From Verrucomicrobiaceae bacterium (GTDB lineage: Bacteria; Verrucomicrobiota; Verrucomicrobiia; Verrucomicrobiales; Verrucomicrobiaceae), in contig CANNQP010000003.1 in NCBI GenBank assembly GCA_947507875.1, positions 132,299-196,298 of the forward strand: a DNA stretch of 64,000 nucleotides, in the 5' to 3' direction. A program made the position numbers and the translations under genes. Below are positions 1-64,000 of this stretch, in pieces. Below the pieces are notes generated by a model. The model was not told where the DNA came from and made no database searches. It worked only from the letters and a program-made list of their open reading frames with translations. How positions within the stretch are numbered: the stretch's first letter is position 1; each line of letters starts with the position of its first letter.

Positions 1-599
1 CTCCGTGGCGGAGAGGCGGCCCACCGTCAGGATCACAGGCTGATTCTCGTTCAAGTGATACCGCTGGAGTAGATAGACAGGCTTCGCGCCTGGGGAAAAC
101 TGCGCCTCTTGAAATGTATCTGGCACCACAGGCATGCGCACCAGGGGCACGCCTGCTTCTTGGTGAATCAATTGCCGCGTGTAATTGCTGACGGGTAGGA
201 TACCTGTGGCGGCACGCATAGCCGCCCCGAACAGACCCCTTAGTCGGCCCCAGACTTCAATGCCATGAGCGGCCGTCAGGCAGGGAATGCCCAGCCACGT
301 CAGCGGAGCCAATGCCTTCATGAAGTGGGGATGCGTGGCGAGAATAAAGTCGGGACGCTCACGCAAGGCCCAGGTCCATCCTGATGCGGTGAAGGCGACC
401 GTACGCCGCCATCCGTGCAGATGGCCGAAGGCATGCCATCCAGCCCCTCCCCCCTGATCGTTTTTGCTGAAGACCCTGACGCGAGCATGCGGGAAAAGCG
501 CCCGCAGCGCTTCCGCACAACAGGCAGAATAATGCTGAATACCGCCGGTCTCCTCCAAGCCGCTAACCCAAAGGTGGATGCATGATGGACTGTCCTTCA
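1..599 (-). CDS. Glycosyltransferase family 4 (GT-B), N-terminal part; the gene leaves the left edge of the window
   Basis: Absent from the ORF track because it is truncated by the window edge. The reverse complement from 599 reads ATG AAG GAC AGT CCA TCA TGC ATC CAC CTT TGG GTT AGC GGC TTG GAG GAG ACC GGC GGT = MKDSPSCIHLWVSGLEETGG..., a typical GT4 N-terminus. It is co-directional with the next gene and 3 nt from it. Confidence 0.6.
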
Positions 600-601
600 T
601 C

Positions 602-2020
602 TCAGGTGTAGCGACGGCGTGACGACGCTGCGCGCCCCTGACCTGCCCTAACCAAAGGATGCATCGCGCCAAGGTCATAGAACTTCTTGAACAGCAGATG
701 ATGCACGATGGTGGCAAAGACGGCAAAAGCCGCCACGGAGCCAATGACCTCCGACATTTGTCCTCCTGGCTGGATCATACCGATGGCAGGCAGCATCCAG
801 CGGGCGCAGCCCCACTGGTCTCCCTGGGCGAGGCGGTCTGCGGCACGCACATCCATCCAGCGCAGCGCGATGCCAAACAGGAGAAAACCAACAAAAAGCC
901 CAGCCCAACCAAAGTTCACGTAGAACTCTAGCACCTGCCCCGCCCCCACACTGGTGCCATCGGCGAATCTTTGCCCGGTGAAGCGGCTTACCAAATCACC
1001 CCCACCTCCCGTCACAGGCTTACCCGGCCAAAGAATGCGTGGCACCCAGGCGATGGCGGCGATGAGCAGCGTCTCGCCATTCGCAAATCCCACGCGCCCT
1101 AATTCGAGATGACGCCAAGCCTTTCCCGCTAGGTCATTCTGGTTCAAACGAGAGTCCACCACCTCCAGATGATCTTGCCGGGAAAAATCGAGGAACTGGA
1201 AATCCTCAAAAATGCTCACGACACGCTCCAGACGACTGCCCAGAGCAAACTGCTCACGCACCGCATCGCGGATGAGCTCTCGCTCAATCATCCAATTAAG
1301 GAAGAAGCTCAGTCCCAGGTATAGTACCAAAGCCAGGACCGTGAAGGAGATCCAGCGAGGACGGTAAAAGCTCAGCACCAACAGCCAGACCACTGCCGCG
1401 GCGCTGGCCCCATAACCGGCGAAACCCATGAACAGCATGGTGATCACCGGGATACCAGCCGTAGCCGCAAGGCCCAAAAGAAGGCGGGAATGACGACGCT
1501 GCTGGAATGCCTGCCAGCAATAGAGGTAAAGACCCGCCACACTGCACGAGCAACCCGCCGTGGTGAGCGTGCCCAAGCTGGGCAGCAGGCGGAACACAGG
1601 CGCAAAGACGAAGAAGGACAGGAAAGCCACGATGACGAGCGTGCCAGGCAGCTGTTTCGTCAATTCCCGACATGGGAGGAACGGCTGAGAAGCCGCCTGC
1701 TGCTTGATGAAAAGTGGCGTCACCAGCACTCCCAGCACAAAGGCCGCCATGCCCAGCACGGTCATGCGGAAGCCATAGAATGTCGTCTCTAGCGTCAGAC
1801 CACTCTGCACCAGCATCGCGTGCCGTGGCGTGTATTTCGGAAAGGTATGGATCCAGGCAGAGAAGGCATGAATGACCGAGAGCGTGACGGCATAAACCAG
1901 CGGCAGGCCTAGTGCCCGTTTAGACCGCCACTGCACGGTAAGCAGAAGCAGCAGGAGGCCTGCGTAGATGAGGAACAGGCCGAAAAGGTTGTCCTTGGTT
2001 GGGGCGTTCAGGAAGTACAT
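602..2020 (-). CDS. Polytopic membrane protein, Wzy-like repeat-unit polymerase or O-antigen-ligase-like
   Basis: 472 aa with about 10 or more hydrophobic segments and a large loop. The C-terminal region 'GAGQVLEFYVNFGWAGLFVGFLL' resembles the conserved end of oligosaccharide repeat-unit polymerases. It lies in a glycan-locus context. The assignment is by eye only. Confidence 0.45.
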   Translation of the reverse strand: MYFLNAPTKDNLFGLFLIYAGLLLLLLTVQWRSKRALGLPLVYAVTLSVIHAFSAWIHTFPKYTPRHAMLVQSGLTLETTFYGFRMTVLGMAAFVLGVLVTPLFIKQQAASQPFLPCRELTKQLPGTLVIVAFLSFFVFAPVFRLLPSLGTLTTAGCSCSVAGLYLYCWQAFQQRRHSRLLLGLAATAGIPVITMLFMGFAGYGASAAAVVWLLVLSFYRPRWISFTVLALVLYLGLSFFLNWMIERELIRDAVREQFALGSRLERVVSIFEDFQFLDFSRQDHLEVVDSRLNQNDLAGKAWRHLELGRVGFANGETLLIAAIAWVPRILWPGKPVTGGGGDLVSRFTGQRFADGTSVGAGQVLEFYVNFGWAGLFVGFLLFGIALRWMDVRAADRLAQGDQWGCARWMLPAIGMIQPGGQMSEVIGSVAAFAVFATIVHHLLFKKFYDLGAMHPLVRAGQGRAASSRRRYT

Positions 2021-2035
2021 GGTCTCTCGGTCGGT

Positions 2036-4408
2036 TCAGCCTTTTCTCCTCTCACAAACCTCGCGGCAAATGCCAGCAAAATCCTCGGCAGCCTGGCGCC
2101 AAGAGCGGACGGCCCGAGCTGGATCGGTGGTCTCCATCTTTTCCAGCAATTCCTGCCGGTGATCGCGTGCCCAGACTAGGCAATCCATGAGTGCTTCAGG
2201 ATCACGAGCAGGGATGGACCATCCAAAGACGCCGCGTTCCAGCAGTTCCTCCACACCAGACTCCTTGGTGGACAGCACGGGTAGCCCCGCCGCGGCCGCC
2301 TGCCAGAGCACTGCGGCGAGTCCCTCCTCCAGGGAAGGCAGGACGAAGATGTCGGCCCATTCGTAATGGGCGCGCAGCGCTGCCTGCGGCACGCGAGGAA
2401 AAAATTCAATCCAAGCACTCAGCTCTTCCTGGAGTGGGCAAGCTGCCTGACTAGGCTGCCCCACCACACGGAAAATCACACCTTGCCTGTGCAGCCTCCG
2501 CGCCACCTCCATGATATCCATCGCACCCTTCCTGTAGCTAAAGGTGCCTGTCATCAAAACTCGCAACGGCTGTCCTGCTTGATGTCGCAGCCGCCTTGCC
2601 TCCAAAGCTTCAGGTCGAGGCATGAATTGGGCGTCGTCCACTCCCGGCACCATCACGCGCACTGCCGTTTCTGAGTGCCCCTGTTCCAAAAAAGTTCCCT
2701 GACAGAAACGCGACAAGACCACCACGGTATCCGCTAACTCATACTCACGTCTTTCTCTGGATATGATGCCTTGCAGCGGACGCTCCAGAGGCGCATCTGC
2801 ACGCATCACCTCCGCCTCAATTTGGGCGTCTTGCCAGCGGATGTGGGTGGAACCACGGGCCAAAAGCCTGACGACAGCCGTCCGCGGCGCACGCAGGTGC
2901 TCCAAGGAGACACTGCTCCACGTGTAGCTGACGTCCCAGCGCTGCTGGCCGAGTCGGGCAGCGAGCCAGCGACCGAACCAAGCATGAAGCTCAAGCATGA
3001 GGTCTGGAAAGGCGGCTGCCCCGCCCAAGCGCTCCACCAACCGCACCACGAAGCCATGCAGGCAATGGCAGGTCACCAACCTCCGAGGCACCCCAAAGCG
3101 CTCGACCAAAAAGGGTGGATAGTTGGTGAAAACACGCACCTCATGACCCAGAGCAAGCAGCCCCCGCGCCAAGCCAAACGCATGGAAACGGCCATGAACG
3201 CCAATGGCGATCTTCAGCTGCGTTCGTTTACCCAGCTCCGAAGCTGCATGACGAAGGGCAGCCACCGTCTCCGTCGCCACGGTTTCCCAGCCGCGGCTGG
3301 CACTATCCTCCCAGGCTGACTTGGACATGGCCACCAATGCTTCGCGGTTCTCGTGCAGGGCACGCAGATGGGTGGCGAATGCGTCGGGGGTGCGCACCGG
3401 CAGCACCCAGCCGCTCACCCCATGCTGGATGATGTCTGCGGCATCACAGTTCTCTGTCACTAGCACGGGTAAACCCGAGGCTTTGGCATGAGCCACCACC
3501 ACCGCAAAACCATCCTCAAGGGTCGGCATCACAAACACATCAGCCGCTGCGTACACCTTCGGCAGCTCCTTCTCCGGCACCCGAGGCTGAAATGAGATCA
3601 AGCCTGCGGCTGATTTCGCCAACGGCATGGCTTCAGGAACGACCGTCCCGACAAAAACCACGTCTGCGATGTCCTGGACGCGCCGGGCCAGTTCCACCAA
3701 GTCTAGGCATCCCTTCCGATGGGAGAATGTACCCACGGCCAGCACACGAAGCCGTTGACCCGCCAGTAAACGCTTTTTCCGCGCCTCCATGATTTCTGGC
3801 GTCGCATGAAAGATGCGCAGATCCGCCGCCAGATGGATGACACAAAGCCGTCTGGCGGGTATGGCACGCTGCTCAAACGTGCGCCGGGAAAATCCACCAA
3901 GGATAAATATCTGGTCGGCCAGCGCATACTCGCGGCCCTCGCGCGCCACCATCCAGGGGGAAGGCTTCGCCACGATCAGTCGCGCGCGCTTTTCCTCGGC
4001 AGTTAGGATGTCTCTCTGCTCCTGAATGTGGGAGGAAGCACGGACCAGCACGCGCAGCGCCCGTCCTCCCAGGCCGTCGGAAAAGGCCTCCTCCGCTACC
4101 CCTGAAAAAGCGAGCACCGCATCGAAGTCACGCCCGCGCACAGCGGCTGAGGCCCTGCTGGCAAAGTAGCGGTGCAACCACGGCTCCAGCCAGCTGCTGA
4201 GGCGCAGTTTTTCCGCTAGCCGTGAGATCAACCCATGGGAAAGCACGCTCACCACGGCGGTCGCCGGCACTCCCCAACGGATGGCGATGCTTGCGGGGTA
4301 GTTGGTCACCACCGTGACCTGATGACCCTGACGGATGAGCTCACGAGCCAAGTCGAAGGCGAAAAAGCGGCCATGGACGATGATGGCAATTTTCAGAGGC
4401 TGATTCAT
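2036..4408 (-). CDS. Tandem double GT4 glycosyltransferase (two complete GT-B modules in one 790-aa protein)
   Basis: The two halves start alike: 'LKIAIIVHGRFFAFDLARELIRQGHQVTVVTNYP' and 'LKIAIGVHGRFHAFGLARGLLALGHEVRVFTNYP'. Each half ends with a GT4 E-x7-E-type region ('PTLEDGFAVVVAHAKASGLPVLV' and 'PSLEEGLAAVLWQAAAAGLPVLS'). Confidence 0.8.
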   Translation of the reverse strand: MNQPLKIAIIVHGRFFAFDLARELIRQGHQVTVVTNYPASIAIRWGVPATAVVSVLSHGLISRLAEKLRLSSWLEPWLHRYFASRASAAVRGRDFDAVLAFSGVAEEAFSDGLGGRALRVLVRASSHIQEQRDILTAEEKRARLIVAKPSPWMVAREGREYALADQIFILGGFSRRTFEQRAIPARRLCVIHLAADLRIFHATPEIMEARKKRLLAGQRLRVLAVGTFSHRKGCLDLVELARRVQDIADVVFVGTVVPEAMPLAKSAAGLISFQPRVPEKELPKVYAAADVFVMPTLEDGFAVVVAHAKASGLPVLVTENCDAADIIQHGVSGWVLPVRTPDAFATHLRALHENREALVAMSKSAWEDSASRGWETVATETVAALRHAASELGKRTQLKIAIGVHGRFHAFGLARGLLALGHEVRVFTNYPPFLVERFGVPRRLVTCHCLHGFVVRLVERLGGAAAFPDLMLELHAWFGRWLAARLGQQRWDVSYTWSSVSLEHLRAPRTAVVRLLARGSTHIRWQDAQIEAEVMRADAPLERPLQGIISRERREYELADTVVVLSRFCQGTFLEQGHSETAVRVMVPGVDDAQFMPRPEALEARRLRHQAGQPLRVLMTGTFSYRKGAMDIMEVARRLHRQGVIFRVVGQPSQAACPLQEELSAWIEFFPRVPQAALRAHYEWADIFVLPSLEEGLAAVLWQAAAAGLPVLSTKESGVEELLERGVFGWSIPARDPEALMDCLVWARDHRQELLEKMETTDPARAVRSWRQAAEDFAGICREVCERRKG

Positions 4409-5434
4409 TCAGTGGAAATGAGGAAGGGCAGATGCCTGGATGGCGCGCAGTCTATCCGCATAGGTGTGGGATCCTAGCAGCAGCCGCTGCCGCGCAGATT
4501 GGCGCATGACCTGCCGCGCCGCCTCTGGCAGATGGAGAATCTCATGCGCACGCGCTGGCAAGTCCACAAGGCTAGAAAAGAAGAACGCCGACTCTCCCGC
4601 CGTGCCCAAGAGAGCACGATGGTCCGGCGTGTCCTCCACCAAGAGGCAGCCACCGATGGCAGGCAATTCATAGCTGCGCATGGAATGTCCATCACGGTTC
4701 GCACGCCGGACGAGGCAGAGATTTGCCCCAGCGGCAGCCACGATGCGGCGGCATTGTTCCTCATCCGCATGGCCGTGCGCGTGCACACTCAGATCAGGGT
4801 ATTCTTTCCAATAACCGCCCCAGAGTGAAACCGGCACTCCGGCGCGCACCAGCGCACGCGCTGCCGCCACACGGTCCGCATCCGCGCCACCAATGAAGAC
4901 CAGCCGCTGCCCCCAGCTCCGGCGATCTTCTGCGGAGACCGCGAGCGGTGGACGATGCTCCTCCGGCGCATAGGCAAAGGGCAGCCAAGAAACACCCGGC
5001 CCCCCGAGGGCTAGGAGTTCCTTCTCATTGGCACGACGCGGCGTGAAGACATGCGCATAGTGGGGCAGCGCACGCAGGAACCAAGGCGCACGGTGCGCGG
5101 GATTCCAGGGATCATCGGTCAGAAAGTTCACCACTGGGTTCCCCGAGCTTTTCATGGCCGCCAAGGACTGGGCATCCAAAGGCGCGATGCCGGTGGCAAG
5201 CACCAGGTCAGGCTGCCAGACCCGGCAGTGTGCCTGGACCGCCCGACTGAAGCCACCCAGCCGCAGGGGACGATGCCCTAGCAGATGCCAACAAACCCGG
5301 CGCACCCAAGACGGCCCCGCAAACGCGGCATTCACATCCAGCAGCTCCACCTGCCAACCCAGTGAGCGTGCCGCATTCAGGAAATGCCTGCCCACGTGGG
5401 TGGGAGCAGGGTTGGCGATGAGAAGGAGACGCAT
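4409..5434 (-). CDS. CgeB-like / DUF3880-type GT-B glycosyltransferase family protein
   Basis: 341 aa. Motifs are 'LVFIGGADADRV...', 'SMRSYELPAIGGCLLVEDTPDH' and a C-terminal 'HTYADRL', as in the CgeB/Glyco_trans_1_2 family. Its stop directly abuts the start of the next gene (4408/4409). Confidence 0.5.
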   Translation of the reverse strand: MRLLLIANPAPTHVGRHFLNAARSLGWQVELLDVNAAFAGPSWVRRVCWHLLGHRPLRLGGFSRAVQAHCRVWQPDLVLATGIAPLDAQSLAAMKSSGNPVVNFLTDDPWNPAHRAPWFLRALPHYAHVFTPRRANEKELLALGGPGVSWLPFAYAPEEHRPPLAVSAEDRRSWGQRLVFIGGADADRVAAARALVRAGVPVSLWGGYWKEYPDLSVHAHGHADEEQCRRIVAAAGANLCLVRRANRDGHSMRSYELPAIGGCLLVEDTPDHRALLGTAGESAFFFSSLVDLPARAHEILHLPEAARQVMRQSARQRLLLGSHTYADRLRAIQASALPHFH

Positions 5435-5448
5435 GGAAGAAGCAGAGT

Positions 5449-6636
5449 TCAGCCCCTGAGCCGTCGCCAGGCTTCGTGAAGACCTGCGGCAGCTTTGGCC
5501 ACGTCATACTGAGCCACTCTTTCGCGGCAAACCCGACGCTGAGAGCTCGAACCATCCGTCCAGGCCATGCAACGCTCCAAGGCCGCCGTCAGGGCAGACC
5601 CCTCATTCACCGCGAAGACTTCGCCCGTGCGACCGGGCAAGACCAAATCAGGCGCACAGCCGACCGCCTCGCTCACCACGGCAGGTAAGCCGTGATGCAG
5701 GGCGTCATTCACCACAAGGCCCCAGGTCTCCATCTCTCGGCTAGGCAGCAACAGAGCGTCCGCTGCGTGATACCAAGCGCTCAGGCCTGACTGATTTACA
5801 AAACCCGCAAAATGGGCCGGCACCCCAGGTGGCATGCTGCAGGCTGCCTCCAACTCAGCACGCTTTTCACCATCTCCCACAAAGACGAGATGCACTTTCC
5901 GCCGCAAGGCCTCTGGCAGCGCAGCCACCGCTCGGGGGATCAAATCCACCCCTTTCCGCCAGGACAACTTGCCTGAAAAAAGCAGCACCCAGGCGTCCTG
6001 CGGAAGGCCCGCCTTTTGCCGCGTGGTTACGCGCAACCTTTCGCGCGCATCATCCCCGGGTTCAAACAGCGCCGTGTCCACGCAGTAGGGCGAATGGATC
6101 AGCCGTGCCGTGGGCACGCCTAGGCGACGGTAATGCGCGAATGAATTTTGACCAAGATAAAGGCAGGCCGTACAGCGCCGGTAGAGCCTGCGCAGCCATA
6201 CATCGCGCAGCAGCCTGCGCCACCAGCCGCGTCCCAAGCGCGCAGCATCGCTCGTTTCACCCCGGAAAAAAAGCGGGACCCGATGCCGCAGAGCCCAACG
6301 GATCCCCGCGCGGTCCAGGGGATGATGATAACCCAGGGCCAACAGCGCGGTCGGCTTGATCTCATCGAGCACCGCCTCCAGCCCCTGAGCCGTCACTTGT
6401 TCATAGCTCTGTGCCTCCGGCTGGAGCACACGGCTGGGATAGCCCGCCAGCAGATCTGCCTCCCAGCGGAAGGACGTGCCAAACTCACGGTCGCGATAGC
6501 CGCGCACGCTAAAGTCTGCTCCATAAATCACGCGGAGGGGCACCCCCAGCTCCGCCGCCGCACGCCAGACCGGCGCATGATACTGCACCGGATGCGTCTC
6601 CACGAGGGTGAGGGTAGATGAAGTCGTGTCGCTCAT
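5449..6636 (-). CDS. GT4 glycosyltransferase
   Basis: 395 aa. Motifs are 'LLFSGKLSWRKGVDL', 'VHLVFVGDGEKRAELE' and 'LLLPSREMETWGLVVNDALHHGLPAVVSEAVG'. There is a 4-nt overlap with the upstream gene. Confidence 0.8.
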   Translation of the reverse strand: MSDTTSSTLTLVETHPVQYHAPVWRAAAELGVPLRVIYGADFSVRGYRDREFGTSFRWEADLLAGYPSRVLQPEAQSYEQVTAQGLEAVLDEIKPTALLALGYHHPLDRAGIRWALRHRVPLFFRGETSDAARLGRGWWRRLLRDVWLRRLYRRCTACLYLGQNSFAHYRRLGVPTARLIHSPYCVDTALFEPGDDARERLRVTTRQKAGLPQDAWVLLFSGKLSWRKGVDLIPRAVAALPEALRRKVHLVFVGDGEKRAELEAACSMPPGVPAHFAGFVNQSGLSAWYHAADALLLPSREMETWGLVVNDALHHGLPAVVSEAVGCAPDLVLPGRTGEVFAVNEGSALTAALERCMAWTDGSSSQRRVCRERVAQYDVAKAAAGLHEAWRRLRG

Positions 6637-8363
6637 GGTTTCATGCTGGGACGTGCAAGTGCCAGCACCACATGCAACGGCACTTTCCCAGGAAGCGTGC
6701 TGATAGAATACCCCGGCAGTTCTGGAGGCCTCTGCCCAACAAAGACAGCGGCATCCAGCTCACGTGCAGCCAAAGCTGCCAGCACAGCTTGGCGGTCCTG
6801 CTGCCATTGACGACCATACACGGGATTGTTTCCGTCATGAAACCAGCCCACTTGACAGGTTCCCCGAGCGGCAACCGCCAGCGCACGCAAACGCGCCGCC
6901 TGATTGACCTCCACCTCGTCAAAAAGCCCCCCGAGCGCCTTGACCGCCCTAGTTGACATGCCAAAAGCCGCTAGCATCGGCTCGACACCACGGTGGCCTA
7001 CACGGGCAAGTTCCAAATGCTCTGCCAGGCGGTCAAAACTGCCTGAGTCAGCCAGTCTAAGTAGAGGACAGCGGAACAATGTGTAATCAAGGGCCACACG
7101 GTGCACCCCTGCTTTGTCCAGCAATGAACGAATCTGGAGGTGAGCTTCACGGCGGGCACGCATCTCTGCCATTTCCATGGACATGGCCTGCCAACCTTGA
7201 ACCAGCGACACCACTGTCAGCAGCCCAAGCATGGCAGACACGGCGTGGCGTTGCCTGCCCTTTAACCACACAGCCAGCCAGGGCAATAACCACAGGAATC
7301 CGAAGAAGAACAGCAGCATGCCCAGTGGCGGGAAGTAGCGCTCGACTACCTGCTTGGAACCAGCAGCTGTCTTGATTAACCAAAGTACGGACAGCGCTCC
7401 CCCCACAGCGAGCGCACGCTCCTGCTTACGACAAAAAGCCACCGCCATACCGGCCAACCCAAAGGCCAGCAGCCAGACGGGAATCCCCAGGCTAAGCAAA
7501 CGCATGGTCTCGGCTAAACCCACGGATTCACCAGGCTTGAACTTGACCACCCCCACCATCGTTTTCACCAGCCGCACAGGGTCGGCCAAAAACCAGGGCG
7601 TGGCCAAAAGCGCACCGAGCAGCAAGCCGCAAGACCAGGCCAACAACCAGCGCAACCAGGGTAGCCGCCCGTTCCAAGCAACCAGGGCCAGCGCAGGCAG
7701 CATAGGCAGCAGCGTCATCTTGCTGCCCAGGGCCAGACCGGCGAGCAAGGCCGAACCCAAGATTCTTTCCAAAGTCAGGACACCCGCGCGGGCTACCGTC
7801 AATGCGGCTAGCACGAGGCCCCAAGCCAGCCCATCCGAAGTCGCCATGCAGCCATGCCGCCAATGCAAGGGAAAACAGGCCGCTGCCAGGGCTAGTGCCG
7901 CAGCCCAGACCCAGGGCACCCCCAGCCGCACCCCCAGCCACACCGGCAGGGCAAAACCCAGCGCAGAGATGAACGCCCCGACCCAACGCATCCAGGTCCA
8001 AGCCTGCCCAGGCTCAAGAAGTACCTGCCCGATGTGCGCCGCTAAGCCATCCGGCGTGCGCGGCACTCCCTGAGTCAGCGCGGAGACTCCCAGGTGGGCC
8101 AATGCGACATGACGCATCAGGCCACCTGGCCAAATCAAACGCTGCGGCACGGTGCCGAGCACCGGTCCTAGGGAGGCCTCATGCATTTCTGCCTCATCGG
8201 GGTCGTAGAGCATGGGCTCTGAGGGCGCCGGAATCCAGAGCAACCGCAGCAGCAGCGTGAGGGCAAAGACCAGCAGGGCCGCTCCGCCTGCCGCACCGGG
8301 CAGGCAGGGGCAGAGTCTCTGAATCAGCATCTTGACCATGCTCATCATGTTTTTTCCATCCAC
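6633..8363 (-). CDS. GT-C fold (ArnT/PMT-like) polyprenyl-phosphate-sugar-dependent membrane glycosyltransferase, putative, with a C-terminal soluble domain
   Basis: 576 aa. The N-terminal ~400 aa are polytopic. The first loop carries 'LYDPDEAEMHE', a DE motif as in GT39/GT83 enzymes. The last ~190 aa are hydrophilic. The start is uncertain because several Met codons lie within the first 12 codons. Confidence 0.45.
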   Translation of the reverse strand: MDGKNMMSMVKMLIQRLCPCLPGAAGGAALLVFALTLLLRLLWIPAPSEPMLYDPDEAEMHEASLGPVLGTVPQRLIWPGGLMRHVALAHLGVSALTQGVPRTPDGLAAHIGQVLLEPGQAWTWMRWVGAFISALGFALPVWLGVRLGVPWVWAAALALAAACFPLHWRHGCMATSDGLAWGLVLAALTVARAGVLTLERILGSALLAGLALGSKMTLLPMLPALALVAWNGRLPWLRWLLAWSCGLLLGALLATPWFLADPVRLVKTMVGVVKFKPGESVGLAETMRLLSLGIPVWLLAFGLAGMAVAFCRKQERALAVGGALSVLWLIKTAAGSKQVVERYFPPLGMLLFFFGFLWLLPWLAVWLKGRQRHAVSAMLGLLTVVSLVQGWQAMSMEMAEMRARREAHLQIRSLLDKAGVHRVALDYTLFRCPLLRLADSGSFDRLAEHLELARVGHRGVEPMLAAFGMSTRAVKALGGLFDEVEVNQAARLRALAVAARGTCQVGWFHDGNNPVYGRQWQQDRQAVLAALAARELDAAVFVGQRPPELPGYSISTLPGKVPLHVVLALARPSMKP

Positions 8364-10444
8364 TTCAGCACTGGAGCAAACTGCGCCTCATAGTGCCAGC
8401 GTTCCCTGACGAGACGGTGGCCACGACGGCCCATCTCCGCCACCTCGCTGCGGTGGTCTGCCATCCAACGAAAGACATCGGCCAAAGCATCAGCTGCATG
8501 CGGCGGGCAGGCTAGCGCGCAGTCAGCTTCAACAAAGAAAGCTCGCCACTCGGGATCTTCTGGCACGACAATAGCAAGCCCCTGTGAGAGATAATCAAAG
8601 GCCTTGTTCGATGCGCCAACCATGTGCCGCATGTTGATGTCAGCCTCATGGATCCTCAGCAGGCAAAGCCCCACGTCATGCTCTCGTGACCGGACAAGCA
8701 CCTCGTGATGACTCATCGGCCCGAGGTAGGCAAATCGTGAAGCGATGCCGTACTCCAACGCAGCCTCTTCCAGTGCCTGCAAATCATGGCGATGGCCGGA
8801 AGGCAGGTAGCCGATCAGTGTCACCTCGACCGCACGCCCACAGCGCGCCGCAGCCTCCAACACATAGGGCCCAAATCGGTCGGGGACGATGGAGCCATGG
8901 TAGAGCACACGCAGGGGAGCGTCTTGCGGACGCCGCACTGGCTCTTGCGGCACCTCATCCAGGCTAGGGCAATTCCAGACGCAGAAGCATGCGCCGCGCG
9001 GGCGCAGAGCGGCCTGAAAGGCCTGCAAGCGTTGCTCATTCGGCAGGATCACCACGTCCGCCTGGTGGGCCAGCGCTGCCCGCGCCTGCCAGATCTTTTT
9101 CGCCACGCCAGAGTCCATGACCGTGCCAGGGATAGGGCTATCATGCTCATGGTAAAGCACACGGCAGGAGGGGAAAAGCCGCCGGATCAGCTCTGCAGCT
9201 GGGGTGGACAGCACATCGGAGGCGTAGATCCAATCGGGACGCCAACGCCACACCCGCCACAGACACCACGCCGTGAAGCCTAAGAAGTGCAGCTTTTGTA
9301 GCCAGCCAGGGGGCTGAAAGAACATCCGGCGCACGCGCACGCGAGGATGCGGAGCAAACTCCAGTGTCACCGCACCACTGCCTGCCAACCCGAGGAACTC
9401 CACCTCCCAGCCCGCCCGCGCCAGCATCCGAGAGCTATGCTCCAGAGGTGGGTAACCGCCAGGGTTCGTGTACTGGAGGTAGAGCACACGGCGGGCAGGT
9501 GGCGCGGGGATCGCCGCCACGCAGGGGCACCGACCTGCCGAGGTGGCATCAGAGGCAGGGCTGCGGGCGTCCATGCCCTGCTCATGAAGCTGAAACCGCT
9601 GCTCCACATGCCGGTGATGCCGCCACACCTCCACCACACTGTAATGCCGCCGGTGAACGCGTAGCTGCACCGCGGCCGGCAGAGCGGACAGCATGGCTCG
9701 CACTCCTGCCGCAAGGCCCACCTCATGGCGGTGACGCCAGACATGCCGCAGCGCGCGCACCCAGCCCCAGGGCTGCATCATGAAGGGAAAGCGCAAGCCG
9801 GCCAGCAGCACCTCATTTCTGATCCAGGGCAGTACCGTATGCTGGTTGTCCACACTGGGACGATCATGCCAAGCACGCAGCCAGGGACAAGACAGGATCT
9901 GCATGCCCACCGCATGCGCCTGGAGGCATAGGTCTGTCTCCTCCACGCCATAAGCCTCTGCCACTGGCACATATCCTGGAAGCTGTACGTAGAGTGATCG
10001 GCGCGTGACGGAAGCACTGCCCGAAAAAGAACGCACCAGGGCAACCTCTGGCAGGATGGCCAGGACAGGACGCTCCTTCAAATACACGGCCGGAGACATG
10101 ACCACAGCGGCTGGGAATGCCTCCATCACCGCCATGGCACGGGCAAAGTAGTCCGGATCCAGCGGCCAGGAATCGTCATCAAAGCTGGCCACGACCTCAC
10201 AAGCCGCTTCCTGAAATAGCCGGTGCCGACCGCCCCCCGGCCCCACACGGTTCTCAGAAAAAAACATTCTCACTGGTACCGGCAGGCTCTCCGCCAGTTC
10301 AGGCTCAGGCCGCCAGCCGCCATCTCCATGCAACAAGATCTCCTGCGGCAGTGGATCACAGGCGCAAATCCGCTCCAGGGTCTGCCGGAGCACAGGTCCA
10401 CTGCGGTAGGCGGGAATCGCCACGCTCACCGGTACGGTCTTCAT
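8345..10444 (-). CDS. Bifunctional GT2 (N-terminal) and GT4 (C-terminal) glycosyltransferase
   Basis: 699 aa. The N-terminus 'VSVAIPAYRSGPVLRQTLERICACD...DDDSWP' looks like a GT-A/GT2 domain. The C-terminal half 'RVLYLQYTNPGGYPPLEHSSRMLARAGWEVEFLG...VLYHGSIVPDRFG...ASNKAFDYLSQGLAIVV' looks like a GT-B/GT4 domain. Confidence 0.7.
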   Translation of the reverse strand: MKTVPVSVAIPAYRSGPVLRQTLERICACDPLPQEILLHGDGGWRPEPELAESLPVPVRMFFSENRVGPGGGRHRLFQEAACEVVASFDDDSWPLDPDYFARAMAVMEAFPAAVVMSPAVYLKERPVLAILPEVALVRSFSGSASVTRRSLYVQLPGYVPVAEAYGVEETDLCLQAHAVGMQILSCPWLRAWHDRPSVDNQHTVLPWIRNEVLLAGLRFPFMMQPWGWVRALRHVWRHRHEVGLAAGVRAMLSALPAAVQLRVHRRHYSVVEVWRHHRHVEQRFQLHEQGMDARSPASDATSAGRCPCVAAIPAPPARRVLYLQYTNPGGYPPLEHSSRMLARAGWEVEFLGLAGSGAVTLEFAPHPRVRVRRMFFQPPGWLQKLHFLGFTAWCLWRVWRWRPDWIYASDVLSTPAAELIRRLFPSCRVLYHEHDSPIPGTVMDSGVAKKIWQARAALAHQADVVILPNEQRLQAFQAALRPRGACFCVWNCPSLDEVPQEPVRRPQDAPLRVLYHGSIVPDRFGPYVLEAAARCGRAVEVTLIGYLPSGHRHDLQALEEAALEYGIASRFAYLGPMSHHEVLVRSREHDVGLCLLRIHEADINMRHMVGASNKAFDYLSQGLAIVVPEDPEWRAFFVEADCALACPPHAADALADVFRWMADHRSEVAEMGRRGHRLVRERWHYEAQFAPVLKWMEKT

Positions 10445-11757
10445 GCAGCGTCCGTCATCGCCTCCTGATAAATTCCTGCCATGTGGACCGCCACCTCGGT
10501 CATGGACGGTGGTGGCTTCACCCCCGCCTGCAAACGAGCCAGAAGGGCGGCGTCATGGACGAGGCTCTTGACCGCCTCTGCCCAAGCATCCGCATCACCG
10601 GGGGGACAAAGCAGCCCGTTGAGCCCATGGGTCACCCATTCCGCGATGCCACCCAAGGCGGAGCCGATGACGGGCACACCTACGGCAAAAGCCTCCAGCA
10701 CCACCAGCGGTCCCGTTTCAAAACCTTGCGAAGGCACCAACACGGCATCGTAACCCGCCATCACCTTCGGCACCTGTTCGGATGGCATGGCTGGATGGAT
10801 GTGAACGCGGGCATCCTCTCGCAACCGTTGAACCACATCCCGCAGCAGTGGCTCGGCCGCATCCTCACCAATGAGATGGCAATGCAGCTCCACCACCAGC
10901 TCAGGGCAACGCCCAAGTGCCTCCGCCAGCAGCCCCAGCCCCTTGGCACGGTCCACCCTACCGAAAAAACCCAACTTCAGCCGCTTGTTCGCGACGTGCA
11001 GACTTCGTGTTCGCCCAGCTTCCGGCGTTGATCTAGCGCCCGCCAGCCCATGCCGAACCATACGTATCTTGGCGCTGGGTACGCCATTTCTCTCCAGCAC
11101 CGCTTTGGACCACGCACTCAAGGCGACGACACGGCGCATGCCGGTTAGCCAATCCCGCACGGCCTGGGAGCGCTGATGGATGAGAGGCCACATGCGAAAA
11201 GGTGCCTTGGAGAAAAAGGGAGCCGTCAGGGGCGAACCGATGGACAAACCCCAGGCAGCCAGTTGGCTCATCCCCAGCCCGTGCAAGGTGCAGGCCGCAC
11301 AACGCAGGGGAGTCAGCCGTCCGTCACAAGGCACCGTTCCCCAACGCAGCAGCGTGCCACGACCACAGGCCAGCGTTGGCGTGTGATACGTGTAAACGCA
11401 GGGGATGCCTGCCGACCGTGCTGCCTCTAGCCAGAGGACCGAAACCGAGGGGGTGAACGCATGAAAATGCACCACGCTCGGCTTTTCATCTTCCAAGAGT
11501 CGGGAGAAAGCAGCCGCTGAAGTAGGCTCCCCCGCACCATAGAGTTCTGCCTGACTGATCTGCGAGGAAGCAGGCACGCGATAGATTGTCATGTGCATGC
11601 GCTCCTCAGCAGTCAGTTGCTTAACCTTCGGCGAAGCGACAGCGATCTCACTCTGCCAACCCAAGCTAGACAACTCTGCTGCCAAGGCCTGCACATAGAC
11701 CTCCGTGCCCCCACAGGGATCCGGAAACCAGGCGTATGGCACGTGGAGCACTTTCAC
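10441..11757 (-). CDS. GT4 glycosyltransferase
   Basis: 438 aa. Motifs are 'MKVLHVPYAWFPDPCGGTEVYVQALAAELSSLGW' and 'VLVPSQGFETGPLVVLEAFAVGVPVIGSALGGIAEWV'. It has 4-nt overlaps with its neighbours at both ends. Confidence 0.8.
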   Translation of the reverse strand: MKVLHVPYAWFPDPCGGTEVYVQALAAELSSLGWQSEIAVASPKVKQLTAEERMHMTIYRVPASSQISQAELYGAGEPTSAAAFSRLLEDEKPSVVHFHAFTPSVSVLWLEAARSAGIPCVYTYHTPTLACGRGTLLRWGTVPCDGRLTPLRCAACTLHGLGMSQLAAWGLSIGSPLTAPFFSKAPFRMWPLIHQRSQAVRDWLTGMRRVVALSAWSKAVLERNGVPSAKIRMVRHGLAGARSTPEAGRTRSLHVANKRLKLGFFGRVDRAKGLGLLAEALGRCPELVVELHCHLIGEDAAEPLLRDVVQRLREDARVHIHPAMPSEQVPKVMAGYDAVLVPSQGFETGPLVVLEAFAVGVPVIGSALGGIAEWVTHGLNGLLCPPGDADAWAEAVKSLVHDAALLARLQAGVKPPPSMTEVAVHMAGIYQEAMTDAA

Positions 11758-12383
11758 AAGTCAGCAACGGAAACCGAACCCTCCGCCTCCTGGGCTAGCA
11801 CCAGCAATTCATGACCATACCAGAGTCGGCCATAGTGCTCCTCGGCCATCACCCGCAGGCCTTCTTCAGCCGCCCAGCGACGCACTTGGTCCAGCGGCAC
11901 CTCGCTAATCCACTGACGTGCCATCACGAGATCGTGGAGGCGATTCATCGCACGCTTCCACCATGGGCGCAGGCACACATCCTTGTAAATCATTCGCCCC
12001 CCGGGAGCCACGAGACGGAAGGCCGCGCGCAGAAACGCCTCTTGCAGCGAAGGCGGCACATGATGAATCACATCTATCATCATGACGATCTCCCACTTTC
12101 CGGGCAGGCTGCCTAAGCTGTCCATCCTCTCAAAACGCAAGTGCGTGCTGGGAAACCGCCCGGCCATCGACTGCCAAGTCTCGCAGGCAATTTCTAGGGC
12201 TGGGCCGCTGACATCCGTGCCGAGCCCTTCCCGGACACGGCCTTGTGCTACGGCATGGAGCAGCAGCGCACCGGTACCACACCCGATGTCCAGCACCCGT
12301 GCGGCGGATGGCATGTGGGCCAGCAGCGGGTCCAACGGGCAGATCAGGGGCCGCAGTCGCTGGAGAAGACGCCGAGGAATCAT
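11754..12383 (-). CDS. Class I SAM-dependent methyltransferase
   Basis: The motif I region reads 'RVLDIGCGTGALLLHAV'. The track ORF (to 12605) would overlap the preceding gene by 200 nt. The internal ATG at 12383 (MIPRRLL...) lies 22 nt after that gene's stop and was preferred. Confidence 0.75.
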   Translation of the reverse strand: MIPRRLLQRLRPLICPLDPLLAHMPSAARVLDIGCGTGALLLHAVAQGRVREGLGTDVSGPALEIACETWQSMAGRFPSTHLRFERMDSLGSLPGKWEIVMMIDVIHHVPPSLQEAFLRAAFRLVAPGGRMIYKDVCLRPWWKRAMNRLHDLVMARQWISEVPLDQVRRWAAEEGLRVMAEEHYGRLWYGHELLVLAQEAEGSVSVADL

Positions 12384-12405
12384 AAGTTCGAAAGCCAAAC
12401 AGACC

Positions 12406-13287
12406 TCACTTTGCAGCCACCAGCACCGTGATGATCCAAAGCAACACAGCCCAGCTCGCACGGTCCCGTAGGGCAAAGACCACCGGGTCGTGATGGATGC
12501 CGCCTCGATGCACGATGATGAGCACGCGCGCCAGCCAATAGAGCAAAGCTGGCAACACCAGCCAGAGCCATTGTGGGTTTTGGTGGATCGCGCGCACTTC
12601 TGCACTGTTCAGATAAAGAGCAACGACAAGCAGAGAGGTATTGGCCCCCGCGCAGGCGAGGCCCAACAGCACCAAACGATCTTGAGCGCGGTAAGGACGA
12701 CGCGAGGCCGGTGACGCTGCGGACGCTGAATCCTCCTGCACCGCGACTTCATCATATCGCTTCACCAGCGCCAGGGTAAAAAAGAGAAAAAGACAAAACA
12801 CCGATGTCCAAACGCTCACAGAAATGCCTGCGACCGCTCCACCATACAACACGCGCAGGCCGTAAAACGAAGCTAGGGCGACCACGTCCAAAGCCAAAAG
12901 AGTCTTCAGTCGCCAGGTGTAACTGAGCGCCAGCAGCGCGTAGCAGGCCAACCACCAGCGCGCCTTTTCCGGCTGCCAGCCCGCCACCAGCACCGTCAGA
13001 CACCCCAGCAAGAACGCCGCCGCGAGGGCAACAGGCACGGACACCTGCCCGGCGGCCAAGGGACGATGGCGCTTCTGCGGGTGGGCACGGTCCGCATGGA
13101 CATCCGCCAAGTCATTCAACACATACACCAGCGACGCCAACAAGCTGAAGGCGACCATGGCGGACAGGGAGCCCAGTACACACGCCTCCTCACGCCAGCG
13201 CCCGCTCAGCAGCAGCGGCAGCAGACACAGCAGGTTCTTGCACCATTGATGCGGGCGCAAAAGACGCAGCAGGGCTTTCCCGTTCAT
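12406..13287 (-). CDS. UbiA-family prenyltransferase, decaprenyl-phosphate phosphoribosyltransferase (DPPR synthase)-like
   Basis: 'LRPHQWCKNLLCLLPLLLSG' and 'VLNDLADVHADRAHPQKRHRPLAAGQVS' match the N-D-x-x-D...D-R-x-H-P-x-K-x-x-R-P signature of the Rv3806c-type subfamily. The protein has multiple TM segments. The start was set to ATG 13287, which gives an ATGA overlap with the upstream stop. Confidence 0.7.
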   Translation of the reverse strand: MNGKALLRLLRPHQWCKNLLCLLPLLLSGRWREEACVLGSLSAMVAFSLLASLVYVLNDLADVHADRAHPQKRHRPLAAGQVSVPVALAAAFLLGCLTVLVAGWQPEKARWWLACYALLALSYTWRLKTLLALDVVALASFYGLRVLYGGAVAGISVSVWTSVFCLFLFFTLALVKRYDEVAVQEDSASAASPASRRPYRAQDRLVLLGLACAGANTSLLVVALYLNSAEVRAIHQNPQWLWLVLPALLYWLARVLIIVHRGGIHHDPVVFALRDRASWAVLLWIITVLVAAK

Positions 13288-14105
13288 GCTTTTTCCGCTA
13301 TAAACGCCATCACGTGACCATAAGTCGTGATTTCCCCCACGGGTCGGCCATCGACCCATTGCACTTCATAGCCCGCGCCGCGCAGCAAGCCTAGCAAGCC
13401 GGACGAACGACCGCCCGAGGCAGCCCAAGCGTAGGGATGCACCTCCACCACGATCAGACGCGGACGCCTTGCTGGGTCCGCCAGCAACCTAGCTCCGCCC
13501 CGGAGCGCCGCTTCTTCAAAACCTTCAATATCGATCAGCATGAGATCCAGGTGCCCCTCCCCCACGAGCTGATCTAACGTGGTCATTTCCACACGCACCC
13601 CACCCTCATCTCCGGCTCCTGGCAAAAGCCCCGATTGCACATCCTGGCTATGCCAGACCGCGCTGCCTGGTCGGTCAGAAAGCGCCATGGGCACGACATC
13701 CACGACCTCCTGCACCCCATTCAGACGGACATGAGACCGCAGATGCGCCAGATTCCGAGGGTCTGCCTCCACAGCATAGACTCGCCCCCCGGGCCCTGTG
13801 CGCGCTGCCATCGCCACCGCATAGAGCCCGACATGCGCACCCACATCCGCAATCACATCACCTGGCCGGATGGCGGGCAACAGCAGCTTCCAGACCTCAG
13901 GCTCATACACGCCACCCAAGTTTCGCCACTCCGGCAGCACGCGGATGCGGTCCATGCCGTTGATCACCCGTGGTAAGCCGGAATCCCCAGCGCTGAACTT
14001 CAACAGCCCTTCATACCAAGGCCGCAGCCGCGTCCAAAGAGGCTCCAGACGCCTGAGTCCAGGCAGGTGCCGCAACTTGACGGAAATGGTCTCTAAATAG
14101 GTCAT
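13284..14105 (-). CDS. FkbM-family methyltransferase
   Basis: 'VIADVGAHVGLYAVAMAAR...VYAVEADPRNLAHLRSHVRLNGV' and 'LMLIDIEGFEEAALRG' are FkbM hallmarks. The start was set to ATG 14105, which gives an ATGA overlap with the upstream stop. Confidence 0.75.
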   Translation of the reverse strand: MTYLETISVKLRHLPGLRRLEPLWTRLRPWYEGLLKFSAGDSGLPRVINGMDRIRVLPEWRNLGGVYEPEVWKLLLPAIRPGDVIADVGAHVGLYAVAMAARTGPGGRVYAVEADPRNLAHLRSHVRLNGVQEVVDVVPMALSDRPGSAVWHSQDVQSGLLPGAGDEGGVRVEMTTLDQLVGEGHLDLMLIDIEGFEEAALRGGARLLADPARRPRLIVVEVHPYAWAASGGRSSGLLGLLRGAGYEVQWVDGRPVGEITTYGHVMAFIAEKA

Positions 14106-14863
14106 GACTTCAAAGCGGTCTTGCGCACGAGTACCGTCAGATCCGCCCCCAACAGGGATGTCCAATGGGAACGCCACTGGGCCAGCCTGCCAAAGCAGTG
14201 GCACTTTTCCACCCACAGGCCATGACGGCCCATGACCATGCGTAGTGCATCTAGCGTGAAATGGTGCAAGTGCTGGCCATCCCAGGCGTGGATGAACTCA
14301 GCATCCGAAGTATCCGCCGTGATCGGCAACCGACCGAGCAGCAGATCGATGCGTCGCTTTAGGTAGGCTAGGTTCGGCACCTGCACCACCGCCACGCCGC
14401 CCGGCTCAAGCACACGGGCGATCTCTCGCACGGCGTGCTCCACATCAAAGACATGCTCCAGCACCATGATCATCGTCAGCGCAGAAAAATGCCCATCAGG
14501 AAAAGGCAAGTCCGCCTTGTCTAAGTCATGGGTCTGGCAGTGGATGCCATGGGTACGCTCTAGCACCTGCCAAGCGCCCGGGAAGGAGGCGATGTCCACC
14601 CCATAGGACTCCTGGGCCATGCCACGGATGGGTAGGATGAAATCTCCGGAGCCACAGCCGATGTCTAAGGTCCGCTTGAAGGGAGCACAGCCCTGCAGCA
14701 AATGATAGACCACGCCGTGGCCATGATCCCGGGGTGTCTGCTCCGCGGGCAGCCGGTAAATGGCTGAGGGCCAGTCCCCCCGCTCATACATTCCCTCCCA
14801 ATCGGCCGCAGTGGCTGAAGAATAATGCTGGGTGTAATAAGCCTGGGCGTCGAACTGACTCAT
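14102..14863 (-). CDS. Class I SAM-dependent methyltransferase
   Basis: 253 aa. Motifs are 'TLDIGCGSGDFILPI' and 'FSALTMIMVLEHV...LEPGGVAVVQVPN'. Confidence 0.75.
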   Translation of the reverse strand: MSQFDAQAYYTQHYSSATAADWEGMYERGDWPSAIYRLPAEQTPRDHGHGVVYHLLQGCAPFKRTLDIGCGSGDFILPIRGMAQESYGVDIASFPGAWQVLERTHGIHCQTHDLDKADLPFPDGHFSALTMIMVLEHVFDVEHAVREIARVLEPGGVAVVQVPNLAYLKRRIDLLLGRLPITADTSDAEFIHAWDGQHLHHFTLDALRMVMGRHGLWVEKCHCFGRLAQWRSHWTSLLGADLTVLVRKTALKS

Positions 14864-15873
14864 GATCGTGGGTTACTCCAATTCGCCTGATGGAAAAAAG
14901 AAAAAACATGCTGGCGCAGGCGATCCACCAGTCCACCAAGCCTCGCTGCAGGTGCAAATCCAATCAACTTGGCCCCGAGCGCTAACCAACTTGGTTCCGG
15001 AGGCTGATAGCCGGGACTCAGTCCGTCCAGCAAGCAAATGCACTCCTGAAAAAGTCGGTCATCCAGTGGAGCCGCTTGTCGAGCCAACGAGGCAAGCGAA
15101 TCCACGATACGTGCTCGCTTCACCAAAGTCTTCTCCGGCGGCCCAGGCAGGGACCACGACTGGTGAATGCTAAGCGTATTCGCCAGACAGTCCCGCAAAA
15201 AGGCCACACGACTGCGCGTGGAGACGGACCCCCTGCGATGCTGCCGGTACAGCACGGTGATCTCCTCATCGTGCACCCAGCGCGCCCCCGCCGCAGCGGC
15301 ATCCCAGGCGAAACGCGCATCCTGGATGATGGGCAGCCATTCTTTCCACGGCAGAACTTTTTCCAAAAAAACACGGCGATACAGGTAAGCCCCAGTAGGA
15401 CACCAAAAGGTCGAAAAAAAGGCCAACTCCGGATCCTCATCCACTTGCTCAATAGAACGACGCACGATCTCTCCCGCTGCAAAATGGCCATCCACCTGCT
15501 CCTCCAACCGCTGCCAGTTGCTATAAACTGCATCGCTTGCTGGATTTGCCTCTAGCAGAGCCGCCTGCCGAACCAAGGCACCCGGCAGCAGCACATCATC
15601 CGCATCCAAATACTTCACGAAATCACCATGCGCCTCGGCCGTTCCAAGATTGCGCGCATGACTCACCCCGCGATTCTCCGAGCGAACCAGACGAATCTCT
15701 GGCCACTCTTGGCTGACATAATCCGCCGTGCCATCCGTCGACCCATCATCGACCAGCACGACCTCAAACAGAACCCCTTTCTGGCTCATCACACTCGCCA
15801 GGGTCTCGGGTAGCCAGCGGAGCGCGTTCCAGGCAGGAATGATGATGGAGATCAAAGCGCCGTCCATTCGCAA
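14860..15873 (-). CDS. GT2 glycosyltransferase
   Basis: 'ISIIIPAWNALRWLPETLASVMSQKGVLFEVVLVDDGSTDGT...NRGVSHARNLG...YLDADD' is a classic GT-A/GT2 N-terminus. Confidence 0.8.
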   Translation of the reverse strand: MRMDGALISIIIPAWNALRWLPETLASVMSQKGVLFEVVLVDDGSTDGTADYVSQEWPEIRLVRSENRGVSHARNLGTAEAHGDFVKYLDADDVLLPGALVRQAALLEANPASDAVYSNWQRLEEQVDGHFAAGEIVRRSIEQVDEDPELAFFSTFWCPTGAYLYRRVFLEKVLPWKEWLPIIQDARFAWDAAAAGARWVHDEEITVLYRQHRRGSVSTRSRVAFLRDCLANTLSIHQSWSLPGPPEKTLVKRARIVDSLASLARQAAPLDDRLFQECICLLDGLSPGYQPPEPSWLALGAKLIGFAPAARLGGLVDRLRQHVFSFFHQANWSNPRS

Positions 15874-17087
15874 TCGTAAGCCAAATTCATCACCGGAGTC
15901 CAGCCAGGCTGAGGGTGGCCATGACTTTCCGAGGTCACGTGCAGTTCCGGCAAGAGCGTTTCCTGAAGCACCAAATCCCCCTGCACCACCAAACCCACCT
16001 GCCAGCGATACACCCCTGGCAGCAAAGGCAGTGAGGCAAGCCGCAGACGCACCCGCAGGGTTCCTTCCGGCGCTTCGAACGGCTCAATGTGCAGACTCAC
16101 CAGCAAGGTGTTGGAGGCATCGCGCAGATGCAATCCCAGGTTGGCTTTAGTCACAGGCCGTGGGGCATGCAGCTCGAAGCAGAACTCAGGCTGCTGCTTT
16201 TCATCATAGACGTGACTCGACTGAGCAGCGGCTTCGGCTCCGCCTGTCCACCAGCGACGGATGTGAAACAAATGGGCAAGATGAGGTTGGGCTCGGTGGA
16301 GGCCGCGCTCTTCATAATCAGAGACGACTCCGGCCGTGTCACCAAAACCACGCACGCAGCCTGCCTCGAGCAGCATCGCCTTCGAGCAAAGCCGCCGCGT
16401 GATCAGCATGTTGTGCGTGACCAGCAACACGGTGCGACCGCCACTCGCCGCATTTTCCATCTTACCCAGACACTTGGCCTGAAACTGGGAATCGCCCACG
16501 GCCAGCACTTCATCCACAATCAAGATCTCAGGCTCCAAATGCGCTGCGACGGCAAAAGCCAGCCGCACATACATGCCGCTGCTGTAGCGTTTGACCGGCG
16601 TGTCGAGGAACTTTTCCACCTCGGCAAAATCCACAATCTCATCAAACTTCGCCCGAATCTCAGCCTTCGTCATGCCGAGGATAGCCCCATTCAGGTAAAT
16701 GTTTTCCCGTCCGGTGAGTTCCGGATGAAAACCTGTGCCTACCTCCAGCAGCGAGGCAACTCGACCATTCAAGGTGATGCGACCTCGCGTAGGCTCCGTG
16801 ATGCGGCTCAAAATCTTCAGCAGCGTGCTCTTGCCTGCCCCATTGCGGCCAATGATACCCACCACCTCACCGCGATTGATTTCAAAAGAGACCTCCTTCA
16901 GCGCCCAAAACTCCTCACGGGTGCGGCCCGCTCTGCGTTCATCCTGACCACGCATCCAGCGCAGTGGTGAAGTGATCGACTGCATGAGCTTATCGCTCAA
17001 CCGCCGGTAGGGCACTTGGCCGGACTGATGGTCTAAGGTGTAACATTTGCTAATGCCTTCGACAGTGATGATGGGCTCTTCAGCCAT
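15852..17087 (-). CDS. wzt: Polysaccharide/O-antigen ABC exporter ATP-binding protein (Wzt/TagH type) with a C-terminal extension
   Basis: Walker A is 'GIIGRNGAGKSTLLK'. The family-typical region is 'GRVASLLEVGTGFHPELTGRENIYLNGAILGMTKAEI', the signature is 'YSSGMYVRLAFAVA' and Walker B is 'ILIVDEVLAVGD'. About 160 additional C-terminal residues lie beyond the NBD. Confidence 0.85.
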   Translation of the reverse strand: MAEEPIITVEGISKCYTLDHQSGQVPYRRLSDKLMQSITSPLRWMRGQDERRAGRTREEFWALKEVSFEINRGEVVGIIGRNGAGKSTLLKILSRITEPTRGRITLNGRVASLLEVGTGFHPELTGRENIYLNGAILGMTKAEIRAKFDEIVDFAEVEKFLDTPVKRYSSGMYVRLAFAVAAHLEPEILIVDEVLAVGDSQFQAKCLGKMENAASGGRTVLLVTHNMLITRRLCSKAMLLEAGCVRGFGDTAGVVSDYEERGLHRAQPHLAHLFHIRRWWTGGAEAAAQSSHVYDEKQQPEFCFELHAPRPVTKANLGLHLRDASNTLLVSLHIEPFEAPEGTLRVRLRLASLPLLPGVYRWQVGLVVQGDLVLQETLLPELHVTSESHGHPQPGWTPVMNLAYDCEWTAL

Positions 17088-17114
17088 GGGTGTTTGAGTT
17101 AAGCCTACCGAAGG

Positions 17115-18095
17115 TCAGCCATGCAGCCGGCTCATGCAGGCCGCCAGCACGGATGCAGGACTGAGATTCATCATGCAGGCGATGTGATGCGGACAGCCAG
17201 TGCGCCAATGCTGCGGCCCAGCGGGATGATGATGACACCCCTGGCAGGAAAGACCTGCGGTTAACGCATTCGCCTGCGGATCCGAGGAGACAATGCTAGC
17301 GGAATCTGTAGGGCCAAAAAGACCGACCCGTGCGGTGCCCACACTTTGCGCGAGGTGCAGTGGGCCGGAATCGATGCCAATGAAAAGCCTCGCCAAACTC
17401 AGCAGCGCGGCGAGTTCTGGAAGCTCCAAACGATCACGCCAATCCAGCGTGTGCTCCACCGCAGGCATCTGCGTTTCAAAATCGCCATCATGACCACGCG
17501 CACCGATCTGCACGATGGCAAAGCCATTTGCCTGAAGCGCCTCGGTCAAAGTACGCCAATGCTCATGAGGCCAATGTTTGACCGGCCAGCTCGGTCCTGT
17601 ATGAATCACCACCAGTCGGTTCACAGGGATACAAGCAAGCTCCAGTGCCATTCGAACCGAAGCCAAGCTTGCCTCGCTCGCATGAAGAGAAACCCCCTGC
17701 AATGAGGCCAGCTCCACACCCAGTTCCGTGGCGAACTCCTGCATGAGCAGACGCCGGGCTCGCGGTCGAGGTGGCTGCTGTTCATCCGCAAGCTTTGGCA
17801 GCAGGTCAGCAGCAGGTCGCAACACGGTTGCCAGCCAACCTGTGCCGCGAAGATTGCTTGGCAGAACTAGCGCAGCCACACCCGCTAATGTCGCGATTTT
17901 AACCAAGCTCGGTGATGTCACCAAAATCAGCGCATGCGATGGATGGCGTTCTTTCAATGCCTGAAGCCCAGGCATGAGGCACAACAAATCACCGAGCCCG
18001 CCGTAACGCCGCACGATCAGGCATGGCCGTCCAACAAACGGCAGCAAACGCAGCCATTCACGCAGGCTCTGCATCCATGACAAGCGCTCAACCAT
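17115..18095 (-). CDS. Glycosyltransferase family 9 (heptosyltransferase-like)
   Basis: 'CLIVRRYGGLGDLLCLMPGLQALKERHP' and 'FIGIDSGPLHLAQSVGTARVGLFGPT' are typical GT9 motifs. Confidence 0.7.
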   Translation of the reverse strand: MVERLSWMQSLREWLRLLPFVGRPCLIVRRYGGLGDLLCLMPGLQALKERHPSHALILVTSPSLVKIATLAGVAALVLPSNLRGTGWLATVLRPAADLLPKLADEQQPPRPRARRLLMQEFATELGVELASLQGVSLHASEASLASVRMALELACIPVNRLVVIHTGPSWPVKHWPHEHWRTLTEALQANGFAIVQIGARGHDGDFETQMPAVEHTLDWRDRLELPELAALLSLARLFIGIDSGPLHLAQSVGTARVGLFGPTDSASIVSSDPQANALTAGLSCQGCHHHPAGPQHWRTGCPHHIACMMNLSPASVLAACMSRLHG

Positions 18096-19044
18096 GCAAA
18101 TCTCCAGGCAACTCCCTCATTCGTTCTTGTGGACAAGCCAGCAAATTCAACTGCCGTGCATACCAACCACGCGTTTCTTTCGTCACAGGCATGAAAGCCA
18201 GACTATCAAAATCCACCAAAGATCCAGGGGACAACGGCGGACTGCCGTAATGATGGAGCTGAACTCCACTCCCACACTGCACTTTCAGTGCTGGAACGAG
18301 GCATTGATATTGATGCTCCTGAAGCCAAGCCAGAGGCTCCGCGCAACCGCCTTCTGGATCTAAGGTATTCTCAAGCAAGATGAACGGCCTCTGTTGCATG
18401 ATGAGCTTTTCTCCTCCAGCCAAAACCTGCCGCTCCATACCTTCGACATCCATCTTGATGAGCAACGTGGGACTGGTGATCGCTTCATCCAGCGTCGTGA
18501 CCGATACAGATGCACCTTGACCCGCAGTCGAAAGCTGGATGCAGCCGCTGTCGGACAAATCCCCAAGCAGTCGCAGAGACCCTGGGGAGTCGCTCAGCCC
18601 TTGAGCGTGCAGTTTGACACGAGTTTCCAGACCTGCCTGTGCAATGAGGCTATGCAGATCCGCAAAGCTGTCGGGATTGGGTTCAAAGCTCACACAAGTT
18701 CCGGTGAAAGTCGGCAGAGATAGAGCGAGCAGGGTAAAAAAACCCCAGTTTGCGCCTGCATCGACAAAAGCACCCGCACCGCGCAATAGCAGACTGATCA
18801 GCACACATGTCTCAAGTTCATAACCTGCCACATACTGTGGCCCATAAAGGGCATGAAATTGACGATTGCGGCCATTGAACTCTAACCAACGATTTTGATA
18901 AGAAAACAACCCATGCGCAGGCAGACCTGACCAATCTGCGATGCGCGGGGCTAACCGACGCAATCCTGGAATGCCCCCAACGGCTTCAGCCAACCGGATG
19001 TTGGTCGGCTTTATCACTCTTGAAAATGGATAGACAAAGCTCAT
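18088..19044 (-). CDS. FkbM-family methyltransferase
   Basis: Motifs are 'AFVDAGANWGFFTLLALS' and 'LLIKMDVEGMERQVLAGG'. Confidence 0.7.
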   Translation of the reverse strand: MSFVYPFSRVIKPTNIRLAEAVGGIPGLRRLAPRIADWSGLPAHGLFSYQNRWLEFNGRNRQFHALYGPQYVAGYELETCVLISLLLRGAGAFVDAGANWGFFTLLALSLPTFTGTCVSFEPNPDSFADLHSLIAQAGLETRVKLHAQGLSDSPGSLRLLGDLSDSGCIQLSTAGQGASVSVTTLDEAITSPTLLIKMDVEGMERQVLAGGEKLIMQQRPFILLENTLDPEGGCAEPLAWLQEHQYQCLVPALKVQCGSGVQLHHYGSPPLSPGSLVDFDSLAFMPVTKETRGWYARQLNLLACPQERMRELPGDLHG

Positions 19045-20180
19045 GCCTGGCGGCTTACCTTTTCCAAAAAGAGCGCTTCATAGGCGCTCACGCAGCTTGA
19101 TAGATCAAAAGCAGCACTCGCCTGCGCGGTGGCGGCCGCATAGCGAGCACGATGAGAGTCATCCATCATATGCTGCATAGCAGCCGCGAGCTGCTGGACA
19201 TCAGCGCGCCCATTCGCGGCCATGGGCACAAGCAGACCCGCAGCACCCACCATGTCAGGGATACCGCCAACCGCTGTCGCGATGACCGGCTTCCCACACA
19301 ACAGATATTCGATGACACTGAGAGGCAGACTTTCCTCCGTGAGGCAGGAAGGCAAAAGGCCTACGTCAAAGCCACGAATCCAAGCAGCCGCATCGGACTG
19401 ATACCCGACATGAACGATCCAGTCTTCCTCTCGGGTTTCTTCTCGCAAACGCACCAAAGCGGGCCCGTCTCCGACCAACACCAAACGCAAGTTTTGCAAT
19501 CCCCGCGCACGCAGGAGACGCAAGGCCATCACGGCTTCATGCCAGCCTTTGTCATCGACTCCACGCGCAACCATACCAAAGGTGATTCCCGCAAAGGAAG
19601 GCAAGCTGGACACACTGGCCGAAACCTGATGACCATGAGGAATCGTCCTGATGTCGCAGCGTGAATGAAAAGAAAGCTGACGAGCCCTTTCGGCATTCAC
19701 GGAGGCCGGGCAAATCAGCGCATCCAAACGACGGAAGATGACGGCATCCTGCCGCAAGTCGGGGTGCGCCGTATCGCCATGATCGGTCTTGGTGATCAAC
19801 AATCGCGTGTGCTCAAACGCAGTGCAAACCTGTCTCGCCGCGGGCATCAGGTGTGTGTTCGCAACATCAAAAGCATGCTGTCGATGCAGATGGCGCAACT
19901 GCTGGCTATGCAACATCTGCTCCAGATCGAAGGCAGGCATTCGGCGACTTAGCATCCGCATCAGTTTATAAAAAACACGATAGGTCAGTGGCGTGAAAAG
20001 GGGCAAATCATGCACTTCGACCTTTGCTGCCAAAGCTGCTGTCAGAGCGGGATCGCCCAGACGGCTGAGCGGAAGGTAGCAGACGACCTTGTGCCTCTCC
20101 GAAAGGCCACAAGCGAGATTGACAAAAAACCTCTCGGCACCGCCTGGCACAAGGCTCTGGATGGACATTAAGATGCGCAT
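19041..20180 (-). CDS. GT4 glycosyltransferase
   Basis: 379 aa. Motifs are 'MRILMSIQSLVPGGAERFFVNLACGL', 'LRLVLVGDGPA' and 'GLLPSCLTEESLPLSVIEYLLCGKPVIATAVGGIPDMV'. Confidence 0.8.
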   Translation of the reverse strand: MRILMSIQSLVPGGAERFFVNLACGLSERHKVVCYLPLSRLGDPALTAALAAKVEVHDLPLFTPLTYRVFYKLMRMLSRRMPAFDLEQMLHSQQLRHLHRQHAFDVANTHLMPAARQVCTAFEHTRLLITKTDHGDTAHPDLRQDAVIFRRLDALICPASVNAERARQLSFHSRCDIRTIPHGHQVSASVSSLPSFAGITFGMVARGVDDKGWHEAVMALRLLRARGLQNLRLVLVGDGPALVRLREETREEDWIVHVGYQSDAAAWIRGFDVGLLPSCLTEESLPLSVIEYLLCGKPVIATAVGGIPDMVGAAGLLVPMAANGRADVQQLAAAMQHMMDDSHRARYAAATAQASAAFDLSSCVSAYEALFLEKVSRQA

Positions 20181-20183
20181 GGA

Positions 20184-21227
20184 TCATGACAGCTGCCGAT
20201 AGATTTGCGTCGTCACCTCGGCCACTCGTCGCCAATCATGGCACATGGCCTGCCGACGGGCGGCGTGACGCATCGCCGACTGCATGCCACGATCTGCGGC
20301 TAGGGTACGCAGCTGTTGAACCGTAGTCGCCGTGTCTTCAAAGCGTGCCAGCATGGCAGCGTCGGCCTTCACATACTCAGGGACTCCACCCACTTGCTGG
20401 CTGACCACGGGTGCCCCGCAAGCCATCGCCTCCAGCAACGCATTGTTGGCCGTGGCATTCTCAGGCAGGTGCAGAAAGGCAGCGCAGGTTTGGTAAAGAT
20501 GCCGCAGTTCATCATCACTCACCCGCGACCGGTAGCTGACGTTGCTCAAGTCGAGGAAATGATGCGCTCGGTCCTCTGGAGCCAGCACGATGAAGCGGAT
20601 GTTTTTGTCACTGGCGCAGGCTTGCATCACGGCACGCATCTGCGCGTAGTCGCGCCGTGTGCCACCGACGCTAAGCACGGTGAAGTCGGGCGGCGGCTCC
20701 AGGCTTACAGGCTGAAAGCAGTCCACATCCACCCCATGAAGCACCGTATGGAGCCGCTGAGGGTCCACTCCATGCTGGAGGAAATAACCGCGCTGAGTCT
20801 CGCTCATGAGGATAATGGCAGCGAATTGTCGCAAGGCAGACGGGCGGCGGATGACACGAGCAAGATCCTCTGGACACTGATGAAACGTTCCCACCAGAGG
20901 CAACCGCACGAAATGAGTCAGGAGATCAAGAAAAGCGAGATCACGGTCACACCACAAGTAATGGATGGGGCCGGTGAAACCGCCCACCACATGCCTGTGA
21001 ATCTTTTTTTCCAACTCAAACGACCCTGCCACGCACCAACGAGAAAAGCTGAAGCGCCGGGCGATGCGAGTTTGCCAGAGTGCCGAGCCACCCGGCGGGT
21101 CCGCACGCCGCGTGACCAACCGAGATCCTGGCAGATAGTCCGCCAAAACATGGTAGCCAGAGCGATGCGCCAGGATGTCATCTTGCGACCAAACCAACAG
21201 GGGGAGATCGAACGCATCAGATGACAT
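20184..21227 (-). CDS. GT4 glycosyltransferase
   Basis: The C-terminal region 'AFLHLPENATANNALLEAMACGAPVVSQQVGGVPEYV' is GT-B-like. The track ORF extends to 21362 and would then overlap wzm by 146 nt. The internal ATG at 21227 (MSSDAFDL...) overlaps it by only 11 nt and was preferred. Confidence 0.7.
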   Translation of the reverse strand: MSSDAFDLPLLVWSQDDILAHRSGYHVLADYLPGSRLVTRRADPPGGSALWQTRIARRFSFSRWCVAGSFELEKKIHRHVVGGFTGPIHYLWCDRDLAFLDLLTHFVRLPLVGTFHQCPEDLARVIRRPSALRQFAAIILMSETQRGYFLQHGVDPQRLHTVLHGVDVDCFQPVSLEPPPDFTVLSVGGTRRDYAQMRAVMQACASDKNIRFIVLAPEDRAHHFLDLSNVSYRSRVSDDELRHLYQTCAAFLHLPENATANNALLEAMACGAPVVSQQVGGVPEYVKADAAMLARFEDTATTVQQLRTLAADRGMQSAMRHAARRQAMCHDWRRVAEVTTQIYRQLS

Positions 21228-22044
21228 CGGCAAAGGTGCGTTCCGTGCGACGAAAGTAATACACTCCGTAGGCGAGAAAACCGAGGCTGAGCACGGAAGA
21301 CAGAACAAAGCTCTGCCAATGAAGCTCGGTGGTGCCACAAATAGCCCAGCGGAAACCATCAATCACACCCACGACAGGATTCAATGAAACCACCAAACGC
21401 CCCCATTCGCCAAAGCGCTCTTCAATGATGGAAGTGCTATAAAACACGGGCGAAACAAACTGACCGAACTGCACCACAAAGGGAATGATGTAGCGGAAAT
21501 CGCGATACTTCACATTCAGCGCGGTGAAGAGCAGCCCAGGACCAAGAGCGGTGACAAAGGCTAGCGCCGTAAACAGGGGCAGTGCCAAAAGACGCCAGGT
21601 GGGCATGACTCCATGCCAGACCATCAAGCCTGCCAGGATCATCAAGGAGATAGCAAAGTCCACAAAGGCAACAACGACCGCACTGGCAGGCAGCACCATG
21701 CGGGGAAAATAGACCTTGGAGATTAGATTGGCATTCCCCACCAGGCTGTTCGCGGACTCGCTCAAAGCATTCGAAAAGAAGTACCATGGCAGCGTACCTG
21801 CGCACACCAACACCGCATAAGGCACCCCATCGGAAGGCAACTGCGCCAGCGTGCCAAACACACCGGCCCCGATGAGGATCGTCAGCAGAGGACGCAACAC
21901 CGCCCAAGCCACCCCGATCGCAGTCTGCTTGTAACGCACCAAAATATCACGCCAAGCAAGGAAACCAAAGAGCTCCCGGTATCGCCAGAGATCGCTCCAG
22001 TATTGACGGGATGCCCGACCCGCTTCGATGATAAGCTTGCTCAT
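21217..22044 (-). CDS. wzm: ABC-2 type polysaccharide exporter permease
   Basis: 'YRELFGFLAWRDILVRYKQTAIGVAWAVLRPLLT' is the conserved ABC-2/Wzm N-terminal motif, followed by about 6 TM segments. The start was set to ATG 22044, which gives an ATGA overlap with the rfbB stop. Confidence 0.85.
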   Translation of the reverse strand: MSKLIIEAGRASRQYWSDLWRYRELFGFLAWRDILVRYKQTAIGVAWAVLRPLLTILIGAGVFGTLAQLPSDGVPYAVLVCAGTLPWYFFSNALSESANSLVGNANLISKVYFPRMVLPASAVVVAFVDFAISLMILAGLMVWHGVMPTWRLLALPLFTALAFVTALGPGLLFTALNVKYRDFRYIIPFVVQFGQFVSPVFYSTSIIEERFGEWGRLVVSLNPVVGVIDGFRWAICGTTELHWQSFVLSSVLSLGFLAYGVYYFRRTERTFADVI

Positions 22045-23063
22045 TGGGGTTGTTTTTTTTCCGTCACCGCCATCACCCAATCCTGATGATCGAGGTACCA
22101 GGCCACCGTGTCACGAATGCCCTTTTCAAAGGTGTATTCAGCGCGCCAGCCAAACTCCGCCTGAATCTTGGAAGGATCGATGGCATAGCGCCGGTCGTGT
22201 CCCGGACGGTCAGGTACACATGCGATCAACCTTCGTGAGCTGCCCCCCAAATCGGGTCTGAGTCCATCCACCAGATCACAGAGGACTTCTACCATGCTCA
22301 AGTTGGTCATCTCCTGCCTAGCGCCAATGTTGTAAGTCTCACCCACGCGGCCTTCATTCAGCACGCGCCAAAGTGCCTGCACATGATCTGCCACGTGTAG
22401 CCAATCTCTCACATTTTGACCATCGCCATAGATCGGAATGGGCCGTCGTTGCAAGAGGCTTTGGATCGCCACGGGGATGAGCTTTTCCGGGTATTGGAAC
22501 GGGCCGTAATTGTTCGAGCTATTCGTCACCAGCACCGGCAAACCATAGGTGTGATGGTAGGCGCGCACCATCATGTCACTGGCGGCCTTGCTGGCCGCAT
22601 AGGGAGAACGCGGTGCGTAGGAGTTCGTTTCCGTGAAGACCCCCTCCGCAGGCAACGAGCCATACACTTCATCCGTGGACACATGCAGGAAACGCTTGCC
22701 CTGCATTTCGGTGCCCCAGACGGCGCGACAGGCGTCTAGCAGATGAAAGGTGCCGACGATATTGGTGTGGATGAAGTCCGCCGGTCCCCTGATGGAACGA
22801 TCCACATGTGATTCGGCGGCGAGGTGCATGACATGTGTGATCTGATGCTTCCGCATCACCTCCAGCACCGCCGCCTGGTCGCGGAGATCCACTTTTTCAA
22901 AAACATACCCCGAATGCTCCGCCACGCCCGCGAGGTTTTCCAGATGCCCCGCGTAGGTCAGGCAATCCAAGTTCACCAGCCGCTTCACTTCGGTAGCCCC
23001 CATGAGAAACCTCACAAGGTTTGAGCCGATGAATCCAGCACCGCCAGTGACAAGCAAATTCAT
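22041..23063 (-). CDS. rfbB: dTDP-glucose 4,6-dehydratase
   Basis: 340 aa. Motifs are 'MNLLVTGGAGFIGSN', 'YAASKAASDMMVRAYHHTYGLPVLVTNSSNNYGPFQYPEKLIP' and 'NVRDWLHVADH'. Confidence 0.95.
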   Translation of the reverse strand: MNLLVTGGAGFIGSNLVRFLMGATEVKRLVNLDCLTYAGHLENLAGVAEHSGYVFEKVDLRDQAAVLEVMRKHQITHVMHLAAESHVDRSIRGPADFIHTNIVGTFHLLDACRAVWGTEMQGKRFLHVSTDEVYGSLPAEGVFTETNSYAPRSPYAASKAASDMMVRAYHHTYGLPVLVTNSSNNYGPFQYPEKLIPVAIQSLLQRRPIPIYGDGQNVRDWLHVADHVQALWRVLNEGRVGETYNIGARQEMTNLSMVEVLCDLVDGLRPDLGGSSRRLIACVPDRPGHDRRYAIDPSKIQAEFGWRAEYTFEKGIRDTVAWYLDHQDWVMAVTEKKQPQ

Positions 23064-23069
23064 GAGATG

Positions 23070-23957
23070 TCAGGCACTTGTCAGCCCCACGCGGCGAACC
23101 TCAGCAGCTAGGTCGTGGAGGTAATCGTGATACTCGCAGTTTGGCATGGCAGCGACCAGGGCTTCAAAGGCCGCCAGGCTCAGGAAACCACGCCTCAGCG
23201 CCGCTTCCTCTGGGCAGCCCAGTTTCATGCCCTGGCGTTTTTCGATGGTCTGCACGTAGGCAGAAGCCTCATGTAGGCTGCTGCTGGTCCCAGCGTCCAG
23301 CCAGGCCGTACCGCGGCTCAGTCGGACCACACGCAGACGGCCCTGACGGAGATACTCGCGGTTCACATCCGTGATCTCCAGCTCACCGCGAGCCGAGGGG
23401 GAAAGCCCGCGGGCGATTTCCACCACATCATGGTCATAAAGGTAAACTCCGGGAACAGCAAAGTTGCTCTTCGGCGCGGCGGGTTTTTCCTCCAGCGACA
23501 AAGCCTGCCCCTCGGCTCCAAACTCCACCACGCCATAGCGCTCAGGATCACTCACATGATAGGCAAAGATGGTCGCGCCCGAGGTGAATTCTGCAACAGC
23601 GCGCGGGAAGGCGTCGCCACCGAAGAAGATATTGTCCCCGAGGATCAACGCCACATCCTCCCCACCAATGAAGGCCTCTGCGATTAGGAAAGCCTGTGCG
23701 ATGCCTGCGGCTTCTTGCTGCTCTTGGTACTCGATGCACACTCCCCATCGCGAACCATCCCCCAGCAGTTGCTGAAAACGCGGCAGGTCGTGCGGGGTCG
23801 AGATCAGACAGATCTCCCGGATGCCGGAAGCGATCAACACCGTCAGTGGGTAATACACCATCGGCTTGTCATACACCGGCTGGAGCTGCTTGCTGGCTAC
23901 CTGGGTCAGCGGATAAAGCCGCGACCCGGTTCCACCGGCGAGGAGGATGCCTTTCAT
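23070..23957 (-). CDS. rfbA: Glucose-1-phosphate thymidylyltransferase
   Basis: 295 aa. 'MKGILLAGGTGSRLYPLTQVASKQLQPVYDKPMVYYPL' and 'ILGDNIFFG' are canonical RmlA motifs. Confidence 0.95.
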   Translation of the reverse strand: MKGILLAGGTGSRLYPLTQVASKQLQPVYDKPMVYYPLTVLIASGIREICLISTPHDLPRFQQLLGDGSRWGVCIEYQEQQEAAGIAQAFLIAEAFIGGEDVALILGDNIFFGGDAFPRAVAEFTSGATIFAYHVSDPERYGVVEFGAEGQALSLEEKPAAPKSNFAVPGVYLYDHDVVEIARGLSPSARGELEITDVNREYLRQGRLRVVRLSRGTAWLDAGTSSSLHEASAYVQTIEKRQGMKLGCPEEAALRRGFLSLAAFEALVAAMPNCEYHDYLHDLAAEVRRVGLTSA

Positions 23958-24000
23958 GATCCGCTTGTGTTTCCCATGGGGTGATCCGACGGGGCCAGTC

Positions 24001-25743
24001 TCATCTGCGAATCACCCAATTCCCGAGCACTAGCACGTCCATCTTCGTTCGCAAAAAGCAGTCCAGCGCCTCCTGCGGGCGACAGACGACGGGTTCGTTT
24101 TCGTTGAAGCTGGTGTTCAGCACCATCGGCACGCCCGTGAGATCGCGGTAGGCGCTGATCAGGCGATGGTAGCGCGGGTTGGTCTCGCGGTGTACGGTTT
24201 GGAGACGACCTGAGCCATCCACGTGCGTCGTGGCAGGCACCAGAGCTCGCTTTTCGGCACGAACTTGGAAGACCTCCATCATGAAGGGCACATCATCCTC
24301 CTGCTCGAACCATTCTGCCACATGCTCGCGCAGGATGCTGGGGGCGAAGGGGCGGAAGGATTCCCTGCGCTTGATCTTCAGGTTCAGGATGTCTTTCATG
24401 TCCGCGCGGCGCGGATCCCCCAGAATGCTGCGGTTGCCCAAAGCACGCGGGCCCCACTCCATGCGCCCCTGAAACCAGCCGATCACTTTTCCTTCCGCAA
24501 TGGCTTCGGCGGTGACTTGGCAGAGAGCGCCTTCGTCATCCATCTGGTTCACCGTGCAGCCTGCCGTGAGGAGATCCTGAGCGCGAGCCTTGAGCAGGGA
24601 CTCCACCTCCGCCTCGGTCGCTTCGGGACCCACGTAGGCGTGATCCATCACATAACGTGGAGTTGGTTCCTGTTGCCTCGCGACAACAAATGCGCAGCCG
24701 ATGGCACCACCGGCATCTCCAGCAGAGGCGGGCAAGTACATGCGCTTGAATGGCGTGTTCAAATACACCTTGCCATTCGCGACCGAGTTCATGCCACAGC
24801 CGCCGGAGAGAGCCAACTGATCCGTTCCATAGCGTCCATGCAGAGCTTTCAGCAGCGCGAAAAACGCCTCCTCATACATGGCCTGAGCACTCCGCGCGAG
24901 GTCGCGGTGACGCTGCTCCAGCGGTTCATTTTTGCCACGTTCAGGCCCCAGCAGTTCTTCCAGCGCTTCCTTTCGGTAAAGCGTGCCCACTTCCGGACAG
25001 CAATCGTCCCAGGTGTAGTGAACGTCATCGCTGTGATGACGGAAATAGCGAAGGTTCAACCGATAGGTGCCATCGGCCTGAAGCTGCACGATCTGGCGCA
25101 TTTGCGGCAGATACTTTGGTTCACCGTAGGGCGCGAGACCCATGACCTTGTATTCATCCCCATAATGCGGGAAGCCCAGGAATTGAGTGATGACCGTGTA
25201 GAAAATGCCGAGTGAGTGGGGGAAAAAAACACGCCCATCGATATCGATTTGATCCCCATGGCCGAGGCCCCATGCGCTGCTGGCGAAGTCGCCAAAACCA
25301 TCCACAGACAAGCACACAGCCTCTTCAAAACCAGACACCAAAAATGCGGAAGCAAGATGAGCCAAGTGATGCTCCACACGATGCACCTGTGCTCGCAGCG
25401 TCTGGCCTGGAAAAGCTGACTGGAGCTGATCTTCAAAGCTCGCAGCGCGGCGGATATTGCCCAAGCGCTTCCAAAGGAGGCCAAGACTCGGGCGCTTGCG
25501 CAAGACGTAAAGCGCGCGTTTGAGGTTGTTGACTCCAGGGTTCCTGTTGATCGCCACATGGTCCACATCCTTGAGCTTCAGGCCTGCATCTTCCAGGCAC
25601 CACTGGATGGCTTGCGTGGGCAGACCAGACCAGTGCTTTACCCGCCGGAAACGCTCTTCCTCCGCAGCGGCAACCAGTTTTCCATCAACCACCAAAGCGG
25701 CAGCGGAGTCACCGTGATAGGCATTCAGGCCGAGAATAATCAT
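24001..25743 (-). CDS. Carbamoyltransferase (NodU/CmcH family)
   Basis: 580 aa. The protein begins 'MIILGLNAYHGDSAAALVVDGKLVAAAEEERFRRVKHWSGLP' and carries 'NTSFNENEPVVCRPQEALDCFLRTKMDVLVLGN' at the C-terminal end. Confidence 0.9.
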   Translation of the reverse strand: MIILGLNAYHGDSAAALVVDGKLVAAAEEERFRRVKHWSGLPTQAIQWCLEDAGLKLKDVDHVAINRNPGVNNLKRALYVLRKRPSLGLLWKRLGNIRRAASFEDQLQSAFPGQTLRAQVHRVEHHLAHLASAFLVSGFEEAVCLSVDGFGDFASSAWGLGHGDQIDIDGRVFFPHSLGIFYTVITQFLGFPHYGDEYKVMGLAPYGEPKYLPQMRQIVQLQADGTYRLNLRYFRHHSDDVHYTWDDCCPEVGTLYRKEALEELLGPERGKNEPLEQRHRDLARSAQAMYEEAFFALLKALHGRYGTDQLALSGGCGMNSVANGKVYLNTPFKRMYLPASAGDAGGAIGCAFVVARQQEPTPRYVMDHAYVGPEATEAEVESLLKARAQDLLTAGCTVNQMDDEGALCQVTAEAIAEGKVIGWFQGRMEWGPRALGNRSILGDPRRADMKDILNLKIKRRESFRPFAPSILREHVAEWFEQEDDVPFMMEVFQVRAEKRALVPATTHVDGSGRLQTVHRETNPRYHRLISAYRDLTGVPMVLNTSFNENEPVVCRPQEALDCFLRTKMDVLVLGNWVIRR

Positions 25744-25998
25744 GTGTCAAAAAATCCAGGCAAGCTGCCGCCCAAGGTCGCTCTCAGAGAAAGCGCCATG
25801 GCCGGGTCTTGGGGGTTATTTTTCACCTTTTTTGAGAGGGAGAATTAAGGACTGTACCATGCCAAGCATCCCGGCAAAGCACAAAGTCTGTCAGACTATG
25901 ACGGAGCCCCTAGTTTCCTTTTGATCTGGGCTTTGCTGCGGTAGGTCGCTTTTTCAGCTAAGCCAAGCGCCTGACCCCATCCCGCTAACGCTCAACTT

Positions 25999-28860
25999 TT
26001 AGCGCAGGTAGATGAATTCATTCGCAGCCAGCAAGCTCTGGCAAAGGAGTGGCCAGGCCGCCTCTGGGTCCGCCGCGCTTTGGAGAAAACGCAAAGCACG
26101 AGCTTGCTCACGGGCCGTCGGCTCACGCCCATAAGCCAAGGCGTAGGCACGCTGAAGACGTCTTTCCTGCCTAGGCTCACGGATTTCCCGCGCCAGTCGC
26201 GCCGAAAGGGCAGCCGCTGCCTCCAAAACGACCGGTGCATTCAGCAAAATCAGCGCCTGCGGCGCCACGACGGTCGCATTGCGGCTGCCTGTGGGCATGG
26301 TCGGGTCCGGGTAGTCGAACTGTTCGAGCATGTCATAGAGATGATTGCGAATGATCGGCAGGTAGAGTCCCCGCCGTGGGCTCTCGTAGGTCGTGTGATC
26401 GCGTGAGGTATGATTGAAGACGAATTCCCGATTGCGCAGTGGCAGGGTTTTGCCGCCGATCTCCTGATTCAATTGGCCGCTCACATGCAGCAGCGCATCG
26501 CGGATCTGCTCTGCCTCCAGTCGCTGAAGGTGAAAGCGCCACAGCAACCGATTTTCAGGATCGACCTCGGCGGGATCACGCGCTGAGCGCACAGGGCCTC
26601 CCTGGTTGGGATGCATGGAAGCCATCTGGTAAGTCGCGGAACGCATGATCAGGCGATGCATGTCTTTCACGGACCAGCCACCCTCCATGAACATGCGGGC
26701 CAGCCAGTCCAGCAACTCAGGATGCGAGGGCTTGTCTCCGAGGGTGCCAAAGTTGTCCGTAGAGCTGACGATGCCTTTGCCAAAATGCCAGCGCCAGAGA
26801 CGATTCACCATCACCCTTGCCGTCAACGGATGTTCGCCCGAGGCAAGCCAGCGGGCCAACTCCAGCCTGCCGCTGTGGCGTGCCGGGAAGACCGGCTTGC
26901 TCCACGAGGTACGCATCACCTCCGGAAAGCCGCGCTCGACCTCACGCCCCAGCGTGAGATAACTGCCGCGAATATGAATGGGCATGTGGCGGGTGATGGT
27001 GGCCGCATCGGTCACGCCCATCAGCGCAGGCGGCTCGGGGGTGGCATCCTCCGCCTGCATGAGCCTCTCCATCATGCGATCGATTTGGGCGAGCGTCGCA
27101 GCATCAAAAGCATCGGCATCTTTGTCTGGGATGGCAAGAAAACCTGCCACATCATCCAGCGCCGCGCGTGCGGTGGCGATGGGCGCAGGTGCCTGTTCCT
27201 GCGTCTTTCCATCCAGCTTCCGTGCAGAAGCAAACAAAGGCGCATAGTGCTGGCGAATCCTCTCCGCCTTGCCTGAACCAGCCCAAGCCCGCCACTCTGC
27301 AAAAAAAGCATGATCTCTCTGACGCGCCAGATACTGGCGACAGGTCAGAAGATAGCGCGACCGCAAACCTGAGGCCTGAGCCACGCTTTCCACTTCAGCA
27401 AAGGTAGGCTCATCTGGCAGACGTGCTGCAGCTGCGAGATAGTCAGCCGCTTGGCCATGAAGCTCTTTTTTCAGCTCCGCGCGTGCCTTCGCGGTAAAGC
27501 CAGTGACGGTCTTGCGGTGTTCGGCCACTTTGGCCTCATGCGCTTTTTTGGCAGCCCGTTGCGCGGGTGTTGCGAGTGAGTGCTCATACCAAAACTTGAT
27601 CGCGCCCAGCTTTTCATCAGCGATGGAGCGTGTACTTTGGAAGATCGCTGCGAGCGCGAAGTAATCCGCTTGGGTGATGGGATCAAACTTGTGATCATGG
27701 CAGCGAGCACAGCCAAGCGTCATGCCGAGAAAGGCCTTGCCCAGAGTATCCAGTTGCTCGTCGATCGTGTCATACTGGAACTTCTTTACATCCGGCTCGG
27801 CCAGCACCTTCGCGCCAATGGCTAAAAAGCCCGTCGCCGCCAAGGCATCCTGGCGATTCGCCACATCAGGCAGCAAATCGCCAGCCAATTGTTCGATCAA
27901 AAACTGATCGTAGGGCTTGTCGTCATTGAAGGCACGCACCACGTAGTCGCGGTAGCGCCAGGCATGACCGAAGGCGACGTTTTCATCCATGCCATTGGAA
28001 TCTGCATAGCGGGCGATATCCAACCAATGCCGTCCCCAACGTTCGCCATAAGCGGGAGAGGCGAGCAAGCGCTCGATGAGACGCTCCACCGCCGCAGGAG
28101 CCACCGCTGGCTCTTGAGTGCCTTCGGGATGGCCCGCCTCGCGGGCACACTGGCTAACAAAGGCCTGCACCTCCTCCGGTGTCGGCGGCAGGCCGGTCAG
28201 ATCCTGCGTGGCACGGCGGATGAAAGCGCGCGCCTCCGCCGGGGGCGCAGGTGTGAGCTGAGCAGCCTCCAGCTTCGCTAGGACAAAAGCATCCACCGGC
28301 GTGCGAACCCAGCCCGGATTCTTCACCAAAGGAGGACGAGCGTCTGCAAGGGGCTTGAAGGACCAAAACTCACGCCCAGCTTTCAAGTCCATGCCCATGG
28401 GTGACTTCACCGCGAGGCCAGCACTGACCCGACGCGGGTCGGGGGCGCCCATCCTGACCCAGGCTTCCAAGGCCTGCACCTCCGCGGGTGGCAATGGACT
28501 CTTGGGTGGCATTTGCATGTCCTGATTCTTGTAACGAATCGCCTCAATCAGCCGACTCCGATCGGGCTGCCCCAGAACCATCGCAGGTCCACTGTCACCT
28601 CCACGCAGGATCAACGCACGGCTATCCAGAGATAGGCCACCTTTGATTTTCGTTTCAGAAGAATGGCACTCCAGGCAGCGGCTGACCAACACCGGCCGAA
28701 CCTTCTTTTCGAAAAACTCGATTCCTTCGGCCTCTGCCTGCGCCTGTACAGACTCGCAGGCCAGCCCTCCGAGACAGAGGCTGATCCAGATCTTGAACTG
28801 GCAGGTGAGTCGATGCATCGCGAGCAGGCAGGCGCAAAGATACGCCGTCAGCCACCCCAC
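25999..28860 (-). CDS. PSCyt1/PSCyt2(DUF1549)/PSD1(DUF1553) domain protein (Planctomycete-type cytochrome-c-domain protein)
   Basis: Motifs are 'CLECHSSETKIKGGLSLDSR' (CxxCH), 'WGRHWLDIARYADSNG' and 'CARCHDHKFDPITQADYFALAAIF', with a long C-terminal PSD1-like region. The track start at 28860 is GTG. An ATG at 28818 (MHRLTCQFKIWISLCLGG...) is a plausible alternative that gives a signal peptide. Confidence 0.85.
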   Translation of the reverse strand: MGWLTAYLCACLLAMHRLTCQFKIWISLCLGGLACESVQAQAEAEGIEFFEKKVRPVLVSRCLECHSSETKIKGGLSLDSRALILRGGDSGPAMVLGQPDRSRLIEAIRYKNQDMQMPPKSPLPPAEVQALEAWVRMGAPDPRRVSAGLAVKSPMGMDLKAGREFWSFKPLADARPPLVKNPGWVRTPVDAFVLAKLEAAQLTPAPPAEARAFIRRATQDLTGLPPTPEEVQAFVSQCAREAGHPEGTQEPAVAPAAVERLIERLLASPAYGERWGRHWLDIARYADSNGMDENVAFGHAWRYRDYVVRAFNDDKPYDQFLIEQLAGDLLPDVANRQDALAATGFLAIGAKVLAEPDVKKFQYDTIDEQLDTLGKAFLGMTLGCARCHDHKFDPITQADYFALAAIFQSTRSIADEKLGAIKFWYEHSLATPAQRAAKKAHEAKVAEHRKTVTGFTAKARAELKKELHGQAADYLAAAARLPDEPTFAEVESVAQASGLRSRYLLTCRQYLARQRDHAFFAEWRAWAGSGKAERIRQHYAPLFASARKLDGKTQEQAPAPIATARAALDDVAGFLAIPDKDADAFDAATLAQIDRMMERLMQAEDATPEPPALMGVTDAATITRHMPIHIRGSYLTLGREVERGFPEVMRTSWSKPVFPARHSGRLELARWLASGEHPLTARVMVNRLWRWHFGKGIVSSTDNFGTLGDKPSHPELLDWLARMFMEGGWSVKDMHRLIMRSATYQMASMHPNQGGPVRSARDPAEVDPENRLLWRFHLQRLEAEQIRDALLHVSGQLNQEIGGKTLPLRNREFVFNHTSRDHTTYESPRRGLYLPIIRNHLYDMLEQFDYPDPTMPTGSRNATVVAPQALILLNAPVVLEAAAALSARLAREIREPRQERRLQRAYALAYGREPTAREQARALRFLQSAADPEAAWPLLCQSLLAANEFIYLR

Positions 28861-28890
28861 TTTGTCTTGGCCACAGGTCAGTTGGTCACT

Positions 28891-30342
28891 TCAGAGTGCT
28901 TTTCCAGCAGCTTCGGCGAACTTTGCTTCCGCCGCATCCACTAGGCGCACGGCTTTCCCTTCCCCCAAAATCAACAATCGAATCACTCGGTCAGCTGCCT
29001 GAAGATGAAGCTCTGTCACAGAATCTAGCGTCGGCTTGGCATCATAGCGCTGCGTGAGGCAGGAGCGCATCGCTTTGAAAAAAGCCAGCGCACTCTCGCG
29101 ACTATCCCATGCCGTCTCCCACAACGCCTGATCGCGATCATGCTCTGGCGCAGCATAGGCCAGTAGGCGATCCCCTACCCAGCCCTGAACGGCACGGCCG
29201 GCCTCCTCGTCACTGACATAAGCCCGCAGGGCCGTGAAGGTCGCGAAACGACCCAAGCGATCCTCCAGGAAAGGTGTCTCACCCATCATCTTGACCTGGT
29301 GAGGACCCGCTTTGATCAACATGGGCCGCTGCGCTTCCAGCAGCCGCTCAGGCTCGATGACTTCTGCGCAAGTCGCGGGTGGGGCAGAGTAAGCCGCATT
29401 GATCTGGGCAAATCCCCCTGTGCTGTGCAGCGACTGCGCGAGCTCAAAACCTCGAGCAAAGGGGAAGAGCGCCAGCTCTTTCAAATAGACCGGCATCTGC
29501 ACCTGATTCAGCGGATGATCTGGGTCCTCAGGAGGAAGATTACTCGTCGCTCGTGGAATGGCTTTTTCTAAGCTGAACAAAAAGCGCGTCAACGCGGCAT
29601 CCCCTATGATTAAGGCCAACCGCGCCAGCCTTTCATCCGTCGTCATCGACTGCTTGCCAGGAAACAAGATAACCCCGTATTCACGAAGCAACTGACCAAA
29701 GGCCACCGCAAATGCCCGGTCCGGTGCGGGCATACCTGGCGCGGGCGGATCATCCACCACGAGCAGCGTTCCCGCCTTTGCATCATACCAGCCTCCCAAT
29801 TGGCGAGCCAACACAGCCGCCAGAGGTGGCAACGGATCCACGGGTGCATCAATCCAGCCCAAGGCACGCAAAGCCAGGGCCAACTTGGGTGCCTCATCAC
29901 CAGGCTGCTGCGACCTCAGCCACGCCAGGATCGCTTTTTCTACTTCGCTCAATCCCACTCCACGCGAACTGAGCGGCAGAGCCTGCAATTTGCGGTAGTT
30001 CAACATCTCCAGCTCAATGCCCGTGAAATCAGGAAGCTCATCAGCAGGCGCAGGCACCGAATCCATTTTGGGAATACCCCGCTGTCCTTGCTGGCTCAGC
30101 TTTTGCAGCAGCTTTGTGTTATCGTCTTGCAGCGCTCCAACCTGTCCTTGCAGGTACTCGACTTGACCTTCGAGAAGACGAATCTGCTTCTTTAGATTTT
30201 CCTCAGACTCCTCCAGCTGCGTTTCCACTACCTCAGGCGACACCTTCGCCGACTGGACCTCCTCAGGATCGCGCAGAAACCAAGCCACCCCGATCCCGCT
30301 GACAAGCAGGATCAACAGAAGCGCGACAGGAGAAATCTTCAT
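28891..30342 (-). CDS. Hypothetical membrane-anchored protein with an N-terminal coiled coil
   Basis: 'MKISPVALLLILLVSGIGVAWF' is a TM anchor. It is followed by the heptad-like stretch 'EENLKKQIRLLEGQVEYLQGQVGALQDDNTKLLQKL' and then a ~380-aa domain with no motif I recognise. ATG 30342 was preferred over GTG 30360. The stop lies 30 nt upstream of the PSD1 gene. Confidence 0.6.
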   Translation of the reverse strand: MKISPVALLLILLVSGIGVAWFLRDPEEVQSAKVSPEVVETQLEESEENLKKQIRLLEGQVEYLQGQVGALQDDNTKLLQKLSQQGQRGIPKMDSVPAPADELPDFTGIELEMLNYRKLQALPLSSRGVGLSEVEKAILAWLRSQQPGDEAPKLALALRALGWIDAPVDPLPPLAAVLARQLGGWYDAKAGTLLVVDDPPAPGMPAPDRAFAVAFGQLLREYGVILFPGKQSMTTDERLARLALIIGDAALTRFLFSLEKAIPRATSNLPPEDPDHPLNQVQMPVYLKELALFPFARGFELAQSLHSTGGFAQINAAYSAPPATCAEVIEPERLLEAQRPMLIKAGPHQVKMMGETPFLEDRLGRFATFTALRAYVSDEEAGRAVQGWVGDRLLAYAAPEHDRDQALWETAWDSRESALAFFKAMRSCLTQRYDAKPTLDSVTELHLQAADRVIRLLILGEGKAVRLVDAAEAKFAEAAGKAL

Positions 30343-30473
30343 GGCAAAAGCGTGGGGCACTACCCGGTGATTTCAGCCCTCGTCAACCCCACTTCTGCTC
30401 ATTGACCTTCCTTTCTACATCAAACTCCACCTGGGCCAAAAAGTCTGTCTTGCCTCACCTGCCTCCTCTTCAG

Positions 30474-31730
30474 ATGATGCAAAAAAACAAACTCATCATG
30501 CGCTCACGTTGGCTCCTTCTCACTCTGTTGCCGCTGCTATCTGCCGTGGCCACCGAAAAGCCCTTCACCCTGCTCACCGACGAGCTGATTGCAAAGCTTC
30601 CTGAAGCGCAGCGGGCCGAATGGATGGCCTACATCGCCCAGTCGCGTGCCTTTGCCGAAACTGAGCATCGCATCCTCGATGAAGAACGCACCAAGGCCGA
30701 AGCGAAGCCCGCGCCGGGCAATCGCGCCGAGTTCGAGCACGATAGCGACACGCCCACGGAGTGGTTCGCCAGCGCGGAGAATCAGAAGCTCGCCGAGATC
30801 GTCATCAGCTACCAGACACCCACCGGTGGCTGGTCAAAAGCGGTCGATTACACGAAAGGCCCGCGCCAGCCCGGCACGCACTGGACTGCGCAGACCGGCG
30901 ACGCCTGGCACTACTGCGGCACTTTTGACAACCGCACCACGACCGAGCAGATCAAGTTCCTCGCTGGTGTCTTCACCGCCACGAAACGCGATGACGTGAA
31001 GGCCGCGCTGATGAAGGGCCTCGACTACGTTTTCGCCGCGCAGTATCCGAACGGCGGCTGGCCGCAAAACTACCCCGTCGAGCGCGGCTACCACGAGGCC
31101 ATCACGCTCAATGACGACGCCATGGTGCACATCCTCGAGGTGCTGCACGACCTCGCCGAGGGCGACAACCACTTCGCCTTTGCCGATGACGCGCTGAAGC
31201 AGCGAGCGCAGGCTGCGTTCGACAAAGGCATCGCCAACATCGCCGCCATGCAGGTCCGCATCGACGGCCAACCCACCGTCTGGTGCGCGCAGCATCATCC
31301 GCTCACGCTCGAGCCCGTGAAAGCCCGCGCCAAAGAGCCGCCGTCCCTCAGCGGCGGCGAATCCGCGAACCTCGTGAAGTTCCTCATGCGCAGCGGCCCC
31401 ACCACGCCCGAGGTCGTCGCCCTGATCGAGTCCGCGCTGAAGTGGTTCGACGCCCACCGCCTCACCGGCCTGCGCAAAACGAAGACCGCCAAAGGCAAAA
31501 CCGACTACATCGCCGACCCCGCCTCCACCGAAGTCCTCTGGGCCCGCTTCTACGACCTCAAGACCGCCCAACCCATCTTCGCCGGCGCCGACGACGGCAT
31601 CGTCTATTCCACCTTCCAAGAAATGGCCGCCAAAAACAAAGTCGCCTACGACTTCTTCAGCACCCGCCCCGCCGAACTCCTCGGCAAGGAGCTCCCGCGC
31701 TGGAGGAAGAGGTTGGAGAAGGGGAAGTGA
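30474..31730 (+). CDS. Pectate lyase, PelA/Pel-15E (PL10)-like, secreted
   Basis: The signal peptide is 'MRSRWLLLTLLPLLSAVA'. 'YQTPTGGWSKAVDY' and 'AQYPNGGWPQNYPVERGYHEAITLNDDAMVHILEVL' match the pec_lyase (PL10) family as I remember it. The track start at 30402 is TTG, and the first in-frame ATG is at 30474. Confidence 0.7.
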   Translation: MMQKNKLIMRSRWLLLTLLPLLSAVATEKPFTLLTDELIAKLPEAQRAEWMAYIAQSRAFAETEHRILDEERTKAEAKPAPGNRAEFEHDSDTPTEWFASAENQKLAEIVISYQTPTGGWSKAVDYTKGPRQPGTHWTAQTGDAWHYCGTFDNRTTTEQIKFLAGVFTATKRDDVKAALMKGLDYVFAAQYPNGGWPQNYPVERGYHEAITLNDDAMVHILEVLHDLAEGDNHFAFADDALKQRAQAAFDKGIANIAAMQVRIDGQPTVWCAQHHPLTLEPVKARAKEPPSLSGGESANLVKFLMRSGPTTPEVVALIESALKWFDAHRLTGLRKTKTAKGKTDYIADPASTEVLWARFYDLKTAQPIFAGADDGIVYSTFQEMAAKNKVAYDFFSTRPAELLGKELPRWRKRLEKGK

Positions 31731-31734
31731 GGGG

Positions 31735-32160
31735 TCATGCCCCTGGATGCACAATCTCGGGATCACCCGGCCGGTGTAATGCTCGGAAATTCGAGAGATT
31801 GAGCGTGTAGATGCGCGATGCTTTTGCCTTTTGGGCGGCGACGAGGTGCAGGTAATCGTAGATGCCTCCGCCGCGCACACCACGACTCTGGGCATCACGC
31901 ATCGCCCTCATCATCTCAGTCGGCGTGAGAGAGGTCACGCTGAGCAGCGGCAAGAAGTCTTGTTCGATCAGCTCAGAGGCGGCATCCGCCGTCATTTGCA
32001 GCTTTCTCCGCCCGCTGGTGAGGATGCTGAAGGTTTCAGCCAGTCCGTGGGCAAACATGCCGAGTTCGCTGGAGTCCATCAGGGCGTCGCATTCACGGTG
32101 GTAATCCTCCGTCCCCACGATGGCTGCGACGAGCACTGAGGTGTCGATGAATGCGATCAT
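31735..32160 (-). CDS. vapC: PIN-domain toxin (VapC family)
   Basis: 141 aa. 'MIAFIDTSVLVAAIV' carries the N-terminal acidic Asp of PIN domains, and further acidic residues lie downstream. It has a 4-nt overlap with the upstream antitoxin gene. Confidence 0.8.
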   Translation of the reverse strand: MIAFIDTSVLVAAIVGTEDYHRECDALMDSSELGMFAHGLAETFSILTSGRRKLQMTADAASELIEQDFLPLLSVTSLTPTEMMRAMRDAQSRGVRGGGIYDYLHLVAAQKAKASRIYTLNLSNFRALHRPGDPEIVHPGA

Positions 32161-32423
32161 CTGCGTTTGGCTGGCATGAGGTTTTCCATGCGTTCTTCGC
32201 GCATCTCCTGGACGGCCTTGGCGGCGTCAAACCCCTCCCAACCCATCACCACCCGGCGGCCACGAGCATTTCGCACGATGCGCACCTTCGGAAGTTCCTG
32301 CTCCAGCTCGATCTTGTCGCCCACGATCTCGATCTTGAACGCCGCGCCTGTCTTGAGATGCAGCTTATCCCGGATCTTTTTGGGAAGAACCACGCGGCCT
32401 GCTTTATCAAGTGTAGCTGTCAT
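32157..32423 (-). CDS. vapB: AbrB/SpoVT-MazE-type antitoxin (VapB)
   Basis: 'TATLDKAGRVVLPKKIRDKLHLKTGAAFKIEIVGDKIELE' is a typical SpoVT/AbrB swapped-hairpin motif. The start was set to the internal ATG at 32423. Confidence 0.75.
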   Translation of the reverse strand: MTATLDKAGRVVLPKKIRDKLHLKTGAAFKIEIVGDKIELEQELPKVRIVRNARGRRVVMGWEGFDAAKAVQEMREERMENLMPAKRR

Positions 32424-32474
32424 AGCGGCGACCTTGCCATTCGCCGCCCCATTTTCCAACCCATTTTTCGCCCC

Positions 32475-33629
32475 ATGCGCTTCCTCCTTCTTTCGTCATT
32501 CGCCATTCTGGTTTCGTCATTGGCGGCACAGCCGCCGAACATGCTCCTCGGCACGCAGGCCATCGGCGGGCGGTATCAGTTCACGCAGGACGAGCCGCTG
32601 CTGGAGAGCGCGAAACTCATCGCGGAGCTTGGGTCGGGCATCATGAAGTTCTCGATCTCGAAGCAGGCCTCGTTTGGCCAAGCGAAGGTGAATGTGCGCG
32701 GGAGCAATCCCGGCCTCAAAACACTCGCCGACATCGCGGCGAGGGAGCCGACGCATCGCGCGGTGCTCGACATGCCGTTCACGCACTTCTTCATCTGGGC
32801 CTATCCCTTCACCACGCATGGCAACGCGGGCACCTTCAAGCCCGCCGAGCGCGATCTGGAGTATCGCGAAATGTTTGACCTCACCGCTCATCTGCTGCGC
32901 ACCTACACAGGCAGCGGCAAAAAATTCTACCTCGGCCACTGGGAGGGCGACTGGCATCTGCGGCCGCACTTTGACCCGAAACAGCCCTTCCCCGAGCACT
33001 TTGGCGACAACTTCATCGCCTGGCTCAAGGTCCGCCAACAGGCCATCGACGACGCGAAGCGCGACACGCCGCATCAAAACGTCGAAGTCTGGCACTACAC
33101 CGAGGCGAACCTCGTCGAGCCCTTCCTCCAAGGCGGCCCATGCCTCGCCAACGACATCCTCCCGCAGATAGACGTCGATTTCGTCAGCTACTCCTGCTAC
33201 GACAGCCTCCAGCGCGGCATCCGCGACGATCTCCACGCCGCGCTCAATCATCTCGAATCGAAACTCAAGCCCAAGCCCGGCATCCCCGGCAAACGCGTCT
33301 TCATCGGCGAATACGGCTTCCCCGCGCGACGCTACCCGCCCGAGGTGACCAACCGCAAGAGCATCGACACCATGATCGCCACCCTCGAATGGGGCTGCCC
33401 CTTCGTGCTCTACTGGGAACTCTACGACAACGAAGGCACCCCCGAAAAACCCGGCGGCTTCTGGCTCATCAACGAACAAAACGAGAAGCAGCCCATCTGG
33501 CACACGCACCAACGCTACTTCGAATGGGCGAAGAAGCATCTCGCGGACATCAAGCAACGCACCGGGCAGTATCCGGCTGATGCGGAGTTCCGTGCCGCGG
33601 CGCTGGAATACCTGCGGCAGCAAAAGTAG
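32475..33629 (+). CDS. Secreted protein, possibly a clan GH-A (TIM-barrel) glycoside-hydrolase-like enzyme
   Basis: The signal peptide is 'MRFLLLSSFAILVSSLAAQ'. 'YLGHWEGDW' and 'VFIGEYGFP' resemble the acid/base and nucleophile strands of GH-A enzymes. The track start at 32151 would run antisense through vapB and was rejected. Confidence 0.55.
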   Translation: MRFLLLSSFAILVSSLAAQPPNMLLGTQAIGGRYQFTQDEPLLESAKLIAELGSGIMKFSISKQASFGQAKVNVRGSNPGLKTLADIAAREPTHRAVLDMPFTHFFIWAYPFTTHGNAGTFKPAERDLEYREMFDLTAHLLRTYTGSGKKFYLGHWEGDWHLRPHFDPKQPFPEHFGDNFIAWLKVRQQAIDDAKRDTPHQNVEVWHYTEANLVEPFLQGGPCLANDILPQIDVDFVSYSCYDSLQRGIRDDLHAALNHLESKLKPKPGIPGKRVFIGEYGFPARRYPPEVTNRKSIDTMIATLEWGCPFVLYWELYDNEGTPEKPGGFWLINEQNEKQPIWHTHQRYFEWAKKHLADIKQRTGQYPADAEFRAAALEYLRQQK

Positions 33630-33861
33630 CTCACGCAGCACACTACGACATCGTCTGGCCTCTCCGGCGTGGTAGAAACTGTTTGCCAGAAGATCACAAA
33701 CAAGGATCATTCCGTATCGCCAATGAGCTTCCAACAACTGTCCGCCAAGCTCCGCCAGATCCGCTCCGAGATGCCGCGGGTCACCTCCGAGCGTGCTTAC
33801 GCGCAGATGGATCATTTGATGGGGTGGACGACTTCGAGCGCCCCGAAAAGGCGCCAGCAAT

Positions 33862-33970
33862 AGTAGCCATCTCGCTCCGTCGAGATGAGCCAAGCGCGTC
33901 GTAAAAAGCTCCGGCACCGCATTTTCGATTCGGCTGCCGTTTGCCCATCTCGCGGAGCGAGATGGCTACT
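33862..33970. repeat. Perfect 18-bp inverted repeat with a 73-nt spacer; each arm also contains its own short hairpin
   Basis: 33862-33879 'agtagccatctcgctccg' is the exact reverse complement of 33953-33970 'cggagcgagatggctact'. The local hairpins are catctcg/cgagatg (33869-33887) and catctcgc/gcgagatg (33946-33964). Confidence 0.7.
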
Positions 33971-34015
33971 TTGCTTCGCGGTTTCGATGCGCATCGTAAC
34001 GTGTTCACCATCCCC

Positions 34016-34768
34016 ATGCGCCTTCTCCTCCTCCTTTCGTCATTCGCCATTTTGCATTCGTCATTCTCCCAAGACTCCACCGCCTGGCTGGAGAAAAACG
34101 CGACGCTGATCTTCCACGAGGCTTTTGAGCGTGAAGAAGACGGCAACCTCGCCAAAGCCATCGGCAATGGCTGGAACAGCGCGACGGCAGATCGTGTTCC
34201 AAAGGTGAAAATGGCGGACCTCGATGGCGGCATTCTGAAGGTCGCGAGCGCGTCGGAGGCGGCGAAGCATTCAGCGCACATCCATCATGAGGCAGGGTTC
34301 ACGGATGGCGGCGCGGTGGTGCGCTTTCGGTTTCCGGGGCTGAGCAAGGGCGAGAGCCTCCAACTCGGCTTTGTGGATCGCGAGACGAAAGGCGTGCATG
34401 CCGGCCATCTCTGCTACGGTATCCTCAGCCAGAGCAGCGTCACGCTCGTCGATCACAAAACAGGCATCATGAACCTCGACAACCGCCGCCGACGCGATGA
34501 AGCGGTAGCAAAGAAGCAAAAAGTGCCCGCCGACCTCGAAGCGCTGCTGAAGACCAAGAGCATCAACATGCCCTTCAAGGCGGACACCGAGTGGCATGAG
34601 CTGATTCTACTCACCGTGGGCGATGAGATGCGTCTCACGCTCGATGGCAAACTCATCGCCAAACACCGCTCAGAAGGCTTTGCGCACCCGATGAAGCGCT
34701 GGTTCAGCTTCTTGATCCCCAACACCGTCTGGATCGACGACGTGAAAATCTGGAAAATCCGTGGTTAA
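34016..34768 (+). CDS. Secreted concanavalin/LamG-like (DUF1080-like) protein
   Basis: The signal peptide is 'MRLLLLLSSFAILHSSFSQ'. The C-terminus 'WHELILLTVGDEMRLTLDGKLIAKH...NTVWIDDVKIWKI' resembles DUF1080/LamG jelly-roll proteins. The start was set to ATG 34016. Confidence 0.55.
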   Translation: MRLLLLLSSFAILHSSFSQDSTAWLEKNATLIFHEAFEREEDGNLAKAIGNGWNSATADRVPKVKMADLDGGILKVASASEAAKHSAHIHHEAGFTDGGAVVRFRFPGLSKGESLQLGFVDRETKGVHAGHLCYGILSQSSVTLVDHKTGIMNLDNRRRRDEAVAKKQKVPADLEALLKTKSINMPFKADTEWHELILLTVGDEMRLTLDGKLIAKHRSEGFAHPMKRWFSFLIPNTVWIDDVKIWKIRG

Positions 34769-34797
34769 GCGCGGCCATCATTTCTGGGATTGGATGC

Positions 34798-35205
34798 TTG
34801 GCAAAAGCTGTGCTTGGATGCGTCGTGGCTGGCTTTCTTTTATCGAACGATCCCATTCCTGTAACTGACTTCCCTTGCTTTGCCGTGGGTGAAGGCGCGG
34901 AGGTGCGTTTTCTGGGAACTGTGCGTGGGCAAGAAGATGGACATGCGATCTCCGGCATCGAATACAGTGCCTATCTTCCGATGGCAGAAAAAATGTTGGC
35001 GGAAATGATGGTCGAAGGCGCTCAACAAAAGGCTATTCATGACGCCTTCATCCAACACCGACTTGGTTTTGTGGCCGCCGAAGAACCTTCAATTTTGATT
35101 CGAGTGCGCAGCCGTCACAGCGCAGAGGCCTTTGAGCTTTGCCACTGGTATTTGAAGGAGATCAAGAGTCGTGTGCCCATTTGGAAGCAGCCGATCTTCT
35201 TGTGA
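34798..35205 (+). CDS. moaE: Molybdopterin synthase catalytic subunit
   Basis: 'GAEVRFLGTVRGQEDGHAISGIEYSAYLPMAEKML', 'HRLGFVAAEEPSILIRVRSRHSAEAFELCHWYLKEIKSRVPIWKQ' match MoaE. The start (TTG at 34798) is uncertain. No moaD is seen nearby. Confidence 0.7.
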   Translation: MAKAVLGCVVAGFLLSNDPIPVTDFPCFAVGEGAEVRFLGTVRGQEDGHAISGIEYSAYLPMAEKMLAEMMVEGAQQKAIHDAFIQHRLGFVAAEEPSILIRVRSRHSAEAFELCHWYLKEIKSRVPIWKQPIFL

Positions 35206-35299
35206 GTTCTGGGTTAACATAACTTCCCCTTTATCGAGCACCAGGGTGCAAAATCTCGCTTCTTGGACGTTTGCTCCTCCTAAACTCATCCGACCGGCC

Positions 35300-36232
35300 A
35301 TGAAACGTTTCTTCGATTGGTTCAATAACCTTTACCCCATCTGGCTGGTCAGCCTGGCGGTGATCGCTTTTTTCAAACCGGAGACGATGCTGTGGTTCGA
35401 CAGGCCTTGGATCTTTTGGTCACTCGCCTCATCCATGCTCGGCATGGGTCTGACGCTGAGCATGGACGATTTCCGAGCCATCGCGAAGATGCCGAGCAGT
35501 GTGGCGCTCGGTTTTGCGGCACAATACACGATCATGCCACTGGCAGGCTGGCTAGTCACCAAGCTGCTGAACCTAGAGGCAGGACTCGCTGTGGGTATCA
35601 TCTTAGTGGCTAGTTGCCCGGGCGGCATGGCTTCGAACATGATCAGTTACTTAGCACGGGCAAACGTGGCCCTTTCCGTCGTTCTAACCATGTTTTCGAC
35701 CTTGCTGGCCTTCTTTTTCACTCCGATGTGGACCAGCGTTTTGGCAGGAAAATATGTGCCCGTGGATGCCTGGGGGCTTTGTCTTTCTGCCTTACAACTG
35801 ACGATTGCCCCTGTGGTGCTAGGTGTGCTGATTCGTTGGCGACTGCCGCGTGTGGCTGACCAAATCGGTGCCTGCGGCCCCACGGTCGCAGTCGTGGCCT
35901 TTACCCTTGTCAGTGGCGGCATTGTGGCGGCGAGTGCTGCCTCCATTGCTGAGCACTTTGGGGTGCTCGCCTTAGCGGCCGCACTGCTGCACGTGATCGG
36001 TTTTGTCGTGGGTTATCTTCTTCCCAAAGTCTTGCGCTTTCCTGAATCAGTAGCGCGCACCGTCAGCATCGAGGTGGGCATGCAAAATGGCGGTATGGCG
36101 GCATCGCTGGCACGTGAGCATTTTGCCGTAATGCCCCTTGCGGCAGCAGCCGGTGTGTTCAGTGGCGTGCTGCAAAATGTCATTGGTGGATTGGCAGCTG
36201 CTTTTTGGAAACGACGAAAGCCTTCCGCATGA
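35300..36232 (+). CDS. Bile acid:sodium symporter (BASS/SBF) family transporter
   Basis: The protein starts 'MKRFFDWFNNLYPIWL...' and contains 'GMGLTLSMDDF', 'ILVASCPGGMASN' and 'VSIEVGMQNGGMA', typical SBF-family motifs. The start was set to ATG 35300. Confidence 0.85.
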   Translation: MKRFFDWFNNLYPIWLVSLAVIAFFKPETMLWFDRPWIFWSLASSMLGMGLTLSMDDFRAIAKMPSSVALGFAAQYTIMPLAGWLVTKLLNLEAGLAVGIILVASCPGGMASNMISYLARANVALSVVLTMFSTLLAFFFTPMWTSVLAGKYVPVDAWGLCLSALQLTIAPVVLGVLIRWRLPRVADQIGACGPTVAVVAFTLVSGGIVAASAASIAEHFGVLALAAALLHVIGFVVGYLLPKVLRFPESVARTVSIEVGMQNGGMAASLAREHFAVMPLAAAAGVFSGVLQNVIGGLAAAFWKRRKPSA

Positions 36233-37287
36233 GTCGCCGTGACATCTACTACTGGAAGTGCGACCGACCAGCGGCCTTTCACGGCACGCAATCGCGCGGC
36301 GTGGCTAGTGCTGAAATTCAGCAGCAGTTGCAGCAAGCTTTGGCAGAGTATTTCGATGAGAGCGAGGTCCTGCTAAGCCCAGGCTCAGGTCAAGGCAATC
36401 ACCTCACCTGGAACGCTGAGATCGCAGGACAGGCGGTCTTTCTTCGTGTGGAAAATGGGCCTGAGCGAGATGGCCACCTCATCATTGAATCCAATGTGCT
36501 GGATCGTGTGAGACTCGCAGGTGTGCGCACCCCGCGGGTATTGGGCTGTGATGCCAGTCGCAGCCACGTGCCCTTCGCTTGGCAGGCCTTGGAGCGTATT
36601 CCTGCTCCGGATTTGAATCAGGCATTCAAGCAAGGCACCCTTGATACAAATCACATCGCACATCAGATCGGTGCTGCCGTTGCCACTTGGCAGAGCATTC
36701 GTCTCACAGGTTATGGCGTGCTTGATGAAACGCTGCGCGGCTATCGCGAAACGTACACCGACTATTATCACCTGCGTTTGGATGAGCATCTGCACTTCCT
36801 GAAATCACGTGGCTTTTTCTCTAGCAGCGAAGACGTCTTGGCCGAGATCGAAAACCACCATGCTCTGCTCGACCTAGCACCCGGTTGCTTGGTTCACAAA
36901 GACCTAGCGCTCTGGAACATCCTGGGTTGTCCGCATGAGATTGCTGCTTTCATCGACTTTGATGATGCCATCAGTGGTGACGCCATGGATGACTTGTCTC
37001 TGCTGGCCTGCTTTCACGATGCGGCTTTCCTGCGTCATGCTTTCCTGGGTTATGAAAGTGTGCGCGCGCTACCTACCGAAGCGCTTCGACGATTCTGGCT
37101 ACATCTGCTCAGAAACATGATCGTGAAATCAGTAATCCGCATCGGTGCGGGTTACTTTGATCGTGACGATGGCTTTTTTCTGATCTCAGCCGGTAGCTCC
37201 GGCCAAACTCTGCGTGAAGTGACCCTATCCAAACTCAAGCTGGCTTTGCATGGCTTGCGAGAAGCCAGCAGCCTCGACATTCTGTGA
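36229..37287 (+). CDS. Aminoglycoside-phosphotransferase-fold (APH/choline-kinase-like) small-molecule kinase
   Basis: 'CLVHKDLALWNIL' is the catalytic-loop H-x-D-x-x-x-x-N and 'FIDFDDAISGDAMDDLS' is the DFD metal-binding motif. ATG 36229 gives an ATGA overlap with the transporter stop. Confidence 0.7.
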   Translation: MSRRDIYYWKCDRPAAFHGTQSRGVASAEIQQQLQQALAEYFDESEVLLSPGSGQGNHLTWNAEIAGQAVFLRVENGPERDGHLIIESNVLDRVRLAGVRTPRVLGCDASRSHVPFAWQALERIPAPDLNQAFKQGTLDTNHIAHQIGAAVATWQSIRLTGYGVLDETLRGYRETYTDYYHLRLDEHLHFLKSRGFFSSSEDVLAEIENHHALLDLAPGCLVHKDLALWNILGCPHEIAAFIDFDDAISGDAMDDLSLLACFHDAAFLRHAFLGYESVRALPTEALRRFWLHLLRNMIVKSVIRIGAGYFDRDDGFFLISAGSSGQTLREVTLSKLKLALHGLREASSLDIL

Positions 37288-37290
37288 ATC

Positions 37291-38022
37291 ATGAAATCTC
37301 TCATCGGCACTTTTTTATCCATCGGATCACCCGCCGTCACCGAACTAGCCGCTGAAGTCGGTTACGACTGGGTGCTGATCGACCTGGAGCATGGTTGCGA
37401 ATCCGAAGCCGCGCTGCCGAACCAACTCCGTGCTCTGCGTGGCAGCCAAACGCTAGCGATCGTGCGGGTCAGTGCACCTCATCCCGACCTGATTGGCCGG
37501 GCACTTGACTGGGGTGCTCAGGGGATCATGGTGCCGCACGTGGATACAGCTGAGCAGGCATGGCACTGCGTGCAGGCAGCTCATTATCCCCCCCGCGGTC
37601 ATCGTGGTGTTTCTCGCACGGTTCGGGCTTATGGTTATGGGATGAAAATTCCTGAAGGCGAGCTGCCGAAGCCAATCCTACTCGCTCAGATCGAGACTGC
37701 ACAAGGGGTGACCAATGCAGATCGGATCGCAGCCGTGCCAGGCATCGACGCGCTGTTCATCGGTCCGGCAGATTTGAATTATGACCTGAAGGCTAGGCCA
37801 TCATCACCAAGTTACGATGACTGCCTGCACGCTGTCGTGAAAGCCGCCAAGGACCATGGCAAGGGCAGCGGCATCCTTGTACGTCACTCCGATGACGTAG
37901 AAGAGTTGAAGCAACTCGGGCTGACCTGGATCGCCATGGACTCAGACCTCTCACTCGTCCGAGAGGGCTTCAAAAGAAATCTCGCCGCAGGTCAGCGGAT
38001 GGCGGAAGAGCTTGCTCAGTAG
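37291..38022 (+). CDS. HpcH/HpaI-family class II (2-keto-3-deoxy acid) aldolase
   Basis: 243 aa. Motifs are 'IGTFLSIGSPAVTELAAEVGYDWVLIDLEHG', 'AIVRVS...GAQGIMVPHVDTAEQA', 'PPRGHRG' and 'LLAQIET'. It starts 3 nt after the kinase stop. Confidence 0.85.
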   Translation: MKSLIGTFLSIGSPAVTELAAEVGYDWVLIDLEHGCESEAALPNQLRALRGSQTLAIVRVSAPHPDLIGRALDWGAQGIMVPHVDTAEQAWHCVQAAHYPPRGHRGVSRTVRAYGYGMKIPEGELPKPILLAQIETAQGVTNADRIAAVPGIDALFIGPADLNYDLKARPSSPSYDDCLHAVVKAAKDHGKGSGILVRHSDDVEELKQLGLTWIAMDSDLSLVREGFKRNLAAGQRMAEELAQ

Positions 38023-39527
38023 CTACGCGCAAAGACCACGCGGCGTGAGCTGGGCTTGCCAGTGAGGAAGCACTGACCATCTTCAACAAACTCATCGCTG
38101 ATCGGGATGCAGCGGATGGTCACCTTCATGTCTTTGGCAATCTGATCTTCCTCTTCATTACTGCCTGCCCAGTGCATGAGGGCAAAACCTCCTGGCCCAG
38201 CATCGGCAAAGAAGGCTTTGAATTCATCCAGCGTGTTCAGTTTCTTCATGTTCGCGTCACGCATTTCGGTGGCGCGCTTCAGCAAAGCGTCCTGGATGTC
38301 TTGAAGCTTTTCGGTGATATCGCGAATGAGGTCTTCTTTGGGAATGAATTCCTTCTGCTTCGGCGGGAGATCCCGGCGGGCGACCGCGACGGTGCGGCTG
38401 GCGATGTCACGTGGCCCCATCTCGATGCGCAGAGGCACGCCTTTCTTGATCCACTCCCAGTTCTTCGCCCCTCCCTGAAGGTCGCGTTTGTCCACGTGCA
38501 CGCGCAGGGGCTCGCCGTGGAAGCTCTGTGTGCGCAAGGTTTGCGCCAGCGCCTCGCAAGCGTCGATGATTTCTTGGCGGGTGTCTTCCTTCGGGGTGAC
38601 GGGCAGGATGACGACCTGATGCGGAGCCACCCGCGGTGGGAGGATGACGCCGTCGTCATCCCCATGGGCCATGATCAGCGTGCCAATGAGCCGAGTACTG
38701 ACCCCCCAACTTGTGGTGTGAACGAGCTGTCGCGTGTTATCACGGCCCAGGAACTGAATGTTCGCTGCCTTAGCGAAGTTTTGGCCGAGGTAATGCGAAG
38801 TGCCAGCCTGGATGGCTTTTCGGTCCTGCACCATCGCTTCAACAGTGTAGGTATTGACGGCACCTGGAAAGCGCTCGTTCTCCGTCTTCTCCCCAGGGAT
38901 GACCGGGATGGCCAGATGATTGCGGAGGAAATCCGCATACACCTTGTGCATGAGTTTGGTTTCCTGGATGGCTTCCTCGGCTGTCTCGTGCGCGGTGTGG
39001 CCTTCCTGCCAGAGGAATTCAGCCGTGCGGAGGAAGAGACGAGGACGCATCTCCCAACGCATCACGTTGGCCCACTGATTGATCAGCAGCGGCAGATCGC
39101 GGTAGCTTTCTACCCAGCGAGCAAAGGCGGCTCCGATGATTGTCTCGGAGGTCGGGCGGATGACGAAAGGCTCGGCAAGCTCACCCGTCGGGATCATCTT
39201 GGTGGTGCCATCGGGCTGCTTTTGCGCCTCCAGACGATGGTGCGTGACGACGGCACATTCGGTGGCAAAGCCTTCCGCGTGCTCAGCCTCCTTCTCCAGG
39301 TAGCTCAGAGGAATCAGAAGGGGAAAGTAGGCGTTCACATGCCCGGTCTCTTTGAACTTCACATCCAGCTGGCGCTGGATGTTTTCCCACAGACCATAGC
39401 CCCACGGCTTGATGACCATGCAGCCACGGACCTCGGAGTTTTCAGCGAGGTCAGCGGCGCGGACGACTTGCTGATACCATTCAGGGAAGTCTTTGTCGCG
39501 AGTAGGAGAAATAGCGGTCTGGCTCAT
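38016..39527 (-). CDS. proS: Proline--tRNA ligase (archaeal/eukaryote-like type)
   Basis: 503 aa. Motifs are 'FPEWYQQVVRAADLAENSEVRGCMVIKPWGYGLWE', 'LRTAEFLWQEGHTAH' and a terminal '...VFARSY'. It converges on the aldolase gene and overlaps it by 7 nt. Confidence 0.95.
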   Translation of the reverse strand: MSQTAISPTRDKDFPEWYQQVVRAADLAENSEVRGCMVIKPWGYGLWENIQRQLDVKFKETGHVNAYFPLLIPLSYLEKEAEHAEGFATECAVVTHHRLEAQKQPDGTTKMIPTGELAEPFVIRPTSETIIGAAFARWVESYRDLPLLINQWANVMRWEMRPRLFLRTAEFLWQEGHTAHETAEEAIQETKLMHKVYADFLRNHLAIPVIPGEKTENERFPGAVNTYTVEAMVQDRKAIQAGTSHYLGQNFAKAANIQFLGRDNTRQLVHTTSWGVSTRLIGTLIMAHGDDDGVILPPRVAPHQVVILPVTPKEDTRQEIIDACEALAQTLRTQSFHGEPLRVHVDKRDLQGGAKNWEWIKKGVPLRIEMGPRDIASRTVAVARRDLPPKQKEFIPKEDLIRDITEKLQDIQDALLKRATEMRDANMKKLNTLDEFKAFFADAGPGGFALMHWAGSNEEEDQIAKDMKVTIRCIPISDEFVEDGQCFLTGKPSSRRVVFARSY

Positions 39528-39599
39528 GGGAGGGGGCGGAGAGTAGAGGCAAACCGCAGCGGGTCAAATGATGCGCATCCTGAAGCCTGACAAGATGCA

Positions 39600-41144
39600 T
39601 CAGTCCAACGCACGCTTAGGAGCTGCGATGCGGATCTTTGGATCCTTCGGATTAGGGATGGCCGACTTGGTGAAACGTTGCACTTCAAAAGGAGTGACGT
39701 TGGAGGTCAGCTCGAGTTTGTCTAAAAACTCCCAGGTGGCTGGAACCCCGATCTGATCCGCCATTTGTCGTGCCTCCAGGTAAGTTGCATACGCATCGGC
39801 TTTCACCTGAAAAATTGCCACGCCTTGGGGATCAAGCTTAAGCTGCCTGAGCGTGCGCTGATAGGTCGAGCTTTCAGAGCGAATCTGTTCGAGAGTTTCG
39901 CCCCCCCCCGTCTTGGGCGACCATTGCAGCTGCACGTAGCTGGACCCAGGCTTCACCGAAGGCTTAAAGGTGTAAGAGGAGCTATTCATCATGGGGCTCG
40001 TGGCCGCTCTATCAAGGGTGGCAGCCAGCTTAAAGGCATCATAAATGGTCTTTTGCCGGACCACATTTTTGAAGCCGTCCATGTCCGCGAGTTCCTTGAC
40101 GAAGTAATCTAAGATTTCACGCGGAGTAAATTTAACCTCAACGACCTTGCTCCCCCAGCCGAAAGTCGCTTTGCCCCCGCCCGCTGCTGCTTTGATGATG
40201 GGCTTGGCCGGATCACGCGAGGGATCTAAAGCAAGCCACTTGGTGAAGTCACCTTTCGTCGCCTCAAGAATCGCTGTAGCTACGACAGGCAACGTCGAAC
40301 GTGTGACGAGTGCGATGCTTCCGATAGCCGTCAAAACCTGACGGCTCGTTGGGATTTTGGCATCACTCAGCACCTTGTGAGCCATGGCGACTTGATCGAG
40401 CTGAAAGGTATTGACCAGAGGGGCAAGCTCAGGCCAAGCCGCCTGGGCAGCCTGCGGACTGCCGAAGATATCAGCCAGCATTTTCGCAAAAGGATCGATC
40501 TTCACTTCTTTGTACTCAAATTGGCTGCGAATCTTTTCGAGCCCTTCGATCACTGGCTTAATGAACTCTTTTTCATTCAACAAGAGCACACCTTGTTTGG
40601 CCACGATCACACGCACTTCATTGGGTTCTTTAGGAAAGGGTCGCGGATTCGGCAGTCGCACGTACGTCGGCGGTTCTGGCTTGAAGACCGGCGTTTGATC
40701 CAGCAGCGCCTTGAGTCGCTCAACTTCGGCGAGAAGCTTTTCTGTCTCGGTTTTCTGCTTCTCTTTGTCCTTCTTCGCTTCCTCTAGCTTTTTGCGGAAG
40801 GTATCCAAGTCCATGAACTTCATCCTGGATTGCATTTCCGTGGTATCGACAGACTGCAATTGCTCCGCTGCTTTTTTCAGATCCTGCTCCGCCTGCTTTT
40901 TCTGTTCTTCCAGCTTCTTGGGATCAGCCGCTGGGGGCGGCAACTGATCTACTTTCTTCTTCATCTCTTCATGCTGCTCTTTGGTCACAGGTGGCAAATC
41001 CGAAAGGATTTTCTGAAGTGTGCGCGCCGTGTTAAGACTCATCATCACGAACACAATCATCAACACCCCGACGACGTTTGTCACCGCGTCCATCAAGGAG
41101 TCGAGATTCAGCTCTGAATCGCCGCCATTGTTGCGTTTGGCCAT
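39600..41144 (-). CDS. ExbD/TolR-like membrane anchor, followed by a charged coiled coil and a large C-terminal domain (514 aa)
   Basis: The N-terminus 'ELNLDSLMDAVTNVVGVLMIVFVMM' parallels the ExbD/TolR 'inltPliDvvfvLLiFF' anchor, including the Asp. About 100 aa of E/K/Q-rich heptad-like sequence follow. ExbD-like strands are 'VRVIVAKQGVLLLNEKEF' and 'GVAIFQVKADAYATYLEARQMADQIGV'. Confidence 0.6.
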   Translation of the reverse strand: MAKRNNGGDSELNLDSLMDAVTNVVGVLMIVFVMMSLNTARTLQKILSDLPPVTKEQHEEMKKKVDQLPPPAADPKKLEEQKKQAEQDLKKAAEQLQSVDTTEMQSRMKFMDLDTFRKKLEEAKKDKEKQKTETEKLLAEVERLKALLDQTPVFKPEPPTYVRLPNPRPFPKEPNEVRVIVAKQGVLLLNEKEFIKPVIEGLEKIRSQFEYKEVKIDPFAKMLADIFGSPQAAQAAWPELAPLVNTFQLDQVAMAHKVLSDAKIPTSRQVLTAIGSIALVTRSTLPVVATAILEATKGDFTKWLALDPSRDPAKPIIKAAAGGGKATFGWGSKVVEVKFTPREILDYFVKELADMDGFKNVVRQKTIYDAFKLAATLDRAATSPMMNSSSYTFKPSVKPGSSYVQLQWSPKTGGGETLEQIRSESSTYQRTLRQLKLDPQGVAIFQVKADAYATYLEARQMADQIGVPATWEFLDKLELTSNVTPFEVQRFTKSAIPNPKDPKIRIAAPKRALD

Positions 41145-41162
41145 GGGCTAAAAAATCATGTG

Positions 41163-42059
41163 TTATTTAGGAATCGTAGGCGCAGGAATTCCCACGGGTG
41201 TCGCGGGCGGTGGGGCGACTTTACCACGAAACTTCTCAAACAAGGCAAGATCGAGCTGGCCCCGCCCTGGAATCGGCAGTTTACCCACACGTAGATTGTA
41301 GTCAGACTCGGCACGACCTGCCCCATTGTTGAATGCGCCCTGTCCGTCATCCCTAACTAAATAGAGAATCAGGCTATTCTTGTCTTTCGCAGCTTCTGCT
41401 AGGAAATGATTGTATTCAGGATTGCCAAAAACGATGTCAGGGGATGCACCAAGGCGGAAATCCCCAGCCCCCCAAGGATCCAAAAGCCGGAGTGAACCTG
41501 CAGAACACTCCACAAAAAAAACCTTGGTATTTTCAGGCAGGCCGGAGCCTGAGGGCTGAACCACCACAGGTGGCACTTTCTTGTCTGGCGGCACTTGCCG
41601 CTTCTGAATTTCCGCCATCAGCTCTTGAATAAGCTTTCGGCTCTCTTGCTGCTGTTCTTTCATGCCCTTGATCTCGGTCAGCAGATCGTCCAATTGCTTT
41701 TGAAGATTGGTAGCGATTTCCAGATTCTGCTTTTGTACTTCCTTCGATGAATCCATCAACTGCCTCAGCTTCAGGTATCTCTGCTGCCTCTCTTGAACAT
41801 CCTGCTGTAGCTTCTCGAGTTCAGCCAGTTTTTCTTTGAGCAGGGCATCCAACTTTTGACGTTCCTCGAGTTCCTTGATCATGCGCAGGTATTCCTGAGC
41901 CATTTTGATCTCCTCAGGAGTTCGACCTTCTGCCTTCCCTGCTTGGGCAATGACCAAGACGACAATGATCAACACCAGCGCGCCGATAAGGCAGGCCAGA
42001 ATGCTGAGGAAGGGAAAGAGTGAAACTTCACTTCCTGATGACTCACGCCGCTGTGCCAT
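41163..42059 (-). CDS. ExbD/TolR-like anchor lacking the TM Asp, followed by a ~110-aa coiled coil and a C-terminal alpha/beta domain (298 aa)
   Basis: The anchor 'EVSLFPFLSILACLIGALVLIIVVLVI' has Ser where ExbD/TolR carry Asp. The coil region reads 'EYLRMIKELEERQKLDALLKEKLAELEKLQQDVQERQQRYLKLRQL...'. The C-terminal part reads 'VFFVECSAGSLRLL...LILYLVRDDGQGAFN'. Confidence 0.55.
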   Translation of the reverse strand: MAQRRESSGSEVSLFPFLSILACLIGALVLIIVVLVIAQAGKAEGRTPEEIKMAQEYLRMIKELEERQKLDALLKEKLAELEKLQQDVQERQQRYLKLRQLMDSSKEVQKQNLEIATNLQKQLDDLLTEIKGMKEQQQESRKLIQELMAEIQKRQVPPDKKVPPVVVQPSGSGLPENTKVFFVECSAGSLRLLDPWGAGDFRLGASPDIVFGNPEYNHFLAEAAKDKNSLILYLVRDDGQGAFNNGAGRAESDYNLRVGKLPIPGRGQLDLALFEKFRGKVAPPPATPVGIPAPTIPK

Positions 42060-42082
42060 GATCGTGGGGAGGTTCTGGTGGA

Positions 42083-43528
42083 CTACTCAGCACGGCTAAA
42101 CCAGCTTTTTTTCTTCACTTGGTGAATCAAGATCTGTTTGGTGCCGAGTTCCTTGAGCACATTGTTCAGGCCTTGTATGCCACTTGCCAGCGCACGATTG
42201 TATTCAGTGCTTTGGCGAACGGCATCCGTCACCGCCGTGGTGAAGTCCTCACGCATTCGATTCACGGCTTGGCCAAACTGGGCATCGACGTGCTCCTGAT
42301 GAGCCGCTGCACGCTTATCGAGATTGTCTGCATAATCACGAATCTTTGCTGAGAGCGCATTGAGATCTGTCAGAAATTCGCGCTGGGACACTGCGACCGC
42401 TTTCACCAGATGTTCCATCAAACCACCGGCATCTCCCGCCACTGCGGCAGAACCCGCACCGCCATCATTCAGCCTTGGCATCAGCACCTCATTGCAGAAA
42501 GCATCAATGTTGTTGAGGTTATCGTCTTCCGCTTTCGCCAGCACATTCATGGGGAAGTTGAGGAACATCGCCAGCACAAGACCGAGCAGTGTCGTGTCGA
42601 AAGCTGTGCCCAGACCACTGGTGACATTGCTGATGGATCCCATGATTTTATCCATGTCAGAGACATTGCTCAAATCCATGGCACCAATCGCCTGAGATAG
42701 ACCGAGCACTGTTCCGATGAAGCCGAGAATCGGAATGGCCCAAAGGAAGACTTTGGTTAGCGCATAGCTGCCGCCAATTCGCGCGCTATCAATGTTGCTC
42801 TGCGCACTAAGCATGTTGGTCACATCGCCATTGTTTTGGCGAATCTCAAACAACTCCAAGCCCTTGCGAATGCGGTTCACCATCATGCTATCTCGCAGAC
42901 GGGCTGGCAGGCCATAAAGGTGATCAATGAATTGCCCCACGTTGTCTGCAGACACCTCCTGGTTGATGTCCGTTGGCAGGACATCAAGGTACATAGCCGC
43001 TTTTTGATGACGCAGCTTTTGCAGCTTCAGGTAGAGAATCGCGACCGCCCACCAGAAGAAGAAGGTCTCCGCGTAGTTCACCCAAGTTCTCTCATAGAAA
43101 AGATCGTGGATGTAATCCATCGCATTCACCGGAGGCTTACCTAACTCACCCATTCCAAATGGATACAAGATGCCATACCAAGCCAGAGTCGCGACAGCAC
43201 CGATCCCAAGAGCAAGCAACGGATTCGGATTGGCTGGATCTTTTTCCTCCCAGCCTCCACGAGCGGCTCGATGTTGATCGTAAAACTGTGTGCCGTTCGA
43301 TGGCGCAGATGCATTGGATGCGGAGATTTCCCCATGGTCTGCCCAGTTTTCTGCTGCTGAAGTTGATGCCACTGAGGGGGGAGGAAGCCCAGACGGTGGC
43401 GGCAGAGCAACTCCCAGCTCCGAGGGTACAGCGATTTTGCTATTGCATCCAGGGCAGCGAACCATCTTACCGGCCATATCAGGCTCGGCCTTGAGCTGCA
43501 TGTCACAGGTGGGGCATTTGAATTTCAC
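42083..43528 (-). CDS. MotA/TolQ/ExbB-family proton-channel protein with an N-terminal zinc ribbon and a C-terminal helical tail
   Basis: The zinc ribbon is 'KFKCPTCDMQLKAEPDMAGKMVRCPGCNSKI' (two CxxC). A Pro-rich linker and TM helices follow. The signature region 'IPILGFIGTVLGLSQAIGAM...SGLGTAFDTTLLGLVLAMFLNFP' matches the MotA/ExbB family, and ~130 aa of tail follow it. The start codon is GTG. Confidence 0.8.
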   Translation of the reverse strand: MKFKCPTCDMQLKAEPDMAGKMVRCPGCNSKIAVPSELGVALPPPSGLPPPSVASTSAAENWADHGEISASNASAPSNGTQFYDQHRAARGGWEEKDPANPNPLLALGIGAVATLAWYGILYPFGMGELGKPPVNAMDYIHDLFYERTWVNYAETFFFWWAVAILYLKLQKLRHQKAAMYLDVLPTDINQEVSADNVGQFIDHLYGLPARLRDSMMVNRIRKGLELFEIRQNNGDVTNMLSAQSNIDSARIGGSYALTKVFLWAIPILGFIGTVLGLSQAIGAMDLSNVSDMDKIMGSISNVTSGLGTAFDTTLLGLVLAMFLNFPMNVLAKAEDDNLNNIDAFCNEVLMPRLNDGGAGSAAVAGDAGGLMEHLVKAVAVSQREFLTDLNALSAKIRDYADNLDKRAAAHQEHVDAQFGQAVNRMREDFTTAVTDAVRQSTEYNRALASGIQGLNNVLKELGTKQILIHQVKKKSWFSRAE

Positions 43529-43805
43529 GTCAGTGTTCTGGGGTTTGGAGAAAGAAACGGCAAGAGGCTAAACGCGGCCGTGGATAGACAATCCGCCTGA
43601 AAAAACGCATCAAATTCTTTTTCCCTTCTACCTTTGCATTATCCTTTTTCGCAGCGAGGTGCCAGAAACTGTCCGCTCCATGCAACCAATGGATGAACTC
43701 TGCTCGACTGAGGAAAATTTGTTTTGATGACAAGTCCGGCTGACCAAGGTTTTGCCTACCGTTCTATGGATTTGCAGGCATGGCGTTCGTGGATGGTCAC
43801 AACAC

Positions 43806-46466
43806 TCAGGCCACCGCACTGACATCCAGCTTCACGAAGTTGAGCAACTCCTCGGCACTCATCTCGGCGAGCATTTGCTCTGCCCCAGCACCATCACCCA
43901 CCAGGTCTTGCGCGAGGGATAGCTTGTCATCAAGGAGAGCATCAATGCGCTGCTCGATGGTGCCTTGGCAGATGAATTTGTGGACGATGACGTTCTTTTG
44001 CTGGCCGATGCGGAAGGCGCGGTCGGTGGCCTGGTTTTCGACGGCGGGGTTCCACCAGCGGTCAAAGTGGATGACGTGGCTGGCCGCGGTGAGGTTGAGG
44101 CCGGTGCCACCGGCTTTGACGCTGATCACCATGAAGGGCGGGCCGCCGGGCTGCTGGAAGGCTTCCACGAGCTCGGGGCGCTTTTTCACGCTGGTGCCGC
44201 CGTGCAGGATGAGGCCCTCGCGGCCAAACACGGTGCTCAGGTAGCGGGCGAGCGGATCGCAGGTTTCCTGGAATTGCGTGAAGATGAGGGCGCGCTCGCG
44301 TTTCTCGGCGAGGTCGCCGCAGATCTCAGCAAGGCGGGCGAATTTGCCACTATCGACGGGAGCCCACGCACCGTCGCCGTTCCAATGGCTGGGGTGGTTG
44401 CAGACTTGCTTGAACTTGAGCAGGAAGCCGAGCACGAGGCCTTGTCGCTGGATGGGCTCCATCTGTTTGTCGGCGAGCATCTTGGCGAGTTGATCGACGA
44501 GCTTCGCGTAAATCGTCGCCTGACGTTTCGTTAGGCCGCAGAAAGCTTTCAACTCGATCTTGTCCGGCAGATCGGTGATGATGCGGCGATCCGTCTTCAT
44601 GCGGCGCAGGATGTAGGGCCGCACGAGGCGACGCAGCGGCGCGTAGCCTTTGCTGGACTTCGCACAGTGTTTCACGGCATCGGCAAAGGCCGCGCTGCCG
44701 CCGAGCAGGCCGGGATTGAGGAAATCGAAGAGGCTCCAAAGATCGCCGGGTCGGTTTTCGACCGGTGTACCGGTCAAAGCGATGCGCACGGGTGCCTGCA
44801 AAGCCTTCACCGCCTTCGCGGAGCCGCTGCCGCTGTTTTTGATGGCCTGCGCTTCATCGAGAATCACCATGCTCCAGGCGTGCGAGAGCCATGCGTCGGT
44901 CTTTTGCAGGAATTGATAGGTCGTGAGCATCACATCAAAGCCACGCAAGGCTTCCGCCGGATGTGTCGCGGCCAACGCGAGCGTTTCGCGATCGGTCTGC
45001 GAGGGATGCGCGATGAAGAGTCGTAGATCAGGCGCGAACTTCGCGACTTCGGCTTTCCAGTTTCCGATCAATGAAGCGGGCACGATCAGCAACGCAGGAG
45101 CGCGGAGCCCCTCTCCCGCCTTCTTTGCCAAAAGCAGTGCGATCACCTGCACCGTCTTCCCAAGGCCCATGTCATCGGCGAGGCAGGCTCCGAGGCCCAT
45201 CTGCGTCATGAACTTCAACCATGCGAAACCTTGGCGCTGATACGGACGCAGCGTCGCGCGCAGATTTTCGGGCGGAGAGGCTTCTTCGGGGTTTTGGAGC
45301 TTCTGCAGTACTTCGGCGAGTTTTTCGCCGACGACGACGGTACTCCATTCGGGCACGACTTCGGCCACATCGTCTTCGGCAGCCGTTTTGACCTCGCCAA
45401 AGCCTGCGAGGAGTCGCATGCCGTCGAGAAAGCCGATACCGCCCTCGCCAGTGGCGTTTTGCACGCGTTTCCAGTGCGCCATGACCTGCTGCAATTTTTC
45501 GCCATCGACCTCGACCCACTTGCCTCGCAGTGAAACGAGCCCCGTGTCGGCGCTGAGCAGCTTTTCGAGCTCCGCAGGCGTCAGCGGCTCGCCATCGAGG
45601 CTTTGCTCGATCTTGAAGCTGAGCAGCGTCCCGGCATGCAGCGAGGTCTTCTTCGGCGCATCAATCGTCACCGCGACGGTGGGACGCGAGGTCTTGCCGG
45701 CCTTCCACCAGTCCGGCAGCTTCATGATGATGCCGCATTCTTGAAATACGGTGGTCTCGCGTAGCACTCGGTAAGCCTCTTGCGGCGACATCGCCATCGG
45801 TTGGAAGAGTCGCTTCGATTCGAGCCACTCGCGCAGCAGCTTCGATTTGTCCGCCGCGAGCCTCACGGGCTCCAGCAGCGCATTCAGCGCCGTTTGATCT
45901 TTCTGCCCCGCATAAAGCTGAAGCGCCCGCGCCAGCGGCAGATGCTGCGGCTGGCCGGTAGCGCCGAGTTTCTCCGTGAAGGTCGCGAGGAAGGCAAAGG
46001 GACGTAGCGTGTCCGTCTTGTTCTCCGCGAGGTGAAAGCTCACGCGACCGACCGCATGCCACGCCGGGCATTCCTCGCGCAGCCAGGCCGCCACGTTTCC
46101 ACCAGCTACTGCTGCGAGATGCTGAGCTAACTCTTGCCAGAGCCTAACGAGCAGTTCTGGCGTTAAGTGTTCGGCACCTGGAAAACACGGCGCTGCGGCG
46201 AGCAAGACTTCTGCTTCTTCGCCGGACAAAGCCGGGACGTGCAGGGCATCCAACGTTTGGCAAAGGCGCGCGAAAAAAGCCCGAGCCAGTTCGCGCAGCC
46301 AGCGCCAGCTGGGTTCCAGTTCAGCCGTGAGCCAATCGGTCGCCAGTAGGTGCAAACAGCCAGCGACACCTTTCGTCGAGACCAATCGCCGATCCTCCGG
46401 CGTGTTTGGTTTTCCTTCCCAAACCCAAGCGCCTTCGGGAGTTAAAACTGGGCTGAGGGTGAGCAT
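43806..46466 (-). CDS. SNF2-family DEAD/DEAH-box helicase with an N-terminal bacterial SNF2-associated (DUF3670-like) region
   Basis: 886 aa. Motif I is 'LADDMGLGKTVQVIALL' and motif II is 'VILDEAQAIKNSGS'. The helicase-C region contains 'ALIFTQFQE', 'GGTGLNLTAASHVIHFDRWWNPAVENQATDRAFRIGQ'. The N-terminal region contains 'LVSLRGKWVEVDGEKL'. Confidence 0.9.
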   Translation of the reverse strand: MLTLSPVLTPEGAWVWEGKPNTPEDRRLVSTKGVAGCLHLLATDWLTAELEPSWRWLRELARAFFARLCQTLDALHVPALSGEEAEVLLAAAPCFPGAEHLTPELLVRLWQELAQHLAAVAGGNVAAWLREECPAWHAVGRVSFHLAENKTDTLRPFAFLATFTEKLGATGQPQHLPLARALQLYAGQKDQTALNALLEPVRLAADKSKLLREWLESKRLFQPMAMSPQEAYRVLRETTVFQECGIIMKLPDWWKAGKTSRPTVAVTIDAPKKTSLHAGTLLSFKIEQSLDGEPLTPAELEKLLSADTGLVSLRGKWVEVDGEKLQQVMAHWKRVQNATGEGGIGFLDGMRLLAGFGEVKTAAEDDVAEVVPEWSTVVVGEKLAEVLQKLQNPEEASPPENLRATLRPYQRQGFAWLKFMTQMGLGACLADDMGLGKTVQVIALLLAKKAGEGLRAPALLIVPASLIGNWKAEVAKFAPDLRLFIAHPSQTDRETLALAATHPAEALRGFDVMLTTYQFLQKTDAWLSHAWSMVILDEAQAIKNSGSGSAKAVKALQAPVRIALTGTPVENRPGDLWSLFDFLNPGLLGGSAAFADAVKHCAKSSKGYAPLRRLVRPYILRRMKTDRRIITDLPDKIELKAFCGLTKRQATIYAKLVDQLAKMLADKQMEPIQRQGLVLGFLLKFKQVCNHPSHWNGDGAWAPVDSGKFARLAEICGDLAEKRERALIFTQFQETCDPLARYLSTVFGREGLILHGGTSVKKRPELVEAFQQPGGPPFMVISVKAGGTGLNLTAASHVIHFDRWWNPAVENQATDRAFRIGQQKNVIVHKFICQGTIEQRIDALLDDKLSLAQDLVGDGAGAEQMLAEMSAEELLNFVKLDVSAVA

Positions 46467-46481
46467 GCGCGGAGGCTTGGA

Positions 46482-47132
46482 TTACCAAGCAAAGGAAAGC
46501 CGAATTCCAATTTTGCCAGCCAGGATGTAGGCTGGCTCAGCATCGAAAAAGGGCTGCGCGCTGCCAAAGGTCAGCCTTTTTTCCAAAGGCATGGTATCGT
46601 CGGCACGATTCCAAAGCACGAGGCAAGCAAGGTCCGTGTGGCGGCTGCGGTAAACGATGCCATCAAAACGGCTGGGATGCCGTGCGATGCGCTCTGCCCA
46701 GAGCTGCGGCAGCTGCAAATCCGTGGCGTAGAGGGTTCCAGCATCAATGCCCAAAGCGAGTCTCGTTTCAGGCTGTGTGAGATCGCAGAGGCGGAGAGCC
46801 TCGGGCAGGCCCGTCGTCTGGAGGTAGTTCCAACGCAGCGCCTGCTGACGTGGGATGACGTAGAGTTCATCGCCATTAGCGCGCTGAGCGGCAAAGCGGT
46901 CTCCCCACACTTCAGCGACGGTGGTTTCCTGGTCCACGGCCAGATAAACGCAGGGGAAATCCCCCGAGATTGGGGTCAATCGTGAGCCCTTGGAGGCAAA
47001 GAACTGGGAAGGAAACTCGACTCGGCAGAGGCGATGCCAACCCAGCGTGGCCCACATCCCAGGAGACCTGATGGGCAATGCGATCTCATCAAACCGTGTC
47101 TGGTCAGGTGGCTGGCGTAGGTCCCGCGTCAT
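46482..47132 (-). CDS. RES-domain toxin (NAD+-targeting MbcT/Res family)
   Basis: 216 aa. 'GSRLTPISGDFPCVYLAVDQETTVAEV' and 'FDGIVYRSRHTDLACLVLWN' match the RES domain pattern. It lies 6 nt downstream of the antitoxin gene. Confidence 0.8.
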   Translation of the reverse strand: MTRDLRQPPDQTRFDEIALPIRSPGMWATLGWHRLCRVEFPSQFFASKGSRLTPISGDFPCVYLAVDQETTVAEVWGDRFAAQRANGDELYVIPRQQALRWNYLQTTGLPEALRLCDLTQPETRLALGIDAGTLYATDLQLPQLWAERIARHPSRFDGIVYRSRHTDLACLVLWNRADDTMPLEKRLTFGSAQPFFDAEPAYILAGKIGIRLSFAW

Positions 47133-47138
47133 GCTGAC

Positions 47139-47723
47139 TTAGCGTGCATCTGCCTCCACCGCAGCGAGGACTGAGTCCAACTGACCTTGGCGAAGGGCAA
47201 GCAGGGGTGTTTTCCCGCCCGTGAGGGGATGCGCCTGAAGGAGGAAGGCAAACGCGGCCAAGGGGCTGTCATCGAGATGATCACGCACAGCAGCGAGCAC
47301 CTCAGGCAGTCCTGGCAACAAACCTCCCTCTGGGCGAAACTGCCAGACTGGAACGAGGTAATCGCCACCACCAGAACGGTAGGCCAAGACCTTACCTTGG
47401 CGAATCTGGTGGGCCAAAGCCTGCCGCGTGACGGGCTGAGGTTTGCGAAAGAGATAACGAGCCTTTTCTACGCCAACACAGCCACCCTCTTCAGCCAGCA
47501 GGACAGTCAGGCCTTCATCTGAAGTGGCATGCCCCTCCGCTACTTGTGCTGGCAGCCGCTCCCGGATGACATCTCCCATCAGGGCACTCACGCGCCCCAG
47601 ACTGAGCCCGAGCTGAAGGCCTGCATTCAGGAGTGCACGGATTTGCCCTCCCAAGACTTCGGTGACGGGAACACTAGGGCTGAGCACAGCAGCCTCTTGA
47701 AGTTTGTTTTCTGTAATGCTCAT
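47139..47723 (-). CDS. Xre/MbcA/ParS-type antitoxin (C-terminal DUF2384 toxin-binding domain)
   Basis: 194 aa. The C-terminus 'LLQAHPLTGGKTPLLALRQGQLDSVLAAVEA' matches the DUF2384 motif. The central part 'VTRQALAHQIRQGKVLAYRSGG' is HTH-like. Confidence 0.7.
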   Translation of the reverse strand: MSITENKLQEAAVLSPSVPVTEVLGGQIRALLNAGLQLGLSLGRVSALMGDVIRERLPAQVAEGHATSDEGLTVLLAEEGGCVGVEKARYLFRKPQPVTRQALAHQIRQGKVLAYRSGGGDYLVPVWQFRPEGGLLPGLPEVLAAVRDHLDDSPLAAFAFLLQAHPLTGGKTPLLALRQGQLDSVLAAVEADAR

Positions 47724-47784
47724 GAGGTTATTTTCCCAATTTACCTTCTTTTTTCAAGCATCTTTTGGAAAAAACCTTTGGCGA

Positions 47785-48927
47785 TTAGCCCTGTTGCTGA
47801 ATGTGTCGAGCGCAACTGAGGATCTCCTGGGCCGCGCGGTGGATCTCATCAGGTGTCGTTAGTCGGGACAAGGACAGCCGAAGTGTGCTGGCTGCCGAGG
47901 CAGCATCGCATCCCATCGCCTCCAAAACGTGCGAGGGATGCAACGACGCCGTGTGACAGGCTGAGCCTCCTGAACAGGCAATGCCCCGCTGGTCGAGCCG
48001 GATGAGCATCGCCGCCGCATCGACTCCTGGCAGACAGAGGCTGCACGTGCCAGGCAGGCGCGGGGCCGCAGCACCATGCACCCGAGCCCCAGACCAGCCC
48101 AAGAGCAGGACACTTTCTAGAGCATCTCTCAGGGCCGACATCTGCTTTTCACCACCAGCCGCGAGCCAGTCAGAAGCCATGAAGGCCGCATGCCCCATGC
48201 CGAGAATGCCAGGCACATTTTCTGTGCCACTGCGTCGGCCTGCCTCTTGCCCACCACCGACCAGCAGCGGCCGAAAGGGCACCCTACGATTTACAAAAAG
48301 CGCTCCCACGCCCTGAGGCCCATGCATTTTATGACTGCTAATGCTGAGGTAATCGACAGGCACCGCGCTTACATCCAGGGGCATCTTTCCCGCCACTTGG
48401 ACTGCATCCGCATGCACCAAAACGCCGGCAGCGTGACAGAGCTCCACGACGCGCGCCATCGGCGTTATCACGCCCGTCTCATTGTTGCCCCAAATGAAGG
48501 AGGCAAGCGCCACACGCCCTGCCTTCAACTCAGATTCCAGCACTTCCACATTCAATAAGCCCTGGGCATCGACAGGGATCAGGCGCACCTCTCCGCCCTG
48601 GGCCTGCCAGCGCTCGGCAGCCTCCAAGCCTGCGGCGTGCTCGACTTGGCTCGTGATCAGCACGGGCCGGTCGGTCCATTCCGCTTGGGCAAATGATAGC
48701 ACGGCGTTGATCGCCTCCGTGGCCCCGCTGGTGAACACAATCTCCTCCGGCTGGGCCTGCAAAAGAGCCGCCACCTGCGCCCTGGCCGACTCAACAGCAC
48801 GCCGGGCACGGCGGCCTGCGCTGTGGGCGGAGGAGGGATTCCCGAACCGCTCGCGCATCCAGGGCAGCATGGCCTCGATCACCTCGGGCAGCAGAGGAGT
48901 GGTGGCATTCGCATCCAGATAAATCAT
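47785..48927 (-). CDS. Cysteine desulfurase (NifS/IscS class V aminotransferase)
   Basis: 'MIYLDANATTPLLPEVIEAM...FGNPSSAHSAGR' and 'LSISSHKMHGPQGVGALFV' (the PLP Lys) are seen. ATG 48927 was preferred over the TTG at 48939. Confidence 0.85.
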   Translation of the reverse strand: MIYLDANATTPLLPEVIEAMLPWMRERFGNPSSAHSAGRRARRAVESARAQVAALLQAQPEEIVFTSGATEAINAVLSFAQAEWTDRPVLITSQVEHAAGLEAAERWQAQGGEVRLIPVDAQGLLNVEVLESELKAGRVALASFIWGNNETGVITPMARVVELCHAAGVLVHADAVQVAGKMPLDVSAVPVDYLSISSHKMHGPQGVGALFVNRRVPFRPLLVGGGQEAGRRSGTENVPGILGMGHAAFMASDWLAAGGEKQMSALRDALESVLLLGWSGARVHGAAAPRLPGTCSLCLPGVDAAAMLIRLDQRGIACSGGSACHTASLHPSHVLEAMGCDAASAASTLRLSLSRLTTPDEIHRAAQEILSCARHIQQQG

Positions 48928-49086
48928 GGCACACGACAATAGGGCAGCTTTTTGGAATGATGCATCGGTTTAGCGGCTCCGAGATCGAACGCTGCTTCAA
49001 AAAACCCTCAAATCTCGCCTTTTCCATGGCATGCCCCAATTCTAGCGTTTAGAAAGACGCCCGCCTCGGCGGTCACAAAAGAATCT

Positions 49087-50940
49087 ATGTGCGGCATTGT
49101 AGGTTATATCGGCAAGCGGCAGGCCAGCCCTATCCTCCTGGATGGGCTGAGTCGGCTGGAGTATCGTGGCTATGACTCAGCAGGCATCGCCCTGCTGAAC
49201 GGCGCGCCCCAAGTCAACATCATCAAAAAGGCAGGGCGCATCGACAACCTGCGTCAAGCTGTCGCGGAAGTCAGCCACGCCGGGGCCACTGGGATTGCCC
49301 ACACGCGTTGGGCCACTCACGGTGCGCCCACGGATGAAAACGCCCACCCCCACCGCGATCAAAGCGGCAAGCTGGTGCTCGTCCACAATGGCGTGATCGA
49401 GAACTATCAAAGCCTGAGAGAGCAGCTCACTGCCAAAGGCCATTCCTTTGAATCTCAGACCGATACGGAAGTTTTAGCTCACCTGGTGGGCACCTACTAC
49501 GATGCTAGCGATGAAACCGACGGGGCCACACGCCTGCGCAATGCCGTGCAGAGCGCCCTGCGCAAGGTCAAAGGCACGTATGGCATCGCCGTGCTCCACG
49601 CCGACGTGCCGGGCGTGATCGTCGGGGCACGCCTCGGCAGCCCACTGGTCGTGGGCCTCGGCGAAGGCGAGCACTACCTCGCCTCGGACGTGAGCGCCAT
49701 CGTCGCCCACACGCGTGATGTCGTTTACCTGAACGATCACGATGTCGTCAGCCTGAGCAGCGAGCGTTTTGACGTGACCAGCATGGCCGGCGGCGATGCC
49801 CAGGTGAAAGTCAGCCGTGTGGAATTCACCGCCGATGATGCCGAGAAGGGTGATTTCCCGCATTACATGCTGAAGGAGATCTACGAGCAACCGCAGAGCC
49901 TCCGCAATGCCCTGCGTGGACGACTTTCCCGCGATGAGGCCACCGCGATCCTGGGTGGCCTGAACATGAGCCCACAGGAGCTGCGCGGCATCGACCGCAT
50001 CATCCTCAGTGGCTGCGGCACGGCCTTCCACGCCGCGATGGTTGGCGAGTATGTCATCGAAACCCTCGCGCGCGTGCCGACTGAGGTCGAAATCGCCTCC
50101 GAGTTCCGCTACCGCAACGTCCCTGCTGACAAAAACACGCTCCAATTTGTGCTGAGCCAGAGCGGCGAGACGATCGACACCCTAGCTGCTCTGCGGGAAG
50201 CACGGCGCAAAGGCATCCGCTGCCTCGGCATTGTGAACAGCGTCGGCAGCACCATCGCCCGAGAAAGCGACGGCGGCTGCTACATCCACGCCGGGCCAGA
50301 GATCGGGGTCGCGGCCACCAAGACCTTCACCTCGACGGTCGCCGTGCTCTCCCTGCTCGGCATGCTTTTCGGCCGCATCCACCACCTCAGCAGCGCCGAC
50401 GGCCTGGAGATGATTGACGAGCTCGAAGCCATCCCTGACAAAATCACCTCGATCCTGAAGCAGGCTGACAAGATCAAAGCCATCGCTGAAAAGCACTGCA
50501 ACGCCGAGGGCATGCTCTTCATGGGTCGCCAAGCGAACTACCCTGTCGCCATGGAGGGTGCGCTAAAGATGAAAGAGATCAGCTACATCTACGCCAGCGG
50601 TCACCCCAGTGCCGAGCTAAAGCACGGCATCATCGCCCTCGTGAAACCGGACATGCCCAGCGTGTTCATTGCCCCCGACGACGCTGTCTTCGACAAAAAC
50701 GTCAGCAACATCGAAGAGGTCTTGGCGCGCAAAGGCCCTGTCATCGCCGTCACCACCGAAGGCCGCACCGAGCTCGAACGCCTCACGGAGGACGTCATCT
50801 ACGTGCCGGACAGCCCAAGCTACCTCAGCCCGCTGCTCACCGTCATTCCACTTCAGCTTTTCAGCTACTACACCGCCGTCGCCCGCGGCTGCGATGTCGA
50901 TAAGCCACGCAACCTGGCGAAAAGTGTGACCGTGGAGTGA
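49087..50940 (+). CDS. glmS: Glutamine--fructose-6-phosphate aminotransferase (isomerising)
   Basis: 617 aa. The protein begins 'MCGIVGYIGKRQASPILLDGLSRLEYRGYDSAGIA' and ends '...DKPRNLAKSVTVE', both canonical. Confidence 0.97.
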   Translation: MCGIVGYIGKRQASPILLDGLSRLEYRGYDSAGIALLNGAPQVNIIKKAGRIDNLRQAVAEVSHAGATGIAHTRWATHGAPTDENAHPHRDQSGKLVLVHNGVIENYQSLREQLTAKGHSFESQTDTEVLAHLVGTYYDASDETDGATRLRNAVQSALRKVKGTYGIAVLHADVPGVIVGARLGSPLVVGLGEGEHYLASDVSAIVAHTRDVVYLNDHDVVSLSSERFDVTSMAGGDAQVKVSRVEFTADDAEKGDFPHYMLKEIYEQPQSLRNALRGRLSRDEATAILGGLNMSPQELRGIDRIILSGCGTAFHAAMVGEYVIETLARVPTEVEIASEFRYRNVPADKNTLQFVLSQSGETIDTLAALREARRKGIRCLGIVNSVGSTIARESDGGCYIHAGPEIGVAATKTFTSTVAVLSLLGMLFGRIHHLSSADGLEMIDELEAIPDKITSILKQADKIKAIAEKHCNAEGMLFMGRQANYPVAMEGALKMKEISYIYASGHPSAELKHGIIALVKPDMPSVFIAPDDAVFDKNVSNIEEVLARKGPVIAVTTEGRTELERLTEDVIYVPDSPSYLSPLLTVIPLQLFSYYTAVARGCDVDKPRNLAKSVTVE

Positions 50941-51195
50941 CCTCCCGCTCGACCTCCATGATTTGGCGGGGGACAAAAGCTCGTTCACTGCCGTGTGTCT
51001 TGTCCTGAACGTCCTAGTTCATCGGCACTCTGGACAACGCCGCCGTCAACCTACCGCCTAGCAGTCCAATGCCCAAAGCCTGAGAGGGACAAAATCGCCG
51101 TTTGACTTCCACCACATCTCCCCGGACATATCATCGCATCTTGATACGTTGATTTGTTACTCTTACCCCAAACCTGAACCCACCCACGCCCACCT

Positions 51196-52599
51196 ATGAG
51201 CGACTACAAAGTCAAAGACATCGCCCTAGCCGACTTCGGCCGCAAGGAACTCGACATCGCTGAGAGCGAAATGCCCGGCCTCATGGCCACCCGCGAGAAG
51301 TATGGCCCGAAGAAGCCCCTCGCTGGTGTCCGCATCACCGGCTCCCTCCACATGACCATTCAAACGGGCGTGCTCATCGAGACGCTGAAGGAACTCGGTG
51401 CCGACGTCCGCTGGGCCTCCTGTAACATTTTCTCTACCCAGGACCACGCCGCAGCCGCCATCGCTGCCTCCGGCACACCCGTCTTTGCCTGGAAGGGCGA
51501 AACGCTGGAAGAATACTGGTGGTGCACCTGGCAGGCCATCATGTTCCCCGGCAACAAAGGCCCACAGCTCATCGTCGATGACGGCGGCGACGTGACCCTT
51601 CTCATCCACAAGGGCTATGAAATGGAAAACGGCGACAAGTGGGTCGAGACCCCCTCCGACAACCACGAAGTGAAAGTCATCAAGGACCTGCTCAAGGACA
51701 TCGCCAAGAAGCAGCCCGGCATCTTCCACGAGATCGTCAAGGAGCTGAAGGGCGTCTCCGAAGAGACCACCACCGGCGTGCATCGCCTCTATGAAATGGC
51801 GAAGGCTGGCAAGCTGCTCTTCCCCGCCATCAACGTGAACGACAGCGTCACGAAGTCCAAGTTCGACAACCTTTACGGCTGCCGCGAATCCCTGCTCGAC
51901 GGCATCAAGCGTGCCACCGACGTCATGATCGCCGGCAAAGTCGGCGTTGTCTGCGGCTACGGTGACGTGGGTAAAGGCTGCGCCTTCGCCCTCCGCGGCA
52001 TGGGTGCCCAGGTCATCGTGACCGAAATCGACCCCGTGTGCGCCCTTCAGGCCGCCATGGAAGGCTTCCGCGTCATGCCCATCGAGGATACCCTTGGCTG
52101 GGGCGACATCTACGTCACCACCACCGGCAACAAGGACATCATCCGCCTGGAGCACATGGAAAAGATGAAGGACCAGGCCATCGTCTGCAACATCGGCCAT
52201 TTCGACAACGAGATCCAAGTCGATAAGCTCAACGAGCGCCAAGACGTCAAGCGCCTCAACATCAAGCCGCAGGTGGACAAATACACCTTCCCGGCCGGCA
52301 ACAGCATCTTCATGCTCGCCGAAGGCCGCCTCGTGAACCTCGGCTGCGCCACCGGCCACCCGAGCTTCGTGATGAGCAACAGCTTCACCAACCAGTGCCT
52401 CGCACAGATCGACCTCTGGGAAAACAAGGACAATCGCCCCATTGGCGTCACGGTCCTGCCGAAGAAGCTCGATGAAGAAGTCGCCCGCCTCCACCTTGCG
52501 AAGATCGGCGTCAAGCTCACCGTCCTCACCAAAGACCAGGCCGACTACATTGGCGTGCCTGTCGATGGCCCCTACAAGACGGATCACTACCGTTACTAA
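51196..52599 (+). CDS. ahcY: Adenosylhomocysteinase
   Basis: 467 aa. Motifs are '[27 protein letters not shown]', '[12 protein letters not shown]' and the terminal 'YKTDHYRY'. Confidence 0.97.
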
Positions 52600-52670
52600 T
52601 GAGCCATCACTCTCCGAGTGATGAGCCCTCCCCCAAGCGCGTCCGGTCGAAAGGCCGGGCGCGTTTTTTT
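52581..52670 (+). repeat. Direct-repeat copy A: the last codons of ahcY, a 7-bp hairpin (52606-52622) and the terminator
   Basis: This segment aligns by eye at roughly 90% identity with 61274-61364. A further 20-nt piece, 52452-52471 'ggtcctgccgaagaagctcg', matches 61254-61273 'gatcctgccgaagaagctcg'. Confidence 0.85.
52637..52670 (+). terminator. Rho-independent terminator of ahcY
   Basis: The stem 'cgcgtccggtc' / 'ggccgggcgcg' has 11 bp including two G-U pairs, with a GAAA loop, followed by TTTTTTT. Confidence 0.75.
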
Positions 52671-52723
52671 GACCCCATTCCAACAACCGCCATACGCCAT
52701 CATGGTGCACGTGATGAGCCCCC

Positions 52724-54226
52724 TCACTCCTTCTGCCGTGCCTCCACCGGCCGCCACTCCACCTGCTCAAAACGCGTCGAACTCATATAACTCCCCAGCC
52801 CCAGGGCCATCGGGCGGGGATTGGGTCCCAGTTCCCAAACCGGCGTGATGCTCATCGGCAGACCCCGGGTCACAAAGGTCTTTTTCAATACCCCATCGAC
52901 ACTCACCCGAACTTCGTCGGGCCGCACCTCGACGAACAGTTCATGCGGCTCGCCATTCACCAGGGGAAACCGAAATCCATAGCCGGACCTGAGGTCCTGC
53001 CCGTTGATCAGTTGCACCCCGGCGAGCCCTTCTTTCCAGGCGTCCAGTTCCACACTCGCCATGCGTCCGCTGCTGCGGAAGAACAACGCCATCGAATACT
53101 GCCCCGTCAGCCGCGTCAGGCGCAGCCGCACGTCGTAGGACTCCGGCAGTTCGTCCTCCAGCTTCACCACACAGATGTTCGGGCCGGACGTCAGCATCCC
53201 GTTCTCACTGCGCCAGTCGCCGCTCAGCACATCCTCCCAAATGCGCGTGCCCGCCGCGGCATCCCGCCATTCCCCAGGCACCTCGGCTGCCGCGGGACTC
53301 TCCGGCCAAAGCGCCACGCCGCTGCCCAGCAAAACCAAGGCTCCCATCAGCCAGGGCCACCAGCGGCGCGGCCGCGGCACCTCCAGGGCTCTCATGAACT
53401 CGGCCACGGTGGCAAACCGCTCCGCGGGCTCCGGCCGCAGCGCACGCATCACCGCCGCTCCCAGCGGCTCCGGGATCTCCTTCCTGACCCGATGAGGGGC
53501 GTCAAAACTGCCGCGCGGTGTCCGACCGGTCAGCAACTCATACGCCATCACGCCCAGCGCGAAGACATCCAGCCGCGCGTCCGCCTCCGCGCCCCGAAAC
53601 TGCTCCGGCGCCATGTAGTCCACGGTCCCCACCACAGTGCCGCTCAGCGTCAATCTCGTGCTGGCCTCATGCAGCGGCAGGGCGAGCCCAAAGTCCGTCA
53701 CACGCGCCGTGCCTGCGGCATCCAGGAGCACATTCTCCGGCTTCATGTCGCGATGAATCACCCCGCTGGCATGCGCCGCCTCCAGACCGGCCGCAATCTC
53801 CCGCAGGATTCGCAGCGCTTCCGCCACCGGCAGTCCGTTCGGATGCTGCCGCAGCTTTTCCCGCAGACTGCCTCCCTCCACAAACTCCATCACAATCGCT
53901 GCTCCGTCGTCAGTGCGCTGAAAATCATGCACCGCCACGATGTTCGGATGCCGCAGCCGCGCCATCACCCGTGCCTCGCGCTCCAGGCGCTCCAGGAACT
54001 GCGGGTCCTCCGCCAGCTCACTCGCCAGCACCTTCACCGCCACCTCGCGATCCAGGCTGACCTGTCGGCCCAGATACACCGCGCCCATGCCGCCGCGTCC
54101 GATCGGCGTTTCGATCTCAATCCCCACGACTTCGATGGAACGGCCCTCCCCGGTCAGCCCCTGCGCCATCAAAGCCTCCGGCTGCAAACCGGAGAGGCGT
54201 CGGCGAGGGAAGCGTGAGTCGGACAT
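52724..54226 (-). CDS. Ser/Thr protein kinase with a TM segment and an extracytoplasmic concanavalin/LamG-like domain
   Basis: Kinase motifs are 'GRGGMGAVYLGRQ...VAVKVL', 'HRDMKPENVLL', 'DFGLA' and 'APE'. 'WWPWLMGALVLLGSGVALW' is a TM segment. The C-terminal ~190 aa look like a beta-rich domain. Confidence 0.9.
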   Translation of the reverse strand: MSDSRFPRRRLSGLQPEALMAQGLTGEGRSIEVVGIEIETPIGRGGMGAVYLGRQVSLDREVAVKVLASELAEDPQFLERLEREARVMARLRHPNIVAVHDFQRTDDGAAIVMEFVEGGSLREKLRQHPNGLPVAEALRILREIAAGLEAAHASGVIHRDMKPENVLLDAAGTARVTDFGLALPLHEASTRLTLSGTVVGTVDYMAPEQFRGAEADARLDVFALGVMAYELLTGRTPRGSFDAPHRVRKEIPEPLGAAVMRALRPEPAERFATVAEFMRALEVPRPRRWWPWLMGALVLLGSGVALWPESPAAAEVPGEWRDAAAGTRIWEDVLSGDWRSENGMLTSGPNICVVKLEDELPESYDVRLRLTRLTGQYSMALFFRSSGRMASVELDAWKEGLAGVQLINGQDLRSGYGFRFPLVNGEPHELFVEVRPDEVRVSVDGVLKKTFVTRGLPMSITPVWELGPNPRPMALGLGSYMSSTRFEQVEWRPVEARQKE

Positions 54227-54283
54227 GGCGTCGCGGAGTGACGGATGACGAAACCCATCCTATAGCCCAACTCCACCCCGTCA

Positions 54284-55006
54284 TCAAACACCACTCAGCA
54301 CCCGCAGCAGGTAGCTCATCTCCTCGTCCACGTTCGCCCCAGCCGGCTGGGTTTCGGCGATCTCCCGGCGCAGGGCTTCGCGAAAACGCGCCCGCAGACG
54401 GTGAACGGCCACTTTGAACGTGTTGGCGCTCATGCCCGCCTCGCGACCCGCTTTTTCATACTCGGTGGCATCGCCTTCACCGGTCAAAAAGGGGCGCAGC
54501 AGGGCAAACTCAGCGCCTTTGCCTCTCGATTCGGCTTGCTGCTCCAGCTTGGCCAAAGTGAGGTCGAGCACGGTGAGCGCCCACTGGCGGTCGAAAAGAT
54601 GGTCCGCGCTTTCACCCTCGATCTGCTCGACCTCATACCACGCCTCGGCCTCGGCGGCGTCAAAGCTCACGACCTGGCCTCCCCCGCGCTTTTGCCGGTT
54701 CTCTTTGCGCTGCTCGTCATGCACATGCCGCCGAAAGGCGATGAGCATGAAGGTGCGTAGTTTGCCCAGCTCCGGGTTCGCCGCCGCAAACAGCTGCTTC
54801 TGCAGCACCTGGATAAAGAAGCCCTGCACGTAGTCTTCTGCGTCACTGGGCGAGGCTCCGCAGCGGCGGCTCCAGGCATACAGCGGGAACCAATACGCCG
54901 CGCACAGCTCCTCCAGCGCCCTATGTGCCGTCTCCCCCTGCCCCTGCGACTGGATCACCAGGCTCCAGCGGGTCGGTTGAAAAGCTGCGGGGACCATTTC
55001 TTGCAT
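54284..55006 (-). CDS. ECF-type RNA polymerase sigma-70 family factor
   Basis: The region 2 part reads 'TRWSLV...ALEELCAAYWFPLYAWSRRCGASPSDAEDYVQGFF' and the region 4 HTH part reads 'YEKAGREAGMSANTFKVAVHRLRARFREAL'. The start was set to ATG 55006. The track's longer form (to 55234) would run antisense into the divergent giant gene. Confidence 0.85.
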   Translation of the reverse strand: MQEMVPAAFQPTRWSLVIQSQGQGETAHRALEELCAAYWFPLYAWSRRCGASPSDAEDYVQGFFIQVLQKQLFAAANPELGKLRTFMLIAFRRHVHDEQRKENRQKRGGGQVVSFDAAEAEAWYEVEQIEGESADHLFDRQWALTVLDLTLAKLEQQAESRGKGAEFALLRPFLTGEGDATEYEKAGREAGMSANTFKVAVHRLRARFREALRREIAETQPAGANVDEEMSYLLRVLSGV

Positions 55007-55067
55007 GGACGAGTTTTTTTTCGGATCACTGTAACCCACTCCGCTGAATGACCAACAGACACCTGTC
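55007..55067. promoter_or_regulatory. 61-bp divergent intergenic region between the ECF sigma gene and the giant secreted-protein gene
   Basis: Both genes start here in opposite directions. The region contains a T9 run (55014-55022) and 'tgtaacc' (55031-55037). Promoter elements were not assigned with confidence. Confidence 0.35.
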
Positions 55068-58000
55068 ATGTCTGCATTTTTCCTTCGAACCGCCCTTCTC
55101 GGACTCGCCCTCGCGGCGACCGCTCCGCTCCTGGCCCAGGTGCCGGCAGTGACGCCGGCGTTTCCCACGAATGTCACCGGCACCCCCGGCACCCTCCTGT
55201 TTCGCCAGATCGGGCTGAGCCGTGTGACCAACATCGCCTACCACAACGGCTTCATTTACACCCACGAGGTCGCCTCGGCCAATCCCCGGCGCTGGCGCTT
55301 CACCACTCCCTCAAACCCGGCCTCGCTGACCATCGAAGCCACCGGACAGAACATCGTCGGCAACTTCTCCGATCACGGCACCCACGGGCATTACAAGGTC
55401 GGCGACTGGCTGGGCGGACAGTTTGCGGTCAACATCCGCCGCAACCCGGGTGCCGTGAACCAAAACCTGCTGCAGGCCATGCCCGGCTTCAACTACTACA
55501 CCGCCACGCAGCCCGGCGACGGACTCACGCGCATGTACTACCCCTGGGGACTCGCCTTCAACTGGATCGAATACGGCGCGGTCACCGGCTACGGCTACCT
55601 CTACCGCGGCACCGAAGCCAACGGGCAGCCGCTGGCTCAATGGCCGGTGCTGGCCCAGGACGGGGTGGCGGGAAACTCCATCCTCCTCGGCAACCTGCTC
55701 TTCATCACCAGCGATGAGTCCAACATGGGCATCCTCTGCTACGACATCTCGCCGGTCTTTCAGACGCCCGCCCAGCCCCCGGTGCTGCTGGACAAGCTCT
55801 CAGGCCCCGTGGGTGCCTACATCGTCTCGCCGTGGCAGAATTACCTCCTGCTCTCCCGGCGCGACACCAACACCCTCGACATCATCGACTACAGCGACCC
55901 GGCAAACCTGCGCTTCGTCACCTCCATCAACACACTCGGCAATCCAGCGCGCGACCGCGGCAACGGGCTCGGCTACATCCAGTGCCAGGACCACTTCGTC
56001 TTTGCCGACCGGCACAAGATCAACATGGAGACGTTTCAAACCGTGCTGGAACTCGACGAAATGGATGCCGGGGGTCGTCCAGCGGGCAGTGTCAGCGGCC
56101 AACTGGACACCAGTCAGCATCTCATGCCCCTGGGAAACCTGCTCATCAGCGGCGGCTACAGCGTGGCGGGAGCGGATGGTGTGGGCGTGTGGATCCATGA
56201 CGCCCAGCCGGACACGCGGGCGCCCTACGTCGGTTATCACATCCCACGTCCCGGGCAGACCCATTTCCCGCGCGGCGCGCCCATCAGCCTCCTCATTCAC
56301 GAGAACCTCGAGTCCTACACGATCATCAATGGCACCACGGTGACCCTGCGCCGGGCGGATCAAATGACACCGCTGAACTGCATCGTGAGCTTCTCCTATG
56401 ACGACGTGCTCACCATCACGCCGGTGAGCTATCTGGAGGAAAACCAGACCTACGTCGTGGAAATCGCTCCCGGGGGCATCAAGGACGCCTGTGGAAACGG
56501 CATCGTGGGCTACTCGTTCAGCTTCTCCACGGGCGGCAGTGTCGCGGGAGGCAATGCGGCTCCGCAGATCACCAGTTTCGCCGCCTCGCCATCCCCAGCC
56601 CCACCCGGCAGCGAGCTGACCTTCACCGCTGCGGCCACGGATGCGGGTGCAGGGGATGTGCTGGAGTATCGCTTCACCTTCGGCGACGCAGGCGGCGTGC
56701 GCGAGTGGAGCACCGACCCCACCGCGACGCACGCCTATGCCGCTTCGGGGCACTACGGCGTGAAGGTGCAGGTGCGTGACGTGCGCACCGGCACACCGCT
56801 CTCCACGGTCTCGCAGACCGGCACCGTGACCATCGCAGCCGCTCCCCCGCCGGTCCAGCCCACGAAATCATCACCCATCGCGATTCATCCTGTCACGCGC
56901 CGAGTGTGGGTGGTGAATCCTGACAATGACAGCGTCACCCGCATCAATGCCGACTCTCTCCAGGTCCTCGGAGAGCATGACTTGAACGCGCTGCTCGGCA
57001 TCACAGGCAGCATCGATCCGCGCAACGTCGCCGTTGACCCGCTCGGCAACGCCTGGGTCACCTGCCGCGACGCGGATCGTGTGGCGATCTTGAGCACCGA
57101 AGGCACCCTGGTGCAGAGCCTCGCCCTGCCCCATGGCAGCGCGCCGATGGGCGTGGCCATCACACCGGATGGCTCGACCGCGTTCGTCACGCTGGAGGGG
57201 CGCGGTCAGCTCCTCCGCTTCAACACCGCCACCCGGACGCAGACCGGTTCGCTTTCGTCCCTCGCCACGCCACGCGCCATCGCGATCACCGCGAACGGTT
57301 CGCGCGTGCTCGTCACGCGCTTCATTTCAGGCGAGGAGTTTGGCCAGGTCTATGATGTGAACGCCGCCACCCTGGCGCTCACCCGGACCATCCCGCTGCA
57401 TCGCGACCGCGGCCGCGATGGCAGCTCCTCCGGTCGTGGCGTGCCCAACTACGTCTCCAGCATCACCATCTCCCCCGATGGTCTGTTCGCCTACTTCACC
57501 GCCGTGAAGTCCAACACCCATCGCGGTCTGTTCTTCAACCAGACCGACAACACCAACGACCCGCTCGACCCCGACAACACCATCCGCGCGCTCGTCGGTC
57601 TCATCAACTTGAGCACGCATCAGGAACCGCTGATGACCGACATCAACACCTACCGCATCGACGTCGATAACAGCGAGTCCCCTACCAGCATCGAGTTCAC
57701 GCCCTCCGGCGACTACTTCTTCGTCAGCGTGCAGGGAAACAACCATGTCGCGGTTTTTGACAACCTGCTGCTGCGGCAGTTTCCCACCACGCTCAGCACC
57801 AAAACCACCAAGGGCCGCTTCGCCACCGGACTCGCCCCCCAGGGACTGGCATTCGATCCGGCCACCAATCGCCTTCTTTCCGCCGACTTCATGGGGCGCA
57901 GTGTCACAGCGCATCATCTCGGCGGCTTCCTCAGCTTCGGCAGCCGCAACACGAACCGCGTCGCCATCCCGACGATCACCACCGACAAGCTCCCGCCGCA

Positions 58001-60872
58001 GGTGCTTCATGGCAAACGCCTCTTCTACCAGGCGGCGGATGCGAGCGGGCTCTCCACCCTGCCCACCATGAGCCTCGAAGGCTACATTTCCTGCGCCAGC
58101 TGCCATGTTGATGGCCAGCACGATGGCATGACCTGGGACTTCACCCAGCGCGGCGAGGGCATGCGCAACACCACCGACCTCCGCGGTCGCGGCGGCGTGG
58201 CGCATGGCAATGTGCACTGGTCCGCGAACTTTGATGAAATCCAGGACTTCATCCTCGACATCGTGAATGAGTTCGGCGGCAGCGAGGCCCTGCTGCCTCC
58301 TGGTGAGGCGCCCCATCCCCCGCTCGGCGCGCCGAATGCGGGTCGCAACGCCCATCTCGACGCCCTCGCCGCGTATGTCGCCTCGCTGGGTCAGGAGCAT
58401 CTGCCGCGCAGCCCGCATCGCGCCACCAACGGCACGCGCACTTCCTCCGCAGATGGCGGCGAGATGCTCTTCGTTTCGCAAAATTGCATCAGCTGCCATG
58501 GCGGCGCGCGCTTCACTGACAGCACGCTGGGTGCCGGACTTCTTCATGACGTAGGCACGCGGCGCACCAGCAGCGGACAGCGCCTTGGCGCCACCCTGAG
58601 CGGTCTCGACACACCCACACTGCTCGGCCTGTGGGCCAGCGCACCCTATTTTCACGATGGCAGCGCGAAGACGCTCGATGAGGTCTTCCGCGTGGCGGGC
58701 GGCATTGTTTATCAGGCGGAGGATGCCGTGCTCAGCGCGGGGGTTTACCAGCCTGGCTATCCCCGTCTCAATGAGGACAGCAGCATGCACGGTCAGATGG
58801 TTTATCTGAACCAGGGGGAAACGGTGACCTTCCCCGCGGTGAACGGCGGCACCACGAGCGGCCTGGGCGACATCGAACTGCGCTGGGCCGCTCCGTTCTG
58901 GGCCACCGGCGGCACGGCGAGCGTCACTGTCAATGGCCAGCTGTTTCAGGTGAATGTCACGCGTCCCTTCGGCATCGGGCAGCCCGGAGACCACTGGCAG
59001 CGCCTGCGCATCGAAAACGTTCCCCTCACAGCGGGCGCGACCAACACCCTTGTCGTGACCACCTCCACGCTTCAAGATTCCGGCTTCGATCAGCTCCTCG
59101 TGACCACCCCTGACGACCTTCAGGCCGCCTACGCGCACCGCCGCGTACTGGCCTTGACCCCAACGGAGCAGAACCAGCTGCGTGACTACCTGCTGCAGCT
59201 CGATGGCGGAAGCGCCGCGCCACCCACCAATCCGAGCGTGGCACTCACGCTCGCTCCCGGTCAGGCCGCCAGCGGGTCCCGGCCGTTTGCGGAGTTCGAC
59301 GTCATCTTCTCCGAGCCGGTCTCGGGTCTCACCGTTGGCGATTTCCTTCACAGCGGCTCCGCGGCCAGCCTCACCACGATCTCGGAAGGCACGCAGTATC
59401 GCCTTCGCATCGCCGGCTACGCCGCTGGCAATGTCACGGCGCAACTGCCCGCGGACGCCGCCTCGGCCTTGGACGACAGCACCGGTAACTTCGCCTCCAA
59501 CCTGGTGGCCTTCACTTACGCGCCGAATGTGCCGGATGACATTGCGCCGCTGTCTGACGAGTTTGGTAGCGTTGGCACGCTGAGCCAGTGGCAGCGGAAT
59601 TACATCGTCGAAGGCTGGGGCTCCGCAGCGAACAAGCTCGAAACCTGGGACATCAACACCTCGCGCAGCGGTCACATGCGTCTCATGCCGGTGCCCTGCA
59701 CCTGGTTCAACCACCGCACCGGCCCGCTCGCCTTCAAAACCGTGACCGGCGACTTCATCGCCACCATCCAGCTCGATGTGCGGCGGCGCGGCGGCCTGCC
59801 CGGGCGTCCCCAAAGTGACTTCACCTGGGGTGGCCTGCTCATCCGCGCGCCACGGACGCTCACCCAAAGCTCGCCGATCCCTGATCCCGGACCGAACGTC
59901 GTTCTGCCCTGGCCTCCCAACGGCAGCTACACCACGCAGTGGAACTTCACGCCGGAGAACTACATCTACCTCGCCAGCGGCTTCGCCACCAACGCCACTG
60001 GCGCCAACCCGAACCTCTGGCATTACGAGTCGAAGATCACCACCAACAGCAACTCTATCTTCTACAGCGGCACCACCGGAGTGCCCTTGAATGAAAGCGT
60101 CTCCTCGCTCCAGATCGTGCGCATCGGCCAGACCAGCCTGCTGCTCCGCCGCCACGGCAATGGTCCTTGGATCATTCAAGAGCGCTACACCACCAGCAAC
60201 CTCCCCGCCACCGTGCAGGTCGGTCTCACCGCCTACACCAACTGGTTTCACATCGCCAGTTTGCACGAGTTTCATCACAACCACACCGCCGCCACTGGTG
60301 GCAATCCCGACATCATCGCCGACGTCGATTACTTCCGTCTGCGCCGTCCACCCGCTGGCCTCACCGAGTCCGCTTTGCAAAACGCCACCCCCACCGGTCA
60401 GTTCGGAACGTCGGTCCTGCTGAGCAATTCCGCCCTCGCTAGCACGCTGGGCGATCCTGCCAACACGGCCTACACCCCTCCCGGCCAGACCTTTGACGAG
60501 TGGCTCACCGCGAACCTCACCCCCCTGCAACTCGTGCAGGCACCCCTGACTGCCCCAGACGCCGACACCAACGGCAACGGGATTCAAAACCTGATGGAGT
60601 TCATCACTCCGCAGCCACTCGCCCTGGAACTCTCTGGCGGCAGCGCTATCCTCACGCTCAATCGCAACAGCGCCGCTCGTGGCGTCACGCTCATCATCGA
60701 ATACAGCGAGGACCTCCTCACCTGGACACCCATTGCGACATCAGTGAACGGAGATCCCCCCACTGGAACCGCGACCATCCAGGAAGCGGGCGGCACGCTG
60801 CGCACGGTGATCATCCAGCATGCCTCACCGTCCAACCGCACCTTTTACCGTGCTCGCGCCGTGAGACCGTAA
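55068..60872 (+). CDS. Giant secreted multidomain protein (1,934 aa). Domain order: LVIVD-like repeats, Ig-like, PKD, YVTN beta-propeller, di-haem cytochrome c peroxidase/MauG-like, CBM/Ig-like, LamG-like, C-terminal tail
   Basis: The signal peptide is 'MSAFFLRTALLGLALAATAPLLAQ'. 'LDIIDYSDPANLRFV' is LVIVD-like. The PKD region reads 'LTFTAAATDAGAGDVLEYRFTFGDAGG...HAYAASGHYGVKVQVRD'. The YVTN repeats read 'PRNVAVDPLGNAWV...PMGVAITPDGSTAFV...PRAIAITANGSRVLV'. The haem motifs are CASCH (nt 58092-58106) and CISCH (nt 58485-58499), with 'TPTLLGLWASAPYFHDGSAKTLDEVF'. The tail reads 'DADTNGNGIQNLMEF...RTFYRARAVRP'. Confidence 0.85.
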   Translation: MSAFFLRTALLGLALAATAPLLAQVPAVTPAFPTNVTGTPGTLLFRQIGLSRVTNIAYHNGFIYTHEVASANPRRWRFTTPSNPASLTIEATGQNIVGNFSDHGTHGHYKVGDWLGGQFAVNIRRNPGAVNQNLLQAMPGFNYYTATQPGDGLTRMYYPWGLAFNWIEYGAVTGYGYLYRGTEANGQPLAQWPVLAQDGVAGNSILLGNLLFITSDESNMGILCYDISPVFQTPAQPPVLLDKLSGPVGAYIVSPWQNYLLLSRRDTNTLDIIDYSDPANLRFVTSINTLGNPARDRGNGLGYIQCQDHFVFADRHKINMETFQTVLELDEMDAGGRPAGSVSGQLDTSQHLMPLGNLLISGGYSVAGADGVGVWIHDAQPDTRAPYVGYHIPRPGQTHFPRGAPISLLIHENLESYTIINGTTVTLRRADQMTPLNCIVSFSYDDVLTITPVSYLEENQTYVVEIAPGGIKDACGNGIVGYSFSFSTGGSVAGGNAAPQITSFAASPSPAPPGSELTFTAAATDAGAGDVLEYRFTFGDAGGVREWSTDPTATHAYAASGHYGVKVQVRDVRTGTPLSTVSQTGTVTIAAAPPPVQPTKSSPIAIHPVTRRVWVVNPDNDSVTRINADSLQVLGEHDLNALLGITGSIDPRNVAVDPLGNAWVTCRDADRVAILSTEGTLVQSLALPHGSAPMGVAITPDGSTAFVTLEGRGQLLRFNTATRTQTGSLSSLATPRAIAITANGSRVLVTRFISGEEFGQVYDVNAATLALTRTIPLHRDRGRDGSSSGRGVPNYVSSITISPDGLFAYFTAVKSNTHRGLFFNQTDNTNDPLDPDNTIRALVGLINLSTHQEPLMTDINTYRIDVDNSESPTSIEFTPSGDYFFVSVQGNNHVAVFDNLLLRQFPTTLSTKTTKGRFATGLAPQGLAFDPATNRLLSADFMGRSVTAHHLGGFLSFGSRNTNRVAIPTITTDKLPPQVLHGKRLFYQAADASGLSTLPTMSLEGYISCASCHVDGQHDGMTWDFTQRGEGMRNTTDLRGRGGVAHGNVHWSANFDEIQDFILDIVNEFGGSEALLPPGEAPHPPLGAPNAGRNAHLDALAAYVASLGQEHLPRSPHRATNGTRTSSADGGEMLFVSQNCISCHGGARFTDSTLGAGLLHDVGTRRTSSGQRLGATLSGLDTPTLLGLWASAPYFHDGSAKTLDEVFRVAGGIVYQAEDAVLSAGVYQPGYPRLNEDSSMHGQMVYLNQGETVTFPAVNGGTTSGLGDIELRWAAPFWATGGTASVTVNGQLFQVNVTRPFGIGQPGDHWQRLRIENVPLTAGATNTLVVTTSTLQDSGFDQLLVTTPDDLQAAYAHRRVLALTPTEQNQLRDYLLQLDGGSAAPPTNPSVALTLAPGQAASGSRPFAEFDVIFSEPVSGLTVGDFLHSGSAASLTTISEGTQYRLRIAGYAAGNVTAQLPADAASALDDSTGNFASNLVAFTYAPNVPDDIAPLSDEFGSVGTLSQWQRNYIVEGWGSAANKLETWDINTSRSGHMRLMPVPCTWFNHRTGPLAFKTVTGDFIATIQLDVRRRGGLPGRPQSDFTWGGLLIRAPRTLTQSSPIPDPGPNVVLPWPPNGSYTTQWNFTPENYIYLASGFATNATGANPNLWHYESKITTNSNSIFYSGTTGVPLNESVSSLQIVRIGQTSLLLRRHGNGPWIIQERYTTSNLPATVQVGLTAYTNWFHIASLHEFHHNHTAATGGNPDIIADVDYFRLRRPPAGLTESALQNATPTGQFGTSVLLSNSALASTLGDPANTAYTPPGQTFDEWLTANLTPLQLVQAPLTAPDADTNGNGIQNLMEFITPQPLALELSGGSAILTLNRNSAARGVTLIIEYSEDLLTWTPIATSVNGDPPTGTATIQEAGGTLRTVIIQHASPSNRTFYRARAVRP

Positions 60873-61253
60873 GGGAGCACTGGCCTTTCCTTGCCGCAGC
60901 AAGCGTGATGCGAGCACACTCGCTACTGCGGAGGTTAGCCCAGAATGGACGCAGATCGCAGGGCTATTAGCACCATTCGTTGGGGTTGGCTACGCCACCT
61001 TCCTTACCGACTCGCTGGACACCCGTTTCAAAGTGGCTGCGTCTTTCTCTGTGAGGAGGCGTCGTCATCAAAGCCCCATGTGGACAAATTGGCCCCCGAG
61101 CCCTGGAGCCAAGGTGCAGGGATCTTCGAAGGCATGCGCCCCAAACGGCTGATATGCCAGGGCTGGATCACATTCATGCTGTGCGCTTGAGAGGCACTGA
61201 ACGACAGGCTAGCATACCCATTAACTGATGCCCTGCGGCAGTAAGCACCACCT

Positions 61254-61368
61254 CGATCCTGCCGAAGAAGCTCGGATCACTACCGTGACGAATGAGCCAT
61301 CACTCTCCGAGTGATAGGCCCAGCCCCAAATCGCGTCCGGTCGAAAGGCCGGGCGCGTTTTGCTTTTC
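61254..61368 (+). pseudogene. Relic of the ahcY 3' end plus a copy of its terminator (direct-repeat copy B)
   Basis: 61254-61273 matches ahcY 52452-52471. 61274 onward matches 52581-52670, so about 109 nt of ahcY are missing in between. The hairpin 'atcactctccgagtgat' and the stem-loop 'cgcgtccggtcgaaaggccgggcgcg' are both retained, followed by 'ttttgcttttc'. Confidence 0.8.
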
Positions 61369-61621
61369 GGGCAAGCCTTGCCAACCCAAGCGAGGGCGCA
61401 TGGGACAGAACTGCAACCACGCCACCACTCAAACGCCCCTCATCAAGGGTTCATGACAAAATGAAAGAAGGAGGAGAACCTTCACAGAATCGTTGCTTTC
61501 ATCCATCCCCGTCGAAGATTCCTCTCTCGTGGATTGAGCTTTGCATCTACCGAACTAGAGAGACTCCCGTTGGGGACTCGCCCTCTCTTTTCGCCTTCAT
61601 TTTCTACCCATAGAATCTCTC

Positions 61622-62599
61622 ATGACCTCAGGTTGGATCGCGCTGCTGGATGACCTCGCCACGCTTACGAAGGTGGCGGCCTCTTCACTTGATGACGCTG
61701 CTGGCCAGGCAGCCAAAGCAGGGAGTAAAGCGGCGGGCATCGTCATTGATGACGCGGCCGTCACCCCCCGTTACGTGGTCGGTCTCAGCGCGGATCGTGA
61801 ACTGCCGATCATTGCCAAAATCGCCGTCGGCTCGTTGAAAAACAAGATGCTCCTGCTCCTTCCAGGAGCGCTGCTGCTGAGCTTTTTCGCACCCTGGGCC
61901 ATCACGCCGCTGCTCATGGCGGGCGGCGCTTTCCTCTGCCTGGAAGGTTACCACAAGGTCATGGACCTCGTGCGCCCCGGTCATGGCGATCACGCCGAGG
62001 CGACCCCCGGCGCGCAATCGGCGGAAGAGCTGGAAAAACAGCGCGTGAGCAGTGCCATCCGCACCGATTTCATCCTCTCGGCTGAGATCATGGCCATCAC
62101 CCTTGCCTCCGTCGCCACCTCTCCGGTCTGGCTTCAAGCGGCCGTGCTGGGGGTCGTCGGCGCAGGCATGACGCTGCTCGTTTATGGCGCCGTGGCGGTG
62201 ATCGTCAAAGCAGACGATGCTGGAGTCGCCCTTGCTCGACAGTCCCATGGCATCCTTCGGGCACTCGGACGTGGCATCGTGCTTGGCATGCCCGTGTTTT
62301 TGAAGGGGCTCAGCCTGATTGGCATGGTGGCCATGCTCTGGGTCGGAGGTGGTATTCTCATTCACGGCCTACATGAACTCGGTATGCACGGCCCCGAAGA
62401 AGCCGTTCATCACGCCGCCGAATTGGTGGCAGGCATCATCCCCACCGTGAGGGCCTTCCTCACCTGGCTTGTCGGCGCCGGCATCTCCGGTGTGCTAGGC
62501 GTCATCGTCGGTGCCTTGGTCGATCCGCTCGCCAACCACGTTTTGATCCCCGCGTTCCAGGTGCTGAAGAAGCGCTTGGGACGCAAGTCGGCAGCCTGA
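61622..62599 (+). CDS. DUF808 (YedI-like) inner-membrane protein
   Basis: 325 aa. 'LLDDLATLTKVAASSLDD...AAGIVIDDAAVTPRYVVGLSADRELPIIAKIAVGSLKNKMLLLLPGALLLS' matches the conserved DUF808 N-terminus. Confidence 0.8.
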   Translation: MTSGWIALLDDLATLTKVAASSLDDAAGQAAKAGSKAAGIVIDDAAVTPRYVVGLSADRELPIIAKIAVGSLKNKMLLLLPGALLLSFFAPWAITPLLMAGGAFLCLEGYHKVMDLVRPGHGDHAEATPGAQSAEELEKQRVSSAIRTDFILSAEIMAITLASVATSPVWLQAAVLGVVGAGMTLLVYGAVAVIVKADDAGVALARQSHGILRALGRGIVLGMPVFLKGLSLIGMVAMLWVGGGILIHGLHELGMHGPEEAVHHAAELVAGIIPTVRAFLTWLVGAGISGVLGVIVGALVDPLANHVLIPAFQVLKKRLGRKSAA

Positions 62600-62649
62600 C
62601 GATTCCACCGCGAGAGGTGGGATAACCGCAGAAAAAAGCTGTTAAAATC

Positions 62650-63018
62650 ATGAAACCCACCCAAAACCGATTTCAAATCTGGGCACTTATCGCCATCTCA
62701 GGCTGGCTTGCGGTTTGGGTTCCTTGGATGCTTGCGGGTGCTGTCAGAAACATGATTGATGGCATGAAGCCTATCTCCTTTCTGCTTCTTGGACTCCTCG
62801 GGCTGTTCGCTCGGATGCATCTACCGTTGAGGTCATGGCAGGTGGCCGCAGCCTCCGTCACGGCCTTTCCCATCTGGGCTTTGGTGGATGCTGCCTTGCA
62901 CCCAGACACTCACAATCTGCTCGGGCTCGAAATCATCCTGTACGGCTTCTTTGGAATCCCGCCCTTGGTGGGTGCCGTGATCGGAAAATGGATCGAAAAG
63001 GGTCACTCCACCTCGTGA
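62650..63018 (+). CDS. Small hypothetical membrane protein (about 4 TM segments)
   Basis: 122 aa with four hydrophobic stretches. I recognised no motif. Confidence 0.45.
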   Translation: MKPTQNRFQIWALIAISGWLAVWVPWMLAGAVRNMIDGMKPISFLLLGLLGLFARMHLPLRSWQVAAASVTAFPIWALVDAALHPDTHNLLGLEIILYGFFGIPPLVGAVIGKWIEKGHSTS

Positions 63019-63034
63019 TTGAACCCGATAGGCG

Positions 63035-63052
63035 CCCCTCACCCGTGAGGGG
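63035..63052. terminator. Hairpin between convergent genes (possible bidirectional terminator)
   Basis: 'cccctca cccg tgagggg' forms a 7-bp GC-rich stem with a 4-nt loop. No clear U-tract follows on either side. Confidence 0.35.
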
Positions 63053-63085
63053 ATCATGGCATACCTACGAGTGGTTGCTTTAGCC

Positions 63086-64000
63086 TCATTGCACCCGTGC
63101 TCTCGCCACGGCTTTTTGAAATGCCTCACGCACCGGACTGGCATCGCTGTTGGGGAAATTCGCGCGCTGTACGATCAGCACGTAAATGACGTCCTTCTTC
63201 GGGTCAATCCACGCCTGCGTGCCCCACGCGCCGCCGTGGCCGAAGGTGCCGGGCGAGAGCATTTCCGCGAGACCTTCATGCGGCTGCTTCAAGACACACG
63301 CGCCGATGCCCCAGCCGTAGTTCGCGCCGTGATTGCCGAACTCTGCTCGCTGGAAGAAGCCACACGGCAGATCCCCTGTATGCACGGAGGACAGCGTTTG
63401 CACCGCCTCGGCACTGAGGAGGCGTTTCCCATCCAGGGTGCCGCCATTGAGCAACATGCGGCAGAAGCGCGTGTAGTCCTTCGCGCAGGAATACAGGCCA
63501 CCGTTGCCCTGCGGCGGACGCCCGCGCTTGCCAAAGTCACCACGTGGCGGCACAGGATCGAGTTTGCCCGTCTCTTTGTTCTTCGCGTACCCGGTGACCA
63601 CCTGCGCCCACTGCGCATCGGTGGGATAAAAAGTCGTGTTCGTCATGCCGAGCGGGTCAAAGAGACGCTTCTGCAAGAATTCGTCAAAGGTCATGCCGCT
63701 GATCACCTCCACGATGCGCGATGCCGTGTTGATGCCGGACTGGCAGTATTGCCACCGAGAACCTGGCTCAAACTGCATCGGCGTCGCCAGCCAGATCGGC
63801 ACCAGATCGGCGAGCGTGTGCGCTTCATCTGCCTTTGGCCCCTTTGCTTCGCCGAGCCCCGACGTGTGCGTGAGCACCTGAGTGATCGTGAGATTCGCCA
63901 GCTTGCCGGAAGGCGTCTTCAATGCGGCGAATTCAGGGATGAACTTCGAGACCGGGTCCGCGATGTTCAGCTTCCCCTCATCCTGAAGCATCAGGATCGC
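63086..64000 (-). CDS. Beta-lactamase-family serine hydrolase (class C / PBP-like), C-terminal part; the gene leaves the right edge of the window
   Basis: Motifs are 'ILMLQDEGKLNIADPVSKFIPEF', 'VLTHTSGL', 'GGLYSCAKDYTRFCRMLLNGG' and 'FGHGGAWGTQAWIDPKKDVIYVLIVQR'. The reading frame stays open upstream of the track's Met at 63991, up to nt 64000. Confidence 0.8.
   Translation of the reverse strand, partial: AILMLQDEGKLNIADPVSKFIPEFAALKTPSGKLANLTITQVLTHTSGLGEAKGPKADEAHTLADLVPIWLATPMQFEPGSRWQYCQSGINTASRIVEVISGMTFDEFLQKRLFDPLGMTNTTFYPTDAQWAQVVTGYAKNKETGKLDPVPPRGDFGKRGRPPQGNGGLYSCAKDYTRFCRMLLNGGTLDGKRLLSAEAVQTLSSVHTGDLPCGFFQRAEFGNHGANYGWGIGACVLKQPHEGLAEMLSPGTFGHGGAWGTQAWIDPKKDVIYVLIVQRANFPNSDASPVREAFQKAVARARVQ

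Follow-up and report, generated by a model that had tools for sequence, protein, structure and literature searches.

A conserved gene trio of Verrucomicrobia most likely encodes an ion-driven membrane motor with two co-varying forms of its membrane core

Which kind of machine is built from a MotA/ExbB-like channel protein and two long proteins resembling ExbD/TolR? This question was raised by three adjacent genes in a stretch of 64,000 nt (the window) from a Verrucomicrobiaceae bacterium (Table 1). Most likely, the trio encodes a previously undescribed ion-driven membrane motor. With a probability of roughly 60%, the three proteins form one inner-membrane machine of the MotA/ExbB superfamily, a heteromeric force transducer of the envelope of the 5:1:1 type.

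Table 1. Features of the trio locus (positions refer to the window).
Feature	Position	Strand	Remark
Upstream intergenic region of the trio	43529..43805	-	277 bp, 48.4% G+C
Gene 1, 481-aa MotA/ExbB-family A subunit, GTG start	42083..43528	-	Pfam PF01618
Gene 1 zinc ribbon, residues 1-36, C5/C8/C25/C28 (two CxxC)	43421..43528	-	read from sequence
Gene 1 MotA_ExbB core, residues 219-339	42512..42874	-	Pfam stretch
Gene 1 cytoplasmic helical tail (predicted), residues 340-481	42086..42511	-	weak ZorA-tail matches
Gene 2, 298-aa B-like subunit	41163..42059	-	AF2 model, pLDDT 79
Gene 3, 514-aa B-like subunit	39600..41144	-	AF2 model, mean pLDDT 79
Gene 3 inserted domain, residues 205-438, ~235 aa	39831..40532	-	confident AF2 model
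Gene 3 Pro/Lys-rich C-terminal tail, residues 483-514	39603..39698	-	conserved '...IRIAAPKRALD-COOH'

The three ORFs were found as described in the initial annotation, all on the minus strand with intergenic gaps of 23 and 18 nt. The length given there for the upstream region was also correct, but not its strong AT-richness: compared to the window mean of 59.7%, its G+C content is below average and it is therefore not strongly AT-rich. It contains a single sigma-70-like site (43665-43638), which is a consensus match only, and relatives carry insertions of 1.7-3.7 kb at the junction upstream of gene 1. The earlier manual G+C counts were exact (50.8% at 40681-40800, 66.7% at 57001-57060). The GC3 of the trio (0.54-0.62) is below that of the housekeeping neighbours (0.71-0.84).

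Gene 1 is a MotA/ExbB-family protein. Its core matched Pfam MotA_ExbB with 43.8 bits (cutoff 22.9), and it has more than 1,330 homologues, with the names MotA/TolQ/ExbB in Prosthecobacter and other Verrucomicrobiales. This match, the four cysteines and the helical tail agree with the make-up that had been read from the sequence before. The GTG start, which takes in the first CxxC, is kept in relatives. The zinc ribbon is predicted to be cytoplasmic and gave weak zinc-ribbon matches in Pfam and PDB; it is kept in the distant loci L081, L083 and L084 and missing from L085. In position and Cys spacing it is similar to the GltJ/ZitP zinc ribbon (C5, C8, C28, C31), a type of module that docks proteins (PMC11135422). 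TM3 ('LGFIGTVLGL') harbors T273 and TM4 ('AFDTTLLGL') harbors T312-T313. T273, D311 and T313 were invariant in 34 sequences, both GT(273)V and AFD(T/A)T(313)LLG, the motifs of the pore, are kept, and in a BLASTP alignment T273/T312/T313 paired with T158/T185/T186 of PomA. The sole PDB sequence match of the gene 1 family profile was ZorA (8vvn, E = 0.001), and it spanned TM3, a loop of ~20 residues, TM4 and the helical cytoplasmic tail; region 378-470 of the gene 1 tail weakly resembles ZorA tails. The tail ends in the motif 'LKELxxKQ...KKxWFSR', which is kept in L081-L085.

For genes 2 and 3, the AF2 models supported the previously suggested order of TM anchor, long helices and α/β domain. The gene 2 model has a TM helix at 15-43 ('EVSLFPFLSIL'), a single helix at 48-154 and an α/β domain at ~178-280; JGI names some of the 692 gene 2 homologues ExbD or MotB. 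The gene 3 model, with pLDDT >90 over most of residues 180-490, has a TM helix at 14-49 ('ELNLDSLMDAVTNVVG', with D15 and D19), segmented helices at 55-150 and, C-terminal to these, an ExbD-like α/β domain that is split by the insert. The insert consists of a helical bundle and a small α/β part in the model and has no recognisable relative (Foldseek against the PDB, none at E ≤ 0.001); it is shorter in those relatives, from Limisphaerales and similar lineages, that have a length of only ~370-390 aa. The C-terminal tail has an invariant I506 and D514 and a nearly invariant P509, and the terminal (L/I/V)-D is retained in L081 and L083-L085. Genes 2 and 3 are paralogous over their N-terminal halves (hhalign probability 96%). 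Their stalk lengths, determined for 75 loci, are matched and nearly invariant (146-152 residues for gene 2, 145-151 for gene 3).

The N-termini of both proteins fit the pattern E-h-x-h-x-P-h-h-D of the ExbD/TolR transpore helix, with the Asp of gene 2 being present in those relatives that are called form D below. Both C-terminal domains show the order β-β-(β)-α-β-α-β in the AF2 models, as do ExbD and TolR. After removal of the coiled coil and the insert, gene 3 matched Pfam ExbD in the correct register, with E = 0.0098 and 16.4 bits (cutoff 25.4). At full length neither protein matched Pfam, and gene 2 had no match in the PDB. When the PDB was searched with profiles, TolR appeared only at E = 1.3. 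The hhalign probability for a match to E. coli ExbD/TolR was 29%, and Foldseek returned nothing at E ≤ 0.001, with TolR (5by4) ranked 48th. We consequently use "ExbD/TolR-like" as a putative label that is based on motif, topology, secondary-structure order and the sub-threshold Pfam match, not on statistical support.

The trio may simply be an ordinary ExbB-ExbD-type energiser. It would drive a TonB or TolA protein from another locus, and hence TonB-dependent receptors or Tol-Pal, with the coiled coils as lineage-specific decoration. We regard this as unlikely, although gene 1 belongs to the same superfamily according to Pfam, the trio sits among housekeeping genes, and one ExbB gene with two ExbD genes is a common arrangement in other phyla. 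Furthermore, tonB is frequently encoded apart from exbBD (PMC12204202). Against such an energiser, the gene 1 profile found ZorA but no ExbB or TolQ structure, and the NCBIfam TolQ score of gene 1 was 14.6 bits versus a cutoff of 221. Genes 2 and 3 have 2-4 times the length of ExbD and bring their own periplasm-spanning stalk, which is normally the part of TonB/TolA. Genes for TonB, TolA, TolB, Pal or receptors were neither found in the window nor recurring in the flanks of related loci. As noted before, TonB, OmpA-like and TonB-dependent receptor domains were all absent from the 43 window proteins (Pfam scan).

The comparison of related loci showed that the membrane core exists in two co-varying forms, which is a new result. 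Form S, present in this window, has Ser19 in gene 2, Asp15 and Asp19 in gene 3, and Thr-Thr in TM4 of gene 1; the presence of the anchor Asp in gene 3 and not in gene 2 had been recognized correctly. To our knowledge, no characterised 5:2 motor has Asp on one axle helix only, as in form S, which speaks against the single 5:1:1 machine. Form D has Asp19 in both gene 2 and gene 3 and Ala-Thr in TM4; at position 312 of gene 1 it has Ala where form S has Thr. Position 19 of gene 2, which is the ExbD Asp position, was Ser in 81 of 121 homologues and Asp in the other 40, while D19 of gene 3 was invariant in 119 sequences. We found 37 D/PFVA and 35 S/NLDS combinations (one of the latter NMDS) and no mixed ones, and the distant loci L081 and L083-L085 obeyed the same rule. 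Co-variation among the membrane segments of the whole trio was strict (65-79 loci and four distant loci). All columns that separate the forms perfectly, such as position 312 of gene 1, 19 of gene 2 and 15 of gene 3, lie in or beside membrane segments, except for a cytoplasmic R/K site at position 230 of gene 1. The co-variation is partly confounded by shared ancestry, though there were ~9 form switches on a tree built from the soluble parts. Most likely the switches occurred by block recombination, with two interchangeable core versions swapped repeatedly between lineages. At the sequence level, the difference between the forms mirrors a signature of flagellar stators, in which Thr-Thr versus Ala-Thr in TM4 separates Na+ from H+ types (PMC10374538).

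These data also bear on how genes 2 and 3 are combined. They may be unpaired and build two alternative motors with homodimeric axles together with gene 1, or gene 2 may conduct no ions and act as a regulator or plug in competition with gene 3. Each could conduct in form D, which has Asp in both, and alternative stators with one common partner are known from flagellar systems. We nevertheless consider unpaired subunits quite unlikely. Gene 2 of form S has no carboxylate, yet it is conserved as well as gene 3. Position 19 of gene 2 and position 15 of gene 3 always change jointly, without exception, so that each pair keeps two Asp. In addition, the stalk lengths match and the two genes are always adjacent and never solitary where contigs permit checking. 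The membrane co-variation, the paralogy and the matched stalks support the 5:2-type ion-driven motor with stalks on the B-like subunits that the initial annotation had put forward.

The same annotation had favored a membrane-anchored role in defence or envelope sensing, tied to the neighbouring Xre-RES-SNF2 genes; neither role found support. All 80 related loci, each from a different assembly with a single trio, share the gene order 1-2-3, as do four more distant loci; relatives in the distant tier bear names from Limisphaerales and Akkermansiaceae. The SNF2 gene adjoins the trio in only 3 of the 80 loci, all from close relatives, and RES with its upstream partner in one. The closest relative has 3.7 kb with a transposase-like gene between SNF2 and gene 1. 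In other loci, the neighbours are housekeeping genes (ribBA-ribH-nusB, ftsY, ffh, plsY, gpsA). A core trio usually located next to proS and independent of defence genes had been named as evidence against the defence role: conservation and independence were observed, but proximity to proS was rare (2/80). A Zorya-like or other anti-phage system that includes the SNF2 helicase and RES is very improbable and contradicted by synteny. Gene 1 did match ZorA weakly (PADLOC E = 3e-9; NCBIfam 27.8 bits), but far under the curated cutoffs of 100-700 bits. The adjacent helicase matched ZorD models with E = 2e-121 but DpdE equally well, so that this match reflects the SNF2 helicase core (Pfam). A ZorB-type peptidoglycan-binding domain and ZorC are absent, and the trio is single-copy and strongly conserved in housekeeping contexts across the class. 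Most likely, it is a conserved component of Verrucomicrobia that is independent of defence genes, not a phage-defence island.

For the single 5:1:1 machine, we infer stoichiometry, rotation, topology and envelope output as follows. Gene 1 would form the ion-conducting ring, a pentamer by analogy with solved relatives, with zinc ribbon and C-terminal helical tail on the cytoplasmic side. The TM helices of genes 2 and 3 would pair up within the ring to form a heterodimeric axle and extend as a stalk of matching length, with ~150 residues, ~100 of them helical, from the Asp position to the globular domain. This stalk would cross the periplasm and bear two ExbD-like α/β domains, with gene 3 contributing the extra 235-residue domain and the conserved C-terminal peptide. 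Ions passing the axle carboxylates would rotate the ring relative to the axle, and the stalk would pass the work to a target that lies in either the cell wall or the outer membrane. Since the stalk would deliver the work, the B subunits would take the role of the separate TonB or TolA in the Ton and Tol systems. No gene for an envelope partner is conserved in the flanks of related loci; the envelope output is therefore a guess.

Conversely, the periplasmic domains may do no more than fix the axle to the cell wall, while the rotating ring uses its zinc ribbon and tail to act on a partner in the cytoplasm or membrane, like MotA on FliG or the signalling ZorA tail in Zorya. ZorA as the nearest solved relative, including the tail region, and the strong conservation of zinc ribbon, tail and C-terminal 'KKGWFSR' motif fit this arrangement, as does the docking function of GltJ/ZitP-type ribbons (PMC11135422). 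We still judge it distinctly improbable, since Pfam and Foldseek detected no OmpA-like peptidoglycan-binding domain in either B-like subunit, the zinc ribbon is missing from L085, and no gene for a cytoplasmic partner is conserved in the flanks.

Like the trio, the Ton and Tol motors (ExbB-ExbD-TonB, TolQ-TolR-TolA) have a Pfam MotA_ExbB A subunit, an N-terminal transpore helix whose Asp is close to the cytoplasmic end, the same strand/helix order in the C-terminal α/β domain and a housekeeping context. Their B subunits, however, have ~140 aa, whereas those of the trio are two different proteins with a helical stalk of ~100 residues inserted between TM helix and 'V-x-L-P' motif. The trio also lacks a TonB/TolA partner with SHLS motif, its A subunit adds the cytoplasmic zinc ribbon and a tail of 140 residues, and ExbB, TolQ, ExbD and TolR were not recovered by profile and fold searches. 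Zorya provides the only solved structure matching gene 1, but the ZorA tail has several hundred residues compared to ~140. Furthermore, the trio has no peptidoglycan-binding B domain and no conserved ZorC or ZorD, and it belongs to the core genes and is no mobile island. The trio had been thought to invert the Zorya layout: the stalks are indeed on the B-like subunits, but gene 1 is not free of a ZorA-like tail.

The gliding motor AglR-AglQ-AglS of Myxococcus likewise combines one A-type with two different B-type genes, but both of the latter, AglQ and AglS, are short and TolR-like and are not known to have stalks. In GldL-GldM/PorL-PorM (type IX secretion, gliding), the B-type subunit is itself a long periplasmic shaft to an outer-membrane machine, made of stacked globular domains and not of coiled coil. 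GldL and GldM were not recovered by any search with the trio proteins, and genes for Glt or type IX secretion are absent from the vicinity of the trio. With PomA-PomB/MotA-MotB, the trio shares the aligned pore positions and the TM4 substitution, but T273 is Thr in both forms and the shift of Asp from one B subunit to another, different one is without a flagellar counterpart. A flagellar stator is ruled out, as the torque-generating loop and a peptidoglycan-binding B domain are lacking. The same logic was reported for TolQ-like genes of Verrucomicrobia and Proteobacteria that are paired with two heterologous vWA proteins and have no tolR/exbD gene (Mol Biol Evol 2025, PMC12204202). Genes 2 and 3 gave no Pfam VWA or vWA fold match; long coiled coils and ExbD-like domains take the place of vWA in them. 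As in the trio, one TolQ-like gene is combined with two different Asp-bearing transpore-helix proteins, and direct force transduction from within the pentamer was proposed (PMC12204202). We count this precedent in favor of a single machine.

The three ORFs of the trio were found to follow one another in the same direction on the minus strand, with gaps of 23 and 18 nt, as the initial annotation had described, and its hand-counted G+C values were reproduced when we recomputed them. The G+C content of the trio was 52.4% versus 59.7% for the window, and the GC3 values were 0.54–0.62 for the trio genes versus 0.71–0.84 for proS, glmS, ahcY, and the SNF2 gene. The low GC3 may reflect the recombination history of the trio or a codon usage linked to a different level of expression. 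The GTG start of gene 1 (43502-43528) was kept in the closest relative of the window locus (L005) and also in a distant locus (L081). For gene 1, the identical database entry has 472 aa (98% coverage), and this length was also seen for many homologues. It would fit a start at Met10, about nine codons later, with loss of the first CxxC motif.

Coordinates of the trio, its surroundings, and further features in the window and in two related loci
Feature	Sequence	Position	Strand	Description
Gene 1	window	42083-43528	minus	481 aa, GTG start
Gene 2	window	41163-42059	minus	298 aa
Gene 3	window	39600-41144	minus	514 aa
Intergenic region	window	43529-43805		277 bp between gene 1 and the upstream SNF2 gene, 48.4% G+C
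SNF2/RES array	window	43806-47723	minus	SNF2 helicase with DUF3670, RES-domain protein, 194-aa upstream partner
proS	window	38016-39527		archaeal type, directly downstream of the trio
Polysaccharide or LPS-type biosynthesis cluster	window	600-25743	minus	long cluster: Wzy-like polymerase; many GT1/GT2/GT4/GT9 glycosyltransferases; FkbM-type and SAM methyltransferases; ABC-2 permease and ATPase; rmlA/rmlB-like pair; carbamoyltransferase
Cytochrome gene and following ORF	window	25999-30360	minus	planctomycete-type cytochrome protein (PSCyt1/PSCyt2/PSD1 = DUF1549/DUF1553), then a 489-aa ORF
Ser/Thr protein kinase	window	52724-54226		near the giant protein gene
Giant protein	window	55068-60872	plus	1,934 aa, ~65% G+C; Big_5, PKD, β-propeller-like, and RoxA-like cytochrome c pieces
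Block between SNF2 and gene 1	L005	3862-7323		3.7 kb; IS200/RAYT-like Y1 transposase, macro-domain protein, ADP-ribosylglycohydrolase, NUDIX protein (from ORF translations alone)
proS	L083	3334-5103		bacterial type with editing domain, upstream of the trio

Gene 1 matched the MotA/TolQ/ExbB family (Pfam PF01618) over residues 219–339 with 43.8 bits (gathering cutoff 22.9), and this domain was present in all 120 gene 1 homologues listed. The pore threonines of the last two TM helices, which are T148 and T181 in ExbB and T158 and T186 in PomA, were also found: T273 and T313 of gene 1 were invariant in 34 sequences and aligned with T158 and T186 of PomA. At its N-terminus, gene 1 carries a zinc ribbon with two CxxC motifs (C5, C8, C25, C28) and then a Pro-rich linker; its C-terminus is a helical tail some 140 residues long. 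In its position and Cys spacing, the zinc ribbon resembles the docking modules of the GltJ/ZitP class (PMC11135422). When the family profile (34 members) was compared to the PDB, ZorA (8vvn) was the only solved structure that was recovered (E = 0.001), with a match spanning TM3, the loop, TM4, and the tail. ExbB, TolQ, MotA, PomA, and GldL were not recovered from the solved structures at E ≤ 1.

Genes 2 and 3 were modeled by AlphaFold2 with alignments of about 120 sequences (mean pLDDT 79). The model of gene 2 comprises a TM helix (15–43), one continuous helix (48–154) that would be about 16 nm long if straight, a Pro-rich segment, and a β-β-β-α-β-α-β domain. For gene 3, the model shows a TM helix (14–49), segmented helices (55–150), a β-β-α unit, a confident insert of about 235 residues (206–437), a β-α-β unit, and a Pro/Lys-rich tail. 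Both families are related across the first 180 residues (hhalign probability 96%). The distance from the transpore-helix motif to the globular domain was 146–152 residues in gene 2 and 145–151 residues in gene 3 (75 loci, distant ones included), and the fact that the lengths match and hardly vary suggests that the stalk is paired and has a fixed reach. Besides coiled-coil noise, neither protein gave a match to Pfam, NCBIfam, or PDB sequences, and 121 gene 2 homologues and ten distant gene 3 relatives matched only coiled-coil families of Pfam. PADLOC matches of both proteins to SMC-like defence proteins were due to the coiled coil (E > 0.001) and were rejected. A precomputed match to Pfam PF28006.1, which is absent from our Pfam scan, exists for four gene 2 homologues (P0307, P0308, P0326, and P0347).

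The initial annotation had taken genes 2 and 3 for ExbD/TolR-like proteins, and this likeness was only partly demonstrable. What speaks for it is the transpore helix with an Asp close to the cytoplasmic face, together with the order of strands and helices. The N-terminal pattern is ExbD-like in gene 3 (ELNLDSLMDAVTNVVGVLMIVFV) and in form-D gene 2 (EILLVPFLDILCSLIGVL) when set beside E. coli ExbD (DINVTPFIDVMLVLLIIFMV). D19 of gene 3 was invariant in 119 sequences, and position 19 of gene 2 was Asp in form D and Ser in form S. An hhalign comparison with hand-entered reference sequences of E. coli ExbD and TolR placed position 19 of gene 2 opposite ExbD D25, although with a probability of only 29%. 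In the AlphaFold2 models, the order of secondary structure elements of both C-terminal domains fits ExbD/TolR.

A significant match to an ExbD/TolR profile or structure was not obtained. Genes 2 and 3 did not reach the gathering threshold of the ExbD/TolR profile (PF02472) and showed no match to it at E ≤ 1; ExbD was outside the 25 most-matched Pfam families of the 121 gene 2 homologues, with no full-length match. In favour of the likeness, an artificial gene 3 sequence without the coiled coil and the insert matched positions 6–85 of Pfam ExbD with E = 0.0098 and 16.4 bits, which is below the cutoff of 25.4. A gene 2 profile without the coiled coil retrieved TolR from the PDB only at E = 1.3. 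Foldseek with the full-length models gave nothing at E ≤ 0.001; TolR (5by4) was at rank 48 with a probability of 0.57 and a TM-score of 0.41. RNase-H-like folds and ribosomal protein S11 were at the top of the list, a ranking probably driven by the long helices. The gene 2 and gene 3 database entries we encountered were annotated as "hypothetical protein", apart from a few JGI entries, including gene 2 homologues, that were named ExbD or MotB. Due to this mixed evidence, we named both proteins B-like subunits with an ExbD-type transpore helix and did not file them under PF02472.

The membrane core of the trio occurs in two co-varying versions. In form S, which is the form of the window, gene 2 has the motif EVSLFPFLSIL (Ser13, Ser19), gene 3 has ELNLDSLMDA (Asn13, Asp15, Ser16, Asp19), and TM4 of gene 1 has AFDTTLLG. 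The corresponding motifs in form D are EILLVPFLDIL (Asp19), ELPFVALMDT (Asp19 only), and AFDATLLG. Among the linked loci, Asp in gene 2 was combined with PFVA in gene 3 in 37 cases and Ser with NLDS in 35 cases (one NMDS), while mixed combinations were absent. The number of Asp residues per pair of gene 2 and gene 3 was constant at two. The columns that perfectly separated the forms were positions 13, 19, 22, 23, 27, 36, and 42 of gene 2, 13–16, 20, 21, and 29 of gene 3, and 138–159, 230, 260, 286, and 312 of gene 1; all of them lie in or beside the membrane, except position 230 of gene 1. The same rule held at larger distance, with form D in L081 and form S in three other distant loci (L083–L085), which carried (L/M)DSL(L/M)D and AFDTTL. 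Identity of the gene 3 anchor was 0.94 within and 0.56 between the forms; for the C-terminal domain of gene 3, the values were 0.62 and 0.60.

Simple shared ancestry would be one explanation for this co-variation. When a tree was built by neighbour joining from the distal soluble parts (65 loci, 958 columns), the forms were interleaved with 9 form changes (7–11 in bootstraps) versus 22 for shuffled labels, and we set this explanation aside. We also set aside that the forms represent two paralogous trios per genome, as the 80 loci listed (of 235) came from 80 different assemblies, most genomes being incomplete. Over the outer flanks (gene 1 residues 1–70, gene 2 150–285, gene 3 110–514), the form-D locus L006 shared 94% identity with the form-S locus L003, and its inner soluble segments were nearest to form-D lineages (87%). 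Another locus, L057, showed the same mosaic pattern. Judged by these alignments, a form change is a block replacement, and the mosaics therefore indicate that a block of about 2.5 kb, from about residue 74 of gene 1 to about residue 105 of gene 3, moved repeatedly between lineages, each time as one unit. In these exchanges, the N-terminus of gene 1 on the cytoplasmic side and the periplasmic, distal portions of genes 2 and 3 appear to be left in place. Homologous recombination appears to have swapped the block at least seven times among lineages of the Verrucomicrobiaceae. The co-moving block is the strongest evidence that the three proteins would form one complex in which both anchors are functionally coupled to the gene 1 pore. 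The three-way co-variation of the membrane segments also gives indirect support to a 5:2 arrangement, with a pentamer of the A subunit around two TM helices of the B subunits.

What the two forms may mean for ion coupling was suggested by comparison to Vibrio PomA. TM3-TM4 of gene 1 showed 31% identity in BLASTP to a hand-entered PomA sequence, which reproduced every residue number in PMC10374538, and T273 was aligned with T158 and T312-T313 with T185-T186. In stators driven by H+, positions 158 and 185 are Ala (PMC10374538). By this alignment, the Thr triad (T273, T312, T313) is complete in form S, whose axle is also more polar, while the T185 position is Ala in form D. On the cytoplasmic side, the form S axle has N13, D15, S16, and D19 in gene 3 and S13 and S19 in gene 2, a polar site of a kind that could bind Na+. 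In form D, Ala312 is combined with one Asp per axle helix, as in H+-driven motors of the ExbB/ExbD type. TM4 differs between the forms (Thr-Thr in S, Ala-Thr in D) in the way that Na+ and H+ stators of flagella do. By this analogy, a difference in coupling ion or ion pathway between the forms is an attractive reading. We consider it rather unlikely, with roughly one chance in four, that the two forms represent alternative ion pathways of one motor. If this were true, the trio would provide a natural, repeated swap of the coupling ion within a 5:2 motor and the first case with two axle carboxylates on the same subunit. The two co-adapted cassettes are natural chimaeras for probing ion-selectivity residues, and they also allow one to ask whether a 5:2 motor runs with both carboxylates on one axle helix.

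The initial annotation had considered a defence or envelope-sensing role, suggested by the upstream SNF2/RES array, worth testing and had proposed a survey of gene neighbourhoods. In one genome per species, we scanned for relatives of gene 3 and found 235 loci, 80 of which were listed and analysed. The latter came from 80 different assemblies labelled as Verrucomicrobiaceae or close relatives. By the names of its homologues, the window itself belongs to the Verrucomicrobiaceae, near Prosthecobacter. By tblastn with the window proteins, the order gene 1-gene 2-gene 3 and the orientation were the same in all 80, gene 1 being missing only at contig ends. SNF2 adjoined the trio in three listed loci (L001, L003, L005), and RES with its upstream partner in one. 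Clustering of the flanking ORFs revealed ribBA-ribH-nusB (~24 loci) and ftsY (~21 loci) as the commonest neighbours. The conserved order and the housekeeping neighbours thus indicate that the trio is a core, single-copy module of the class and not a defence island, and we rejected the defence role. Since a 3.7-kb block that is absent at the window junction separates SNF2 and gene 1 in L005, their adjacency in the window is incidental, and this junction is a variable spot. A fourth conserved trio gene was not found, as no flank family occurred in more than 24 of the 80 listed loci.

The SNF2 helicase matched ZorD (2e-121) and DpdE (2e-116) of PADLOC equally well, consistent with matches to the SNF2 helicase core. 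The 194-aa partner upstream of the RES protein had no Pfam match, and both together are probably a RES toxin-antitoxin pair. The array was not conserved beside the trio. The archaeal-type proS lies directly downstream of the trio in L002 and L005 as well; proS was found beside the trio in 2 of the 80 listed loci, and this may be a coincidence, as it is absent from most loci. Elsewhere in the window, the 489-aa ORF after the cytochrome gene had no Pfam match at 1e-5.

When 1.84 billion representative proteins were searched with a profile, 407 gene 3 relatives were identified at E ≤ 1e-10, many of them with 360–390 aa and a shorter insert. The distant relatives with names belong to Limisphaerales, Akkermansiaceae, and Verrucomicrobiales, and all are annotated as "hypothetical protein". 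The four distant loci keep the trio, with a MotA_ExbB-like protein of 453–552 aa followed by proteins of 265–333 aa and 376–563 aa. Upstream of it, we found ffh/plsY/gpsA, proS, a sulfatase gene, or a gene for a β-lactamase-like (NamZ) protein, and downstream radical-SAM, FG-GAP/PQQ, or NADH-dehydrogenase genes.

The reading of the trio as an ion-driven motor was supported by the PF01618 pore motifs and the strict co-variation of the membrane segments. We conclude that the trio represents a so far uncharacterised variant within the class of 5:2 motors; a paper describing it was not found in the literature. In the mechanism we propose, gene 1 would be the ring and genes 2 and 3 a heterodimeric axle. 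Through the stalk, both ExbD-like domains would reach a target at the wall or outer membrane, along with the insert of gene 3 and its conserved C-terminal peptide (...APKRALD), so that the B subunits would fill the role that TonB, TolA, or the GldM shaft fill elsewhere. The zinc ribbon, together with the conserved KKGWFSR motif of the tail, could serve as a cytoplasmic tether or regulator of the gene 1 ring.

Only a handful of outputs are known for 5:2 motors: the flagellum, Ton, Tol, gliding and type IX secretion, and Zorya. The trio differs from Zorya in lacking a conserved linkage to ZorC/ZorD or ZorE, SNF2 being a neighbour in only 3 of 80 listed loci. The best ZorA model of NCBIfam gave 27.8 bits with gene 1 (cutoff 100; others lower), and Pfam revealed no peptidoglycan-binding (OmpA-like) domain of the ZorB type in genes 2 and 3. 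For Ton, a TonB partner (SHLS TM helix, Pro-rich spacer, TonB_C) was absent from the trio, the window, and the recurrent flanks, and the TM helix of gene 2 lacks His. TonB-dependent receptors were likewise absent from the window and the recurrent flanks; for the window, the Pfam scan thus agreed with the initial annotation, which had seen neither TonB nor its receptors there. No TolA, TolB, or Pal domain was present beside the trio in the window and 84 related loci. Genes 2 and 3 had no VWA match in Pfam at E ≤ 1, and no vWA structure was among the listed Foldseek matches. TolQ-like genes with heterologous pairs of transpore-helix vWA proteins have been described, partly in Verrucomicrobia (PMC12204202); their logic is the same as that of the trio, but the domains are different. 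The trio, which is conserved as a single copy across a whole bacterial class including gut and freshwater lineages, would be a further output type of 5:2 motors with a built-in heterodimeric stalk, and knowing what it acts on would close a gap in our picture of how the envelope of Verrucomicrobia is energised.

Follow-up and report, generated by a model that had tools for sequence, protein, structure and literature searches.

An 8.7-kb three-gene block lies inside the ahcY terminator in one clone of a freshwater verrucomicrobium

How did three genes come to lie between two copies of the ahcY 3' end and its terminator, and did they arrive there as an insertion? We addressed this question in a window of 64,000 nucleotides, the whole stretch of DNA that was analysed, from a freshwater species of Verrucomicrobiaceae that is Prosthecobacter/Brevifollis-like. 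Here the block separates ahcY from a DUF808 gene, which is its right-hand neighbour in strains with an empty site. The initial annotation of this DNA had read the arrangement as an insertion scar at the 3' end of ahcY, and had likened it to islands that regenerate the gene end into which they integrate. Our data uphold the scar and contradict the regeneration. The block is a fairly ordinary recombinase-less genomic islet, not a new kind of system. Its features are collected in Table 1.

Table 1. Features of the ahcY-DUF808 interval, in window coordinates
Feature	Position	Strand	Remarks
ahcY (S-adenosyl-L-homocysteine hydrolase)	51196..52599	+	Intact, 467 aa; Pfam AdoHcyase E 1e-151
ahcY segment, codons ~419-425, VLPKKL	52451..52471	+	20/21 match to 61254-61274, the left end of copy B
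Repeat copy A	52580..52667	+	Last 17 coding nt of ahcY, stop codon 52597-52599, hairpin, C-rich spacer, GAAA-loop terminator, T run
Copy A hairpin ATCACTCTCCGAGTGAT	52606-52622	+	7-bp stem
Copy A GAAA-loop terminator stem-loop	52637-52663	+	Followed by T run
30-bp core CGCGTCCGGTCGAAAGGCCGGGCGCGTTTT, copy A	52638..52667	+	Same in both copies; left boundary and crossover interval of the insertion
Occupied-form-specific DNA	52668..61331		With one 30-bp core, the 8,694-bp insertion
Degenerate third copy of hairpin and flanks	52696..52721	+	GCCATCA...GTGATGAGCCC; 20/26 against 52603-52628; left islet edge
Hanks-type Ser/Thr protein kinase, 500 aa	52724..54226	-	Pfam Pkinase E 5e-51; NCBIfam
Putative ECF-type sigma-70 family factor	54284..55006	-	240 aa as called in public assemblies; weak support
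Giant secreted protein, 1,934 aa	55068..60872	+	Signal peptide, Big_5, PKD domains, beta-propeller, MauG/CCP-like di-haem region
381 nt without recognisable gene	60873..61253		81-aa ORF 60945-61190, no family match
B-left, decayed ahcY 3' relic	61254..61331	+	21 nt, 109-nt deletion, 17 nt; hairpin 61299-61315; diverged spacer
30-bp core, copy B	61332..61361	+	Terminator upstream of the DUF808 gene, ancestral position
DUF808 membrane protein gene	61622..62599	+	Pfam DUF808 E 2e-114; right-hand ahcY neighbour in empty-site strains

The reported recurrence of the ahcY end, the 7-bp hairpin and the GAAA-loop terminator was confirmed. Copy A (52580-52667) and copy B (61273-61361) align over 89 columns with seven mismatches and one gap, giving 91% identity. 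Both copies fold into the same two hairpins (z-scores -5.9 and -4.5). Within the 64-kb window there are exactly two occurrences of the 23-nt hairpin segment and exactly two of the 31-nt terminator segment, against 0.00 expected from dinucleotide shuffles. Copy B had been described as a 3' gene relic with ~109 nt deleted, and we found the same: its short left piece matches ahcY at 20 of 21 positions, and the two ahcY-derived pieces abut, implying a 109-nt deletion relative to ahcY. The changed stop context is also real, in that the TAA of ahcY (52597-52599) reads GAA in copy B and TGA comes next. To the left of the core, the two copies (A-left and B-left) diverge by ~9-12% in addition to the 109-nt deletion, and the B-type spacer reads GTGATAGGCCCAGCCCCAAAT. 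Moreover, the degenerate extra copy of the hairpin flank noted beside copy A is present, with an exact 11-mer, GTGATGAGCCC, and a weak fold (z = -1.8). The same GAAA-loop terminator follows ahcY in many species with compensatory changes in its stem, and it is therefore the native ahcY terminator. Its 30-bp core is an imperfect palindrome.

A possible third ahcY-like fragment (61066-61089 against 52260-52282) is collinear and weak, with a score of 31, compared with a maximum of 29 for shuffles and 26 for other window segments. The sequence between the ahcY-like fragments is not homologous. We rejected the idea that 60873-61253 is a longer decayed ahcY pseudogene: global alignments of the stretches between and upstream of the matching pieces were no better than shuffles, and tblastn was empty. 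One weak 24-nt match is the exception to this rejection.

The population evidence for an empty site was drawn from junctions reconstructed from Logan contigs and not from raw reads, and rare forms are invisible in these contigs. In some runs, de Bruijn contigs break at the 30-bp core. Same-species contigs from at least seven lake and river metagenomes go from ahcY and copy A directly into the right-hand sequence of copy B. In the Logan contigs of runs X9 and X12, position 52637 is joined to 61332, skipping 8,694 bp, and 30 nt fit both sides; in five further runs (X10, X14, X15, X17 and X20), copy A continues into what lies to the right of copy B, GCTTTTCGGGCAAGCC. The block has zero depth in X8, X9, X12 and X18, with flanks at 7-20x (~9x in X9 and X12). 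A 13-kb JGI/NCBI contig encodes an identical AhcY with DUF808 328 nt downstream, and this spacer resolves into 38 + 30 + 260 nt, as expected for A-left, core and B-right. The related species L012, used as outgroup, shows the empty arrangement and no relic, and the sequence right of the copy-B core aligns to the region downstream of its ahcY terminator. These junctions, contigs and outgroup bear out the proposed insertion scar, with an empty site in which ahcY and its terminator lead straight to DUF808.

The empty-site allele consists of copy-A-left, one core and copy-B-right, and it is identical to copy A, with 0 mismatches over 52348-52637. B-left is found only in the occupied form; empty-site contigs bear the copy-A version there, and the AhcY protein is identical in occupied and empty-site contigs. 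The crossover maps to the 30-bp core of the terminator, past the stop codon and outside ahcY. Since empty-site strains have the copy-A allele, the ahcY 3' end of this genome is not regenerated by the block, contrary to the original suggestion. Relatives with both repeats and without the block had been named as the finding that would speak against an insertion; no empty-site strain retains both repeat copies.

The occupied form is uniform. Depth across the block equals that of the flanks in X1-X4. Five occupied loci were taken from separate samples, and those compared (L001-L004) are 99.99-100% identical to the window; X4 shows only ~7 SNPs per 8.7 kb. The giant protein occurs in identical form on nine contigs from independent assemblies, and its 90% cluster is this one sequence, so the occupied lineage is clonal. 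The block is missing from most other strains of this species; the empty-site strains have several flank haplotypes and were found in more studies than the occupied form. Beside the junction, the left flank diverges by 0/290 and the right flank by 0.5-0.7%, compared with 0.3-1.9% elsewhere. We are nearly certain of an insertion/deletion polymorphism at this exact site, with the block as an accessory islet of 8,694 bp that varies between strains.

Alternatively, the repeat could be an assembly artefact or an element common in intergenic regions or terminators, in which case it would say nothing about insertion. The conservation of the GAAA-loop terminator after ahcY in many species and the contig breaks at the core would suit such a reading. 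However, hairpin and terminator are found together at only two known places in occupied metagenomes and at one in empty-site ones (four metagenomes), the hairpin 23-mer has no exact match in 241 million JGI metagenome records, single contigs in X1 and X3 span both copies at even depth, and copy B contains ahcY coding sequence. The repeat also matched no Rfam family. The repeat is not a dispersed element, a point on which the initial annotation had asked for a check, and copy number, the JGI scan and the spanning contigs have already refuted this explanation, to which we give practically no weight.

What does the islet carry? As first described, the kinase, the sigma factor (weakly supported) and the 1,934-aa gene lie between the repeats, followed by 381 nt of non-coding sequence. 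In hydropathy analysis the kinase shows a single TM-like segment (~286-307), and its C-terminal domain spans ~190 aa. The putative sigma factor matches TIGR02937 at E 2e-8, which is below the family cut-off, and PF07638/PF04542 at E ~7e-4; homologues at the same position carry PF07638 (weak), and a comparison with PDB sequences gave no informative match. The giant protein contains two CxxCH motifs (1009 and 1140). For the 381-nt stretch and the left edge, no homologue was found in 170 loci or the rest of the window.

Full-length orthologues of the giant protein share 57-83% identity. The kinase and sigma factor genes adjoin the giant gene in every context examined (P0002-P0004), and the kinase-sigma adjacency is kept in four contexts. 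In other genomic contexts of relatives, the trio reaches at most 79% nucleotide identity. The nearest cargo relative (L171/L172), at 83% protein identity, sits in an ahcY-free context, and its cassette has no flanking repeats. Kinase-linked ECF groups without anti-sigma factors have been described (PMC7826278, PMC13147305). Judged from domain content and gene order, the cargo appears to be a self-contained signalling module, in which the kinase is clear and the sigma factor putative. The membrane-anchored kinase presumably phosphorylates the adjacent putative ECF-type sigma factor and thereby controls it, and the sigma factor would in turn drive the divergently transcribed gene for the giant secreted di-haem protein.

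None of the block genes has an integrase or transposase domain in Pfam and NCBIfam scans, in agreement with the earlier description, and precomputed Pfam annotation places no recombinase gene within 10 kb either side of the block. A transposon or insertion sequence was rejected: there is no transposase, no terminal inverted repeats are among the inverted pairs found, and the duplication is ~110 nt and imperfect. Insertion by a Tn7-like route at glmS was rejected as well; glmS lies 1.7 kb upstream, but the site is not the glmS terminator and Tns genes are absent. In overall GC the block exceeds the rest of the window (64.2% versus 59.0%), and the cargo relative in L171 is likewise GC-richer than its own flanks. 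The block's GC3, however, is within the range of other window genes and is of little help on origin. We therefore did not take composition as proof of foreign origin, since the signal is mild and not decisive.

The ahcY locus has received DNA elsewhere in the family. In two other species (L044 and L035), duplications of the ahcY 3' end bracket a toxin-antitoxin pair or a small ORF, with cargo of merely 0.4-1 kb and orphan ahcY 3' fragments at 2690-2842 (L044) and 3446-3556 (L035). With small cargo bracketed in this way in two further species, insertions recur at this site, which points to the region downstream of ahcY as a repeated target of gene gain in the family. The two 150-nt copies of L044 differ at 16 nt and in only 2 amino acids, so that the changes are mostly synonymous; the L035 relic bears the terminator type of another lineage. 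In the window as well as in L044 and L035, the relic begins between AhcY residues 417 and 428. These three starts, in three species, fall within 12 codons, which could reflect a site-specific enzyme acting at a defined att site. Among the recurrent families of the two genes that immediately follow ahcY in 65 related species loci, there is no integrase family. A DUF808-based scan of metagenome contigs recovered only other species, at no more than 88% identity and all without the block; the sole locus in that scan with ahcY nearby (L093) has 6.4 kb of unrelated genes in between.

On balance, we lean towards an origin in which the islet was inserted by host homologous recombination through an ahcY/terminator relic that it carried. 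The incoming DNA would already have borne an old relic of ahcY 3' end, hairpin and terminator from an earlier residence beside an ahcY gene. A circular copy may have entered by one Campbell-type crossover within the 30 identical bp, or the DNA may have come by two crossovers in the flanks with a donor in which the complete structure was already present. A later exchange between the repeats would excise the block precisely. For the relic, a probable origin is the process that L044 and L035 would show in fresher form: DNA anchored on the highly conserved ahcY gene was inserted, and ~110-150 nt of the ahcY 3' end were duplicated or displaced. The direction of change is a parsimony argument, not a genome phylogeny: a clonal occupied lineage, diverse empty lineages and an empty outgroup would be most simply explained by gain. 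Whether a recombinase-independent mechanism and this polarity of gain hold jointly we regard as evenly balanced. Against recombination through a carried relic, we found neither a donor genome nor, among the Logan contigs, a circular form or any contig with a circular back-joint. In addition, 30 bp of perfect identity is at the lower limit for RecA-dependent recombination.

Two other histories are less probable. The block could be a degenerate or non-autonomous integrative element with the repeats as attL and attR, whose recombinase is encoded elsewhere or has since been lost. Its architecture is classical, with direct repeats from the 3' end of a conserved gene and a precise empty site, and the narrow range of relic starts in the window, L044 and L035 looks as if an att arm had been inherited. 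The L044 copies, 16 nt and only 2 amino acids apart, are what would be expected if an element-borne gene end stays functional, and the core is palindromic, if imperfectly. Nevertheless, this seems unlikely, as there is no recombinase in the block, within 10 kb or recurrently downstream of ahcY in the 65 species loci, and the crossover lies in the terminator core and not at the 5' boundary of the relic. Furthermore, copy A and the empty-site allele are the same, so the gene end in the window does not come from the element. The 4-nt loop of the core palindrome is shorter than the usual overlap regions of tyrosine recombinases, and the small cargo of L044 and L035 also counts against an integrative element.

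The polarity could also be reversed, a possibility to which we accord a low probability. Here, ahcY-anchored foreign DNA would have entered the ancestor of the species by homology-facilitated illegitimate recombination, the displaced 3' end would have decayed into B-left, and the present empty sites would be secondary precise deletions between the 30-bp cores, or imports of such an allele. The divergence of A-left from B-left, with its deletion and mutated stop, fits long decay in place, and deletion across the core yields exactly the A-left, core and B-right that we see. L044 and L035 resemble a younger 3'-end displacement, the latter with the terminator type of another lineage in its relic, and analogous displacement arrays occur at T6SS effector-immunity and Rhs loci (PMC5361080). 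However, the outgroup L012 is empty and relic-free, and the empty-site strains outnumber the clonal occupied lineage and vary more. All empty-site strains differ from the occupied lineage at the same flank SNPs, and are therefore not recent derivatives of it. One junction is common to all empty sites, and among 5.8 billion proteins there is no cargo variant of 90-99% identity, although an islet that was old and present throughout the species would be expected to have some.

Insertion through a carried relic, the reading that we prefer, makes this locus a clean case, observed in nature, of an entire sensory module being gained or lost by an uncultured freshwater bacterium with no mobile-element enzyme taking part. 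Public metagenomes from lakes and rivers show both alleles, and the breakpoint can be narrowed to the 30-bp terminator core. Knowing the downstream side of ahcY as a site of gene gain helps in annotating pangenomes and in assessing MAG contigs that break at ahcY, and the site may offer a neutral place for integration should a Prosthecobacter strain be engineered. A bolder and rather improbable interpretation is that the ahcY 3' end and terminator of Verrucomicrobiaceae serve as a dedicated docking site for recombinase-less cassettes, each with an arm of ~110-150 nt starting from codons 417-428. Such cassettes would spread between lineages by using the exceptional nucleotide conservation of ahcY as a homology arm, or through a trans-acting enzyme that recognises the terminator hairpin; the window, L044 and L035 would then be three instances with different cargo.

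Among known systems, the islet is close to islands and ICEs that occupy the 3' ends of tRNA, tmRNA or protein genes. As in these, the flanking direct repeats stem from a conserved gene's 3' end, conspecific strains show a precise empty site, the cargo is accessory, and a functional gene copy lies on the left with a truncated relic on the right. It differs in having no integrase inside or nearby, in repeats that are merely 91% identical and include a 109-nt deletion, and in a relic that travels with the islet and is not a displaced chromosomal end. Moreover, the crossover interval lies in the terminator, downstream of the stop codon, and thus the element does not supply the 3' end of the gene. 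Cis-mobilisable elements (CIMEs), a concept from the ICESt1/ICESt3 literature, are recombinase-less derivatives of integrative elements. Like them, the islet is bounded by att-like repeats, encodes no recombination or transfer functions and adjoins the 3' end of a housekeeping gene, but in ~65 related loci no cognate autonomous element was found at the ahcY site.

The 3'-end displacement (HFIR) arrays of T6SS effector-immunity and Rhs loci (PMC5361080) likewise use a conserved upstream gene as homology anchor and place new DNA downstream of it. They also leave an orphaned 3' fragment to the right of the new DNA, need no dedicated recombinase and recur at one gene, as in the window, L044 and L035. 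By contrast, ahcY has a housekeeping role in metabolism and encodes no polymorphic toxin. The functional ahcY end of the window is the same as the empty-site allele, and the orphan is therefore not simply the displaced resident end. A donor-derived functional 3' end, which is a feature of HFIR, is absent from the window; the mostly synonymous differences of L044 are compatible with it there. Additive flexible genomic islands of free-living aquatic bacteria such as Alteromonas (PMC4898812, PMC3698932) are also cassettes present or absent at strain level in a fixed spot of the chromosome and visible in metagenomes of an environmental population. They usually lie by tRNA genes and often have integrases, whereas the window has a single cassette in a protein-gene terminator.

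The cargo, finally, can be set beside the kinase-associated ECF modules (ECF43, ECF59-62 and ECF217/267/283, PMC7826278; PknS/EcfK, PMC13147305). The sigma factor match in the window is below family cut-offs. The gene arrangement is shared: a Hanks-type kinase adjoins an ECF-like sigma factor with no anti-sigma gene, a putative target gene is divergently transcribed, and the trio is conserved across contexts.

The 8,694-bp block between ahcY and the DUF808 gene is bracketed by direct repeats of the ahcY 3' end, a hairpin and a GAAA-loop terminator (copies A and B; see the table). The two copies differ by 7 mismatches and 1 gap in 89 columns, and folding predicted the same two hairpins in both (z-scores -5.9 and -4.5). 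Immediately left of copy B, 61254-61274 match ahcY 52451-52471 at 20 of 21 positions, indicating that copy B is an ahcY 3' relic from which 109 nt have been lost; its stop codon position is mutated to GAA. The initial annotation had placed both repeats correctly, and its ~109-nt deletion, lost stop codon and degenerate extra copy of the hairpin flanks beside copy A were all recovered. Another 24-nt stretch, 61066-61089, matches ahcY 52260-52282 (KPQVDK codons) in collinear order with the remaining relic pieces, only marginally above chance; the sequence lying between the ahcY-like fragments is not homologous, nor is that flanking 61066-61089.

Coordinates of features in and around the block
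Feature	Position	Strand	Remarks
glmS	49087-50940		left of ahcY
ahcY	51196-52599	+	
copy A	52580-52667	+	last 17 coding nt of ahcY, TAA stop, hairpin, C-rich spacer, GAAA-loop terminator
ahcY stop TAA	52597-52599	+	within copy A
hairpin ATCACTCTCCGAGTGAT	52606-52622	+	copy A, between ahcY stop and terminator
GAAA-loop terminator	stem-loop 52637-52663 plus T run	+	end of copy A
30-bp core CGCGTCCGGTCGAAAGGCCGGGCGCGTTTT	52638-52667 and 61332-61361		crossover interval
degenerate third copy of hairpin flanks	52696-52721		
Hanks-type Ser/Thr kinase	52724-54226	-	one TM-like segment, C-terminal domain of ~190 aa
putative ECF-type sigma factor	54284-55006	-	assignment weakly supported
1,934-aa secreted protein	55068-60872		Big_5, PKD and beta-propeller domains; MauG/CCP-like di-haem region, two CxxCH motifs
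no recognisable gene	381 nt between giant gene and copy-B relic		
copy B	61273-61361	+	89 aligned columns with copy A
DUF808 gene	61622-62599		

Placed on the window, Logan contigs from public metagenomes of lakes and rivers separated the runs into two classes, occupied (with the block) and empty (without it). In occupied runs X1-X4, block depth equals flank depth, and individual contigs run across both repeats. In X9 and X12, position 52637 is followed directly by 61332 within one contig, so that 8,694 bp are left out, and 30 letters at the joint fit both sides; depth is zero over the block and ~9x in the flanks, a depth pattern also seen in X8 and X18. In X10, X14, X15, X17 and X20, the copy-A contig runs past 52667 into GCTTTTCGGGCAAGCC, which is the sequence right of copy B. 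Moreover, a JGI/NCBI contig with an identical AhcY protein carries DUF808 328 nt downstream, corresponding to 38 nt from left of the core in copy A (A-left), the 30-nt core and 260 nt from right of the core in copy B (B-right). Empty-site strains show 0 mismatches to copy A over 52348-52637, and thus the crossover interval is the 30-bp core. The part of copy B left of the core (B-left, 61254-61331) is present only where the block is present. The empty site predicted by the initial annotation, with ahcY and its terminator directly before DUF808, therefore exists in Logan contigs, in the JGI/NCBI contig and in a related species (L012), which supports its insertion reading and sharpens the junction to the terminator core.

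The hairpin 23-mer and the terminator 31-mer occur twice each in the window (0.00 expected from shuffles). The suggestion that the repeat be checked for dispersal was followed: in occupied metagenomes hairpin and terminator were confined to the two known places, empty-site metagenomes had them once, and the 23-mer had 0 matches in the JGI metagenome contig collection. The occupied form was recovered in independent assemblies of several samples, with four fetched loci (L001-L004) matching the window at 99.99-100% and an identical giant protein recorded on 9 contigs. These restricted places and agreeing assemblies rule out a dispersed element or an assembly artefact. Binning around ahcY calls for care in practice, as public MAG and Logan contigs tend to end inside ahcY or at the core (L054 ends at window-equivalent 52431; L007-L009 start at 61332), likely because these k-mers are common to many co-occurring species.

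Comparison with AhcY-based loci assigned the window to Verrucomicrobiaceae, where it falls among freshwater MAGs of the Prosthecobacter/Brevifollis-like type. In L012 the gene order is glmS, ahcY, terminator, DUF808, and the sequence right of the terminator aligns to the window right of copy B, not right of copy A. The GAAA-loop terminator follows ahcY and a CCCCCAAAACCCCAAA-like tract in some twenty species, even with different downstream genes, demonstrating that it is ahcY's own; its stem carries compensatory changes across species. The hairpin before it is specific to the window's species. Comparison of window 52600-52670 with loci L011-L032 downstream of ahcY showed a 3' UTR layout kept in many Verrucomicrobiaceae: 1-2 variable hairpins, the CCCCCAAAACCCCAAA-like tract and the GAAA-tetraloop terminator. 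A second species group has a different ahcY terminator, GGCGGCCAGCAATGGCCGCTCTTTTTTT, and neither type matches an Rfam family. In another species (L093, 3608-10000), 6.4 kb of housekeeping-like genes (HhH protein, NIPSNAP, bestrophin, carbonic anhydrase, xylose-isomerase-like) lie between ahcY and DUF808 with a single terminator copy, so this adjacency is not universal.

The occupied lineage is nearly clonal: the 90% cluster of the giant protein holds one sequence on 9 contigs, and X4 differs by about 7 SNPs across 8.7 kb. Empty-site strains comprise several flank haplotypes from more studies than the occupied form, and seven fixed differences, all within 1.3 kb to the right, set them apart from the window. 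Their divergence from the window is 1.8% over the SNF2-helicase/RES region (44065-49325; X9, X12), 0.3-1.2% at 48477-51300 (X9, X12), about 0.2% in ahcY, 0/290 in A-left and 0.5-0.7% in the right flank (61332-64000), an unevenness that suggests recombination tracts. Between the SNF2 helicase and an aminotransferase lies a second strain-variable spot, where the empty-site JGI contig has two small genes on the plus strand (111 and 96 aa) in place of a 194-aa gene (47139-47723) that adjoins a RES-domain gene (46482-47132). A further acquired segment may lie at window 40001-44000, where GC is low (52% vs 59-60% elsewhere) and three genes, one of them of the MotA/ExbB family, are on the minus strand.

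The block holds the kinase, sigma-factor and giant genes with no recombinase or transposase, as the initial annotation had read it (the sigma call is weak); for public contigs with the identical sequence, the precomputed annotation lists none within 10 kb either side. The three genes form a conserved trio. Their closest relative (L171/L172; 83% protein and 79% nucleotide identity, limited to 52745-60864) lies in a context lacking ahcY, between FAD-oxidoreductase and BNR/RraA genes, and has no flanking repeats; in more distant giant-gene orthologues the contexts differ, yet kinase and sigma factor still adjoin the giant gene. No fetched locus contains a homologue of the non-coding edges of the block. 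In composition the block has a higher GC (64.2% vs 59.0% in the rest of the window) and mildly atypical codon usage. As its GC3 is within the window range and the L171 cassette is likewise GC-richer than its own flanks, composition is not decisive. By analogy with kinase-linked ECF groups (PMC7826278) and the PknS/EcfK case (PMC13147305), the cargo is probably an ECF module under kinase control.

The most noteworthy feature of the locus is recurrence at ahcY. All loci were searched with AhcY, and 74 related loci were each searched for a second copy of their own ahcY end, which revealed two further duplications in other species; all relics are 3'-terminal only, starting at AhcY residues 417, ~419 and 428. 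In L044 (1645-2950), a DUF3368 (PIN-like)/UPF0175 toxin-antitoxin pair comes after ahcY and its terminator; beyond it the final ~150 nt of ahcY appear again, complete with stop codon, native-looking hairpins and a terminator. These ends differ at 16/150 nt and only 2 amino acids, indicating that both evolved as parts of functional genes. In L035 (3008-3600), a ~0.4-kb insert with a 69-aa ORF precedes a relic (residues 428-464) bearing the other terminator type. The first two genes after ahcY were compared across 65 species loci (alignment A2): RES-domain toxins (6 loci), Xre/MbcA/ParS antitoxins (4) and TIR_2 proteins (4) turn up repeatedly and integrases do not, and genes of toxin-antitoxin and defence-like type seem to accumulate there. 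Together with the L044 and L035 duplications, this marks the region after ahcY as a place where Verrucomicrobiaceae repeatedly gain genes.

Parsimony, clonality of the occupied lineage, empty-site diversity and the empty outgroup favour gain of the block in the occupied lineage. A-left and B-left differ by ~9-12% plus the deletion, too much to have arisen since that gain, and B-left therefore most probably came in together with the block. The reverse history, in which an old insertion was later deleted across the cores, is possible, as it would yield the identical empty-site sequence. A site-specific recombinase acting in trans is likewise possible and would fit the similar relic boundaries in three species; against it, no recombinase is seen at the locus and the junction lies in the terminator core.

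The best-supported mechanism is recombinase-independent insertion into the ahcY terminator. Incoming DNA already bearing an ahcY-3'/terminator relic would have recombined with the resident terminator, either as a circular copy by a single crossover in the 30-bp identity or by a double crossover within the flanks, the donor then already carrying the whole structure. Nucleotide identity between the window and L012 is 93% in ahcY and 82% in the flanks, and this conservation makes ahcY a good anchor. The relic itself would probably stem from an earlier homology-anchored insertion beside ahcY, of the L044/L035 kind; such insertion has been discussed for T6SS and Rhs arrays (PMC5361080). Taken together, the locus holds an islet of a kind already known, which sits at a gene terminator, varies between strains and lacks a recombinase.
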